Source: Macrostomum lignano (lineage: Eukaryota). Taken from it: a DNA stretch of 64,000 nucleotides. The DNA lies in assembly GCA_002269645.1 (NCBI GenBank), contig NIVC01000130.1, positions 186,001 through 250,000 on the forward strand, in the 5' to 3' direction. This document shows positions 1 through 64,000 of the stretch, piece by piece. Both the position numbers and the translations under genes were made by a program. Position 1 is the first letter of the stretch. Every line of letters begins with the position of its first letter. Below the pieces are notes generated by a model, which was given only the letters and a program-made list of their open reading frames with translations, searched no databases and was not told where the DNA came from.

Positions 1-190
1 CTGCCTCTGCCTCTGCCTCTGCCTCTGCCTCTCCCTGTCCTTCTCCCTCCCCTTCTCCATCCCTTCTCTCTCTGCCTCCCCTTCTCCATCCCTTTATCTC
101 TCCCCTCCACTTCTCCATCCCTCTATCTCCCCCTCCACTTCTCCAACTCCTCTACATTTCTCCGCTCCTCCTAAACCTCTCGTTCTTCTG
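1..190. repeat. (CTGCCT)n and CT-rich low-complexity tract
   Basis: Direct reading. Confidence 0.8.
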
Positions 191-455
191 CCTCAGCATT
201 TTGCTCATTATGGTCATGTAATTGCATGTACTGCTGTCGCTGTACACAGACACAGACAGTCCGCTATATTCATCTTTCTAAAGTTTATTAGAAACTTTAG
301 AAAGTACATTTAACATTGGTATCGATACATTTAAGTACTTTCAATAGTTAATTTAGCTGTGATATAGCTCGTACATCCTTCTTATGGATCGTGTTTAGCC
401 ACCAATTGGTGTATGACTTAACCTTCTTACCTTCCAAACCCGAACCAGTTCGCAG

Positions 456-3400
456 CTCTCAGTCTGTGAATCGCGATCAGAAAATTATGCAAGCCAATTC
501 TACTAGCGATCTGCGCCTATTGGCCACCGCCCAGCACCATCAGCAGCACCATAATTCCGCTGCCTTTGATGGCTCCGCTGCCGCCGCAGCAGCATCTGCT
601 GGGCCAGTGGAAGACAGCCATCATTCTCTGCCGGGTTCACAGCGCAGCTCCAGCTCCGATCTGATGCTGGCTACGTCGGCGGCGGCATCGGCTGCGGCGT
701 CCATGTCGGCGATCTCGGCCGATCGGGCCACACGCTTGGATCCGGCCGCCTGCTTCACCCTGCGGCGGGTTGGCCGGACAGCGGCGGCTGCGGCTTCCGC
801 TGCTGGCGGTTCCGCCGGACTGTCCGGATTGGAGCCACAGGCCGAGCATCAGCGCCGGCTGCTGCGCTATCACGAGTTGCGCAGCCTGCTGGCCGATTTG
901 AAGGCTCAGCGCGACGCTAAACAGCTGGAGCTGCGGCGGCTCACCGCTCAGGAGAGGGTGAGAGCGGCTGCCTGCGTCTGGTGTGGTTTCTGGTGTCTGC
1001 TGTTGTGTCTGCCTGTCTGGTGTCTGCTGTCTGCCTGTCTGGTGTAGTGTCTGCCTGTCTGCTGTTGTGTCTGCCTGTCTGCTGTTGTGTCTGCCTGTCT
1101 GGTGTCTGCTGTCTGCCTGTCTGCTGTAGTGTCTGCCTGTCTGCTGTAGTGTCTGCCTGTCTGCTGTTGTGTCTGCCTGTCTGCTGTATTGTCTGCCTGT
1201 CTGCTGTAGTGTCTGCCTGTTTGGTGTCTGCTGTCTGCTGTAGTGTCTGCCTGTCTGCTGTAGTGTCTGTCTGTCTGCTGTAGTGTCTGCCTGTCTGCTG
1301 TAGTGTCTGCCTGTCTGCTGTAGTGTCTGCCTGTCTGCTGTTGTGTCTGCCTGTCTTTTGTTGTGTCTGCCTGTCTGCTGTTGTGTCTGCCTGTCTTTTG
1401 TTGTGTCTGCCTGTCTGCTGTAGTGTCTGCCTGTCTGGTGTCTGCTGTCTGCCTGTCTGCTGTAGTGTCTGCCTGTCTGGTGTCTGCTGTCTGCCTGTCT
1501 GCTGTAGTGTCTGCCTGTCTGGTGTCTGCTGTCTGCCTGTCTGCTGTATAGTGTCTGCCTGTCTGCTGTAGTGTCTGCCTGTCTGCTGTAGTGTCTGTCC
1601 GTCTGCTGTAGTGTCTGCCTGTCTGCTGTAGTGTCTGTCCGTCTGCTGTAGTGGCTGCCTGTCTGCTGTAGTGTCTGCCTGTCTGCCTGTCTGCTGTAGT
1701 GTCTGTCCGTCTGCTGTAGTGTCTGCCTGTCTGCTGTAGTGTCTGCCTGTCTGCTGTAGTGTCTGCCTGTCTGCTGTAGTGTCTGCCTGTCTGCCTGTCT
1801 GCTGTAGTGTCTGTCCGTCTGCTGTAGTGTCTGCCTGTCTGCTGTAGTGTCTGTCCGTCTGCTGTAGTGGCTGCCTGTCTGCTTTAGTATCTGCCTGTCT
1901 GACTGTCCATCCTCGAGTCTGTCCGTGCCAGTCAGTAAAAATCGGTCAAAATACCCCCCCCCCCGAATTCCAGGCGCTGACTCAGGGCGTGTCCGCAGTT
2001 CCCGCCGCGGCCTCCCGCAGCCAGGACTCCGGTCTCTCGTCAGCTGGTAAATCGAATTCTCAGTCTTCTCTGGCGGCGGCCGCCAGTAAATCTATTGAGA
2101 AGTGCGTCTCAACTCAGTTCTTGTTGGCTGTGGACTCGCAAAAGTCTGCAGCGGACACAATGTCATCTTGCGGCTCCGATCTTACTCTCGAGGTATGATT
2201 TTTATCGAACAATATGCCATTTTTTGTCTTAGCAACCAGTAGCGTAGGTGGTTATCCCCTTAGCAACCGACTATCTAGAAATCATTTCCCTGGCAACCGG
2301 TCATCTAAGAATCATTTCCCTAGCAACTGGTCTCTTAAATTCTTCCCCTTAGCAACTGGTCACCTAAGGACCATCCCCTTAGCAACTGGCCACCTGAGAA
2401 TCATCTCCTTAGCAACTGGTAACCTAAGAATCATCCCCTTAGCAACTCGTTACCTAAGAATTATCCCCTTAGCAACTGGTCACCTAAGGACCATCCCCTT
2501 AGCAACTGGTCACCTAAGAATCATCTCTTTAGCAACTGGTCACCTAAGAATCATCCCCTTAGCAACTGGTCACCTAAGAATCATCCCCTTAGCAACTGGT
2601 CACCTAAGAATCATCCCCTTAGCAACTGGTCACCTAAGCATCATCCCCTTAGCAACCGGCAACCTAAGCATCATCCCCTTAGCAACCATTGGCATTTTTA
2701 CTCGATAGCAGCCATTCTCTTCAGCTGGAAGAGCTTCAACAGGAAATAGCGGTGCAAAAAGCGGTAGTCGAGGCTCAAACCAGGCTCTATCGAGAATCGA
2801 AGGCGTCTCGTCAGTCAAAACAGTTGCGCAAGCAGCGGCATATGGAGTACCAGCAGGCTCTTGATAAGGTAAGCCTTTTATTTGTTATAGTAGGTGCATA
2901 TAATATATTCCTAATGTAAATTGTGTTTACACTTTACTCTCCAGCTATCTAACTTGAATGCCAAGATGCAACAGCTCAGAGGTAAACTCTCCGAACAGGA
3001 GACCGCTAATTCAGTTGCTATGGCAACTGCGGCGGCTGATTCGGCAAACGATTCGCAATACAGTTCGTCGCTAATGTACAATAGCAGCAGCCCGATGACT
3101 ACTAATTGTATAGGCTCGTCCTCCGAGCATTTCACCATTGTGGCGCCAACGCCTAGAACAGTGAGTTTCGATTTGACTACTTAGTATGTTTTTTCAGTAG
3201 TGTAGTTAGCGTATTGTAGTAACTACCTTTTCAAGCTTATTTTCCTTATATTTCTACTTTAGTAAGTAGAGTAGCTCGAAGTATACTTCTGCGATTCGCT
3301 ACACCTTTCAAAACACGCTTGTCTTTTTTGTAATATTTTTCAATGAAACTTTACAAGGGCTATAGCTTAAAGTGGGAAATGATTGTAATTGTCTATGGCT

Positions 3401-6400
3401 TGAAGTGGGAAATAATTGCAATTGTCTATGGCTCGAAGTGGTAATTGATTACAATTGTCTATGGCTTGAAGTGGTAATTGATTAACAGTTGTCTATGGCT
3501 TGAAATGGGAATTGATTACAGTTGTCTATGGCTTAAAGTGGGAATTATTGCAGTTGTCTATGGCTTGAAGTGGGAATTTATTGCAGTTGTCTATGGCTTG
3601 AAGTGGGAATTAGTTGCAATGGTCCAATTGCTTGAAGTGGGAATTGATTGTAATTGTCTAAGTTTTGAAGCGGAAAATTATTGCAATTGTCTATGGCTTG
3701 AAGTGGAAAATGATTGCAATTGTCTATGGCTTGAAGAGGGAAATTGATGGTTAATTATTTTTTATTAAGATTTCAGTGTATTTTCCAGTTACATGTAGTT
3801 GCTTGTTTTCAGAATAACATTGTCCCGATATTTCTACTTAGTAAGTAGATTAGTTAGTATATTAACTTCACGTTCTTAACTGTCTATATTAAATCATAGT
3901 AACCGTGTATTTTCCGTACCGAATATCTAGACAAAAAGTTCCAATGCCAAGCAGTCGATGTCGGTTGATCGAGTTGTACAATCAACTCGAAAAAAAGCGT
4001 CATTCTCTTCTGTACTGAGAAAGTCGTCATTTTATTCCATTGGCAGGAGCGCAGTACAGGTGGTACAGTTGTGTATACATGTACATATTATAGGGTTTAT
4101 TTATTTCTTTTTAGACATTGTTCAGTTCTTGTCACATCTTTGCAGATTGTTGGGGGGGGTAATAAAAACAACGACAAATTTTACATCAAGGTTTTGTGTT
4201 TTTTTTTATCCCAAAAAAATTGTATTATGATAAGTTGTAAATTTTAATGAAATATTTGATTTTCAAAATCAACCCACAGCTTCTGTCTGGCCAGGCTGTG
4301 GACCACAATGGCGCAGGTTCCGGGGATTCGAGCAGGGGCTCCTCGTCAAGGTCTATTGCTTCTGGAAGCGCCAAGTGAGTGTCTGCATCCTGCAGTTATC
4401 GACCAACTGAGTACCTACCGGTATCAATTATCTACCTGAGAATCTACCCGCTTATCTACCTGAGAATCAATTATCTACTTCAGAATCTACCCGCTTATCT
4501 ACCTGAGAATCAATTGTCTACCTGAGAATTAATTATCTACCTGAGAATCAATTATCTACTTGAGAATCAATTGTCTACCTGACAATAAATTATCTACCTG
4601 AGAATCAATTATCAACCTGAGAATCAATTGTCTACCTGAGAATCAATTATCTACCTGAGAATCAATTATCTACTTCAGAATCTACCCGCTTATCTACCTG
4701 AGAATCAATTATCAACCTGAGAATCAATTATCTACCTGAGAATCAATTGTCTACCTGACAATAAATTATCTACCTGAGAATCAATTATCTACCTGAGAAT
4801 CAATTGTCTACCTGACAATAAATTATCTACCTGAGAATCAATTATCTACCTGAGAATCAATTGTCTACCTGACAATAAATTATCTACCTGAGAATCAATT
4901 ATCTACCTGAGAATCAATTATCAACCTGAGAATCAATTATCTACTTCAGAATCTACCCGCTTATCTACCTGAAAATCAATTATCAACCTGAGAATCAATT
5001 ATCTACCTGAGAATTAATTATCTACCTGAGAATCAATTGTCTACCTGAGAATTAATTATCTACCTGAGAATCAATTATCTACTTCAGAATCTACCCGCTT
5101 ATCTACCTGAGAATCAATTATCAACCTGAGAATCAATTATCTACCTGAGAATCAATTGTCTACCTGACAATAAATTATCTACCTGAGAATCAATTATCTA
5201 CCTGAGAATCAATTGTCTACCTGACAATAAATTATCTACCTGAGAATCAATTATCTACCTGAGAATCAATTATCAACCTGAGAATCAATTGTCTACCTGA
5301 GAATCAATTATCTACCTGAGAATCAATTATCTACCTGAGAATCAATTATCTACCTGACAATAAATTATCTACCTGAGAATCAATTATCAACCTGAGAATC
5401 AATTATCTACCTGAGAATCAATTATCAACCTGAGAATCAATTATCTACCTGAGAATCAATTATCTACCTGACAATAAATTATCTACCTGACAATAAATTA
5501 TCTACCTGAGAATCAATTATCTACCTGAGAATCAATTATCAACCTGAGAATCAATTATCTACCTGAGAATCAATTGTCTACCTGACAATAAATTATCTAC
5601 CTGAGAATCAATTATCTACCTGAGAATCAATTATCAACCTGAGAATCAATTGTCTACCTGAGAATCAATTATCAACCTGAGAATCAATTGTCTACCTGAG
5701 AATCAATTGTCTACCTGACAATAAATTATCTACCTGAGAATCAATTATCAACCTGAGAATCAATTGTCTACCTGAGAATCAATTGTCTACCTGACAATAA
5801 ATTATCTACCTGAGAATCAATTATCTACCTGAAATCATTTAGAAGTAAATATCACGGATTATTATTTCTAAGAAACAATTTATCCAATTTCTCCCATCCC
5901 AACATTCAGACACAGCTCCCAGTCGCAGTACCATCAGCAGCCGCAGCAGCCGCTCCATCAATACTCTGTCCAGCCTCCGGCGCAACAGCAGCAGCAGCAC
6001 AGAGTCACCCAATCGAGCTTGGACTCGGGTTTCCAAGACTCCAGCTTCCATCTACCCGTTGTTGGTAGTTCGCATCACCTCGTAGCTGCATCTGCTCGAC
6101 TGTCGGTCACTTCGTCATCTTCCGCTTCGGCAGCAGCGCCGGATTACAGGATTCTGCAACAGCAGCAACAGCAGCAATACCAGCACAGCTACCAGCAGCA
6201 GCACCTGTTGCAGCAGCAGCAGCAGCAGCATCAGCATCATCTGTTGATAGCCGCTAGTCGAAGGACTCAGTCAGCCAGCAATCTGTTAGATCCGTCTCCA
6301 ACCGCCCAGCAACAGCATCAGCAGTCATTTCGCTACCAGCCTCGGCCAGTGCTGGAGTACGAGCGGGACCAACAGTCCAGCCAGCCTGGCGCCCCGCACT

Positions 6401-6642
6401 GGTACCGGCCCCCCGCTGGGGTGCTGCCTCTGGCTGAGGAGTTTCAACAGCATCAGCAGTCTGCAGTTCTGCCGCCAGCCCGTGTTCAAGAATTCGGATA
6501 TCGGCCAACCGCAACTACTACTAATAACAGTAGTAGTAGTATTAGTAGCGCTGCCACTGCCGCTCCTAGAAGTTATGACTATAGAAATTATAATCATAGA
6601 GAAGATGACGCTAATGAGGATCTGTGCGCTACCGATGTTTAA
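456..6642 (+). CDS. CUPID-domain coiled-coil protein (FRMD4A/B / CCDC120 / INAVA-like), 3' part; 5' exons probably lie upstream of the window
   Basis: Exons ~456-957, 1974-2192, 2725-2868, 2945-3160, 4280-4374, 5910-6642 join in frame at GT-AG sites; the acceptor of the first exon is uncertain. LEELQQEIAVQKAVVEAQTRLYRESKASRQSKQLRKQRHMEYQQALDKLSNLNAKM resembles the FRMD4 CUPID helix (LERLEREFAIQSQITEAARRLA...KKLKKQRKTSYLNALKKLQEIE). LKAQRDAKQLELRRLTAQER|ALTQG resembles LRQRLEELKKLCLREAELTG. The C-terminal tail is Q/S-rich and low complexity. Confidence 0.6.
968..1905. repeat. Minisatellite, ~20-bp unit GTCTGCCTGTCTGCTGTAGT (CUPID gene intron)
   Basis: Tandem copies; source of the SACL/VSAC ORFs. 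Confidence 0.9.
2225..2690. repeat. Minisatellite, 30-bp unit TCATCCCCTTAGCAACTGGTCACCTAAGAA
   Basis: About 15 tandem copies filling the intron. Confidence 0.9.
3360..3746. repeat. Minisatellite, ~30-bp unit TTGTCTATGGCTTGAAGTGGGAATTGATTG
   Basis: Degenerate tandem copies. Confidence 0.85.
4420..5835. repeat. Minisatellite, 19-bp unit ATCTACCTGAGAATCAATT
   Basis: 1.4 kb array in the last CUPID-gene intron. Confidence 0.9.
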
Positions 6643-6784
6643 ATTGTGCTATGCCAAGAATCTTTTATATGCAGCGCTTCAATAACTGTTTGCAGTTTAA
6701 GACATTGTCATTGTCATAAGCGCCTATAATTAAGCTAAGTAATCTCCTGAGAAAAGCCTTGGAAAATTTTTCCCTAAAGTCACT

Positions 6785-7765
6785 AGAAAAATCGCCCTAA
6801 AACCAACAAAAAATCGCCCTAAAATCAACAAGAAAATCGCCCTAAAACTAACACAAAAATCGCCCTAAAATCAACAAGAAAATCGCCCTAAAACCAACAA
6901 GAAAATCGCCCTAAAATCAACAAGAAAATCGCCCTAAAACCAACAAGAAAATCGCCCTAAAATCAACAAGAAAATCGCCCTAAAACCAACAAGAAAATCG
7001 CCCTAAAATCAACAAGAAAATCGCCCTAAAACTAACACAAAAATCGCCCTAAAACCAACAAGAAAATCGCCCTAAAACCAACAAGAAAATCGCCCTAAAA
7101 CTAACAAGAAAATCGCCCTAAAACCAACAAAAAATCGCCCTAAAATCAACAAGAAAATCGCCCTAAAACCAACAAGAAAATCGCCCTAAAACCAACAAGA
7201 AAATCGCCCTAAAACTAACAAGAAAATCGCCCTAAAACCAACAAAAAATCGCCCTAAAATCAACAAGAAAATCGCCCTAAAACCAACAAAAAATCGCCCT
7301 AAAATCAACAAGAAAATTGCCCTAAAACCAACAAGAAAATCGCCCTAAAACCAACAAGAAAATCGCCCTAAAATCAACACAAAAATCGCCCTAAAATCAA
7401 CACAAAAATCGCCCTAAAATCAACACAAAAATCGCCCTAAAATCAACACAAAAATCGCCTTAGAATCAACAAGAAAATCGCCCTAAAACCAACAAAAAAT
7501 CGCCCTAAAATCAACACAAAAATCGCCCTAAAACCAACACCAAAAACCGACCTCAAATTAACAAAAAAATCGCCCTAAAAACAACAAAAAATCGCCCCAA
7601 AATCAACAGAAAAATTGCCCTGAAATCAACAGAAAAATCGCCCTAAAACTAAAATAAAAATCGCCCTGAAATCAACAGAAAAATCGCCCTAAAACTAAAA
7701 TAAAAATCGCCCTGAAATCAACAGAAAAATCGCCCTAAAACTAAAATAAAAATCGCCCTGAAAAC
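6785..7765. repeat. Minisatellite, 22-23-bp unit AAAATCGCCCTAAAA(T/C)CAACAAG
   Basis: Tandem copies. Confidence 0.9.
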
Positions 7766-8479
7766 GTTTTTATGAATCTTATAACATTCTTATTATAGAT
7801 CGTACATGCGCAGATTTTCCCCTTTCATTTCTATAAAAAATATCATTCCATTTCTTCGATCGTATTTGCTAAAAAATAGCATTATTAATATTAATAAATG
7901 CCCGAAAGCATTGCGTTACTACTAACCACTGAGTAGTGAGTTTGATCATGGTGTGTGCACTTGTTTTAAAATGCCAAATTATGAGATACATATGCTACTG
8001 ATATGATTAGTAATAGTTTGTTTATCAGCTCCACAGCCTCATCGAAGTTGTCTGTTTGACACTGCTATAATTTTTTTTTAATTCCAACTGTAATCACTGT
8101 AACTCTTTACTGTAAATTTGCTTCACTACTTTCCTCCCGCACTGTCATTACAGTAAACGGACAAACAAAAGCTGTAAAACATTTCGTATTTTTCTATCAT
8201 ATATTTAGTAAACTTCTGTGCATTCGTTTCTGTTTGTTTTAATTTTAAACTTTAATAGATTAATGGTGTGTCCTGTTCTATCTAACTAATACTTGCTAAT
8301 ATCACTGTGCTGTGAACTTTGATTCTTTTCTAAATCAAATTTCTAATCGCTCAATTTATTCATTTGCAAATTTATTGTCTTTTGTGCCCTGCTTATTGGG
8401 GTGACTTGGTGTATCTCTGCTTTTGCCTTCCTGTCTGTCACCTGCTATCCACTCCTGTGCTCTCTCACCTGCATTCTGA

Positions 8480-9270
8480 TTGCCTCCATTCCTCTCCCCC
8501 TCTATCTCCCTCCCCCCTCTCTACCCCTGTCTTCCTCTCTCCCCTCCTCCCTCTCTCCCTCTCTCTCCCTCTCTCCCTCTCTCTCACTCTCTCCCTCTCT
8601 CCCCTCCTCCCTCTCTCTCCCTCTCTCCCTCTCTCCCCTCCTCCCTCTCTCCCTCTCTCTCCCTCTCCCTCTCTCCCCTCCTCCCTCTCTCCCTCTCTCT
8701 CCCTCTCTCGCCCTCTCTCCCTCTCTCCTCTCTCTCCCTCTCTCCCTCTCCCTCTCTCCCCTCCTCCCTCTCTCCCTCTCTCTCCCTCTCTCGCCCTCTC
8801 TCCCTCTCTCTCCCTCTCTCCCTCTCCCTCTCTCTCCCTCTCTCCCTCCTCCCTCTCTCCCTCTCTCTCCCTCTCTCTCCCTCCTCCCTCTCTCCCTCTC
8901 TCCCTCTCTCCCCTCTCTCTCTCTCTCTCCCTCTCTCCCTCTCTCCCTCTCTCTCTCCTCTCTCTCCCCTCTCCCTCTCTCCCCTCTCTCCCTCTCTCCC
9001 CTCTCTCCCTCTCTCCCTCTCTCTCCCTCTCTCCCTCTCTCCCTCTCTCCCCTCTCTCCCTCTCTCCCTCTCCCTCTCTCTCTCCCCTCTCTCCCTCTCT
9101 CTCCCTCGCTCCCTCTCTCTCCTCTCTCCCTCTCTCCCCTCTCTCCCCTCGCTCCCTCTCTCCCCTCTCTCCCTCTCTCCCCTCTCTCCCCTCTCTCCCT
9201 CTCTCCCTCTCTCCCCTCCTCCCTCTCTCCCTCTCTCCCTCCCTCTCTCCCCTATATCTTTCTCCTCTTC
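8480..9270. repeat. Polypyrimidine (CT/CCT) tract
   Basis: Almost pure C/T; gives LSP and ERG ORF artefacts. Confidence 0.9.
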
Positions 9271-9784
9271 TCTCCAATCACCAATAAATATATTCTGCGC
9301 CCAAGTCAGCACCCAGAAGCTGAGGTTGCCAAGTTGCTATATAGTTTTACGTTAGTCAGCCAACGAGTTCTGGTTGTCTTTGTGCGTTTCATTCTACACA
9401 AATCTATATTTTATTTTATGCGTAATGCCTTTCGGTTAGTGGTGTGTTTATTGTTTAGGTAAAATAAAATTGCCACTAGAAGCGCTGTGAAGTTCACACC
9501 TTTCCGTGATATACAATGTGTCTATTACTATTATTATTGTTATAAGCATTAGAAAAGGATTAAGGTCGTATGTAAATTGAATTGGTTTAAATGGTTCAGT
9601 GTATATTTACCTATAAATACTTAAGATTCTCACTCACTTCAACTTACCGTGATGGGCGTGTTAATTTAAGAATAAAATACATTATCAAGTATGTTGCTTA
9701 ATGTGTATCAACTGATATTTTCTCATACATTTCAGGGCATGCTTTGACTTTGTGAGTTCTTTGTGGGACAGCTGCCCCTGGACT

Positions 9785-10560
9785 AATCGGAATCGCCCCT
9801 CAATTAATTAAAGAATCGCCCCTCAACTAATCAAATAATCGCCCCTGAACTAATCTAAATCCCCCTGAACTAAGCAAAGAATCGCCTCTGAACTAATCTA
9901 AATCGCCCCTAAACTGAGCAAAGAATCGCCTCTGAACTAATCAGAATCGCCTCTGAACTAATCAGAATCGCCCCAGAACTAATCAGAATCGCCCCAGAAC
10001 TAATCAGAAACGCCCCAGAACTAATCAGAATCGCTTTTAAACTAATCAGAATCGCTTTTGAACTAATCAAAGAATCGCCCCTGAACTAATCATAATCGCT
10101 TTTGAACTAATCAAAGAATCGCCCCTGAACTAATCATAATCGCTTTTGAACTAATCAAAGAATCGCCCCTGAACTAATCATAATCGCTTTTGAACTAATC
10201 AAAGAACCGCCCCTGAACTAATCATAATCGCTTTTGAACTAATCAAAGAATCGCCCCTGAACTAATCATAATCGCCCCTGAACTAATCATAATCGCCCCA
10301 AAACTAATCATAATCGCCCCAGAACTAATCAGAATCGCTTTTGAACTAATCAAAGAATCGCCCCTGAACTAATCATAATCGCCCCTGAACTAATCAGAAT
10401 CGCCCCTGAACTAATCATAATCGCCCCAGAACTAATCATAATCGCCCAAGAACTATTCAGAATCGCCCCAGAACTAATCAAAGAATCGCCCCTAGCTGGC
10501 CTAATGAAAAAATCGCCGCTAAACTATTAAAAGAATCGCCCCTAAACCAGTCTGAGAATC
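9785..10560. repeat. Minisatellite, 21-23-bp unit AATCGCCCCTGAACTAATCA
   Basis: Tandem copies sharing the AATCGCCC core with the 6.8 kb array. Confidence 0.88.
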
Positions 10561-11576
10561 TCCCCTGAATCACGCATAGAATCTCACTAAATCATCCTCA
10601 AGAATCAAGAGTAAAATTGAACTTTATTGTACAATTGTACAATCTCATCTGAAACTGTACCTATTTTGAGTGATTTTAGTGTTGACAATTTGTCTAATAA
10701 GTGAGCGAATCGCCTTAGAAATTGGCATCAGGAATTCAGAATTCATTAGAAACCAATGAAGTTGAGGGCCGCTCTGAGACAAAAAATAATGAACATTTGA
10801 ATTTCACGACATTATAAATCCACAACATTTGAAATCAGTTTCAAACCTTTTAATGCGCTACATGTAGAATAGAATCCCTGTCAGGCTGTCACTTAGGTCG
10901 TCTAGCTACATCATTCCTGCCTGTGCCTCATTATGGTGAACTTGTGTTATTTAAACGGGAATAAGCTTGCGATTTGCGAAATGCGAGCATGCGACAGGAG
11001 AAATTCAACAAGCGTTGGTCTTGGATAAAAATCAGTCGCAGACGAGGACTCGCGCGTGGCGAGACTAAGTTCTCAGTACAGTTTCTGCCGCACAAAATGA
11101 AGCAATAAAGCCATTTGGCCCCCGCGATGTGGGGGAGAGAGGGACGAATTGGGGGAGCTAAATGTACATACCCTTTGTGTGTACAGTGTTGGCCCAAGGA
11201 GGAACAGACTGGGTGAGATCTGTTTGACCTTGGACATCGGGGGAAAGCCCGAGTAATTTTCCAGCCTACAACGCCCTTTCCCTTCTCTCTCCTTCCCCCT
11301 CGGCCCTCCTCCATTGGGGGGAGGGGAAGGAATGAGGGAAAAGGGACAAAGCATTGGAGGAGGGAATCCTATCCTGTTTATAATTCCTTTCCTCTGCATT
11401 AGCACTCCAGTTCTCACCCAGATTGACTTGTTTTGCTGTATGAAGGAAAGTGACTTATAAGAGAGTCAGGAACAGCAGGACTATAGTATAAGTATCTAGG
11501 CTACGACTATCGGTTTGCGAGTTGCTGGTTAGAAAGTTTTCCCAACCGATCCTGTCCGGACTGAATTCACACAAAA

Positions 11577-14500
11577 ATGGCGGTGAGCTACGCCAGCAAC
11601 ATCTACACTAAAGAGAAGCTGTTCTTTTTAAAACTGCTCTTTCGCTGGAACGGCAGTGTTTGGCAATTGCTCTGGGTTGATTTTTTATTCTTTGTATTGG
11701 CCTACGTCAGCTTAGCTGTCTTGTATCATCAATTATTATCTTCTACAAGGCGAATTACATTCGAAGCTGTTATTCGCAGTATTGGATCAATTCGAACTTC
11801 AGTGCCGTTGTCCTTTATGCTCGGCTTCTTTGTCTCTTCGGTTCTTAGTCGGTGAGTGTTTTATCGATAAAATCGATAAAAATCGATAATTGATAATTGC
11901 ATATTGTAAAAGTGAAGGTTAAATTAAATAATTAAATTACATCAAATTGCACGGGGTATTAAATGAGCTAATTGCTGATAAAATTAATTGAAATTCCAAG
12001 ACCTAGCCTACATTCGGCTTTTTGTTTTTTGAACTAATCCATGCTAATATATTTTTAAACGGAGTTCACAAAATCACGATTCACAATGTACAGAAATTTA
12101 AACAAATCCAAAAGTTTGCTTTCTTAACTATTAACACACCGGGTAGTTTTTTATTTCCAGGACCAGAGGTCTTAAAAAATGTTTACCTATTTTCACAGTG
12201 AGAAGTTTCGATCTTGTAAAAAGCAACCCACAAAATGTTTGTTTTAGTTCCAATCTAGACTATAGTTCATCGTGTACTATTAGTAATATTATTGTTTACG
12301 GATCGGAATAAAAAACTTAAACTTTTGAAAATCTGTACTTTTACTTGGAGGGGAAGTAAAAAAATGCGTAAAAATAACTAAGAATGGATTTTTTCTCCTG
12401 TGTCCCTGTGGGTTTTCGCAGACGGTCTGTACTGTACGGTCCTCGTGCCCTTTCTAGGTGAAGTCAGACTTGTGGAAATCTATCTAGCTAGCTGGAGCCA
12501 GTAATTTTAACCCTCGTGTCGAATTTCTTGTTTCTCTATCTCCCTTTCCATCTCGACTGACTCAGTGCGGCATTATGATTTCGTTCGCCCGAACCAAACC
12601 AACCAGGCTTAAACTTCTTTAGTTTTTTTAACTAAAGTTAAAAGGCGAAAAAAGCAATTTCCATATTAGGCACCTTGTTACGAGCGTGCTGACTTTAAAA
12701 TTATTTTTTCCTAGAAAGATTTGGGCCTTGGCTCTCTGGCTTGGTTTCTAATTTTAGCGTTTTTTATTTAGGTAAGAGATAAGGTGGTTTACCCTCGGCC
12801 TCAACTTCCTTCACCCTTGTTAGCCTTAGCCTTAACAAACGAACGTCCTGTCTGACTGACTGACTGACTGATGAAAAAGTAAAGAGCGTGTACTTTTGTA
12901 AATATTATCTGAAGCGAAGGCTATACAAACCAAGCGCACGATAAATCATTGCTTGGAATTCGTGGAAAATTCCACTTGGTAATTTCCACGTGCACGGATA
13001 ACTTCAAGTTTTTTTCTATCCTAACAAGCATCAAGCCAAGTGAAATAGCGAAAGCCCCATTCAGCACCACGACAGATATACGTTGGTTTACCGGCTTTCA
13101 GATCATTTCTAAGAAAACCAAGTGCAGTGTGGAGTTAGAGTCATTACCTACTTGAGTTAATAACTTTTTACTGTAATCATCTATATCATATTGTAACATC
13201 GTTATTCCATTAAAATCGCATCCATAAGACAGTGGATAGATAGCAGGCAATAAAAAAGGCTTGGTCTCTTGGTTGTTCGACATGAGTTCGATTTTTAGAA
13301 AACGACAACTGCAATTTACGACTCCACTTTTATTAAGCGACTGGTGGAAGATGTCTGTCTAACTCCCAGGGACTTGGATTGTCTGTTAACGCAGAGGGAG
13401 AGTGGCAGAAGAGGGAGAGGGAGAGTGGCAGAAGAGGGAGAGGGAGAGTGGCAGAAGAGGGAGAGGGAGAGTGGCAGAAGAGGGAGAGGGAGAGTGGCAG
13501 AAGAGGGAGAGGGAGAGTGGCAGAAGAGGGAGAGGGAGAGTGGCAGAAGAGGGAGAGGGAGAGTGGCAGAAGAGGGAGAGGGAGAGTGGCAGAAGAGGGA
13601 GAGGGAGGGTGGCAGGGAGAGGGAGAGGGAGAGTGGCAGGGAGAGGGAGAGGGAGAGTGGCAGGAAGAGGGAGAGGGAGAGTGGCAGGAAGAGGGAGAGG
13701 GAGAGTGGCAGGAAGAGGGAGAGGGAGAGTGGCAGGAAGAGGGAGAGGGAGACTGGCAGGAAGAGGGAGACTGGCAGAAAGAGGGAGAGTGGCAGGCAGA
13801 TAGAGACTAAGAGGGAGAAGGAGACTGAGAGGAAGATGAAGAGTGGAAGGTGGAGGAAGTGAGTGGATACTGAGAGGTGGAGACAGTAGATTGTAAGAGA
13901 AGGAAAATAGAAGAGAGCAGTGATGGTAAATAAATTATATGATAGTTTTTGCTATCAAGATCTTACGAGAAGTATTAGTCTTAGTCTATATGATTTTACT
14001 TCCCGAATTCAAGTGATTAAGGGGCTGCACTGCATATTTGTGCAAATTCAACCCGCACCATCACCCCACCCCGCACGCATCCTAATCCTGCCCAGCTGGT
14101 GGAGCATGTGCATGGCGATCCCATGGATGCACGCGCCAGCCTTCTACGCGCAAGGCCTAATCGAGAGCTGTCACAAATCGAAATCCGATATTGCTAGAAA
14201 AGTTCGAATCACTGTGCTGCGATATTTCAACCTGGCCTGGATACTAATGATGGCCACTATTTCGCTGCACATCAAGCATCGGTTCGGTTTTATGCGACCG
14301 AAGAATACTCGAGAGTTTAAGCTTACCTGGCGACAGAGACTCGAACTGATCAATTCCGATGCTAAAGTGCAGAAATATTTTGGCAAACTGATCACTGAGG
14401 AGGAGATGCAGGTGTTCGCTAGGTCTGCTGAGCTGTCTAAAGACACCGATTGGACTTATACGCCTGAGTACTGGCTGCCTCTTGGCTGGGCTAACAGAAT

Positions 14501-17500
14501 TATGAGGCGGGCTAAGAATATTGGTGAGTTTTATGTTTTTTTTAGTTTCATTGATTTAATCCTTCAATTTTGATTCAGTATTCTGGTGTTTCTGAGTCTT
14601 TGTGTCTGGGTTGCCTCTGAGTCTTTGTCTAGGGTTGTCTAGAGCTGAGCCTGTCGGTATGGGGGGTGTCCGACTCGAGTCTTTGTCGGTCTGGGTTGTC
14701 TGAGTCTTTGTCTAGGGGTGTCTCTGAGTCTTTGTCTAGGGGTGTCTCTGAGTCTTTGTCTAGGGGTGTCTCTGAGTCTTTGTCTAGGGGTGTCTCTGAG
14801 TCTTTGTCTAGGGGTGTCTCTGAGTCTTTGTCTAGGGGTGTCTCTGAGTCTTTGTCTAGGGGTGTCTCTGAGTCTTTGTCTAGGGGTGTCTCTGAGTCTT
14901 TATCTAGGGTTGTCTAGAGCTGAGCCTGTCGGTATGGGGGGTGTCCGACTCGAGTCTTTGTCGGTCTGGGTTGTCTGAGTCTTTGTCTAGGGGTGTCTCT
15001 GAGTCTTTGTCTAGGGGTGTCTCTGAGTCTTTGTCGGTCTGGGGTGTCTGAGTATTTGTCTAGGGATGTCTCTGAGTCTTTGTCGGCCCTGGTGTCTGAG
15101 TCTTTGTCTGGGGTTGTCTCAGATTCTTTGTATCTATCTGGCATTTCCTCTCAGTCTTTTGTCACTGTACGCCTGAGATATGTCTTTAGTCTCCTCTCCG
15201 CTGTGCCTGCGCTGTGCGCTGTTCATGTTACATCGATCCTAGTCAAGGGGATGGGGGAAGAAGGATCCAGTTCCTTATCTTTACAGAGAGTTAACTATAT
15301 TAGCATGCATGTTCTGTATAGCATGCTTGAACTACTATCGCATGTTGGCATAAATTTGGGATTTGCAGTCAGCTTCAGCTGGTTAACTGGTTCGTCCTCA
15401 TCACTCGTGCAGCGTTATATGTATAGATAATAATACTACTAATATATATACTAAGATAAACGAGGATCTGGCTAGTCTTTTACATCCTGCCATCCCTCGA
15501 GGCGTAGAGGCAGGCCACTGCCAATTTAATTCAGTATGCAACTACTAGCCTGAGCTGCAGTAGCTAGCACACAATTTTGCAGTTTCGCTTGAAAATAATC
15601 AAGGAATGAAGGAAAACGATTAGTGAGATGAAGGGAATCTAACAGTGAGATGTCGAGATGAAGGGAATCTAATAGTGAAATAAAGGGAACCTAATAATGA
15701 GATGAAGGAAATCTAATAGTGAGATGAAAGGAATTCGATAATGAGATAAAGGGAATCCGATAATGAGATGAAGGGAATCCGATAATGAGATGCAGGGAAT
15801 CCAATAATGAGATGAAGGGAATATAATGAGATGAAGGGAACCTAATAATGAGATGAAGGAAATCTAATAGTGAGATGAAGGAAATCTAGTAGTGAGATGA
15901 AGGGAAACTAATAGTGAGATGAAGGGAACCTATTAGTGAGATGGAGGGAAACTAATAGTGAGATGAAGATAATCTAATAGTGAGATGAAGATAATCTAAT
16001 AGTGAGATGAAGGGAAACTAATAGTGAGATGAAGGGAACCTATTAGTGAGATGGAGGGAAACTAATAGAGATGAAGGTACTCTAATAGTGAGATGGAGGG
16101 AATCTAATAGTGAGGTGAAGGAAATCTAGTAGTGAGATGAAGGGAAACTAATAGTGAGATGAAGAGAATCTAATAGTGAGATGAAGGGAACCTATTAGTG
16201 AGATGAAGGGAATCTAAAATTGAGATGCAGGGTAATCTTTCAGAGTGAGATGAAGGGCTGACGTGAGTAATATGTTGAAATTCGGGGTCTCAATTGAGAC
16301 AAATCCCAAATCCCTAACGCACACCGTCGCAGGCTGCATCGCGGACGAGCGCCAGTTCCTGTGGATGGTGACGATCGCGCAGAACTTTCGCAACGATCTC
16401 GGCATTGTGTGGACCTACAGCGAGTTTAACATCCCGCTGGTGTACACCCAGGTCGCCGTCACGGCCGTGTACATCTTCCTGTTCTCCACGCTGCTGTCAA
16501 CTCAGCTGATTGAGTCGGAGGTGGGATTAGATCGGCACTCCCTTGTCAACGGCTCCAGAGTCGACGAGCCGGGGAGCACCACCGGCGTGGAAGTCCTGTC
16601 CCATATCCCCATTTTGGGCTCGTTGGAGTTCATCTTTTATCTGGGTGAGTTGTTAATAGGGGGGGGGAGCGTGTAAAACTGGAGTCACTCAGCACATTTG
16701 CGTGTAAGCTTACTTTCAATTCAGTAGTATGTTCAACAGAAGCATTTTCGTGTATTTTAAAGCCAAGGCATTTATTGGCTCTTACCCCCAGCTTAAACCC
16801 TCCAATCGCGCCTTTTCACACTACGCCCCAGGCGTCACCCCAAATTTTATTGCCTTTCTCGGAATTCCAGTCTAAAGCTGCCATGTACATTTCAGTGGAC
16901 TGGCCAATGTACATTATTGCTGAACCAATTAGCAAGTTGTTTACGCCTGCGAGCTTGGGCTTCTAATCTTATCAAAGTCATTTCAGCTGGCTTGATTTTT
17001 ATAAAATAGCTTTTGTTTTCTTCTTTGCTACTGAACTGGAAGTAGAAAGCTGTTTCACTAAGTATACAGTATATGCCTGAGTGGCCCATCTAAATTTTAG
17101 TATCTGTGGACCAAGCAAAAAATATCCCAAATCTACAACCCGACCAAACTCAAAGATCCCAAATCCTCAACCAGACCAATCTCAAAGATCCCAAATCCTC
17201 AAACAGACCAAACTAAAAGATCCCGAATCCTCAACCAGACCAAACTCAAAGATCCCAAATCCTCAACCAGACCAAACTCAAAGATCCCAAATCCTCAACC
17301 AGACCAAACTCAAAGATCCCAAATCCTCAACCAGAACAAACTCAAAGATCCCAAATCCTCAACCAGACCAAACTCAAAGATCCCAAATCCTCAACCAGAC
17401 CAAACTAAAAGATCCCGAATCCCAACCAGACCAAACTAAAAGATCCCGAATCCTCAACCAGACCAAACTAAAAGATCCCAAATCCTCAACCAGACCAAAC

Positions 17501-18377
17501 TAAAAGATCCCGAATCCTCAACCAGACCAAACTAAAAGATCCCGAATCCTCAACCAGACCAAACTAAAAGATCCCGAATCCCAACCAGACCAAACTAAAA
17601 GATCCCAAATCCTCAACCAGACCAACTGAAAGATCCCAAATGACAAATACTAAGATTCGCGAATCCCAACCTGCCCCAGGCTGGTTCAAGATCGGCATGT
17701 GCCTGATGAACCCGCTCGGCAAGGACAAGGCCGACCTGCCTCTGTCGGAGATCCTCAACTCCAACTTGAAGGTGTCGGTGAAGCTGGGCGGCGCCGAGGA
17801 CTCGCTGTTCCCCGCAGGCCTCACCGACAACGGCGAACCAGAGGAGCAGCAACTCGCCGACCTGTTCCGCACCTTCGACTTCAACGAGGTGCACTCTAAC
17901 GACTCGTTCGGCACAGCCGAAGAGACGGAGGCCCACCTGACCAGAGCCCTGTTGAAGCGGCTGCAACGTCAGGGCAAGGATCTTGTGCACCACCTGGACG
18001 TATTCCAGCTGTCCAGCGGCGCCAAGGCCAAGGCCAAGGCCAACGCCGAGCGCAAGGAAGCTTTAAAATCGCTCACCAAGCCGCAGCAGCAGCAGCATAA
18101 ATTTCAGCAGAAGCAGCAGAAACAACAACAAAAGCAGGGCCTGGTCAGCTTGAGGCCCGCGACGCTGCAGCACCCCAGATCCGCTTCCATGATCGGGCCT
18201 GACACCTCCTCGGTGAACATGTCTCTGGGCGATGATGACAGCAACATCCTGGTGCTAGAAGTCGATGCCAACAGCCAGCAGCGGCGGTCTGACCAGCAGG
18301 AGCAGGGCATTGCCAGGGCTGAGAGTCTGCCTCTCCTGTCTGGCGATGGGAGGGCCGCGTCTGAGCCTCTGGTGTGA
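11577..18377 (+). CDS. BEST: Bestrophin family anion channel (divergent), 4 coding exons, about 570 aa
   Basis: Exons 11577-11851, 14096-14523, 16333-16644, 17680-18377 total 1713 nt with consistent phases (2,1,1). Family motifs: LLFRWNGSVWQLL, VPLSFMLGFFVSSVLSRWW, RYFNL, YWLPLGW, IPLVYTQV, GWFKIGMCLMNPLG, NLKVS. Confidence 0.93.
13395..13860. repeat. Purine-rich minisatellite, 23-bp unit GAGGGAGAGGGAGAGTGGCAGAA
   Basis: Tandem copies in bestrophin intron 1. Confidence 0.9.
14590..15135. repeat. Minisatellite, 24-bp unit TCTGAGTCTTTGTCTAGGGGTGTC, with a duplicated ~60-bp interrupting block
   Basis: The block AGAGCTGAGCCTGTCGGTATGGGGGGTGTCCGACTCGAG occurs at ~14641 and ~14907. Confidence 0.9.
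15610..16255. repeat. Minisatellite, 22-bp unit AATAGTGAGATGAAGGGAATCT
   Basis: Tandem copies in bestrophin intron 2. Confidence 0.9.
16677..17110. mobile_element. TIR element (MITE family B), diverged copy in bestrophin intron 3
   Basis: Shares CACTCAGCACATTTGCGTG, AAAGCCAAGGC, GGAATTCCAG.CTAAAGC, GCTACTGAACTG.AAGTAGAAAGCT and ATGCCTGAGTGGCCCATCTA with the 62 kb copy. The left end is eroded and there is an internal insertion of about 100 bp. Confidence 0.65.
17115..17665. repeat. Minisatellite, 32-bp unit AGATCCCAAATCCTCAACCAGACCAAACTCAA
   Basis: Tandem copies ending just before the exon 4 acceptor. Confidence 0.9.
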
Positions 18378-18489
18378 TCTGCCAAGGGCTTCGATGCTTG
18401 ACAATTTGACAGTTTAAATCCCTTTTTAGCTTTTAAATCAGCTCATTGGATTGAGGGAATTAATGCTGAACCCACATAATTAATCCTGG

Positions 18490-19390
18490 ATTCTCCTCGA
18501 CTCATCCCGAATCTCAAATCCCACAGATCCCGAATCCCAAATCCCCCGATCCCGAATCCAAAATCCGCTAGATCCCGAATCCCAAATCCCATGGATCCCG
18601 AATCCAAAATCCCTCATATCCCGAATCCCGAATCCCCTAGATCTCGAATCCCGAATCCCAAATCCCAAAGATACCGAATTCCAAATCCTCCAGATCCCGA
18701 ATCCCAAATCCCATAGATCCCGAATCCAAAATCCGCTAGATCCCGAATCCCAAATCCCATGGATCCCGAATCCAAAATCCCTCATATCCCGAATCCCGAA
18801 TCCCCTAGATCTCGAATCCCGAATCCCAAATCCCAAAGATACCGAATTCCAAATCCTCCAGATCCCGAATCCCAAATCCCATAGATCCCGAATCCAAAAT
18901 CCCCCAGATCCCGAATCCCCTAGATCCCGAATCCAAAATCCCCCAGATCCCGAATCCCCTAGATCTCGAATCCCGAATCCCACAGATCCCGAATCCCAAA
19001 TCCCCCATATCCCAAATCTCAAATCCCCCATATCCCAAATCTCAAATCCCCCGATCCCGAATCCAAAATCCGCTAGATCCCGAATCCCAAATCCCATGGA
19101 TCCCGAATCCAAAATCCCTCATATCCCGAATCCCGAATCCCCTAGATCTCGAATCCCGAATCCCAAATCCCAAAGATACCGAATTCCAAATCCTCCAGAT
19201 CCCGAATCCCAAATCCCATAGATCCCGAATCCCAAATCCCCCATATCCCAAATCCCCTAGATCCCGAATCCAAAATCCCCCAGATCCCGAATCCCCTAGA
19301 TCTCGAATCCCAAATCCCATAGATCCCGAATCCCAAATCCCAAAGATCTCGAATCCCAAATCCCATAGATCCCGAATCCCAAATCCCAGA
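18490..19390. repeat. ATCCCGAATCCC-type minisatellite with higher-order repetition
   Basis: Tandem AGATCCCGAATCC(C/A)AAATCC variants. Confidence 0.9.
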
Positions 19391-19809
19391 AATCGCCGAA
19401 AGTATCTATACCTAAGAAGCGTTAATCCTAATTACTGGATTTCAATATTTTCAGTTTGGGATCTTCGATTCCAGACAGTCATAGAATCAGTACCCCGCAT
19501 ACTATTGATTTAAATCGCTTTATAAACTGCCTGTTGCTATTTAAATTTAGTTTTTTAGCCACATACTAAAGTACATTAGGCTGAAGGTTAGGGTTAAAGT
19601 TCTGCTTTTATTTGCTTATTAGTTAGTCTTGCATGGCTAATTTTTATGCGTCACCTTTAACCTTAGCCGCTGCCATGCACTGTTTCTGTTTGTCAATCGC
19701 GTTAATTAGGTGTTTTTAAGTGTTTTTTGTTGTTGATAAATGGTCAGCGAGTCTCCGTAATTTGTAATCCGCTCTGATTGGTACTGTCTGAACTTGACAA
19801 CTTGATACT

Positions 19810-20260
19810 CTCGCACCTCTCTCATGTCTTCTCTCTCCCTCACCTCTCATCTCTCCCCTCACCTCTCATCTCTTCCTCTCACCTCTCATGTCTTCCTCAC
19901 TTCTCATCTCTCCCCTCACCTCTCACCTCTCCCCTCACCTCTCATCTCTTCCTCTCCTCTCTCCCCTCTTCTCTCTCATCTCTCTCATCTCTCCCTTTCA
20001 CCTCTCATCTCTCCCTCTCTCCTCTCTCTCCCCTACCCTCTCTCCCCTCTCCTCTCTCACCTCTCCCCTTTCTTCTCTCTTTCTCATCTCCCTTGTCATT
20101 TCTCCCTTACCTCTACATTTTCTTCTCTCCTCCCACTCACATCTCTCTTTCCCCGTCTCTCATCTCTCATCTCTCATCTCTAATCTCTCATATCTCCCTT
20201 CTCTTTACTCTCATTTATGTAATTTCTCCCCTCCTCTCTCCTGTCATTTCCCATCTGCTT
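19810..20260. repeat. CT-rich low-complexity tract
   Basis: Direct reading. Confidence 0.85.
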
Positions 20261-20889
20261 TCCCTTTAATGTACTTGTCCTATCACATGATTTATTTTCA
20301 TTGTTTTCGACTTTCTGCTTTGCTAATCCCCATCACCCCATTTTTAATTGTCCTGGTGTTTTTGCAGTTCACAATTTGTTTTTTTGTTTCTTCCAAATAT
20401 CGCTGCACAATCGTCTGACTATCATTTTTACCCAGTCTGATCGAATAAACACAATATTTTGTTTAACAATAAGATCGTTCGCCCTCTTCCTGTTTTAAGT
20501 GTCTGTGCTAGTATTTCTCGCTTTTTGTGTTTTCCGGCTTTCATCGTGCCGTTTTTGTGTGTCTAATTTTAATTTGCTACTTACTCTACTAACAGAGCCG
20601 ACAGTAGTATACAGCGCAAGTGTTTCTGCACATAATTTTCTTAATTATAGACCTCTTGCATATTGCACACAGTTAATTAGACTGTATAAAACCGTACTGC
20701 GATAAACTTAAGTTTAATCAGTTGTAAGCCAAATTTGTATATGTAGTACGACTATTATTATTATCGTTATTATTATTATAATTATTACAAATGCTTTTTA
20801 GCTTAAAAATAAAGTACAGCTTCTACAATTGCTATTTTTGTTTTTGCATTAAATCCATTTCTGTAGTTCTCTGAGTTTATAATTTTGAC

Positions 20890-21230
20890 CATCTATCTTA
20901 TCTATGGCGCTTATCAATATTATCCATGGCGCTTATCAGTCTTAACCATGGCGCTTATCAATATTATCCATGGCGCTTATCAATATTATCCATGGCTCTT
21001 ATCAATATTATCCATGGTGCTTATCAATCTTATCCATGGCGCTTATCAGTCTTATCCATGGCGCTTATCAGTCTTAACCATGGCGCTTATCAGTCTTATC
21101 CATGGCGCTTATCAATCTTATCCATGGCGCTTATCAATCTTATCCATGATTTTAGCAATCTCATCCAAATCAATACTATCCATGGCGCTTATTTACATTT
21201 ATCTTATCCATGGTGTTAAAAATCTTATCT
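20890..21230. repeat. Minisatellite, 22-bp unit ATGGCGCTTATCAATCTTATCC
   Basis: Tandem copies, with degenerate copies out to ~21550. Confidence 0.88.
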
Positions 21231-21959
21231 AATTACGCTTAACAATTATATATGACGCTTAAAAATCGACTTACCAATAGCGCTTAACAGTCCTTTCCAT
21301 CGCGCGTAATAAACTTTTCTATGATGCTTATCAGTCATTCTCTGTAGAGTTAAATATGTACATGTACATTTGTACATTCATGGCGCTTATCAGTATGCCT
21401 GTGGCGCTTAACAATATTTCTCTGTCCCTTATCGATCGTGTACAGGAGGCCTTGAATCTATGGCGCTTATCGATCCACTTATCAGTATTAATCTGCGAAT
21501 CCTAACATGTACAGGGGCGCTTAACAATATCATCCGCGTTGCTTATCAATCAGTCTCAGCTGGTGCATAAAACTGCATATTTTGTCAATTTATTTTTTTA
21601 GTCTTAGGCCTTTAGTTTTTTTAAATTGCAGCATAATGTCGGTATCATGGTCGACCTTATAATCTAGCTTTACTCGGAGTTGGGACAAGTGAATAATTGA
21701 AGTCCTTCAATTAAAGGACAAGGATGCATTCATTATTTTAACATGCACCCGTAATGTGCTTTTTCGAAATTCTAATTTAAATTAAAAAGCCAATCAAGAC
21801 TCGAAGGAACTTAACAAAATTAACAAAATTAAATATATGTTTGAGCGTCAAACGCGTGAGCAGAATATCAGCTTTGTAATTTCGTTGAGCCCAAATAAGC
21901 AAAAAAACAGCTTGTGAGAACTTGAGTGTAGTTTCACAATTAATCTAGTTTGTTTGTAG

Positions 21960-23575
21960 AACTATTCCCTCTCATCTTCCCTCTCTCACCGCTTCTCCCC
22001 GCTCCCCTCTCTCCCCTCTTATCTCTCCCCTCTTATCTCTCCCCTCTTATCTCTCCCCTCTTATCTCTCCCCTCTTATCTCTCCCCTCTCCTATCTCATC
22101 TCTCCATCCTCTCTTATCTCTCCCCTCTCCTATCTCATCTCTCCATCCTCTCTTATCTCTCTCCTCTCCTATCTCATCTCTCCATCCTCTCTTATCTCCC
22201 CCCTCTCCTATCTCATCTCTCCATCCTCTCTTATCTCTCCCCTCTCCTATCCCATCTCTCCCCTCTCCTCTCCCATCTCTCCCCTCTCCTCTCCCATCTC
22301 TCCCCTCTCCTCTCCCATCTCTCCATCCTCTCTTATCTCTCCCCTCTCCTATCTCATCTCTCCATCCTCTCTTATCTCTCTCCTCTCCTATCTCATCTCT
22401 CCATCCTCTCTTATCTCCCCCCTCTCCTATCTCATCTCTCCATCCTCTCTTATCTCTCCCCTCTCCTATCCCATCTCTCCCCTCTCCTCTCCCATCTCTC
22501 CCCTCTCCTCTCCCATCTCTCCCCTCTCCTCTCCCATCTCTCCATCCTCTCTTATCTCTCCCCTCTCCTATCTCATCTCTCCATCCTCTCTTATCTCTCC
22601 CCTCTCCTATCTCATCTCTCCATCCTCTCTTATCTTTCTCCTCTCCTATCTCATCTCTCCATCTTCTCTTATCTCTCTCCTCTCCTATCTCATCTCTCCA
22701 TCCTCTCTTATCTCCCCCCTCTCCTATCTCATCTCTCCATCCTCTCTTATCTCCCCCCTCTCCTATCTCATCTCTCCATCCTCTCTTATCTCCCCCCTCT
22801 CCTATCCCATCTCTCCATCCTCTCTTATCTCCCCCCTCTCCTATCCCATCTCTCCATTCTCTCTTATCTCCCCCCTCTCCTATCTCATCTCTCCATCCTC
22901 TCTTATCTCTCTCCTCTCCTATCTCATCTCTCCATCCTCTCTTATCTCTCTCCTCTCCTATCTCATCTCTCCATCCTCTCTTATCTCTCTCCTCTCCTAT
23001 CTCATCTCTCCATCCTCTCTTATCTCTCCCCTCTCCTATCTCATCTCTCCATCTTCTCTTATCTCTCTCCTCTCCTATCTCATCTCTCCATCCTCTCTTA
23101 TCTCCCCCCTCTCCTATCTCATCTCTCCATCCTCTCTTATCTCCCCCCTATCCTATCTCATCTCTCCATCCTCTCTTATCTCTCCCCTCTCCTATCCCAT
23201 CTCTCCCCTCTCCTCTCCTATCTCTCCCCTCTCCTCTCCCATCTCTCCCCTCTCCTCTCCCATCTCTCCTCTCTCCTCTCCCATCTCTCCCCTCTCCTAT
23301 CCCATCTCTCCCCTCTCCTCTCCCATCTCTCCCCTCTCCTCTCCCATCTCTCCCCTCTTCTCTCTCATCTCTCAATTCTCCTCTCTGAATTCTCCTCTTC
23401 TTCGGTCTTATCTCTCTCCTCTCCTATCTCATCTTTCCCTCCCCTTATCTCATCTCTCCCCTCTCCTCTCTCATCTCTCTATTCTTCTCTCTCATCTCTT
23501 CTGGTCTCCTCTCTTCCCTCTTCTCTCTCCCCTCTCCTCTTTCCTCTCTTTCTTTTTCTCTCGATTTTCTCTCTC
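21960..23575. repeat. CT-rich 30-bp minisatellite CTCTCCTATCTCATCTCTCCATCCTCTCTTAT-like, upstream of NPF
   Basis: Source of the 574-aa [12 protein letters not shown]. Confidence 0.9.
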
Positions 23576-23793
23576 TTCTCTCAGGCCAGGACAAAAGTTT
23601 GGTCCAAATCCTCACAGCAACGCACCCAATCAGGTACGCACACGGGGGTTTCTCAACAGTCCCAAGTCCAATAAGCAGCGACTGAAAAGCGGTACAAAAA
23701 TCCCAAAACTGATCCACCAGAGCCGACCTCTGCGATAAACTGTGAGCTAGAGTTGAGAACTTTTTTTCTGAGAAGAAACTGACCACTGCCGAT

Positions 23794-25351
23794 ATGGGAA
23801 TCGCAGCTCGCATGCTTCTAATATCCCTGCCGCTAGTTCTGTTGGCCGTCACTTCAACGGTTGCCATGGCAACTCAGCCAGGAGAAAACGACGCGGACTT
23901 TGGTTGGACTGTCCCCCACCGGCTGGCCAGGCGCCGTCAATTCTCGGTGGCGCCGCCAAAATTTGAATCGGCTGAGCAATTCGAAGCGTACATGGACCGG
24001 CTGGAGACTTACCTGAAACTGCTGGGCAGGCAGAGGTGAGGCCGCCTAATTATCTAATCTGCTGCTTAACTATCTAACCTAGCGCCTAATTATCTAATAT
24101 GCTGCTCAACTATCTAACCTGGCGCCTAATTATCTAATCTGCTGCTTAACTATCTAACCTGGCGCCCAATTATCTAATCTGCTGCTTAACTATCTAACCT
24201 GGCGCCTAATTATCTAATCTGCTGCTTAACTATATAACCTGGCGCCTAATTATCTAATCTGCTGCTTAACTATATAACCTGGCGCCTAATTATCTAATCT
24301 GCTGCTTAACTATCTAACCTGGCGCCTAATTATCTAATCTGCTGCTTAACTATATAACCTGGCGCCTAATTATCTAATCTGCTGCTTAACTATCTAACCT
24401 GGCGCCTAATTATCAAATCTACCGCCTAATTATCTAATAAGCGGCCTAATTATCTAATATGCGGTCTAATCATCTAATCTGCTGCCTAATTATCTAACCT
24501 GCTGCCTACTAATCTAATCTGCTGCCTAATAATCTAATCTGCTGCCTAATAATCTAAGCTGCTGTCTAATTATCTAATCTTTTGCCTAATTGTCTTATCT
24601 AATTATCTAATCAGGTGGCTAATTATTTAAACTAGCGCTTAACCTGTTTATTTGGTGCCTATCTAATCCGGGGCCTAATCGTCTTAGCACTGTCGCCTAA
24701 TTATCTAATATGGCGTTTAACTATTTAATCGGGGGCCCTAAACATCTTATCTGGTTATTATTAGTTATCTATATTAAGAGATTAATTATCTAATCTAGCG
24801 CCTAACAAAAATACATCGCTAAAAAAAGCTACATGTATGAGATTTCGAATGTCAATGATAACGTGAAAGTGCGAAAATGACTATAGAAAAAGAGAGCCAG
24901 GTGGCAGACAGTTTAAGTGGCTTCCAAGTAGCACGAGAAGAATGAAGAAGAGAGTCGAGTGAAGCCAGCAACTGCTAGCTGTGAACACACGCCAGCGTTG
25001 TGAAAAAAAACATGCTGGGAGAGAAAGTCAGCTGTAGGTAAGGATCCTAATCATATTCATAGATAAAAAACAAAAGAATTTCTTGTACAACAGTTTGAGC
25101 TCAACCCGAGCGAAGAGGACTCGGGCCACGGCGTCCGCTGCAATCCTGCTATTGTTGCCAGATGCCTCCCACGCGCCCCTGCTCCTGCTAGGGAAAAAAT
25201 CGAGGTGAAAATTCCCCCCCCCCATGCAACCCAGCAACTGTCAGTCTTGAACTCTCAAACTGACAAAAAATGTTTCAAGCGATTTTTTTCTACGCGTGCC
25301 CATTGCAGGTTTGGCAAGCGACTGACGGGCCGACACTTTTATGGCAGCTGA
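23794..25351 (+). CDS. npf: Neuropeptide F / NPY-family precursor, 94 aa
   Basis: Exons 23794-24035 and 25309-25351. Hydrophobic signal peptide, RRR site, then ...APPKFESAEQFEAYMDRLETYLKLLGRQR|FGKR. Tyr at positions 10 and 17 from the amidated Phe, a GKR amidation/cleavage site, and the hallmark phase-2 intron inside the last Arg codon of RxRF. Confidence 0.93.
23860..23873. promoter_or_regulatory. Perfect palindromic RFX X-box (GTTGCCATGGCAAC) inside NPF exon 1
   Basis: Exact 14-bp match to the RFX consensus palindrome, 66 nt after the ATG. Function untested. Confidence 0.35.
24042..24620. repeat. Minisatellite, 40-bp unit (2x20) GCCTAATTATCTAATCTGCTGCTTAACTATCTAACCTGGC (NPF intron)
   Basis: Starts immediately after the donor site. 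Confidence 0.9.
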
Positions 25352-25584
25352 GAGCTGGGGAGGAGCCATGCAGCTGTGAATGCAGCTTCATCAAGCAGAA
25401 GGAATTCCTGTCTGCAGATTGAGCACGCCATCCCGAGGACTCTGCAATCCAACATTTGAAGCAACAATTTCAAAAACGCTTAACAATACAATGACAGATC
25501 TTTGAAATCTTTGCAAACCGAAAGGCCTGAAAATCTTCGGGTCGCGTCTTTGTGTTAATTCCGCTTGAAACTCTTTTGAAACTG

Positions 25585-27095
<1,511 letters not shown>

Positions 27096-27729
27096 GTGAG
27101 TATTAACAACATAGAATAGAAGAAGGCAAACTTCAAATTTAAAACAATAATCCGACACGAAGCTCATAAAACCCAGTCGTTTATTGAAATAGATAAAAAT
27201 ATGCATTAATTTAGCATTAATGTCTTTTGAGACAAGAAAGTGGTTTACGCATAATGTACATAAATAGTAAATTTTTTGCTCATAAGAAAAAAATTAAGCG
27301 GTTGAAGCTTGCAAAAAATGCTTTAAACAAAAATTAACAGATTTGACCGGTTTTGTATTTGTTATAATGCGCAAAATAGTATTAATTTAAATTTGCACGA
27401 CGCACAATAAGTAAAACAAAAATACGCGCATACTCATTGTTTCGATCAGAAAATAAGGCTCGCACAATGCGAACAAGTTAATAAATAGTTGGCCATAAAA
27501 ATATTTAGAATAAAAATGGAAAAATGTTACAAATAAATTTGACGAAAATATCAAACTACAGCGATAGTTTACAGCAAGAGCAGGATAAATAAAGATTTTA
27601 GATTTGAGCTTCTTGAAGGGTTGTAAATCAATTTAACATTTTTGCTATCAAAAGCCACACAGTATTATTTTTTTAATTAATGATTTGAAATAGAGTTGAT
27701 CTCATTTTTTCTCTTGGGGTATTGATAGC

Positions 27730-28410
27730 GGTGTGACACACGGAGATGGCAGTAACACGAGGATGTGAGTGACACGGGGATGAGAGTGGGATGGGAGTGA
27801 TACACGCGGATGGGAGTGACACGAGGATGAGAGTGACACACGGGGATGGGAGTGACACACGGAGGGATGGGAGTGACACACGGAGGGATGAGAGTGACAC
27901 ACGGAGGGATGAGAGTGACACACGGAAGGGATGGGAGTGACACACGAAGGGATGGGAGTTACACACGAAGGGATGGGAGTGACACACGGGGATGAGAGTG
28001 ACACACGGAGGGATGGGAGTGACACACAGAAGGGATGAGAGTGACACACGGAGGGATGAGAGTGACACACGGAAGGGATGGGAGTGACACACAGAAGGGA
28101 TGGGAGTGACACACGGAGGGATGAGAGTGACACACGGGGATGAGAGTGACACACGGAGGGATGGGAGTGACACACGGAGGGATGGGAGTGACACACGGAA
28201 GGGACGGGAGTGACACACAGAAGGGATGGGAGTTACACACGAAGGGATGGGAGTGACACACGGAGGGATGGGAGTGACACACGGAGGGATGGGAGTGACA
28301 CACGGAGGGATGGGAGTGACACACAGAAGGGATGGGAGTTACACACGAAGGGATGGGAGTGACACACGGAGGGATGGGAGTGACACACGGAGGGATGGGA
28401 GTGACATAAG
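27730..28410. repeat. Minisatellite, 21-bp unit GTGACACACGGAGGGATGGGA
   Basis: Tandem copies. Confidence 0.9.
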
Positions 28411-28690
28411 GAGTCAGGTAGCTGCAGAGTAATTAGTCATAATTGCTGATAGTGAAGTCACAAAACCGTCCAATGCGTGTAAAAGTACAGCAATAGTCAC
28501 CAGTATGAAAAGCAATAAATGAAGAGTACGCACAGTATGTACACCGAAGTGGAGAAATTGTATAAAAAACATCTGAAGCTGGTCTGAAGTAGGAGCGGCT
28601 TGGAAAAAAATATAAGGATCGATAATTTTTATTGAAAAAATATTGTGATAAATAAATAGTGCACACAACACTAATGTTATATAATGCAAA

Positions 28691-28696
28691 TTTATT
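28691..28696 (-). promoter_or_regulatory. Candidate polyadenylation signal (AATAAA) of the RAR gene
   Basis: TTTATT on + strand, about 265 nt past the RAR stop codon in an AT-rich tract. Confidence 0.3.
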
Positions 28697-28959
28697 CACA
28701 ATGTCCCTGAATACGAACCTTTGCTTTGTTGGCTATGTACAAGGATGCGATGTCGTAGGCTAACGAAAGGGAATTATGGTCAGTTTCCCGTAGCAACTGC
28801 GCATCCTATGATGCAGTGATGAAAAAAATCAAGCAAAAAATACGAGCTTAAGAAACTGTTAGACTCCAGCGTTTAATACTGCGTTTAATTATTAAACATT
28901 TAATATATCTGAACTCTGGGATATTATCAAAGCAATTCAAGGACTTCTAACCGATTGAA

Positions 28960-31900
28960 TCACGGATACGAGATGATGTCTTCGCGGTCCATGATCTCCG
29001 CCACCAGAGGGGGGACCTCGCCGCCTGCGTGCTGCATCTTCAGCTGCAGCACGTTGCCAGAACCTGCGGAGCGCGAGATAGAATGCAGGCAGAATAGATT
29101 GGGATGAGACTGGGGAGACTGGGGTGAGACTGGGGGTGAGACTGGGGATAAAACTGTAGATGAAACTGGGGATGAGACTGAGGTGAGACTGGGAGATGAG
29201 ACTGGAAGCGAGACTGAGGTGAGACTGGAAGTGAGACTGGGATGAGACTGGAAGTGAGACTGAGGTGAGACTGGAAGTGAGACTGGGATGAGACTGGAAG
29301 TGAGACTGAGGTGAGACTGGAAGTGAGACTGGGATGAGACTGGAAGTGAGACTGAGGTGAGACTGGAAGTGAGACTGGGATGAGACTGGAAGTGAGACTG
29401 GGATGAGACTGGAAGTGAGACTGGGATGAGACTGGAAGTGAGACTGGGATGAGACTGGAAGTGAGACTGGGATGAGACTGGAAGTGAGACTGGGATGAGA
29501 CTGGAAGTGAGACTGGGATGAGTCTGGAAGAGAGACTGGGATGAGACTGGAAGTGAGACTGAGGTGAGACTGGAAGTGAGACTGGGATGAGACTGGAAGT
29601 GAGACTGGGATGAGACTGGAAGTGAGACTGGGATGAGACTGGAAGTGAGACTGGGATGAGACTGGAAGTGAGACTGGGATAAGACTGGAAGTGAGACTGG
29701 GATGAGACTGGAGATGAGACTGAGGTGAGACTTGGGGATGAGACTGGAAGTGAGACTGGGATGAGACTGGAAGTGAGACTGGGATGAGACTGGAAGTGAG
29801 ACTGGGATGAGACTGGAAGTGAGACTGGGATGAGACTGGAAGTGAGACTGAGGTGAGACTGGAAGTGAGACTGGAAGTGAGACTGGAAGTGAGACTGGGA
29901 TGAGACGGAAGTGAGACTGGGATGAGACTGGAAGTGAGACTGGGATGAGACTGGAAGTGAGACTGAGGTGAGACTGGAAGTGAGACTGGGATGAGACTGG
30001 AAGTGAGACTGGGATGAGACGGAAGTGAGACTGGGATGAGACTGGAAGTGAGACTGAGGTGAGACTGGAAGTGAGACTGGAAGTGAGACTGGGATGAGAC
30101 TGGAAGTGAGACTGGGATGAGACTGGAAGTGAGACTGGGATGAGACTGGAAGTGAGACTGAGGTGAGACTGGAAGTGAGACTGGGATGAGACTGGAAGTG
30201 AGACTGGGATGAGACTGGAAGTGAGACTGAGGTGAAACTGGAAGTGAGACTGGGATGAGACTGGAAGTGAGACTGAGGTGAGACTGGAAGTGAGACTGGG
30301 ATGAGACTGGAAGTGAGACTGAGGTGAGACTGGAAGTGAGACTGGGATGAGACTGGAAGTGAGACTGAGGTGAGACTGGAAGTGAGACTGGGATGAGACT
30401 GGAGATGAGACTGAGGTGAGACTGGAAGTGAGACTGGGATGAGACTGGAAGTGAGACTGGGATGAGACTGGAAGTGAGACTGAGGTGAGACTGGAAGTGA
30501 GACTGGGATGAGACTGGAGATGAGACTGAGGTGAGACTGGGGGATGAGACTGAGGTGAGACTGGGATGAGACTGGAAGTGAGACTGGGATGAGACTGGAA
30601 GTGAGACTGAGGTGAGACTGGAAGTGAGACTGGGATGAGACTGGAAGTGAGACTGAGGTGAGACTGGAAGTGAGACTGGGATGAGACTGGAAGTGAGACT
30701 GAGGTGAGACTGGAAGTGAGACTGGGATGAGACTGGAAGTGAGACTGGGATGAGACTGGAAGTGAGACTGGGATGAGACTGGAAGTGAGACTGGGATGAG
30801 ACTGGAAGTGAGACTGGGATGAGACTGGAAGTGAGACTGAGGTGAGACTGGAAGTGAGACTGGGGTGAGACTGGAAGTGAGACTGGGATGAGACTGGAAG
30901 TGAGACTGGGATGAGACTGGAAGTGAGACTGAGGTGAGACTGGAAGTGAGACTGGGATGAGACTGGAAGTGAGACTGGGATGAGACTGGAAGTGAGACTG
31001 GGATGAGACTGGAAGTGAGACTGGGATGAGACTGGAAGTGAGACTGAGGTGAGACTGGAAGTGAGACTGGGATGAGACTGGAAGTGAGACTGGGATGAGA
31101 CTGGAAGTGAGACTGGGATGAGACTGGAAGTGAGACTGAGGTGAGACCCCAAGTGAGACTGGGATGAGACTGGAAGTGAGACTGAGGTGAGACTGGAAGT
31201 GAGACTGGGATGAGACTGAAAGTGAGACTGGGATGAGACTGGAAGTGAGACTGGGATAAGACTGGAAGTGAGACTGGGATGAGACTGGAGATGAGACTGA
31301 GGTGAGACTGGGGGGTGAGACTGGGGGATGAGACTGGAAGTGAGACTGGGATGAGACTGGAAGTGAGACTGGGATGAGACTAGAAGTGAGACTGAGGTGA
31401 GACTGGAAGTGAGACTGGGGTGAGACTGGAAGTGAGACTGGGGTGAGCGTGTGTATGAGTACGGTATTGGCACGCTTGCATGAGCACAGGCACAGTCAGT
31501 GGAATGGGCAGAGCTGCCGTCAGCGCTGCATGTTTGTGAGACGATGTTGCGCAATCAAACTGCATACCTTTGACTGACACCTCCCTGAGCTGCACAACAG
31601 TGGAGACGATCCTGGCCAATCGGACCCGATCGTTCGGATGGGCAGCTCTGAGGTAGCGCAGCAGCAAGCCGAGGATGTTCTGCTGGCACTGGGACACGCG
31701 ATCTGGGTCCTTCAGCTCCATGTGATCTGCAGTTTTGGTTTCAATTCAAGTCAATTCAGAGATCCCCCTGGTAGAATTCGGCTCGCATCATTATAATAGA
31801 AATGCATTTAAATGATTAATTTGCAAATCTGGAGACGGGGCATTAGGATGGGAGCATGGGAGAATAGTGAAAGCGGAAACTGGTGCAGAGAGTGTGACTG

Positions 31901-34900
31901 AGGACCATTGAGTAGGGATAGGAAGAGGAAAGGAAAATTGGGAGAAAATAGAATGAGTGGGGGGAGTGAGAGCTAAGAGTGTAGGGTCAGATGGGACAGT
32001 GAGAGGGGAGAGTGAGAGAGGAGAGTGAGAGGGGAGAGTGAGAGGGAGAATGAGAGAGTGAGAGGAGAGTGAGAGGAGAGTGAGAGGAGAGTGAGAGGAG
32101 AGTGAGAGGAGAGTGAGAGGAGAGTGAGAGGAGAGTGAGAGGAGAGTGAGAGGAGAGTGAGAGGAGAGTGAGAGGAGAGTGAGAGGAGAGTGAGAGGAGA
32201 GTGAGAGGGAGATTGAGAAGGGAGATTGAGATGGCAATAAGACGGAGAGTGAGAGGGAGAGTGAAAATGAGAGTGAGAGCTTGAAGTTTGGAGATTTAGA
32301 GAGGAGAGTGAGAAGGAGAGCGAGAGGGAGATTGAGAGGGCAGTAAGAGGGAGGGCAAGAGAGAGAGTGAGAGTGGGAAGACAGCGAGTTATGGAAGAAA
32401 GAACGGAACAGAATGAGACAAGAGCTACTCATAGTAGATGCAGGCAGCTGCGGGCACTGAAGCTGTGTCAGACGGTACAGAGCGCTGAGCTGGCCGGACT
32501 CACCGTCGGCAAAGATGGCCACGGCTGCCAGCAACGCCAGCTCCTCGCTGACAAGTCGGTGGCGCGCCAAGCTGCTGCCAATCTGGGCCAGATTGTGGAG
32601 AATATGCCGAAATCCCAGAGCCTCAAGCCCGGCGGAGCTTATGCTGGTTGACGAGAACTGGAATCGGTCAGTCTGGCTGTCGTAGCTGCTGGCCAGCTGC
32701 AGCACGAGGATTTCGTGCATCGCGCACTTCAATAGGGTGCTCTGATCTTCGGGCAGGAGGCTGCTGAATTCGGGCAGCGCTCGGGCGAATGAGATCACGC
32801 GCTGCACTGACGACACCTGGGGGAGTTGGCGATGAGGCTTGAGTCACTGGGATGCACTGATTGAGTCTGGCAGCAGTAGTTGAGTCATCAGTGACATTCT
32901 GACTGAGTCACTAGGGCACCAGTTGAGTCACTGATGGTCTAATTAAGTCGTTCATGGTCTAATTGAGTCATTATAGTGGTCTAATTGAGTCATTATAGTG
33001 GTCTAATTGAGTCATTATAGTGGTCTAATTGAGTCATTATAGTGGTCTAATTGAGTCATTAGTGGTTTAATTGAGTCATCGATGGTCTAATTGAGTAATT
33101 GATGGTCTAATTGAGTAATTAGTGGTTTAATTGAGTCATCGATGGTCTAATTGAGTAATTGATGGTCTAATTGAGTAATTAGTGGTTTAATTGAGTCATT
33201 ATAGTGGTCTAATTGAGTCATTATAGTGGTCTAATTGAGTCATTATAGTGGTCTAATTGAGTCATTATAGTGGTCTAATTGAGTCATTATAGTGGTCTAA
33301 TTGAGTCATTATAGTGGTCTAATTGAGTCATTATAGTGGTCTAATTGAGTCATTGATGGTCTAATTGAGCCATTGATGGTCTAATTGAGTCATTGATTGT
33401 CTAATTGAGTAATTAGTGGTCTAATTGAGTCACTGGTTGTCTAATCGAGTCCTTTGTGGTCTAATTAAGTCCATTATGATGTAATTGAGTCACTGACAGA
33501 CTATGAGGTCCCATCGGTACACAGACTCACATACGTATACTGGTTGAGCACTGATTTAGCAACTTGAGCACATATTTAGATAAACAAATACGGTGACATA
33601 TCCGTTCTGTTTACTTATAGTAGTATCCTACACATGCCACATTATTATTCAATAAACAGCCAGTATAATGCGACTGTGAACTCACCGACAGCAGGTCAGT
33701 GAGCTGCCAGACTCTATCCGCTCCCGCATCAGTTTCATTGTCTCCGCTTATCTGCGCCTCAAAATCTGCAACAGATTCTTCTTTGACGGAATTCTTGTCA
33801 ACTCGTCTGTCAATCAGCTCTGTGTAGGCTCGGCTCAGTGATTCCAACAGTTGAGTGTCTGACTCTGACAGCAACTGCTGCTGCTGCTGCTGGCAGGCTT
33901 GAGCTGTTCTCACTGTTCCCGATGATGTCGCATCGGTTCGAACAGCCTCCCTAGACATGCCGCCAGCGATGCACTTTCTCAGCCGGCAAGACTGACACCT
34001 GTTCCTGGTCTGTCTGGTCACCTCGCATTGATCGGATTTCTGACAGCTGTACACGAGACTCTTCTGAATGCTGCGACGGAAGAAGCCCTGTAAGAACGTT
34101 TGGTTGGAACGTTTTACGTGTACGATTATCAAAGTAAGTACATGTTCTTTGTAGGCTGCACTCCAGGGGCCTAGATCAACCCTGGTGTTACACTACAGGC
34201 CAAGATCAACCCTGGTGTTGCACTACAGGCCAAGATCAACCTATAAGCTACAGATCACATGTTACACTACAGGCCAAGACTAACCCTAAGCTACAGATCA
34301 CATGTTACACTACAGGCCAAGACTAACCCTAAGCTACAGATCACATGTTACACTACAGGCCAAGACTAACCCTAAGCTACAGATCACATGTTACACTACA
34401 GGCCAAGACTAACCCTAAGCTACAGATCACATGTTACACTACAGGCCAAGACTAACCCTAAGCTACAGGTCACATGTTAAACTACAGGCCAAGACTAACC
34501 CTAAGCTACAGGTCACGTATTACACTACAGGCCAAGACTAACACTAAGCTACAGATCACATTTTAAACTTCACAAATCTTAAAACTGGTGCCTCACCTTG
34601 CAGCCTTCGCACGAGCTGACACCGTAGTGATAACCGGAGCTCTTGTCGCCGCACACAACGCAAGGTTTGTACACTCGAGGCGGTGTCAAATCGTTATCAG
34701 CAGCAGCAGCAGTGGCTGCATCCTCATTGTTGTTATTATTGTTGGTGTTGTTGTTGTTGTTGGCATGGCTACCGACTTCCTCCTGTTCAACTTTTTGCCG
34801 GTTTTGTGACGGCTCCAACTTAACCAGTGTTATGGTGGCGGCTGCTTTAGTCTGCTGCTCCTGCTGTTGCTGAACAATGAGATCCGGGTCGCCTTCAGAC

Positions 34901-35100
34901 GACTCGGGCGACACAACAGCACCAACCGACACGGAAGTTTCAGCAGCCGCAGATGTCGCAGACCTCCATCTGTCCTCAGAATCTGTGGTGTCGGTTGCCG
35001 AACAGAAAATTTCTCGCTCTAAACTGCAGATCAGGTCCAGCGTTTCAGCGTGGTCCATTGGCAACGGAATACCGTTGCTAAGGACAACATGCGGATTCAT
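28960..35100 (-). CDS. RAR: Retinoic acid receptor-type nuclear receptor (NR1B), 5 coding exons, about 493 aa
   Basis: Exons 35100-34597, 34087-33686, 32816-32504, 31726-31568, 29063-28960 total 1482 nt with consistent phases. DBD: [29 protein letters not shown]|[15 protein letters not shown]...[28 protein letters not shown]: FARALPEF..L...[36 protein letters not shown]-2 [27 protein letters not shown] and LKM...PPL..E are RAR-specific signatures. Confidence 0.9.
29100..31445. repeat. Minisatellite, 23-bp unit (12+11) GAGACTGGAAGTGAGACTGGGAT (RAR intron 4)
   Basis: 2.3 kb array; source of the 864-aa ORF. Confidence 0.95.
31990..32375. repeat. GA-rich tract, (GAGAGGAGAGT)n (RAR intron 3)
   Basis: Direct reading. 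Confidence 0.85.
32840..33500. repeat. Minisatellite, 22-bp unit GGTCTAATTGAGTCATTATAGT (RAR intron 2)
   Basis: Tandem copies. Confidence 0.9.
34170..34562. repeat. Minisatellite, 43-bp unit TTACACTACAGGCCAAGACTAACCCTAAGCTACAGATCACATG (RAR intron 1)
   Basis: About 8 near-identical copies. Confidence 0.9.
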
Positions 35101-36267
35101 TATTCGAATGTCGCTAAGTATTCGACATCTAGCGGTTTTCTATATATATTACAAAGTTTATAAATCTGGTAAGTAAGCTGAGTCAGTCAGACTGAAATTC
35201 TCTCTCTTTCTCCGAAAACTGTCGCCTTCTCTGCTCTTACGAATTACGCGACTCGGACACTGGTGTGTGCTATAGGGGGAAGGGGTATATACAGGGCCAA
35301 GAGATGAAATTATATTGGTCGAGCCAACGGCGAACGAGGACCCCCGCCTATATACTCCTATACTCCTCCAAAGGGCCGCGTTTGAAATGAATGAATAAGC
35401 CGAATTGGAACGAGACAGACGGAGGGAGAGAGAAAGAGAGCAGAAGGCCGCCTAACGATTGCGTAATCAGGCCTTTCTATAGGCCATAGCCAGGAAAAGC
35501 CTTCTTCACAAAACCCCACCCCACAGCCCCCTAAATTTCTAAGCTCTATCACGTGATCCATCCCTGAACGCCCCCGAGCCCTCGTCTTTGCCCCGAAGCC
35601 TCAGGACAATCCACCGACGGGGGTGTATAGGGTGGGGTTATGGGGGGTTACACGGCGCTGGGGGTTCCACATTCACGCAAGCCACCCCAGCCGCCACCAC
35701 CCGCGGACCCTTAGACTGTGGCCCAGCCAGAACCCTATTATTACGCAAGACAGCTTTTACGCAACCGATTCGTCAGCGAATTGCATGGCTCTCTCTCCCC
35801 CGACTGGACTGGACCGAGCCCCGCCACCCCCCCATCCTAGTTAAGGCTTGGAAAACTCCACGAAGACAGGCAAACACAGACAGAGAAGACAGAGAGGCAC
35901 AGACTGGACTGTCTCTGTCTCATCTTGTCTGCATAGACCCCAGCCAATTCAAGGTATCAAGTGATGATTTATGGCACTGCATACTATACTATATACTACA
36001 TACTATACTTGTCATGGTTGGGGATAAAGAATGAGAGGAACTGAGGACAGGACAGGATAGGTCCTCGGGATGGTTTGGGAAAAACCTTAGCGGTCATGGC
36101 CTGAACGGCGCTGCCTGCCTGTCTGTCTATAGAAAAAGAAATTATTGAGTTAAAATGGCTTCCCTTTTGTAATATTTTTTAGTTTGCCAGCTATTAGCTA
36201 TTTCTATTGGAAAATTGCCGATTTCTATATATAGCTGGAAAATTTGCTTCTTTAGTGTTTTTAGCAA

Positions 36268-36797
36268 CAGGGGCGTCGACACCGGGGGGACAGAGGGGAC
36301 ATGTCCCCCCAGTAAAAGCTATAGGGGACATGCCCCCCTTAGTCCCCCTTCACCCACCTTCTTGTGACCCGTTGTGGAAATCAATAATTTTTCTACAGGG
36401 CGCCAAAATGAATGCCTGCGGCGCCAAATTGAGTCCGTGAGCGCTAAAATGAGTGCCTGTGGCGCTAAAATGAGTGCCTGTGGCGCTAAAATGAGTGCCT
36501 GTGGCGCTAAAATGAATGCCTGTGGCGCTAAAATGAGTGCCTGTGGCGCTAAAATGAATGCCTGTGGCGCTAAAATGAGTGCCTGTGGCGCTAAAATGAG
36601 TGCCTGTGGCGCTAAAATGAGTGCCTGTGGCGCTAAAATGAGTGCCTGTGGCGCTAAAATGAGCGCCTGCGGCGCCAAAATGAGCGCTGACAACACAGAT
36701 TCTCAAAGTAATAAGATGTAGGAATTATTTAATAATGTACATGTTGAATTCTTGGCTTTTGTTCCCCTGCCCACCATAAAACCAGGCGACGCCCCTG
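36268..36797. mobile_element. Non-autonomous hAT-like DNA transposon (MITE), 530 bp
   Basis: 11-bp perfect TIRs CAGGGGCGTCG (36268-36278) and CGACGCCCCTG (36787-36797). 8-bp flanks TTTAGCAA and CTTAGCAA (7/8 identical) fit a TSD. Internal 21-bp tandem array. No transposase. Confidence 0.8.
36400..36690. repeat. 21-bp array GCGCTAAAATGAGTGCCTGTG inside the hAT MITE
   Basis: About 13 copies. Confidence 0.9.
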
Positions 36798-37529
36798 CTT
36801 AGCAACCTCCTTATTTGGAATCTGAGAACCTTTAGCGTCCCTAGCAACGTTACAAGAGACGCTGGAGTCAGTTCTGCAGCGTCCTTAGCAACCCCTTCTA
36901 CTCGTAATTTGGCTGCCAACGTCGAAAGCAACCATGCATCTGTTAAGGATAGGCCAATATACACAATATTTCTCTAACCAAGACACGCACCCAGCGGTGT
37001 AACATTATACAAGACGTTAATTCTTCAACCTTCAAAGCTACCCCCGCAACATAGCTGATATCACATTTGCTGCCAAAATGGTATTACGTCATATTGGCTT
37101 AGAAACCATGCAATAACAAGCTTAGTTCTTAGTTCCTTTCCTCTCCCCCCTCGATCTATTCCTTATGACGCACGTCGCAACCGCAAGACGGTCTATTGCG
37201 CAACCTTTTCAGTGTGCGACAGTCACGCTGGCCTTGTGTTGCTTTTGCGCCATGCCAGGCAAAGCTGCAGCGCAATTGAAAATCTTTCCTTCTATCCAGT
37301 TTGATCATTTCCGATGCTATTTTTAGCAACACTGTATCTTCTATGATCACCATTTATATAACAAAGCATGATTAAATATACGCAGACCGACTGATGTCAA
37401 TCTAAATCTAAGTGCCACTAAGTGCATAACAAATTACATCATATTGCCATACAATCTCAGTTAAGATAAGTTTTCCTAACTTGCAGTGTATCAACTGTAT
37501 TAATCTCGACTATCTCACAAATACTTATA

Positions 37530-38590
37530 CCTGTCTAAGCTCACTGTCACCGTCTAATCTCAACCCCCCTGTCTAAGCTCACTGTCACCGTCTAATCTCA
37601 ACCCCCCTGTCTAAGCTCACTGTCACCGTCTAATCTCAACCCCCCTGTCTAAGCTCACTGTCACCGTCTAATCTCAACCCCCCTGTCTAAGCTCACTGTC
37701 ACCGTCTAATTTCAACCCCCCTGTCTAAGCTCACTGTCACCGTCTAATTTCAACCCCCCTGTCTAATCTCACTTTCCCTCTGTCTAATCTTACACCCGTC
37801 AATCTCTCTCCCCTGTCTAATTTTTTCTACATTTTTCTACACATCCTTTGCTTAATCTCAGTCTCCCCCTGTCTAACCTCAGTCTGCCCCTTTCTAATCT
37901 CAGCCTCCCGTGTCTAATCTCAGTCTCCTCTGTCTAATCTCAGTCTGCCCCTGTCTAATCTCACTTTCCCTCTGTCTAATCTTACACCCCGTCAATCTCT
38001 CTCCCCTGTCTAATATCACATCCTTTGCTTAATCTCAGTCTCCCTCTGTCTAATCTCAGTCTTCCCTGTCTAATCTCAGTCTTCCCTGTCTAATCTTAGT
38101 CTCCCCTGTCTAATCTCAGTCTGCCCCTTTCTAATCTCAGCCTCCCGTGTCTAATCTCAGTCTCCTCTGTCTAATCTCAGTCTGCCCCTGTCTAATCTCA
38201 CTTTCCCTCTGTCTAATCTTACACCCCGTCAATCTCTATCACCTGTCTAATATCACATCTTTTGCTTAATCTCAGTCTCTCTCTGTCTAACCTCAGTCTG
38301 CCCCTTTCTAATCTCAGCCTCCCGTGTCTAATCTCAGTCTCCCCTGTCTAATCTCACTCTCCCCTGTCTAATCTCACTCTCCCCTTATCTAATCTCACTC
38401 TCCCCTTATCTAATCTCACTCTCCTCTGCCTAATTTCACAGACCCTGTCTAATCTCACTCTCCTCTGCCTAATTTCACAGACCCTGTCTAATCTCACTCT
38501 CCTCTGCCTAATTTCACAGACCCTGTCTAATCTCACTCTTCCTTTGTCCAATCCCAATCTACCCCTGTCCAATCTCAGGCAATTTCTAAT
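37530..38590. repeat. CTGTCTAATCTCA-core minisatellite (38-bp unit, then ~19-bp units)
   Basis: Tandem, degenerate copies. Confidence 0.85.
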
Positions 38591-39929
38591 CTCACTATAA
38601 TTTCAATCCAACCTTAATTGTTTTTCCATCCCTAAAAGTTAGTAAACAAAGTCAACGAAAAACTGACGTCAATATCAGAAAAAAACAAAGAACGAGAATC
38701 AAACCAATTTCTCAGCATTAAACTTTTGAAAAAAGAAACTGTCCACCATCAAAGATGAAACGGTGAAATTGCAAACCAATTTAACAAATATAATTGATAA
38801 ACAAGACCCCCTTCTGCCACGCACCGCAGAATAAAAGCGGGAAAAGTGTTGAGAGGGGAGGACCGTAGAGAACCAGAAAATCAGAATACCTTCAAAACAA
38901 ATATTTCATTACATCTTCTTTCATTCACTAACCGCGCATATAGCAATAATTAAAGAACCTAAGCGAAGAATTGAAGTTTCTGTTTCGTTGATCTATTTAA
39001 AAAAAATAAATCATAAAATATTTTTTTAAAACCAGTTAGATAGATAGAGGTTATAATTTTGTACATATTCGATCGATCGTGCTAAAATTTCCATGTTAAT
39101 GCTTCGTAACAAATAAACTTTTGCACTACTTATGGGACCCCTATGTAAGTAGTACAAAATCGACAAAATAATTGAACAAGTTTTTGTAGGTCACCCTAAA
39201 AGTTTTTGCGCTTCATTTTTTGGTTCTTGTTGCTGATGCCTCTAACCTGTGTTGAATTTTATCGTTCAAAATGTCAGAATCTAATAGAGCAATTTATATA
39301 AACTGTTATATAAACCTATATAATTTTTAGCTGTGAAAAGAAACCAACAAAAATATAAATAATTATACTTTTTGCTCTACAAATTAGAACTTTACTGTTA
39401 CTCAACTATAGATTCTTTTTGCTCTGACAAACTGTACTTCGTAAAAAAGCGCAAGAACTCACTGGATGAAAGTTAAATCACTCTGTCACCCAAAAACCCA
39501 CAGTGTAGAAGCATTAAGAAGTTGTTGGTCTGCCTTTATTGAAAGCTTCTAGGCTTGAGAAAGTTTAGCAAAAACACAGTCAGGCATGTTCGGTACGCGT
39601 ACGCAATCCCATTTAACTAATGAGAATTTATCTTTGCACACGCAAATTCTACTACTGTTCTATGAGTAGTCTAACGCAGTAGTCAAACTTGTTGAAGAGT
39701 GGGAATTGACTTAAACAAATTACATATATAAATTATCCGCGGGGTTATCTGAGTAATAACCATTAGCTGCTCAGGTTTGAGTAGGATGAAGCAATTTTTA
39801 CTTCTGCACTTTTTGATTGATAAAGGTTATAAGATAATAAAAATTAGGCAAGTGAGAAAAGGAGAAAGAGAAATAAAGTGAGGAAGACAAGGAATGAAAA
39901 TTGATTAAACCGGAGAGACTAGAGAGGTG

Positions 39930-40212
39930 AAGGGAGAGATTAGGAAGATGAAGGGAGAGATTAGGGAGGTGAAGGGAGAGATTAGGAAGATGAAGGGAGA
40001 GATTAGGGAGGTGAAGGGAGAGATTAGGGAGGTGAAGGGAGAGATTAGGGAGGTGAAGGGAGAGATTAGGGAGAGATTAGGGAGTTAAAGGGAGAGACTA
40101 GGGAGGTGAAGGGAGATATTAGGGAGATGAAGGGAGAGATTAGGGAGGTGAAGGGAGAGATTAGAGAGGTGAAGAGAGAGATTAGGGAGATGAAGGGAGA
40201 GATTAGGGAGGT
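39930..40212. repeat. Minisatellite, 21-bp unit GGGAGAGATTAGGGAGGTGAA
   Basis: Tandem copies 3' of PGGT1B. Confidence 0.88.
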
Positions 40213-40370
40213 AAAGAAAGGGGCTTCATAACCTCGAAATTTCACAAGCTTCAAAACCTAATATTGTCAAAACACTTTGATAGCCAGCTCTGATAGCTCA
40301 ACTCGCAACTCAATCCAACTTGAGCTCGCGAAAAGCAAAATAAGGAAGAGAGGTGAAGGAAGAGAAGAGA

Positions 40371-43300
40371 TCAGTGAGAAGCAGCAGAAGCGGCAGCAGC
40401 CCGATGCAGGGCCAGCATATGCAGGTGAGCCCTCTCGGTGATGTTGGCCTCAGGCCGGATGGGTTCCAGCCGCTCGTCCTCGAGGCGGAGGGCGGCCAAG
40501 CCGGCCAGAGCCAGGTAGGTGTGCAGCGGGTCGGCGGAGTCGCCCGGATACTTGGAGAAGCCGCCCTCCATGCCGCTGTAGCAGCTGAAAACGAATTCAA
40601 CAAGGGCCGATCGGTCAATCAGATTGGCCCGGCCAAGGGCTGCCAGGGAGGCTCCAATCCAGAACGTATAGCAGGAATCGTCGTCCTTGTACGGTCGGCC
40701 GTGGAAGCCGCGGTGCTGACGCTGGCAAAGCCAGCGCAACAGGCGCGAACGTTGGCGACTATCGGCTGGCAGGGCGGAGTCCAGCCTGCCGAGAAGTTTC
40801 AACGAAGCGATGGCGCAGAAGGTGGAGCCGCCGTGAGCCTCGGAGCCGGGCCGCTGACCGAAGCCGCCTTCGTAGGTCTGGCAGGCCAGCAGGAAGGCGA
40901 CCTACAGATAATTTATCATTTTTTCACAATTTATAGCAAAAATTTACAGCAAAATGTGTGCGTTTCTACTTGAAGTAGAACAATCGCAAATGTTAAGTAG
41001 AATTAGTGACACTGAAAATAATATTGCTGTATAAATATACCGTTTAGTTAGTTTTCAAAAAAAATTCCTCAAAAATATATCAAAATGACATGTTGAGATT
41101 TCCAAGAAACGGTTTCAGAGATTTCCTTGAAACATCAGTTATGTTTTCTTAGAAATTTCAGTTGATGGATTTTTAAAAACAATTTAGAATTTCTCAAATA
41201 TAGAATGGCAGTTTGAGATTCTCTCATTTTAGATATCCAGTCGAAATTACAGATTATGAAGTTTTTCAGAAATTCAGAAAATTGGCCAGAAATTTGAATT
41301 TCCTGGAAACAGCAGAAATAAAACTACCAAGAATAATCAGCAACAGGTGGGGGGGGGGGCGTTCTAAGACATGGCTCGTTGGAATTTTCTAAACCAGTGC
41401 TTGCGGTCCTTGTCGACGTTTGCAGGGCCACAGGCCGGATTGGAAATTCGTTGGAACTTGAAAAACAAAATTTATAATTTCCAGGAAACAGCACAAATTT
41501 GAATTTCATTAACGGATGCGATAAGAATTTCCTAAAAACGGATGCGATAGAAATTCCCTAGAAACGGATGCGGCAGAAATTTCCTAGAAACGGATGTGAC
41601 TAAGAATTTCCTAGAAACGGATGCGATAGAAATTCCATAGAAACGGATGCGGCAGAAATTTCCTAGAAACGGATGTGACTAAGAATTTCCTAACAACGGA
41701 TGCGATAGAAATTCCATAGAAACGGATGCGGCAGGAATTTCCTAGAAACGGATGCGATAAGAATTTCCTAGAAACGAATGCGATAGGAATTTCCTAGAAA
41801 CGGGTGCGGCAGGAATTTCCTAGAAACGGATGCGATAAGAATTTCCTAGAAACGGATGCGATAGGAATTTCCTAGAAACGGGTGCGGCAGGAATTTCCTA
41901 GAAACGGATACGATAAGAATTTCCTAGAAACGGATGCGATAGGAATTTCCTAGAAACGGGTGCGGCAGGAATTTCCTAGAAACGGATGCGGCAGGAATTT
42001 CCTAGAAACGGATGCGATAGAAATTTTCTAGAAACGGATGCGATAGAAATTCCCTAGAAACGGATGCGAAAGGAATTTCCTAGAAACGGATGCGGCAGGA
42101 ATTTCCTAGAAACGGATGCGATAGAAATTTTCTAGAAACGGATGCGATAGAAATTCCCTAGAAACGGATGCGAAAGGAATTTCCTAGAAACGGATGCGAT
42201 AGGAATTTCCTAGAAACGGATCGATAGGAATTTCCTAGAAACGGATGCGATAGGAATTTCCTAGAAACGGATGCGATAAGAATTTCCTAGAAACGGATGC
42301 GATAGGAAATTTCCTAGAAACGGATGCGACAGGAATTTCTTAGAAACGGGTTTTACAAGAATTTCTTAGAAACGCAACAACTGGTGTTTCCTAGAAAGCA
42401 TATTGAAACGGAAGAGGTTCGAATTCCGTTTTTGCGTTTTGAAAGAAACAAAAGCGGCTAGAATTTTCTTAGAAACGTCAGTTTTGGATTTCATAAAGAA
42501 TTTATAACGACATTTAAACAATTCGCTCACACTTCTGTCAACGTCGATTTTGGTGAAATCGTTCAAATAATAGCAGGACACGCAGGCGGAGAACACGAAT
42601 CGCAAGTCGCTTTCCGGAGCAAATTTGCCAGCCGTGAAGCAGCCCGCCGGCGTCTGCAGGGCCGCAACTCCGCTGAGAACGGCGTCTCGATCGACTCGTT
42701 GAAGATCGTCGCCGAGCATGAGCAGGATGCCCAGGCCGGCGAATACCATGGTGAGGTGGCTGGCATCGTACGGCAGCGGATTCTCGGCGTCCAGGTGCGG
42801 ATCCGCCGGGCTGCCCAGCAGGGGAGCGCCGCGGAAGCCGCAGTTGGCAACGGGCCGGCCGGAGCTGGGGAGAATCTGAAGGCTGTACACCCAGTCTATG
42901 ATCTCCTGCCTGCGGGAGGCGTTGTGCGGGATTAGGGTGAGATTAGATGCCGGTTTAGGGTGAGATTAGATGTTTGATTAGGGTGAGATTAGATGTGGTA
43001 TTAGGGTGAGATTAGTTGCTGGATTAGGGTGAGATAAGATGCTAGATTAGAGTGAGATTACATTAAATGCTGGATTAGGGTGAGATTAGATGCTAGATTA
43101 GGGTGAGATTGGATGCTAGATTAGGGTGAGATTAGATGCTAGATTAGGGTGAGATTAGATGTGGGATTAGGGTGAGATTAGATGCTTGAACAGGTGCTAG
43201 ATTCGAATGAGATTAAATGCTGGATTAGGATGAGATTAGATGATAGATTAGACTGAGATTAGATGATAGAAGATTAGACTGAGACTAGATGATCAGAACT

Positions 43301-43547
43301 GATACCTATTCAGCTCCTGAGTCCTATCCAGCATGTCCATAGTGGAGATGGCAAACCAAGCGAACACCAATCTGTTCTGATCGTAGCCGCTGCAGTGCGA
43401 GGGCAGGCAGGTCAGCACCCGCCTGCAGTACTTGGTGAGCTGGGCGCTGAACTTCTCCATGTCTGGCAGCTGCTGCTGTTGGCGACACCGCCGACTGCGG
43501 CCTTCATCGTCACTGCTGGAGCTGTCTCCCGCGCTGATGTTAGACAT
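40371..43547 (-). CDS. PGGT1B: Geranylgeranyltransferase type I beta subunit, 3 coding exons, about 383 aa
   Basis: Exons 43547-43306, 42909-42531, 40901-40371; an alternative ATG lies at 43562. Motifs: EIIDWVYSLQ, CGFRG, YDASHLTM, LGDDLQRV, ESDLRFVF, EAHGGSTFC, GFHGRPYKDDDSCYTFWIG (Zn ligands D and C), GGFSKYP (GGTase-I Lys), DPLHTY (Zn His). Confidence 0.95.
41510..42375. repeat. Minisatellite, 26-bp unit GAATTTCCTAGAAACGGATGCGATAG (PGGT1B intron 2)
   Basis: About 30 copies. Confidence 0.9.
42930..43290. repeat. Minisatellite, ~23-bp unit GATTAGGGTGAGATTAGATGCTA (PGGT1B intron 1)
   Basis: Tandem copies. Confidence 0.88.
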
Positions 43548-43654
43548 TTGGCTTGTCAGCATGCAGTGCAGAGTTGGTGAGGATTTTAATAGATTTTTTA
43601 TGGACTCTGTCTGGCTAAACTGCACGGAGTTACATACAAGTCCTCTGTGTACCC

Positions 43655-44460
43655 TAATTTCCTAGAAAACTCCGAACCCTACTTTCTTAGAAACCAACTT
43701 GAAACCATTTTTCTTAGATATTCCTAGAAATCCCCCGAATCTAGATATACCAGAATCCTACTTTCCTATATATTCTCTGAATTAGAATTTTCTAGCAGCA
43801 ATCCATGCATCGTACTTTCCTAGAAATGTCCCCAACCTAAACTTTCTTTAGAAATCTTAAATTCAACTTGCCTAGAAATCGTCTGGAGCCTTAGTTTCCC
43901 ACTTTAGAAACCCATCGAACCAAATTTTCCTAGAAACTCACTGCACCAAATTTTCCTAGAAACCCACTAAATTAAACTTTTCTAGGAACTTACCGAACAA
44001 AACTTTCCTAGAAACTCACCAAATCAACTAGTAATTTTCCTAGAAACCTGCCACCGAAACCTACTTTCCTAGAAACCCACCAAACCAAAACTTTTCTAGA
44101 AACGTACCGAATCAAGCTTTCCTAGAAACTCACTGAATCAAATTTTTCTATAAACCCACCGAAACCAATTTTCCTAGAAACTCACTAAACCAACATTACC
44201 CAGAAACGTATCGAACCAAAATTTCCTAGAAACCGACCAAACCAAACTTTCCTAGAAACTTACCGAATGAAGCTTTCCTCGAAACCCACCGAAACTAATT
44301 TTCCTAGAAACCTACCAAACCAACATTACCTAGAAACGTATCGAACCAAAATTTCCTAGAAACCGACCAAACCAAACTTTCCTAGAAACGTACCGAATGA
44401 AGCTTTCCCACCGAAACCAATTTTCCTAGAAACCCACCAAAACCAACTTTTACAGAAATC
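43655..44460. repeat. Degenerate TTTCCTAGAAAC-core array directly upstream of PGGT1B
   Basis: Repeated core with variable ACCGAA/ACCAAA linkers. Confidence 0.8.
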
Positions 44461-44844
44461 CTTGATTCTTCCTTTCAATTCCTAATTTTCCTTTAAAAAA
44501 CCATTAATCCCACTTCAATAGAAATCAAGGGAAACTGTACTTTCTTAGAAGTTCTCAATCAACAATGCAAAAATATATTTATCAAAAAGAAATTTATTAA
44601 AATTTGACAATTTATAAAAACAGTTAAACAAAGTGAACGTATAAAACAGACAATACGAATCATTATTTGTATTCAATTTTCAAGTCAATTTATCGTGTTA
44701 AAGCTCTGAAAAAACAGCTTGTGAGAGTGTTCCTTTTTCTGGAAAAAAATTGGTATCCAAATTTAGCAAAAATGAAAATGAAATTCGGGAAAGCAAAGAG
44801 GAAGAGCGAGTGGAGATCTGGATAATGCATAAATAAGTTAAAAG

Positions 44845-44852
44845 TACACACA

Positions 44853-44887
<35 letters not shown>
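44845..44887. repeat. (AC)n microsatellite
   Basis: Direct reading. Confidence 0.9.
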
Positions 44888-44889
<2 letters not shown>

Positions 44890-45103
44890 CTTCAGAATTC
44901 TGTAACAGAAAAATCTTCAATTTATAATAATCGGCCAAGACAAAATCAACCTACTGTTAGTAGTGCAACGCTATATAATTTAAAAAAATAGAAATCGGAT
45001 ACATAAATTGCTCTATTGCAAAACAAATTACTTTGGACGACAATGTATAAACAACGCAAAATATCATAGAGGCTTTGTTCCAAACAGTTATATAAGAATT
45101 TGT

Positions 45104-48100
45104 TTAGACAAACCAATTTCGATTGTCACGGCTCAGACTATCATCATTATTGGTTGACTGTTCTCGACAAAGGCGAAGGAACAGGGTAAAGTACATTATT
45201 AGCAGAGTCGAGCCTTCTAATAGCAGGATTGAGCAGATGACATCGCAAGCGATTTGGATGCCAAATTGTCGCCTTGAGGTCTGCAAATTGTGGTGGATGG
45301 GTGATTGAGTGTTGATGAGGTGTGTGCGAGATAGTCATCGGTCAATGATAGTGAGTCACACTGTGGGTCAATGATAGTGAGTCACACTGTGGGTCAATGA
45401 TAGTGGGTCACACTGTGGGTCAATGATGGTGAGTCACACTGTGGGTCAATGATAGTGGGTCACACTGTGGGTCAATGATAGTGGGTCACACTGTGGGTCA
45501 ATGATAGTGGGTCACACTGTGGGTCAATGATGGTGAGTCACACTGTGGGTCAATGATAGTGGGTCACACTGTGGGTCAATGATAGTGGGTCACACTGTGG
45601 GTCAATGATAGTGGGTCACACTGTGGGTCAATGATAGTGGGTCACACTGTGGGTTAATGATAGTGGGTCACACTGTGGGTCAATGATGGTGAGTCATACT
45701 GTGGGTCAATGATGGTGAGTCACACTGTGGGTCAATGATAGTGAGTCATACTGTGGGTCAATGATAGTGAGTCATACTGTGGGTCAATGATAGTTATGGG
45801 TCAATGATGGTGAGTCACACTGTGGGTCAATGATAGTTATGGGTCAATGATGGTGAGTCACACTGTGGGTCAATGATAGTTATGGGTCAATGATGGTGAG
45901 TCACACTGTGGGTCAATGATAGTGAGTCACACTGTGGGTCAATGATAGTGAGTCACACTGTGGGTCAATGATAGTGGGTCACACTGTGGGTCAATGATAG
46001 TGAGTCACACTGTGGGTTAATGATAGTGGGTCACACTGTGGGTTAATGATAGTGAGTCACACTGTGGGTCAATGATAGTGGGTCACACTGTGGGTTAATG
46101 ATAGTGAGTCACACTGTGGGTCAATGATAGTGAGTCACACTGTGGGTCAATGATAGTGGGTCACACTGTGGGTCAATGATAGTGAGTCACACTGTGGGTC
46201 AATGATAGTGGGTTACACTGTGGGTCAATGATAGTGGGTCACACTGTGGGTCAATGATAGTGAGTCATACTGTGGGTCAATGATAGTTATGGGTCAATGA
46301 TGGTGAGTCACACTGTGGGTCAATGATAGTTATGGGTCAATGATGGTGAGTCACACTGTGGGTCAATGATAGTGAGTCACACTGTGGGTCAATGATAGTG
46401 AGTCATACTGTGGGTCAATGATAGTTATGGGTCAATGATGGTGAGTCACACTGTGGGTCAATGATAGTTATGGGTCAATGATGGTGAGTCACACTGTGGG
46501 TCAATGATAGTGAGTCATACTGTGGGTCAATGATAGTGAGTCATACTGTGGGTCAATGATAGTTATGGGTCAATGATGGTGAGTCACACTGTGGGTCAAT
46601 GATAGTTATGGGTCAATGATGGTGAGTCACACTGTGGGTCAATGATAGTTATGGGTCAATGATGGTGAGTCACACTGTGGGTCAATGATAGTGAGTCACA
46701 CTGTGGGTCAATGATAGTGAGTCACACTGTGGGTCAATGATAGTGGGTCACACTGTGGGTTAATGATAGTGGGTCACACTGTGGGTCAATGATGGTGAGT
46801 CACACTGTGGGTCAATGATAGTGAGTCACACTGTGGGTCAATGATAGTGAGTCACACTGTGGGTCAATGATAGTGGGTCACACTGTGGGTTAATGATAGT
46901 GGGCCAACACTGTGGGTCAATGATAGTGAGTCACACTGTGGGTCAATGATAGTGAGTCACACTGTGGGTCAATGATAGTGAGTCACACAGTGGGTCAATG
47001 ATGGTGAGTCACACTGTGGGTCAATGATAGTGAGTCACACTGTGGGTCAATGATAGTAAGTCACACTGTGGGTCAATGATAGTGAGTCACACTGTAAATC
47101 AATTATAATGAGTCACAATATGGGTCAATGATGGTGAGTCACACTGTGGGTCAATGATAGTGAGTCACACTGTGGGTCAATGATAGTGAGTCACACTGTG
47201 GGTCAATGATAGTGAGTCACACTGTGGGTCAATGATAGTGGGTAACACTGTGGGTTAATGATAGTGGGTCACACTGTGGGTCAATGATAGTGAGTCACAC
47301 TGTGGGTCAATGATAGTGAGTCACACTGTGGGTCAATGATAGTGAGTCACACTGTGGGTCAATGATAGTGTGTCACACTGTGGGTTAATGATAGTGGGCC
47401 AACACTGTGGGTCAATGATAGTGAGTCACACTGTGGGTCAATGATAGTGAGTCACACTGTGGGTCAATGATAGTGAGTCACACTGTGGGTCAATGATGGT
47501 GAGTCACACTGTGGGTCAATGATGGTGAGCCACACTGTGGGTCAATGATAGTAAGTCACACTGTGGGTCAATGATAGTGAGTCACACTGTGGGTCAATGA
47601 TAGTGAGTCACACTGTGGGTCAATGATAGTGAGTCACACTGTGGGTTAATGATAGTGAGTCACACTGTGGGTCAATGATGGTGAGTCACACTGTGGGTCA
47701 ATGATAGTGAGTCACACTGTGGGTCAATGATAGTGAGTCACACTGTGGGTCAATGATGGTGAGTCACACTGTGGGTCAATGATAGTGAGTCACACTGTGA
47801 ATCAATGATAGTGGGTCATACTGTGGATCAATGATAGTGAGTCACACTGTGAATCAATGATAGTGGGTCATACTGTGGGTCAATGATAGTGAGTCACACT
47901 GTGAATCAATGATAATGAGTCACACTGTGTCAGTTAGTGGGTCAGAAGTGCCGGTGAGTCTAAAGAGACCAAACTCACTGATTCAGTAAGTGGGTCAGTG
48001 AGTCTGTTAGTAGAACTCACCAAGTTTGCCTGGTCAATAAGCGGCTGATACCAGCTGCTAGCATAATAGACGCAACGCAAAACCACCAAAGCTGCACAGC

Positions 48101-49182
48101 AGACAGTGGAGAGGACGCACAGACAGTAGAATGTGATGAACTGAAATTTGATTGCCGAATATTTGGCTTATTTAGTCATGAATTGTTTAAAAGTTAGGCT
48201 ACCTAAAACTCTACCCAACTACAGCAAAACCTACCTAAATCTTACCCTAATTACAGCAAAAGCACCGTAATTACAGCAGTAGCTACCTAAATCTCACCCT
48301 AATTACAGCAAAGCTACCTAAATCTTACCCTTATTACAACAAAGCTACCTAAATCTCACCCTAATTACAGCACAGCTACCTAAATCTCACCCTAATCACA
48401 ACAAAAGCTAACTAAATCTCCCGCTAATTACAACAAAGCTACCTAAATCTCACCCTAATTACAACAAAGCTACCTAAATCTCACCCTAATTACAACAAAG
48501 CTACCTAAATCTCACCCTAATTACAACAAAGCTACCTAAATCTCACCCTAATTACAACAAAGCTACCTAAATCTCACCCTAATTACAACAAAGCTACCTA
48601 AATCTCACCCTAACTACAACAAAGCTACCTAAATCTCACCCTAACTACAACAAAGCTACCTAAATCTCACCCTAACTACAACAAAGCTACCTAAATCTCA
48701 CCCTAATTACAACAATCTGTCTAAGAATAACAATAAAAGCAAACTAAATGGCAGCAAAAACTCACATATTTGGCCCACCCAGTCTTGGCAGCCTTGAGCA
48801 TCAACACAGCCCACGGAACCACTAGAAAGGGCAGCCAGAGTCCAAAAGCCCAGCAGTTATGCAAATTAATACTAATAGGATAACTCTGGTCTGGGTCTGA
48901 GTACATGAGAGGCAGTACGATGACTACGGCCATAGACAGTATGAGCAGGCAGGCGGCGCATAGCAGGGCTACAATAGACTGAATTATGAATAGCGTAGGC
49001 CGGCCAGCATACTCAACTATAAGCAGATTTCTCATACTGTCAGATTGCTCATCATTGATTCTCTGTTGTTGACGGGCCGATATAGGCGCCCTTGGCAGAT
49101 TGCCAACGTTAGAGAGGTCCTCGTTGGCTTGAAGTTCGTCAACCTCGTCAATTGGATTTGAGAATTGATTGCCTGATGACAT
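45104..49182 (-). CDS. Four-pass membrane protein, MS4A/CD20-like, 3 exons, about 237 aa
   Basis: Exons 49182-48766, 48140-48021, 45280-45104, all phase 0 with GT-AG. Four hydrophobic segments. AFGLWLPFLVVPWAVLMLKAAK...FYCLCVLSTVCCAALVVL resembles the CD20-family TM2-TM3 pattern. The family assignment is by eye. Confidence 0.7.
45340..47935. repeat. Minisatellite, 26-bp unit GGGTCAATGATAGTG(A/G)GTCACACTGT, about 100 copies (MS4A-like intron 2)
   Basis: 2.6 kb homogeneous array. Confidence 0.95.
48200..48715. repeat. Minisatellite, 31-bp unit CAAAGCTACCTAAATCTCACCCTAATTACAA
   Basis: Tandem copies in MS4A-like intron 1. Confidence 0.9.
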
Positions 49183-49254
49183 ATTGATCTGACTGCTTTG
49201 ATTTGAGAATCATCAATGAGAAATATTATACAACTTAAAATGACTTTAAGGTAT

Positions 49255-50060
49255 TTACTTCAGGACATTCAGGGGTGTCTAAACCCTAAGAACTTCAGGA
49301 CATTCAGGGGTGTCTAAACCCTAAGAACTTCAGGACATTCAGGGGTGTCTAAACCCTAAGAACTTCAGGACATTCAGGGGTGTCTAAACCCTAAGAACTT
49401 CAGGACATTCAGGGGTGTCTAAACCCTAAGAACTTCAGGACATTCAGGGTGGTCGAAACCCTAAGAACTTCAGGACATTCAGTGGTGTCTAAAACCTAAG
49501 AACTTCAAGACATTCAGTGGTGTCTAAACCCTAAGAACTTCAGGACATTCAGGGGTGTCTAAAACCTTAAAAACTTCAGGACATTCAGGGGTGTCTAAAC
49601 CCTAAGAACTTCAGGACATTCAGTGGTGTCTAAACCCTAAGAACTTCAGGACATTCAGTGGTGTCTAAACCCTAAGAACTTCAGGACATTCAGGGGTGTC
49701 TAAACCCTAAGAACTTCAGGACATTCAGTGGTGTCTAAACCTTAAAAACTTCAGGACATTCAGGGGTGTCTAAACCCTAAGAACTTCAGGACATTCAGTG
49801 GTGTCTAAAACCTTAAAAACTTCAGGACATTCAGTGGTGTCTAAAACCTTAAAAACTTCAGGACATTCAGTGGTGTCTAAAACCTTAAAAACTTCAGGAC
49901 ATTCAGTGGTGTCTAAAACCTTAAAAACTTCAGGACATTCAGTGGTGTCTAAAACCTTAAAAACTTCAGGACATTCAGTGGTGTCTAAACCCTTAAAAAC
50001 TTCAGGACATTCAGTGGTGTCTAAAACCTTAAAAACTTCAGGACATTCAGGGGTGACCAA
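49255..50060. repeat. Minisatellite, 35/36-bp unit AAGAACTTCAGGACATTCAGGGGTGTCTAAACCCT
   Basis: Switches from a 35-bp to a 36-bp variant along the array. Confidence 0.92.
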
Positions 50061-50589
50061 AACTCTAAAAATTCAACATAAAAAGTATCAAAGTCGACGC
50101 AAAAAGACGCTTATCTCTAGAAAAGAAACAAATCATACAGTATTGTAACAAAAAATAAATTTATTTATTCCTTTCCAAGAAACATCCGGGTACTAAATTT
50201 CTGTGTGTGCAGGCAAGTTTAACGCAATAACAACGATTGTGCATTAGAAAATTGTAGTAATGGAATGACAAACCTAAACTTCGTGTAAAATATGTCAAGA
50301 AGCACGTTTAATTTAATGTAATTATTAAACAAAATTTATTTTAAACAATAGTTTAAACAAAAGAACGCAATAGTCAAACATATATTTTTTAGTGATAGCG
50401 ACTTGGATAACGCTTTGGCATAGAAATAAATCAAAATTGCCAAGGTTATGCATTTATGTCTGTATGTTATGTATTATTGAAAAAACACTGGTTCTACTTT
50501 GCAAGTACATTTTTCTGCTGACTCAGCAGACACTGTCTCTGCACAGAGGCTACACAGCATCCTTTTGCTCTGCCCAAGCTACCTTTTCA

Positions 50590-51480
50590 TTCACCCACTC
50601 TACCACTGTCTCTACCCACTCTACCACTGTCTCTACCCACTCTACCACTGTCTCTATCCACTCTACCACTGTCTCTACCCACTCTACCACTGTCTCTACC
50701 CACTCTACCACTGTCTCTATCCACTCTACCACTGTCTCTACCCACTCTACCACTGTCTCTACCCACTCTACCACTGTCTCTATCCACTCTACCACTGTCT
50801 CTACCCACTCTACCACTGTCTCTACCCACTCTACCACTGTCTCTACCCACTCTACCACTGTCTCTATCCACTCTACCACTGTCTCTACCCACTCTACCAC
50901 TGTCTCTACCCACTCTACCACTGTCTCTATCCACTCTACCACTGTCTCTACCCACTCTACCACTGTCTCTACCCACTCTACCACTGTCTCTACCCACTCA
51001 ACCACTGTCTCTACACACTCTACCACTGTCTCTACCCAACCTACCATTGTCTCTACCCAACCTACTCCATTGTCTGTATCCAACCTACTCCATTGTCTGT
51101 TCCCAACCTACTCCATTGTCTGTTCCCAACCTACTCCATTGTCTGTTCCCAACCTACTCCATTGTCTGTACCCAACCTGCTCCATTGTCTGTATCCAACC
51201 TACTCCATTGTCTGTACCCAACCTACTCCATTGTCTGTACCCAACTACCATTGTCTCTACCCAACCTACTACATTCTCTACCAAACCTACCATTGTCTCT
51301 ACCCAACCTACTACATTTTCTACCAAACCTACCATTGTCTCTACCCAACCTACTACATTATCTACCAAACCTACCATTGTCTCTACCCAACCTACTACAT
51401 TCTCTACCAAACCTACCATTGTCTCTACCCTTCTATCAACCTACTCTTCTCTCTACCCAACTTCTCATTGTCTCTACTCA
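50590..51480. repeat. Minisatellite, 21-bp unit ACTCTACCACTGTCTCTACCC, grading into CCAACCTACTCCATTGTCTGT
   Basis: Tandem copies. Confidence 0.9.
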
Positions 51481-51974
51481 ACATAAAACTATTATCCATA
51501 ATCTAAAGCAAATGAACAGAAGAGAAATGAAGATAACATGAGGTCCCGAGTTCGAGCTCTCACAAAGGTTACCATTGCTACAGTTTTCTCTCATGCTACT
51601 ATTTTCTTATGAGACCAACATTCTGAATACGGAGAGAGATAAAGGAGATTCTCTTTAACATTCAACTTAAAAGAAGTTGCTACATTCAACTCCAATAAAG
51701 CATTGGTGTTAAAGTTTTATATGCAAACAAAGAGGCTTCTGCAACCTAACATTAAAATTGTTACATAAAACAGTTCGTACAGTTTTTTAGTCAAGTGAAA
51801 AAACATAGAAAACTTAAACTTCATCTATTTACAATTGTGCAATAACGCTTCAAAATATTCATTCACGCACAGAATTTAACCAAAACGAATGAAATAAGCA
51901 ATGCACGAAAATGAACCAATTCTATGAGATAGGAAGTAAAAGCCTTTGATTAACTTTTTTCAGTCATTCCACAG

Positions 51975-53625
51975 AGACACCAGAATCCCACCCTAACTTT
52001 GAGAGACACTAGAATATCATCCCTTACTTGAGAGAGACACTAGAATCTCACCCCTTACTTTAGAGAGACACTAGAATATCACCCCTTACTTGAGAGAGAC
52101 ACTAGAATCTCACCCCTTACTTGAGAGAGACACTAGAATCTCACCCCTTACTTGAGAGAGACACTAGAATCTCACCCCTTACTTGAGAGAGACACTAGAA
52201 TCTCACCCCTTACTTGAGAGAGACACTAGAATATCACCCCTTACTTGAGAGAGACACTAGAATATCACCCCTTACTTAAGAGAGACACTAGAATATCATC
52301 CCTTACTTGAGAAAGACACTAGAATCTCACCCCTTACTTTAGAGAGACACTAGAATATCACCCCTTACTTGAGAGAGACACTAGAATCTCACCCCTTACT
52401 TGAGAGAGACACTAGAATCTCACCCCTTACTTAAGAGAGACACTAGAATCTCACCCCTTACTTAAGAGAGACACTAGAATATCACCCCTTACTTGAGAGA
52501 GACACTAGAATCTCACCCCTTACTTGAGAGAGACACTAGAATATCACCCCTTACTTGAGAGAGACACTAGAATATCACCCCTTACTTGAGAGAGACACTA
52601 GAATATCACCCCTTACTTGAGAGAGACACTAGAATATCATCCCTTACTTGAGAGAGACACTAGAATATCACCCCTTACTTGAGAGAGACACTAGAATATC
52701 ACCCCTTACTTGAGAGAGACACTAGAATATCACCCCTTACTTGAGAGAGACACTAGAATATCATCCCTTACTTGAGAGAGACACTAGAATCTCACCCCTT
52801 ACTTGAGAGAGACACTAGAATATCACCCCTTACTTGAGAGAGACACTAGAATATCACCCCTTACTTGAGAGAGACACTAGAATATCATCCCTTACTTGAG
52901 AGAGACACTAGAATCTCACCCCTTACTTGAGATAGACACTAGAATATCACCCCTTACTTTAGAGAGACACTAGAATATCACCCCTTACTTGAGAGAGACA
53001 CTAGAATATCACCCCTTACTTGAGAGAGACACTAGAATATCACCCCTTACTTTAGAGAGACACTAGAATATCACCCCTTACTTGAGAGAGACACTAGAAT
53101 ATCACCCCTTACTTGAGAGAGACACTAGAATATCACCCCTTACTTGAGAGAGACACTAGAATCTCACCCCTTACTTGAGAGAGACACTAGAATATCACCC
53201 CTTACTTGAGAGAGACACTAGAATATCAACCATTACTTGAGAGAGACACTAGAATCTCACCCCTTACTTTAGAGAGACACTAGAATCTCACCCCTTACTT
53301 CAGAGGGACACTAGAATCTCACCTCTGACTTCAGAGAGAGAGACACTAGAATCTCACTGCAGACCCTAGAATCTCACTGCAGGCCCTAGAATCTCACCGC
53401 AGACCCTAGAATCTCACCGCAGACCCTAGAATCTCACTGCAGGCCCTAGAATCTCACCGCAGACCCTAGAATCTCACCGCAGACCCTAGAATCTTACTGC
53501 AGACCCTAGAATCTCACTGCAGACCCTAGAATCTCACTGCAGACCCTAGAATCTCACTGCAGGCTCTAGAATCTCACTGCAGGCTCTAGAATCTCACTGC
53601 AGGCTCTAGAATCTCACTGCAGACC
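51975..53625. repeat. 31-bp minisatellite AGAGACACTAGAATATCACCCCTTACTTGAG followed by a 20-bp AGACCCTAGAATCTCACTGC array
   Basis: Two adjoining arrays share the TAGAATCTCAC core. Confidence 0.92.
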
Positions 53626-53711
53626 CCAGACAAAGCTAAAAGCAAAGTTAAAAAGCAAATACTGCATTTAAAGACTTGGACAATATTTAGCACAAAGAAA
53701 CAGCCGATGAG

Positions 53712-55012
53712 TCAGGCATTAACCACCCATTTCCCTCCTCTGTGTGTCCCAGCATCTGAGCCTGCCTCTGCATCAAAGTCGGCTTCAGCAGCTTCAACGC
53801 AGGGATCAATTGGCACTGCCGCAAGCATGCCAGCCTCAGCTGATGAGGCGCCAGAGGAGGCGCCACCTGCCGGCTCAAAGTCTTCGCCAGCAGCTTCTAG
53901 CAGAGGTCGCCGTTCCGACCTCCTTGGCGACGCTCCATCGCCGCCGCCGCTGGCGCCACTTCGTCGACTTGGCAAGGTGGATCTCACACTATTAGACACA
54001 TGATTAATGTGCTCAACAAAGTCCTGCCCAACATCGGACACGTCCCACATGCTCAGGAATGATCTGCAGCAGTTCTGACTAGGAGCGCCAGGATCAATAT
54101 ACGGTTTGTGCGAGAATGAAAAATAATGCGCCAATGCCGCAAGGAACATCTCCAAGCAGATGGCGAAATCTTGCAAGGCTCTGGCCACAGATTTTGGGTC
54201 TTCAAGTTTCCAGGCTTCCACTCGCCCAATCACGCCTGAGGCGGCCAGTATGGCAATGGCGATGGACTGCCAGAATGACAGGAACACCACGAATTTCACG
54301 CACAGAAATTTGGAAACTGGTCGCATCGGGCTGAGCTCCCGACGGCAGCACTTGTAGAATAGGATTAAGCAGTACATGGCCCACTGCGGTGCGGAGAAGG
54401 TTAGAGGAAGCGTTAGGGGACATTTATCCCAAGTTGGGATCACAGATTTGGGATCATTTGTGTCCTATCCCAGAGCTGGGATTTGGGATCATTTGTGTCT
54501 TATCACAGAGTTGGGATTTGGGATCATTTGTGTCCAATCCCAGAGCTGAGATTTGGGATCATTTGTGTCCAATCCCAGAGCTGGGATTTGGGATCATTTG
54601 TGTCCTATCCCAGAGCTGGGATTTGGCTTAGAATCATTTAAATTTATTTAAATTTTTAAAATAAATTTTAAAAATAAATAAAAAATTATTTTTTTAAATT
54701 TATTATTAAATTTATTTTTCATTAAATTTAAACTTCTACAATACTATAGATTAATTAAGAAAAAATATAAGCCAGTTTCAAAAAGCACAACTTACTACTT
54801 GTGACATGTTGTTCACGAACAGAATATAAGGAAACGCCGAGTCGAACCTCAAAAAGTCGCCTTCGCCATAGACGCCGAGTAATTCGCATATTCTGAAGTG
54901 TTGTGAAAGGAAGGCAGTGCGGGAATAATAGGGTTAGGCTGACTGTGTCTGTCTGTGTGCGTGTGAGTGTGAGTGTGTGTGTCTGTCTGTCTATCTCAGT
55001 GTCTGTCTGTCC

Positions 55013-55050
<38 letters not shown>

Positions 55051-55462
55051 GTGTCTGTCTGTCTATCTCAGTGTCTGTCTGTCCGTCTGTCCGTCTGTCT
55101 GTCTGTCTGTCTGTCTGTGTGTCTGTCTGTCTATCTCAGTGTCTGTCTGTCTGTCCGTCTGTCTGTCTGTCTGTCTGTGTGTCTGTCTGTCTGTCTATCT
55201 GTCTATCTCAGTGTCTGTCTTAGTGTCTGTCTGTCTTAGTGTTTGTCTGTGTGTCTGTCAGTCTTAGTGTCTGTCTGTCTGTCTGTCTGTGTGTGTGTCC
55301 GTCTGTCTGTCTATCTGTCTATCTCAGTGTCTGTCTGTCTGTCTGTCTGTGTGTGTGTGTGTGTGTGTCTGTCTGTCTATCTCAGTGTCTGTCTGTCCGT
55401 CTGTCTGTCTGTCTGTCTGTCTGTCTGTGTGTCTGTCTGTCTATCTCAGTGTCTGTCTGTCC

Positions 55463-55500
<38 letters not shown>

Positions 55501-55534
55501 GTGTCTGTCTGTCTATCTCAGTGTCTGTCTGTCC

Positions 55535-55568
<34 letters not shown>

Positions 55569-55777
55569 GTGTCTGTCTGTCTATCTCAGTGTCTGTCTGT
55601 CTGTCCGTCTGTCTGTCTGTCTGTCTGTGTGTCTGTCTGTCTGTCTATCTGTCTATCTCAGTGTCTGTCTTAGTGTCTGTCTGTCTTAGTGTTTGTCTGT
55701 GTGTCTGTCAGTCTTAGTGTCTGTCTGTCTGTCTGTCTGTGTGTGTGTCCGTCTGTCTGTCTATCTGTCTATCTCAG

Positions 55778-55808
<31 letters not shown>

Positions 55809-56251
55809 GTGTGTGTGTGTGTGTGTCTGTCTGTCTATCTCAGTGTCTGTCTGTCCGTCTGTCTGTCTGTCTGTCTGTCTGTCTGTGTGTCTGTCTGTCT
55901 ATCTCAGTGTCTGTCTGTCTGTCCGTCTGTCTGTCTGTCTGTCTGTCTGTGTGTCTGTCTGTCTATCTCAGTGTCTGTCTGTCCGTCTGTCTGTCTGTCC
56001 GTCTGTCTGTCTGTCTGTGTGTCTGTCTGTCTGTCTATCTGTCTATCTCAGTGTCTGTCTTAGTGTCTGTCTGTCTTAGTGTTTGTCTGTGTGTCTGTCT
56101 GTCTTAGTGTCTGTCTGTCTGTCTGTCTGTGTGTGTGTCCGCCTGTCTGTCTATCTGTCTATCTCAGTGTCTGTCTGTCTGTCTGTCTGTGTGTGTGTGT
56201 GTGTGTGTGTGTCTGTCTGTCTGTCTTAGTGTCTGTCTGTCTGTCTGTCTA

Positions 56252-56290
<39 letters not shown>

Positions 56291-56294
56291 GTCC

Positions 56295-56332
<38 letters not shown>

Positions 56333-57055
56333 GTGTCTGTCTGTCTATCTCAGTGTCTGTCTGTCCGTCTGTCTGTCTGTCTGTCTGTCTGTGTGTCTGT
56401 CTGTCTATCTCAGTGTCTGTCTGTCTGTCCGTCTGTCTGTCTGTCTGTCTGTGTGTCTGTCTGTCTGTCTATCTGTCTATCTCAGTGTCTGTCTTAGTGT
56501 CTGTCTGTCTTAGTGTTTGTCTGTGTGTCTGTCAGTCTTAGTGTCTGTCTGTCTGTCTGTCTGTGTGTGTGTCCGTCTGTCTGTCTATCTGTCTATCTCA
56601 GTGTCTGTCTGTCTGTCTGTCTGTCTGTGTGTGTGTGTGTGTGTCTGTCTGTCTATCTCAGTGTCTGTCTGTCCGTCTGTCTGTCTGTCTGTCTGTCTGT
56701 CTGTGTGTCTGTCTGTCTATCTCAGTGTCTGTCTGTCTGTCCGTCTGTCTGTCTGTCTGTCTGTCTGTGTGTCTGTCTGTCTATCTCAGTGTCTGTCTGT
56801 CCGTCTGTCCGTCTGTCTGTCTGTCTGTGTGTCTGTCTGTCTGTCTATCTGTCTATCTCAGTGTCTGTCTTAGTGTCTGTCTGTCTTAGTGTTTGTCTGT
56901 GTGTCTGTCTGTCTTAGTGTCTGTCTGTCTGTCTGTGTGTGTGTCCGCCTGTCTGTCTATCTGTCTATCTCAGTGTCTGTCTGTCTGTCTGTCTGTGTGT
57001 GTGTGTGTGTGTGTGTCTGTCTGTCTGTCTTAGTGTCTGTCTGTCTGTCTGTCTA

Positions 57056-57094
<39 letters not shown>

Positions 57095-58867
57095 GTCTGT
57101 CTGTCTGTCTATCTTTCAGACTAATTGAAGATTCAAAGGACCATAAAGTACAAAGCACTAAAATATTAATGAATAAAAATGCACTTTTACACTAATTTGA
57201 ATAGGTATTCACCAAGATCTGTCTGTAGGTCTGTAACGAAAAAGTTTATAAAAAATACACTACTCACAAAGTGATCACTGTAGTGATAGGCCGTATGACA
57301 GAATACTGCAGAACACCGTGCTTGCATCTGTCTAAAAATGGCCTGCAAAATTATAGTTTTGAATGTTTTAATGAAAACGCAGATAAAAAATTAAATATGT
57401 ATCTTGCATAAGCTAAACCATGCAAAGAATACAACTGATGAAACAGATTTAAAAAAGCAGATTTTAACTTTTAGTTTTAACGAAACTTCTAACTATTTAG
57501 AAACACATTCGATCTTACAGTCTGTAATAATGCCAATTCTCAATATGCTTGCAGTCCATTTTACTAAAATATACCGGCATAAATATGACTTTGATTTGAA
57601 TACTACTATAGGTTTCTATAGATTTAGGGCAATTCTCATAGGGAGATGAGGGCGATTCTCAAAGGGAGATTGAGGCCGATTCTCACAGGGAGATTGAGGC
57701 CGATTCTTATAGGGAGATTGAACAGAATCCTCACAGGGAGATTGAGGCCGATTCTCATAGGGAGATTGAACAGAATTCTCACAGGGAGATTGAGGCCGAT
57801 TCTTATAGGGAGATTGAACAGAATCCTCACAGGGAGATTGAGGCCGATTCTCATAGGGAGATTGAACAGAATTCTCACAGGGAGATTGAGGCCGATTCTT
57901 ATAGGGAGATTGAACAAAATCCTCACAGGGAGATTGAGGCCGATTCTCATAGGGAGATTGAGGCCGATTCTCATAGTGAGATTGAGACCGATTCTCATAG
58001 GGAGACTGAGGCCGATTCTCATGGGGAGATTGAGGCTGATTCTCATAGGGAGACTGAGGCTAATTCTCATAGGGAGACTGAGACCGATTCTCATAGGGAG
58101 ACTGAGGCTGATTCTCATAGGGAGACTGAGGCTGATTCTCATAGGGAGACTGAGGCCGAATCTCACAGAGAGATTAAGGCCGATTCTCATAGGGAGATTG
58201 AGGCTGATTCTCATAGGGAGACTGAGGCTGATTCTCATAGGGAGACTGAGGCTGATTCTCATAGGGAGACTGAGGCTGATTCTCATAGGGAGACTGAGGC
58301 CGATTCTCATGGGGAGATTGAGCACAGTTCTCATATACTTAAATACAAAAATTCAAACACAAAGCTTCTCATCTGCTCTCACCGTCCCATAGGCCAGGGA
58401 GGCATACAGCAGATAGGGAACAGGTGCTTAACGGGATCTCTTTGCTCGAGCATGAACTCCAAATCCGGATAGCTGGATCGCAGGTAGCACAACAAGTACA
58501 TCATGAAATTGTGTATAACATAAGCCTCGTAGCACTCTCTCATTGTGTCCAGATAGATTGACTGTTTCGGGAATCTCAGAGCAAACCAAGCGTTTAAAGA
58601 ATAAATCGGCACCATCCATAATATTCTGATTATGTAGCGCTGCAAGCCAGGATTAGTGTAGTTGATGAGGTGCGCCAGTATTGCCCATAGAGACACTGGC
58701 AAGGTGACCATTACGAACAAGCCGGCTATGAACCAGGCCTGGACACTAGCTGGTGAGCCTTTCTTATTCAATTCAATAACGCAGAGCGGCAGTGCAGTGA
58801 GCACCAAGCCAATGTACAGCGTGAACACAAGCGGTCGGATCCATCGCCTCCACTGTGGTAGGCACAT
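53712..58867 (-). CDS. TMEM184C: Transmembrane protein 184C (Solute_trans_a / OSTalpha-like), 4 exons, about 442 aa
   Basis: Exons 58867-58383, 57342-57268, 54892-54796, 54383-53712. Motifs: [93 protein letters not shown]. Confidence 0.95.
54420..54630. repeat. ~35-bp minisatellite TTGGGATCATTTGTGTCCTATCCCAGAGCTGGGAT
   Basis: About 6 copies in TMEM184C intron 3. Confidence 0.85.
54945..57118. repeat. (TCTG)n / (TG)n microsatellite with higher-order structure (TMEM184C intron 2)
   Basis: 2.2 kb; the marker TTAGTGTTTGTCTGTGTG recurs about every 380-450 bp. Confidence 0.95.
57625..58325. repeat. Minisatellite, 24-bp unit GGGAGATTGAGGCCGATTCTCATA (TMEM184C intron 1)
   Basis: Source of the MRISLSLP and GRLRPIL ORFs. 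Confidence 0.92.
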
Positions 58868-60233
58868 GATTGATTGTGCTTGCTGTTTTTTAATTTACAA
58901 TTCTTTGACAATTTATTATCTGGAAAAATTAAGCCATCCTATGTTTGTGTATTTACACGCCTCATTAAGGCTCTTCAACCGCTGTGTGAGAACTCAACTC
59001 AGAAATTGGGGTTAGGCATATAAAACTAGGACTTGGCAACACTTAGAGAAGGATATATTGTGAACTCATAGAAAAGTACACAGGATACCTATTTGTGTTA
59101 AGTACAAATATATAGACTTCCGAGTACACATTAGACTCTTGAAGTATTGATACAAATGGATTTTTGAAGCGTCTGTGAACTTGTGGACTTGTGAACATAC
59201 ATATCATGGACGGGAGACTTATTGTTTCCAATCTAAAACACTTCAATAGTTAAAATAATCTACGGACAGAAATTAAGCTTTCGAATAAAAACAGAATAAA
59301 CTTGGCTGTTTTATGCAATACAAATATTGTATGCATTGACCCTAGATTCTAAGAGTCAGATTGCATTTTTCCAGATCAAAAATGACTGACAACTCGGCAA
59401 TATGACGTATACTCGTAGATAAGCCGTGTTGAATTTTTCTATAAACATACACGTACATTCCAAGGCCACAGTACGAAAATGATAATTTTTTATTACTTTA
59501 TTACTGGGTAGCAACTTCTACTATCTGGATTATATATATATATATATAAGTAAGCAAGCAAGTAAGATAGCACCTTGTCGTTAGACATCTGCTACTTTTT
59601 CCATGAGAGAGAGAGGACAAAAACCGACTCAGAGAGCAAGACAAACTGTAATCAAGCAGTGGAAATAGAAATACTTTAAAAAGTATTTTTGCCGTATCCA
59701 AGTTGGTAGAGGAACACAACTTACTAATGTCGCTACTCTCAATATACATGTGGTGGATAGTCAAGATAAAAGGCTTAAGTTAGCTAGTTAGATAAGATCA
59801 AATACAATGCTCAAACTCAACTACAGAGATGAGTGAGACAATACTTTAGGGCGAAGTGAGGAGAGAAACTTCACTAGCACACAATGGTAACGGTTGAACT
59901 TGTCGAATTAATCAGCAAAGCGCATTGTGGCCAAAATTTAACTAGCTAGTAGAATTCTTATCTGGCGTGATCAACATTTACTTTATTGTACACACCAGCA
60001 GGTGTCGTTCACAGGTTCCTGTTAACAATCAGACCAGTCCAATCGAGTCTTGAAAAAAAAGAACTGGACTCGCGCACGCTAGTGGTAGCTGAGAGCAGAT
60101 AATAAATACACAACTCAAAGTTCGGAGAGCTGGCCTAGAAATGCAAAACTAGAACGAGCCACTTAGAAGAGGCCGAGAGAATCCTACAAGCAGACTTGAA
60201 TGCCTGCAGTTTCATCCGTTTGAACAAGCGGGC

Positions 60234-63014
60234 ATGGAATACGAGAGCGTCCTAAAAGAAATAGGCGGCTTCGGCCGTGTACAGAAAGCAATATTTCTAG
60301 CATTGTCGTTTACCTCCTTCAAAGCGGTGCTGGACCTAGAGCTGATGGTGCTAACTCTGCACGAATCGAAGTTTCGATGCGCCCAACAAAATAGCTCCGA
60401 TTATGTGGCGCAAAACTATAGCGAGCACTGCAGAATATCCAGATTGGTTGGAGACGACACCAACTTCACGCTGATTAACGAGACTTGCACTAAATTTGAC
60501 TACCAACACGGCGATGTAATCAGCAAATCGATGGTAGAGGAGTACAATTTAGTCTGCGACAGGAAGCACTACGCCACAGGCATGATGTCGGTGTTCTTTC
60601 TCGGCTGCGCTCTCGGCATGCTGTTTGGCACGCTTGGTGACAAGATTGGCCGAAAGAAGATTTTGATCGTGTGCGGCGTGACAGACTTGATAACCACAAT
60701 TTTGCCAGCCTATATGCCAACAGCGGAGACGCAGATATTTGCACGCTTTTTAAAGGGTGAGTTCTACTCTTGTAGCGATCAACTTTCAAGATTTACATTC
60801 TCGTCGTTTCCTTGAATAAGCTATGTAGCTCTCACCCTAACTTAACACAGAGCACACAGTTGCTATCTTTTCTGACCTGTCAATGAGCAACTTCTGAAAT
60901 GTAATCCAACTCATGTACAACGCTCAGGCACCATGTCAGAAAATTCCCACCAACCCATTGATTTAAGGCTTTCCAGCCGCCGTCTATTATCAAGGCCTAC
61001 TTATCATGGAGGAGATGACAGAAGAGAAACATCGAGCCGTGTTGGGTAACCTTTACTGGCTATTCTGGTGTGTAGGCTACATGTTCAGCGGAGTGGTGGT
61101 GTACATCTTCAAGGAGTGGGACAAGATTCAACTATTTTCAACTGTATTCTGCCTTAACTACATAGTTATCTTCATAGTTGTGCCAGAATCGCCCAGATGG
61201 TTGGTGCTGAAGGGTCGCGTCGAAGAGGCTGTCGACGTATTGAAGCGCATCGCCAAGTGGAACGGAATCAAGTGGGAGCACAAGGTGTCCAAAGTCAAGG
61301 TGAGTTTCACTTCTCTATAGCATTTCTTTCAGGTCTGGATTTGGATCTTTATCGACAACTAATCACCAATCCGACTATCAGGCCCTAGATGTGGAGGAAG
61401 AACCAACAGGAAACATCCTGGACCTCGTAACCTACCCCGAGATGCGAATGAAGTCCATTGTTATCTTCTTCAATCTGGCAATGTTTGCCATGTGCTACTT
61501 TGGTTTGTCCACCGATACGACCTTCATCACAACCAACATAGTGCTCAACGTGCTGCTCAATGGCGCCGTAGAAATACCAAGCTCATTTATTGGCTGGCTT
61601 GGCAGCGATCGATATGGTAGAAAGTACACCACAGTTATTATCACGGTGCTAAGCGGCTTCTGTCTGATTGCTGTACCAATAGTGCCGACTGGAGGCGTTT
61701 ATAATATTGTTAAAGCGGTCGTGGCTATGGTTGGTGAGTTATTTCGATGTTAGGGGCAACCTCAGATACTCGAGTGCTGGGGATGAAAACTCTACGAGGC
61801 CTGGATTCGACAAACGAAATGAACTTTAAAGTGCACTTTGTAGCACGTACTTTGTCAACCTTTTTTTCTGTGCTCGCCTAAAATCTGTTAGATAATAGTC
61901 TACTATAGGGTGATTAGTCTCAATTTTCTTTTCGTCTTCCGTCCGTCTGAACCACAGAACTAGAATAACTAGATGGGCCACTCAGCACATTTGCGTGCAA
62001 ACTACTTGCAAATCAGTAGTAAGTTACACAGAAGCGTTTTAATGTATTTTTAAAGCCAAGGCTCATTTTTCGGCTCTTACCCCTTAGCTTAAACACTTCA
62101 ACAGTGCCTTTCCACACAACCCCCCTTTCCTTTTTGCCTTGGAATTCCAGCCTAAAGCATTCCAACCATTTCTTTATTTTAATTATAAAATAGCTTATAC
62201 ATTCTTCATTGCTACTGAACTGAAAGTAGAAAGCTATTTTACTAACTACGAGTATATATGCCTGAGTGGCCCATCTAGCTATTCTATTATCTGTGGTCTT
62301 AATCAAAGTAGAACATTTTTAGTAATCCTTGAACTATTGAACAATTATTATGTTTAATTCATGCAAGTACGACCAAAAATACGTGACGGCATGGAGACGA
62401 AATATTTAGGAAGCGAAAGTTTCATATGTACTTTGAAGAGCCGGTATACGAGCGCAACACGCTTCGAATCAATGGTGACTACTGATTGGTCTCAACCTCT
62501 TAAAAACTAATTATTTTTAATAGCCTTAAAAATGATTACCCTGTCAGATATTCGAACTAATTCGCCATCGCAATTTTCAATTTTGAAACCAGGCAAATGC
62601 CTTCTTACAACTGGTTATTGCATCGCCGACGTATGGGCCGCCGAAATATTTCCAACATCGGTGCGCAACAATGGCCTGTTTTTAGCGACCACCTTGGCTA
62701 TGCTGAGCAATATAGTGGCTCCGGTTATTAATACTCTATCGGACGTTGCCACGTTCCTTCCTGGATTAATTTTCGGCATAACTAGCATAGTGAGCGCTTT
62801 GTCGTTGCTACTCCTGCCAGAGACAAAAGGCCTACCGCTGCCGGAGACTGTGCCGAGCTCCGAGGGGCTTGTCCGTGGCCGGGAACGACAATGGGCAATT
62901 GAAACGTTCAGCAGGGAACGAGCGCAGAGTCTGCTTGACGACGACGACATGGAGGCTGTTAACAGTCAGCGCACTATAAAGCAGAAGCCAATGGAGGAGA
63001 CGACGATTGCATAG
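60234..63014 (+). CDS. SLC22: SLC22 / Orct-like organic cation transporter (MFS), 4 exons, about 542 aa
   Basis: Exons 60234-60756, 60968-61299, 61382-61733, 62593-63014. Motifs: LKEIGGFGRVQ, YNLVCDR, DKIGRK, VPESPRWL, DRYGRK, EIFPTSVRNNG, LPETKGLPLPET. Confidence 0.93.
61951..62297. mobile_element. TIR element (MITE family B), copy in SLC22 intron 3
   Basis: Perfect 17-bp inverted repeat CTAGATGGGCCACTCAG (61969-61985 / 62262-62278), extending imperfectly to ACCACAGA / TCTGTGGT. Homologous to 16677-17110. Confidence 0.7.
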
Positions 63015-63104
63015 TATAGCGGTTTCTTCTGAAAACTTGGAAGGATTAAAGCTGATGGGATCCACTCTGAGCTTCAGATTTGCGTATCTTAATCTAGATT
63101 CTAG

Positions 63105-63640
63105 AATGTCAATCCCGATCCCAAAGACAGCCAGTCCCGATCCCAGACAGCCAATCCCGATCCTAGAGACAGTCAATCCCGATCCCAAGGCAGCCAATCC
63201 CGATCCTAGAGACAGTCAATCCCGATCCCAAGACAGCCAATCTCGATACCAAAGACAGTCAATCCCGATCCTAGAGACAGTCAATCCCGATCCCAAGGCA
63301 GCCAATCTCGATACCAAAGACAGCCAATCCCGATCCTAGAGACAGTCAATCCCGATCCCAAGGCAGCCAATCTCGATACCAAAGACAGTCAATCCCGATC
63401 CTAGAGACAGTCAATCCCGATCCCAAGACAGCCAATCCCGATCCCAAAGACATCCAATCTCGATACCAAAGACAGTCAATCCCGATCCCAAAGACAGCCA
63501 ATCCCGATCCTAGAGACAGCCAATCCCGATCCCAAAGACAGCCAGTCCCGATCCTAGAGACAGCCAATCCCGATCCTAGAGACAGACAATCCCGATCCTA
63601 GAGACAGCCAATCCCGATCCTAGAGACAGACAATCCCAAG
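63105..63640. repeat. Minisatellite, ~22-bp unit AATCCCGATCCCAAAGACAGCC, 3' of SLC22
   Basis: Tandem copies. Confidence 0.9.
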
Positions 63641-64000
63641 CTATGTGCTTTTTAACTCTAAAAATGTTTCCTAAAAAATCATTAAAAGCAAAAATGTCTG
63701 ATGACAAAAGTAAATCTACATTCATTAAATAGTTTGATTTAATTGAAGCATATACCATTGAGTACAAATAGTGCTTTTTTATTATAGGTGCAATAGTAAT
63801 GTTAACATAAAATATAACATGTTTACACAACATAAGAATTGTATTGAATGGTACCATTAAAGAATTCTGAAATACATGTAATAGCATTATAATAACAATT
63901 TTCTGAAAAATTGACTTCTCAATTTTTTGTGTTAACTAGATAATTTAAAGCCAATAACTACTAGTATGGTTACCTCAAAAAAGCTATTTAGAAATAACAG

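What the first reader, a model, noticed from the sequence alone, without database searches (positions are those of the whole stretch)
28960..35100. Intact retinoic acid receptor (RAR/NR1B) orthologue in a probable flatworm genome
Seen: five exons splice into an uninterrupted 493-aa receptor. Its DBD ([38 protein letters not shown]) and LBD C-terminus (VKG..VLQLKMQ...PPLVAEIMD) carry RAR-specific signatures, including the VVC/GVSS variant seen in annelid and mollusc RARs. Established: RAR is known from deuterostomes and several spiralians but is generally reported missing from planarians and parasitic flatworms. Inference: if this DNA is from a macrostomid, RAR was retained in early-branching flatworms and lost later, offering a tractable regenerating model for ancestral RAR function. 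It may already be listed in automated nuclear-receptor surveys.
Basis: partly seen in the sequence, partly recalled or inferred. Interest (0 to 1): 0.8.

Follow-up and report, generated by a model that had tools for sequence, protein, structure and literature searches.

The report
Overlooked retinoic acid receptor in Macrostomum
The window holds an intact five-exon gene for a retinoic-acid-receptor (RAR) family protein from the flatworm Macrostomum lignano, a phylum where RAR was published as absent; the gene had been listed only as an unclassified 'NR1a', and its ligand pocket has lost the two arginines that normally hold retinoic acid.

Summary
On the minus strand, five exons (35100-34597, 34087-33686, 32816-32504, 31726-31568, 29063-28960), all GT..AG, splice into a 493-aa nuclear receptor.

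Its 66-aa DNA-binding domain (DBD) is identical to 'MlNR1a' on Macrostomum lignano scaffold Mlig_3_7:scaf1238. Wu & LoVerde 2021 filed that gene as a divergent NR1 and stated that RAR is missing from all flatworms.

Four lines of evidence point to RAR (NR1B):
- The best database and PDB hits are all RARs.
- Per-family profiles favour RAR in the DBD and in the ligand-binding domain (LBD) separately, by 40 bits together.
- Maximum-likelihood placement puts it at the RAR stem (likelihood weight >0.999, RELL 0.80-0.87). The M. lignano TR control goes to TR at 100%.
- It shares the RAR-only intron and the 159-nt exon found in fish, brachiopod, mollusc and annelid RARs. These are absent from TRs, 2DBD-NRs and schistosome NR1a.

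It also has spiralian RAR hallmarks (CVVC/GVSSC, 8-residue tail ending in Pro).

Caveats: the LBD is divergent (31-34% identity), a simple distance tree fails, and Arg274 and Arg278 are replaced by Gln and Ser, so canonical retinoic-acid binding is doubtful. Its relation to parasite NR1a ('SmRAR') stays unresolved. Expression is untested.

The parts
34597..35100 (-). Exon 1 (504 nt). Holds the ATG at 35100-35098, the A/B domain (Q- and N-rich), the pre-DBD motif PPRVYKPC and the first zinc finger. It ends after CEGCK (phase 0).
   Evidence: model; in-frame stops upstream of the ATG. (zf-C4). (the intron position DBD29 phase 0 is shared by all NR1 genes mapped).
34088..34596 (-). Intron 1 (GT..AG). 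Mostly a 43-nt tandem array (34216-34569) plus a 30-nt array.
33686..34087 (-). Exon 2 (402 nt). Holds the second zinc finger (CQKSDQC...CQSC), the RAR-type T-box [10 protein letters not shown], the hinge, helix 1 and the start of helix 3. It ends at ..TDLLS (phase 0). This intron position is not seen in the other RARs mapped.
32817..33685 (-). Intron 2 (GT..AG), with a 20-22-nt tandem array (32923-33492).
32504..32816 (-). Exon 3 (313 nt). Covers LBD helices 3 to 8. It includes the substituted pocket positions of helix 3 and helix 5 (F230>T, K236>S, R274>Q, R278>S) and the retained Phe288/Ser289. It ends in phase 1 at ..AIFAD|D (alignment column LBD123, shared widely among NR1 genes).
31727..32503 (-). 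Intron 3 (GT..AG), with an 11-nt GA-rich array (32003-32373).
31568..31726 (-). Exon 4, exactly 159 nt. It is flanked by phase-1 introns at LBD123 and LBD176 (..VSVK|G). The same exon length and boundaries occur in Capitella, Lottia, Lingula and fish RAR genes. They are absent from the TR, 2DBD-NR and schistosome NR1a genes mapped.
29064..31567 (-). Intron 4 (GT..AG), 2.5 kb. Almost entirely a 23/46-nt tandem array (29096-31447, about 100 copies of the 23-mer).
28960..29063 (-). Exon 5 (104 nt, TGA stop included). Holds the end of helix 11, the AF-2 helix 12 core PPLVAEIMD and an 8-residue tail REDIISYP. Spiralian RARs have a 101-nt last exon and the tail R.ENVCIP.

Best explanation
This is the retinoic acid receptor (NR1B) family gene of Macrostomum lignano or a very close relative. 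It is the same locus that Wu & LoVerde catalogued from its DBD alone as 'MlNR1a'.

Shown: it is an intact five-exon gene encoding a classical one-DBD, one-LBD nuclear receptor that descends from the bilaterian RAR gene and carries spiralian-type RAR features.

Inferred mechanism:
- It binds AGGTCA-type half-sites through an unchanged CEGCKG P-box and a RAR-type T-box. Like other RARs, it probably does so as a heterodimer with RXR; the published M. lignano survey lists two RXRs.
- It recruits coregulators through a preserved AF-2 helix (PPLVAEIMD). The helix-12 Glu is kept, and the helix-3 clamp Lys is conservatively replaced by Arg.
- The polar end of the ligand pocket is remodelled. Arg274, Arg278 and Lys236 (human RARgamma numbering) are Gln, Ser and Ser.
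- It is therefore unlikely to clamp the carboxylate of retinoic acid in the canonical way. More likely it is a low-affinity or altered-specificity sensor, or a ligand-independent regulator, as reported for mollusc RARs.

Automated annotation missed the gene (no GenBank protein). A plausible reason, not tested, is that every intron is packed with tandem repeats.
For: Gene and organism:
- The model and domains are confirmed.
- The DBD is 66/66 identical to MlNR1a on Mlig_3_7:scaf1238.
- No near-identical protein exists among 5.8 billion clusters or 1.84 billion representatives; the best hit is 39-44% identical. This agrees with the missing PAA accession for NR1a in Wu & LoVerde's S5 table.

RAR identity:
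1. All 120 best hits are RARs. In the PDB, RARbeta scores 232 bits and RARgamma 229, against 153 for the next family, LXRbeta. The LBD alone hits RARs at 102-114 bits and the oyster and Lineus TRs tested at 86-90.
2. Per-family HMMs favour RAR. DBD: 142 versus at most 128. LBD: 143 versus TR 128. Both together: 301 versus at most 261. The M. lignano TR control scores as TR in both domains.
3. ML placement on 104 labelled NRs puts it at the stem of RAR. The likelihood weight is 0.9996 and RELL 0.80, rising to 0.87 once a mis-grouped orphan is blanked. TR gets 0.0005 for the combined domains. The TR control lands in TR at 100%. The DBD alone gives RELL 0.82 for RAR.
4. Signature motifs PR[IVM]Y[KR]PC, GMS[KR][ED].VR.D, PPL..[MI][ML][DE] and the short tail ending in Pro occur in the RAR-named sequences and in a few unlabelled top hits, and in none of 80 labelled non-RAR receptors. 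The candidate has 4 of 5. CVVC/GVSSC and the 8-residue tail match spiralian RARs.
5. Gene structure: the LBD176 phase-1 intron and the 159-nt exon are present in four RAR genes from fish to annelid and in the candidate. They are absent in two TRs, two 2DBD-NRs and S. bovis NR1a.

Pocket: among 119 RAR-named sequences, R274 is Arg in 118 and R278 is Arg in 115. The candidate has Gln and Ser. W227, L233, F288, S289, G393 and L400 are kept.

Structure: the AF2 model of the LBD has pLDDT 79.6 and a canonical NR fold.
Against: - The LBD is only 31-34% identical to RARs and about 32% to some TRs.
- A BLOSUM-distance neighbour-joining tree does not place the gene in the RAR clade. It sits near the tree centre beside long-branch sequences.
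- LBD-only ML placement was ambiguous until the orphan P0275 was blanked, and even then RELL is only 0.59.
- ML support comes from placement on a fixed NJ backbone with a home-made Gonnet-derived model, not from a full tree search.
- The best placement is at the stem of RAR rather than among spiralian RARs, so an old RAR-like paralogue is not strictly excluded.
- Two RAR-type introns (DBD76, LBD55) are missing, and one intron (in helix 3) is at a position not seen in the other RARs mapped.
- Foldseek does not separate RAR from LXR.
- Transcription, splicing, DNA binding, RXR pairing and ligand binding were not tested.
- Species identity rests on one 66-aa protein identity. Independent checks gave nothing.
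Confidence: 0.8

Rival explanations
1. It is a flatworm-specific divergent NR1 orphan ('NR1a', the SmNR1 lineage) with no orthologue outside the phylum, as Wu & LoVerde 2021 classified it. On this view the RAR-like features are retained ancestral NR1 characters or convergence.
For: - Wu & LoVerde's DBD-only phylogeny groups it with SmNR1 and outside all named NR1 groups.
- The LBD is divergent.
- The NJ tree does not recover it within RAR.
- The candidate and parasite NR1a both lack Arg278.
Against: - That classification used 66 DBD residues only.
- With the LBD added, RAR wins in profiles, ML placement, motifs found in none of the labelled non-RAR receptors and a RAR-only intron and exon.
- The candidate's LBD scores 102-114 bits against RARs but only 19-32 bits against the 14 parasite NR1a LBDs that gave a score.
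- Parasite NR1a does not attach to the candidate in ML placement; RELL for 'sister to candidate' is 0.02-0.33 singly and 0.04 as a clade.
Confidence: 0.08
2. It is an ancient paralogue of the RAR/TR stem, or a TR-related receptor, rather than the orthologue of RAR.
For: - The best ML placement is on the stem of the RAR group, not nested among spiralian RARs.
- TR is the second-best LBD profile (128 versus 143).
- 'Deep/other' placements take 10-15% of RELL replicates for the combined domains.
Against: - M. lignano already has TR genes, and the TR control behaves cleanly as TR.
- TR placement has RELL 0.0005 for the combined domains and 0.025-0.036 for the LBD alone.
- The candidate lacks the TR-type intron LBD37 phase 0 and has the RAR-type LBD176 phase 1.
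- It shares features specific to spiralian RARs: CVVC/GVSSC, the 8-residue tail ending in Pro, and a last exon of 104 versus 101 nt.
- Stem placement is the usual artefact for a fast-evolving orthologue.
Confidence: 0.07
3. It derives from a 2DBD-NR (the two-DBD receptors of flatworms and molluscs) that lost its first DBD.
For: - In the NJ tree and in the first LBD-only ML run the candidate attached to the group I had labelled '2DBD-like'.
- The 2DBD-like LBD profile scored 127.
Against: - The attraction was to P0275, which is not a 2DBD-NR. It has one DBD and a RAR-like T-box, and scores 48 on the leave-one-out 2DBD profile.
- Without P0275 the 2DBD profile scores 111 against 143 for RAR, and RELL for the 2DBD group is 0.02.
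- The window has a single zinc-finger module.
- The 2DBD-NR diagnostic introns LBD33 phase 1 and LBD150 phase 1 are absent.
Confidence: 0.02
4. The locus is an unexpressed relic or a very recent pseudogene that only looks intact. This concerns activity, not family identity.
For: - No protein or transcript-derived product matching it is in the public protein collections searched.
- GenBank annotation of M. lignano lacks it.
- The key pocket arginines are lost.
Against: - 1482 nt of open frame run across five exons with four canonical splice pairs.
- All eight zinc-binding cysteines, the P-box, the T-box, the LBD signature and the AF-2 helix are conserved.
- The substitution pattern is conservative in the hydrophobic core.
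- Repeat-filled introns could explain the annotation failure; this is an inference.
Confidence: 0.05

Closest known systems
Spiralian RARs (NR1B): annelid Platynereis/Capitella, molluscs (Nucella, Lottia, Patella, Crassostrea), brachiopod Lingula, nemertean
   Same: - One DBD and one LBD, with P-box CEGCKG.
- PR[IV][21 protein letters not shown]-box GMS+EAVR.D, AF-2 core PPL..E[MI][ML]D, and an 8-residue tail ending in Pro.
- Introns at DBD29 phase 0, LBD123 phase 1 and LBD176 phase 1, with a 159-nt penultimate exon.
- They are the best sequence matches.
- The PDB Platynereis-type RAR LBD entry 6eu9 scores 114 bits, above the human RAR LBDs at about 88. That 6eu9 is Platynereis is from my memory.
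   Different: - Much more divergent: DBD about 70% and LBD 31-34% identical, whereas these RARs are typically far closer to each other.
- Arg274 and Arg278 are replaced by Gln and Ser. Those RARs keep Arg or Lys at position 278 (Fonseca et al. 2019, PMC6947571).
- It lacks the DBD76 and LBD55 introns and has its own intron in helix 3.
- The A/B domain is long and Q/N-rich.
Platyhelminth 'NR1a' group: SmNR1 (Wu et al. 2007), which is Smp_144170 'SmRAR' (Moescheid et al. 2024, PMC11879061)
   Same: - Wu & LoVerde placed MlNR1a in this group by DBD phylogeny.
- SmRAR has exactly the SmNR1 DBD.
- Both have [13 protein letters not shown], a T-box beginning GMSR, and lack Arg278.
- S. bovis NR1a carries the RAR-type intron LBD55 phase 0, which the TRs lack.
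   Different: - Parasite NR1a LBDs are extremely diverged: 19-32 bits against the candidate, and no family preference in profile scoring.
- They lack the LBD176 intron.
- Their ML placement is unstable and not specifically with the candidate.
- Orthology between the Macrostomum gene and SmNR1/SmRAR is therefore unproven.
Rotifer RAR-like receptors (Brachionus; P0254) and a Logan-derived relative (P0175)
   Same: - Fast-evolving protostome receptors that group with RAR.
- P0254 has the DBD closest to the candidate (76% identity).
- Both sit at the base of the RAR clade.
- Fonseca et al. 2019 accept a rotifer RAR with very low LBD conservation.
   Different: - P0254 and P0175 keep both pocket arginines.
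- Their LBDs score lower on the RAR profile than the candidate does: 90 and 123 bits against 143.
Thyroid hormone receptors (NR1A), including M. lignano TR (P0313)
   Same: - Sister family with the same P-box.
- Shares introns DBD29 and LBD123.
- Second-best LBD profile.
   Different: - The TR profile is 27 bits lower in the DBD and about 14 bits lower in the LBD.
- The TR-specific intron LBD37 phase 0 is absent.
- TRs have no RAR motifs and no LBD176 intron.
- ML RELL for TR is 0.0005 for the combined domains and 0.025-0.036 for the LBD alone.

Membership tests
RAR (NR1B) | Classical nuclear-receptor architecture: one C4 zinc-finger DBD with P-box CEGCKG, plus one LBD | tested here: met
   Pfam zf-C4 at E=7e-31 and Hormone_recep at E=1.7e-12. 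Cysteine spacing is intact. The window has a single zinc-finger module.
RAR (NR1B) | RAR-specific sequence signatures flanking the DBD (PR[IV]YKPC before it; T-box GMS[KR][ED].VR.D after it) and in helix 12 (PPL..E[MI][ML][DE]) | tested here: met
   All three are present. Among 289 receptors they occur only in RAR-type sequences, and in none of 80 labelled TR, 2DBD, LXR, EcR/FXR, NR4A, RXR, E78, ROR, Rev-erb or E75 proteins. The helix-11 motif is missed by one conservative residue.
RAR (NR1B) | Closest similarity to RARs over both domains when compared with all other NR families | tested here: met
   All top 120 hits are RARs. PDB: RARbeta/gamma 229-232 bits against 153 for the next family. 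Family HMMs: RAR is best in the DBD (+14 bits), the LBD (+14.5) and both together (+40). The M. lignano TR control classifies correctly.
RAR (NR1B) | Phylogenetic placement within or at the stem of the RAR clade | tested here: met
   ML placement gives likelihood weight 0.9996-0.9999 and RELL 0.80-0.87 for the RAR total group. The DBD alone gives RELL 0.82. The LBD alone gives 0.37, or 0.59 after blanking orphan P0275. Support is moderate, the method is placement on a fixed backbone, and a distance NJ tree failed.
RAR (NR1B) | RAR-type gene structure: phase-1 intron in helix 11 (..S.K|G..) closing a 159-nt exon | tested here: met
   Present in Albula (fish), Lingula, Lottia and Capitella RAR genes and in the candidate. 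Absent in M. lignano TR, oyster TR, two 2DBD-NRs and S. bovis NR1a. Outgroup sampling is limited to these families.
RAR (NR1B) | Carboxylate-anchoring pocket residues (Leu233, Lys236, Arg278, Ser289, plus Arg274; human RARgamma numbering). This defines the retinoic-acid-binding function, not descent. | tested here: not met
   Leu233 and Ser289 are kept. Lys236 is Ser, Arg274 is Gln and Arg278 is Ser. Among 119 RAR-named sequences, Arg274 is Arg in 118 and Arg278 is Arg in 115. The residue list is from Fonseca et al. 2019.
RAR (NR1B) | Binds retinoic acid and transactivates; heterodimerises with RXR on DR elements | not testable with these tools
   Needs ligand-binding, reporter and EMSA assays. 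Sequence shows only that the AF-2 Glu and the P-box are intact.
2DBD-NR | Two tandem DBDs (the first with a CEACKKFF-type P-box), and introns at LBD33 phase 1 and LBD150 phase 1 | tested here: not met
   The gene and window have one DBD only. Both diagnostic introns are absent.
TR (NR1A) | TR-type DBD and LBD, with a TR-type intron at LBD37 phase 0 | tested here: not met
   TR profiles are lower than RAR in both domains. The intron is absent. ML RELL for TR is 0.0005 for the combined domains and 0.025-0.036 for the LBD alone.
Platyhelminth NR1a (SmNR1/'SmRAR' lineage) | Orthology with Schistosoma SmNR1, as defined by Wu & LoVerde's DBD tree | tested here: inconclusive
   The DBD is the published MlNR1a. 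Full-length parasite NR1a proteins, however, show no specific affinity to the candidate. Hints of a shared RAR origin are the LBD55 phase-0 intron and the GMSRDAVR T-box in S. bovis.

The most novel reading that the evidence does not exclude
The whole flatworm 'NR1a' lineage is the phylum's RAR orthologue. That lineage includes SmNR1/'SmRAR', which controls oocyte differentiation in Schistosoma. On this reading RAR was never lost in Platyhelminthes. The slowly evolving Macrostomum gene is the missing link that shows this, and the loss of the carboxylate-clamping arginines at the base of the phylum marks a switch to another ligand or to ligand-independent action.
Probability: 0.3. Interest if true: 0.7.

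Novelty: new member of a known kind. Interest (0 to 1): 0.55.

Why it matters
Wu & LoVerde 2021, the most complete flatworm survey among the papers I could search, state that RAR is missing from all Platyhelminthes analysed, M. lignano included. None of the RAR-evolution papers I could search (Fonseca 2019, Handberg-Thorsager 2018, Miglioli 2021) reports a flatworm RAR.

A genuine RAR-family gene in an early-branching, experimentally tractable, regenerating flatworm changes the reconstructed gene-loss history of retinoid signalling in Spiralia. It also gives a reference point for judging whether the schistosome receptor recently named 'SmRAR' really is a RAR.

The replacement of the two arginines that are nearly invariant in RARs and also present in TRs makes it a natural experiment in how a hormone receptor changes or loses its ligand.

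The result is incremental rather than revolutionary. RARs are already known from many spiralian phyla, the locus was already catalogued under another name, and a 'RAR-like' label already exists for the trematode relative.

Tried and rejected
1. Distance tree (BLOSUM62 Scoredist plus NJ). The candidate sat at the tree centre next to long-branch sequences. I judged this to be long-branch attraction, because ML placement, profiles, motifs and introns all disagree with it. The attracting taxon P0275 proved to be a mis-grouped single-DBD orphan.
2. Searching with the 66-aa SmNR1 DBD alone. It returned only 25 short fragments and was useless. A composite query of ten DBDs worked.
3. Species check by exact ORF look-ups, by a lineage-specific 153-aa neighbour ORF placed in the composite query, and by blastn of the window against a known M. 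lignano contig, L004. There were no ORF hits, and the only shared DNA was (TCTG)n simple repeats. These checks say nothing either way.
4. Rfam scan of the window: no hits.
5. AF2 model plus Foldseek against the PDB. The fold is a canonical NR LBD, but LXRbeta and RAR structures tie (TM about 0.75-0.8). This does not discriminate between families.
6. Placing parasite NR1a proteins singly and as a nine-sequence clade. Results were unstable or unresolved: deep 0.36, 2DBD-like 0.33, RAR 0.20, sister to candidate 0.04. I make no claim about their orthology.
7. Zebrafish RARgamma-b locus look-up failed because the isoform is not on record. A different fish RAR was used instead.
8. Gutierrez-Mazariegos 2014 (Nucella RAR) is not held in the library. 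Pocket residues were taken from Fonseca 2019 instead.


Full report
OBSERVATION

The gene lies on the minus strand. I rebuilt the model from the raw sequence. It has five exons at + coordinates 35100-34597, 34087-33686, 32816-32504, 31726-31568 and 29063-28960. Every intron is GT..AG. The CDS is 1482 nt and encodes 493 aa. In-frame stops lie just upstream of the ATG.

Pfam finds one zf-C4 domain (residues 146-214, E=7e-31) and one Hormone_recep domain (residues 304-457, E=1.7e-12). All four introns are filled with tandem arrays; intron 4 alone holds about 100 copies of a 23-nt unit. A six-frame motif scan finds only this one nuclear-receptor zinc-finger module in the 64 kb.

ORGANISM AND PRIOR LISTING

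The 66-residue DBD is identical to 'MlNR1a (prjna371498 scaffold:Mlig_3_7:scaf1238)' in supplementary file S2 of Wu & LoVerde 2021 (PMC8363021). So the window is Macrostomum lignano or a very close relative.

That paper obtained only the DBD. It called the gene a divergent NR1 orthologous to Schistosoma SmNR1. [quoted passage not shown] Its S5 table shows that NR1a has no GenBank protein and was not found by Cheng et al. 2021.

In line with that, neither the 5.8-billion-cluster search nor the exhaustive 1.84-billion-representative search contains a close relative; the best is 39-44% identical. Independent species checks gave nothing either way.

IS IT A RAR?

Similarity. All 120 best hits are RARs of molluscs, annelids, a brachiopod, a nemertean, bryozoans and vertebrates. 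Against the PDB, RARbeta scores 232 bits and RARgamma 229, while the next family (LXRbeta, also DBD+LBD) scores 153. With the LBD alone, RARs score 102-114 bits, the oyster and Lineus TRs tested score 86-90, and true 2DBD-NRs about 50. Raw identity is not decisive. The DBD is about 70% identical to RARs, but the LBD is only 31-34%, close to the 32% seen with some TRs.

Family profiles. I aligned 104 non-redundant receptors to DBD and LBD HMMs. Clades were labelled from database names and from matches to published DBDs. I then built one HMM per family. The candidate scores best on RAR in the DBD (142 versus at most 128), in the LBD (143 versus TR 128) and in both together (301 versus at most 261). 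The equally fast-evolving M. lignano TR (P0313) scores as TR in both domains, which validates the approach.

Trees. A BLOSUM-distance NJ tree did not recover the candidate within RAR. It attached near the tree centre on a tiny internal branch, next to long-branch proteins.

I therefore wrote an ML placement. It uses a reversible rate matrix derived from the Gonnet matrix, four gamma categories, and ML-optimised branch lengths on the 104-taxon backbone. The query is inserted on every branch, and support comes from RELL resampling. Results for the candidate:
- The best three placements are the stem of (core RAR plus rotifer RAR-like), the stem of core RAR, and the stem of the whole RAR group.
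- Likelihood weight for the RAR group is 0.9996.
- RELL is 0.80 for RAR, 0.15 deep, 0.05 '2DBD-like' and 0.0005 TR.
- The M. lignano TR control lands in TR with RELL 1.0.
- The DBD alone gives RAR 0.82. The LBD alone was split between one '2DBD-like' taxon (0.50) and RAR (0.37).

That taxon, P0275 from Bulinus, is not a 2DBD-NR. It has one DBD and a GMSKEA T-box, and scores 48 on a leave-one-out 2DBD profile against 77 on RAR and E75. With P0275 blanked, RAR gets RELL 0.87 (all sites) and 0.59 (LBD only), and the best non-RAR placement is 9.6 lnL units worse for all sites.

Motifs. PR[IVM]Y[KR]PC, GMS[KR][ED].VR.D, PPL..[MI][ML][DE] and a short tail ending in Pro occur in the RAR-named sequences and in a few unlabelled top hits. 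None of 80 labelled non-RAR receptors has any of them. The candidate has four of the five motifs tested. CVVC/GVSSC is the protostome RAR state (34 sequences, against CFVC in 85). The 8-residue tail REDIISYP parallels R.ENVCIP of mollusc, annelid and brachiopod RARs.

Gene structure. I mapped exon-intron structures exactly onto fetched genomic loci (mapping).
- Introns at DBD29 phase 0 and LBD123 phase 1 are shared by all families and carry no information.
- The phase-1 intron at LBD column 176 (..S.K|G..) and the resulting 159-nt exon are present in fish (Albula), Lingula, Lottia and Capitella RAR genes and in the candidate.
- They are absent from M. lignano TR, oyster TR, two 2DBD-NRs (Lineus, and a Saccostrea gene mis-named HR3) and S. 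bovis NR1a.
- TRs instead have LBD37 phase 0. 2DBD-NRs have LBD33 and LBD150, both phase 1. The candidate has none of these.
- The candidate's last exon is 104 nt, against 101 nt in spiralian RARs.
- The candidate lacks two RAR-type introns (DBD76, LBD55) and has one of its own in helix 3.

Taken together, I regard RAR-family membership as well supported (about 0.85). The honest caveats are that phylogenetic support is moderate and came from a placement method rather than a full tree search.

HOW IT PROBABLY WORKS

Shown by sequence:
- The P-box, zinc-finger geometry and T-box are RAR-like.
- The AF-2 core and its Glu are kept. The helix-3 clamp Lys is Arg.
- The hydrophobic pocket positions W227, L233, L271, F288, G393 and L400 are conserved, and others are conservatively changed.

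Also shown: the polar anchor is gone. Fonseca et al. 2019 name Leu233, Lys236, Arg278 and Ser289 as the residues that hydrogen-bond the retinoic acid carboxylate. In the candidate Lys236 is Ser, Arg278 is Ser and the neighbouring Arg274 is Gln. Among 119 RAR-named sequences, Arg274 is Arg in 118 and Arg278 is Arg in 115, and both are Arg in TRs too.

Inference: the protein is a DNA-binding regulator, probably an RXR partner, that does not clamp retinoic acid canonically. It may be a weak or re-tuned sensor, or ligand-independent as reported for mollusc RARs.

An AF2 model of the LBD (pLDDT 79.6) has the canonical fold. Helix 12 is modelled with low confidence, and Foldseek cannot separate RAR from LXR.

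RELATION TO PARASITE 'NR1a' / 'SmRAR'

A 2024 paper named Smp_144170 'SmRAR' and showed that it controls oocyte differentiation (PMC11879061). Its supplementary sequence has exactly the SmNR1 DBD. So SmRAR, SmNR1 and the NR1a group are one lineage. That paper did not include Macrostomum, and its tree treats even C. elegans NHR-23 as 'RAR-like'.

In my tests, full-length parasite NR1a proteins (retrieved) have extremely diverged LBDs. They score 19-32 bits against the candidate and show no family preference. Their ML placements are unstable whether placed singly or as a clade.

Hints of RAR ancestry are the RAR-type LBD55 phase-0 intron and the GMSRDAVR T-box in S. bovis. Whether the Macrostomum gene and SmRAR are orthologues, and hence whether RAR was ever lost in flatworms, remains open.

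NOVELTY AND VERDICT

The locus is already in the literature, DBD only, as MlNR1a. Its identity as a RAR-family gene with a RAR-type LBD and gene structure is, within the library I could search, unreported. It contradicts the published statement of RAR absence in the phylum.

It is a new member of a known family in a phylum where that family was thought missing, and it has an unusual pocket. Interest is moderate to good for nuclear-receptor and spiralian evo-devo specialists.

Noticed in passing
window 13920-18377 (+), 40371-42890 (-), 53712-58867 (-), 60234-63014 (+): Neighbouring genes seen as exon-sized ORFs with Pfam hits: a bestrophin-like channel, a prenyltransferase beta subunit, a TMEM184/Ost-alpha family membrane protein and an SLC22/MFS-type transporter.
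   Followed up: partly
window 29096-31447, 32003-32373, 32923-33492, 34168-34569; also about 25500-27100 and about 55200-56900: Every intron of the receptor gene is dominated by a different tandem array (23/46-nt, 11-nt, 20-22-nt, 30/43-nt units). Elsewhere, (TCTG)n-like arrays create many long spurious ORFs. This may be why automated annotation missed the gene.
   Followed up: partly
window 48721-49182 (-): A 153-aa ATG-initiated ORF with two hydrophobic, transmembrane-like stretches. It has no Pfam match and no homologue in the composite database search. It may be a lineage-specific small membrane protein or not a gene at all.
   Followed up: partly
L007 (Schistosoma bovis, gene for P0319, the orthologue of SmNR1/'SmRAR'): The schistosome NR1a gene has the RAR-type intron at LBD column 55 phase 0 and a 171-nt exon like Capitella RAR, plus a GMSRDAVR T-box. 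It lacks the RAR LBD176 intron and has Glu at the Arg278 position. These are mixed signals about RAR ancestry.
   Followed up: partly
P0275 (Bulinus truncatus KAH9504298.1; not in the window): A 1056-aa snail protein with a single DBD (P-box CEACKG), a RAR-like T-box GMSKEA and a truncated, divergent LBD. It behaves as a long-branch attractor for the candidate's LBD and was wrongly grouped with 2DBD-NRs by NJ.
   Followed up: partly
L009 (Saccostrea echinata, P0403): A protein named 'probable nuclear hormone receptor HR3' is in fact a two-DBD nuclear receptor. Its first P-box is CEACKKFF, and it has the same LBD33 and LBD150 introns as the Lineus 2DBD-NR.
   Followed up: yes
L004 (M. lignano TR locus, NIVC01000985.1) versus window 26400-27000: The only DNA shared between the window and this known M. 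lignano contig is (TCTG)n-type simple sequence, about 88% identical over about 400 nt. Nothing remains after low-complexity masking.
   Followed up: yes
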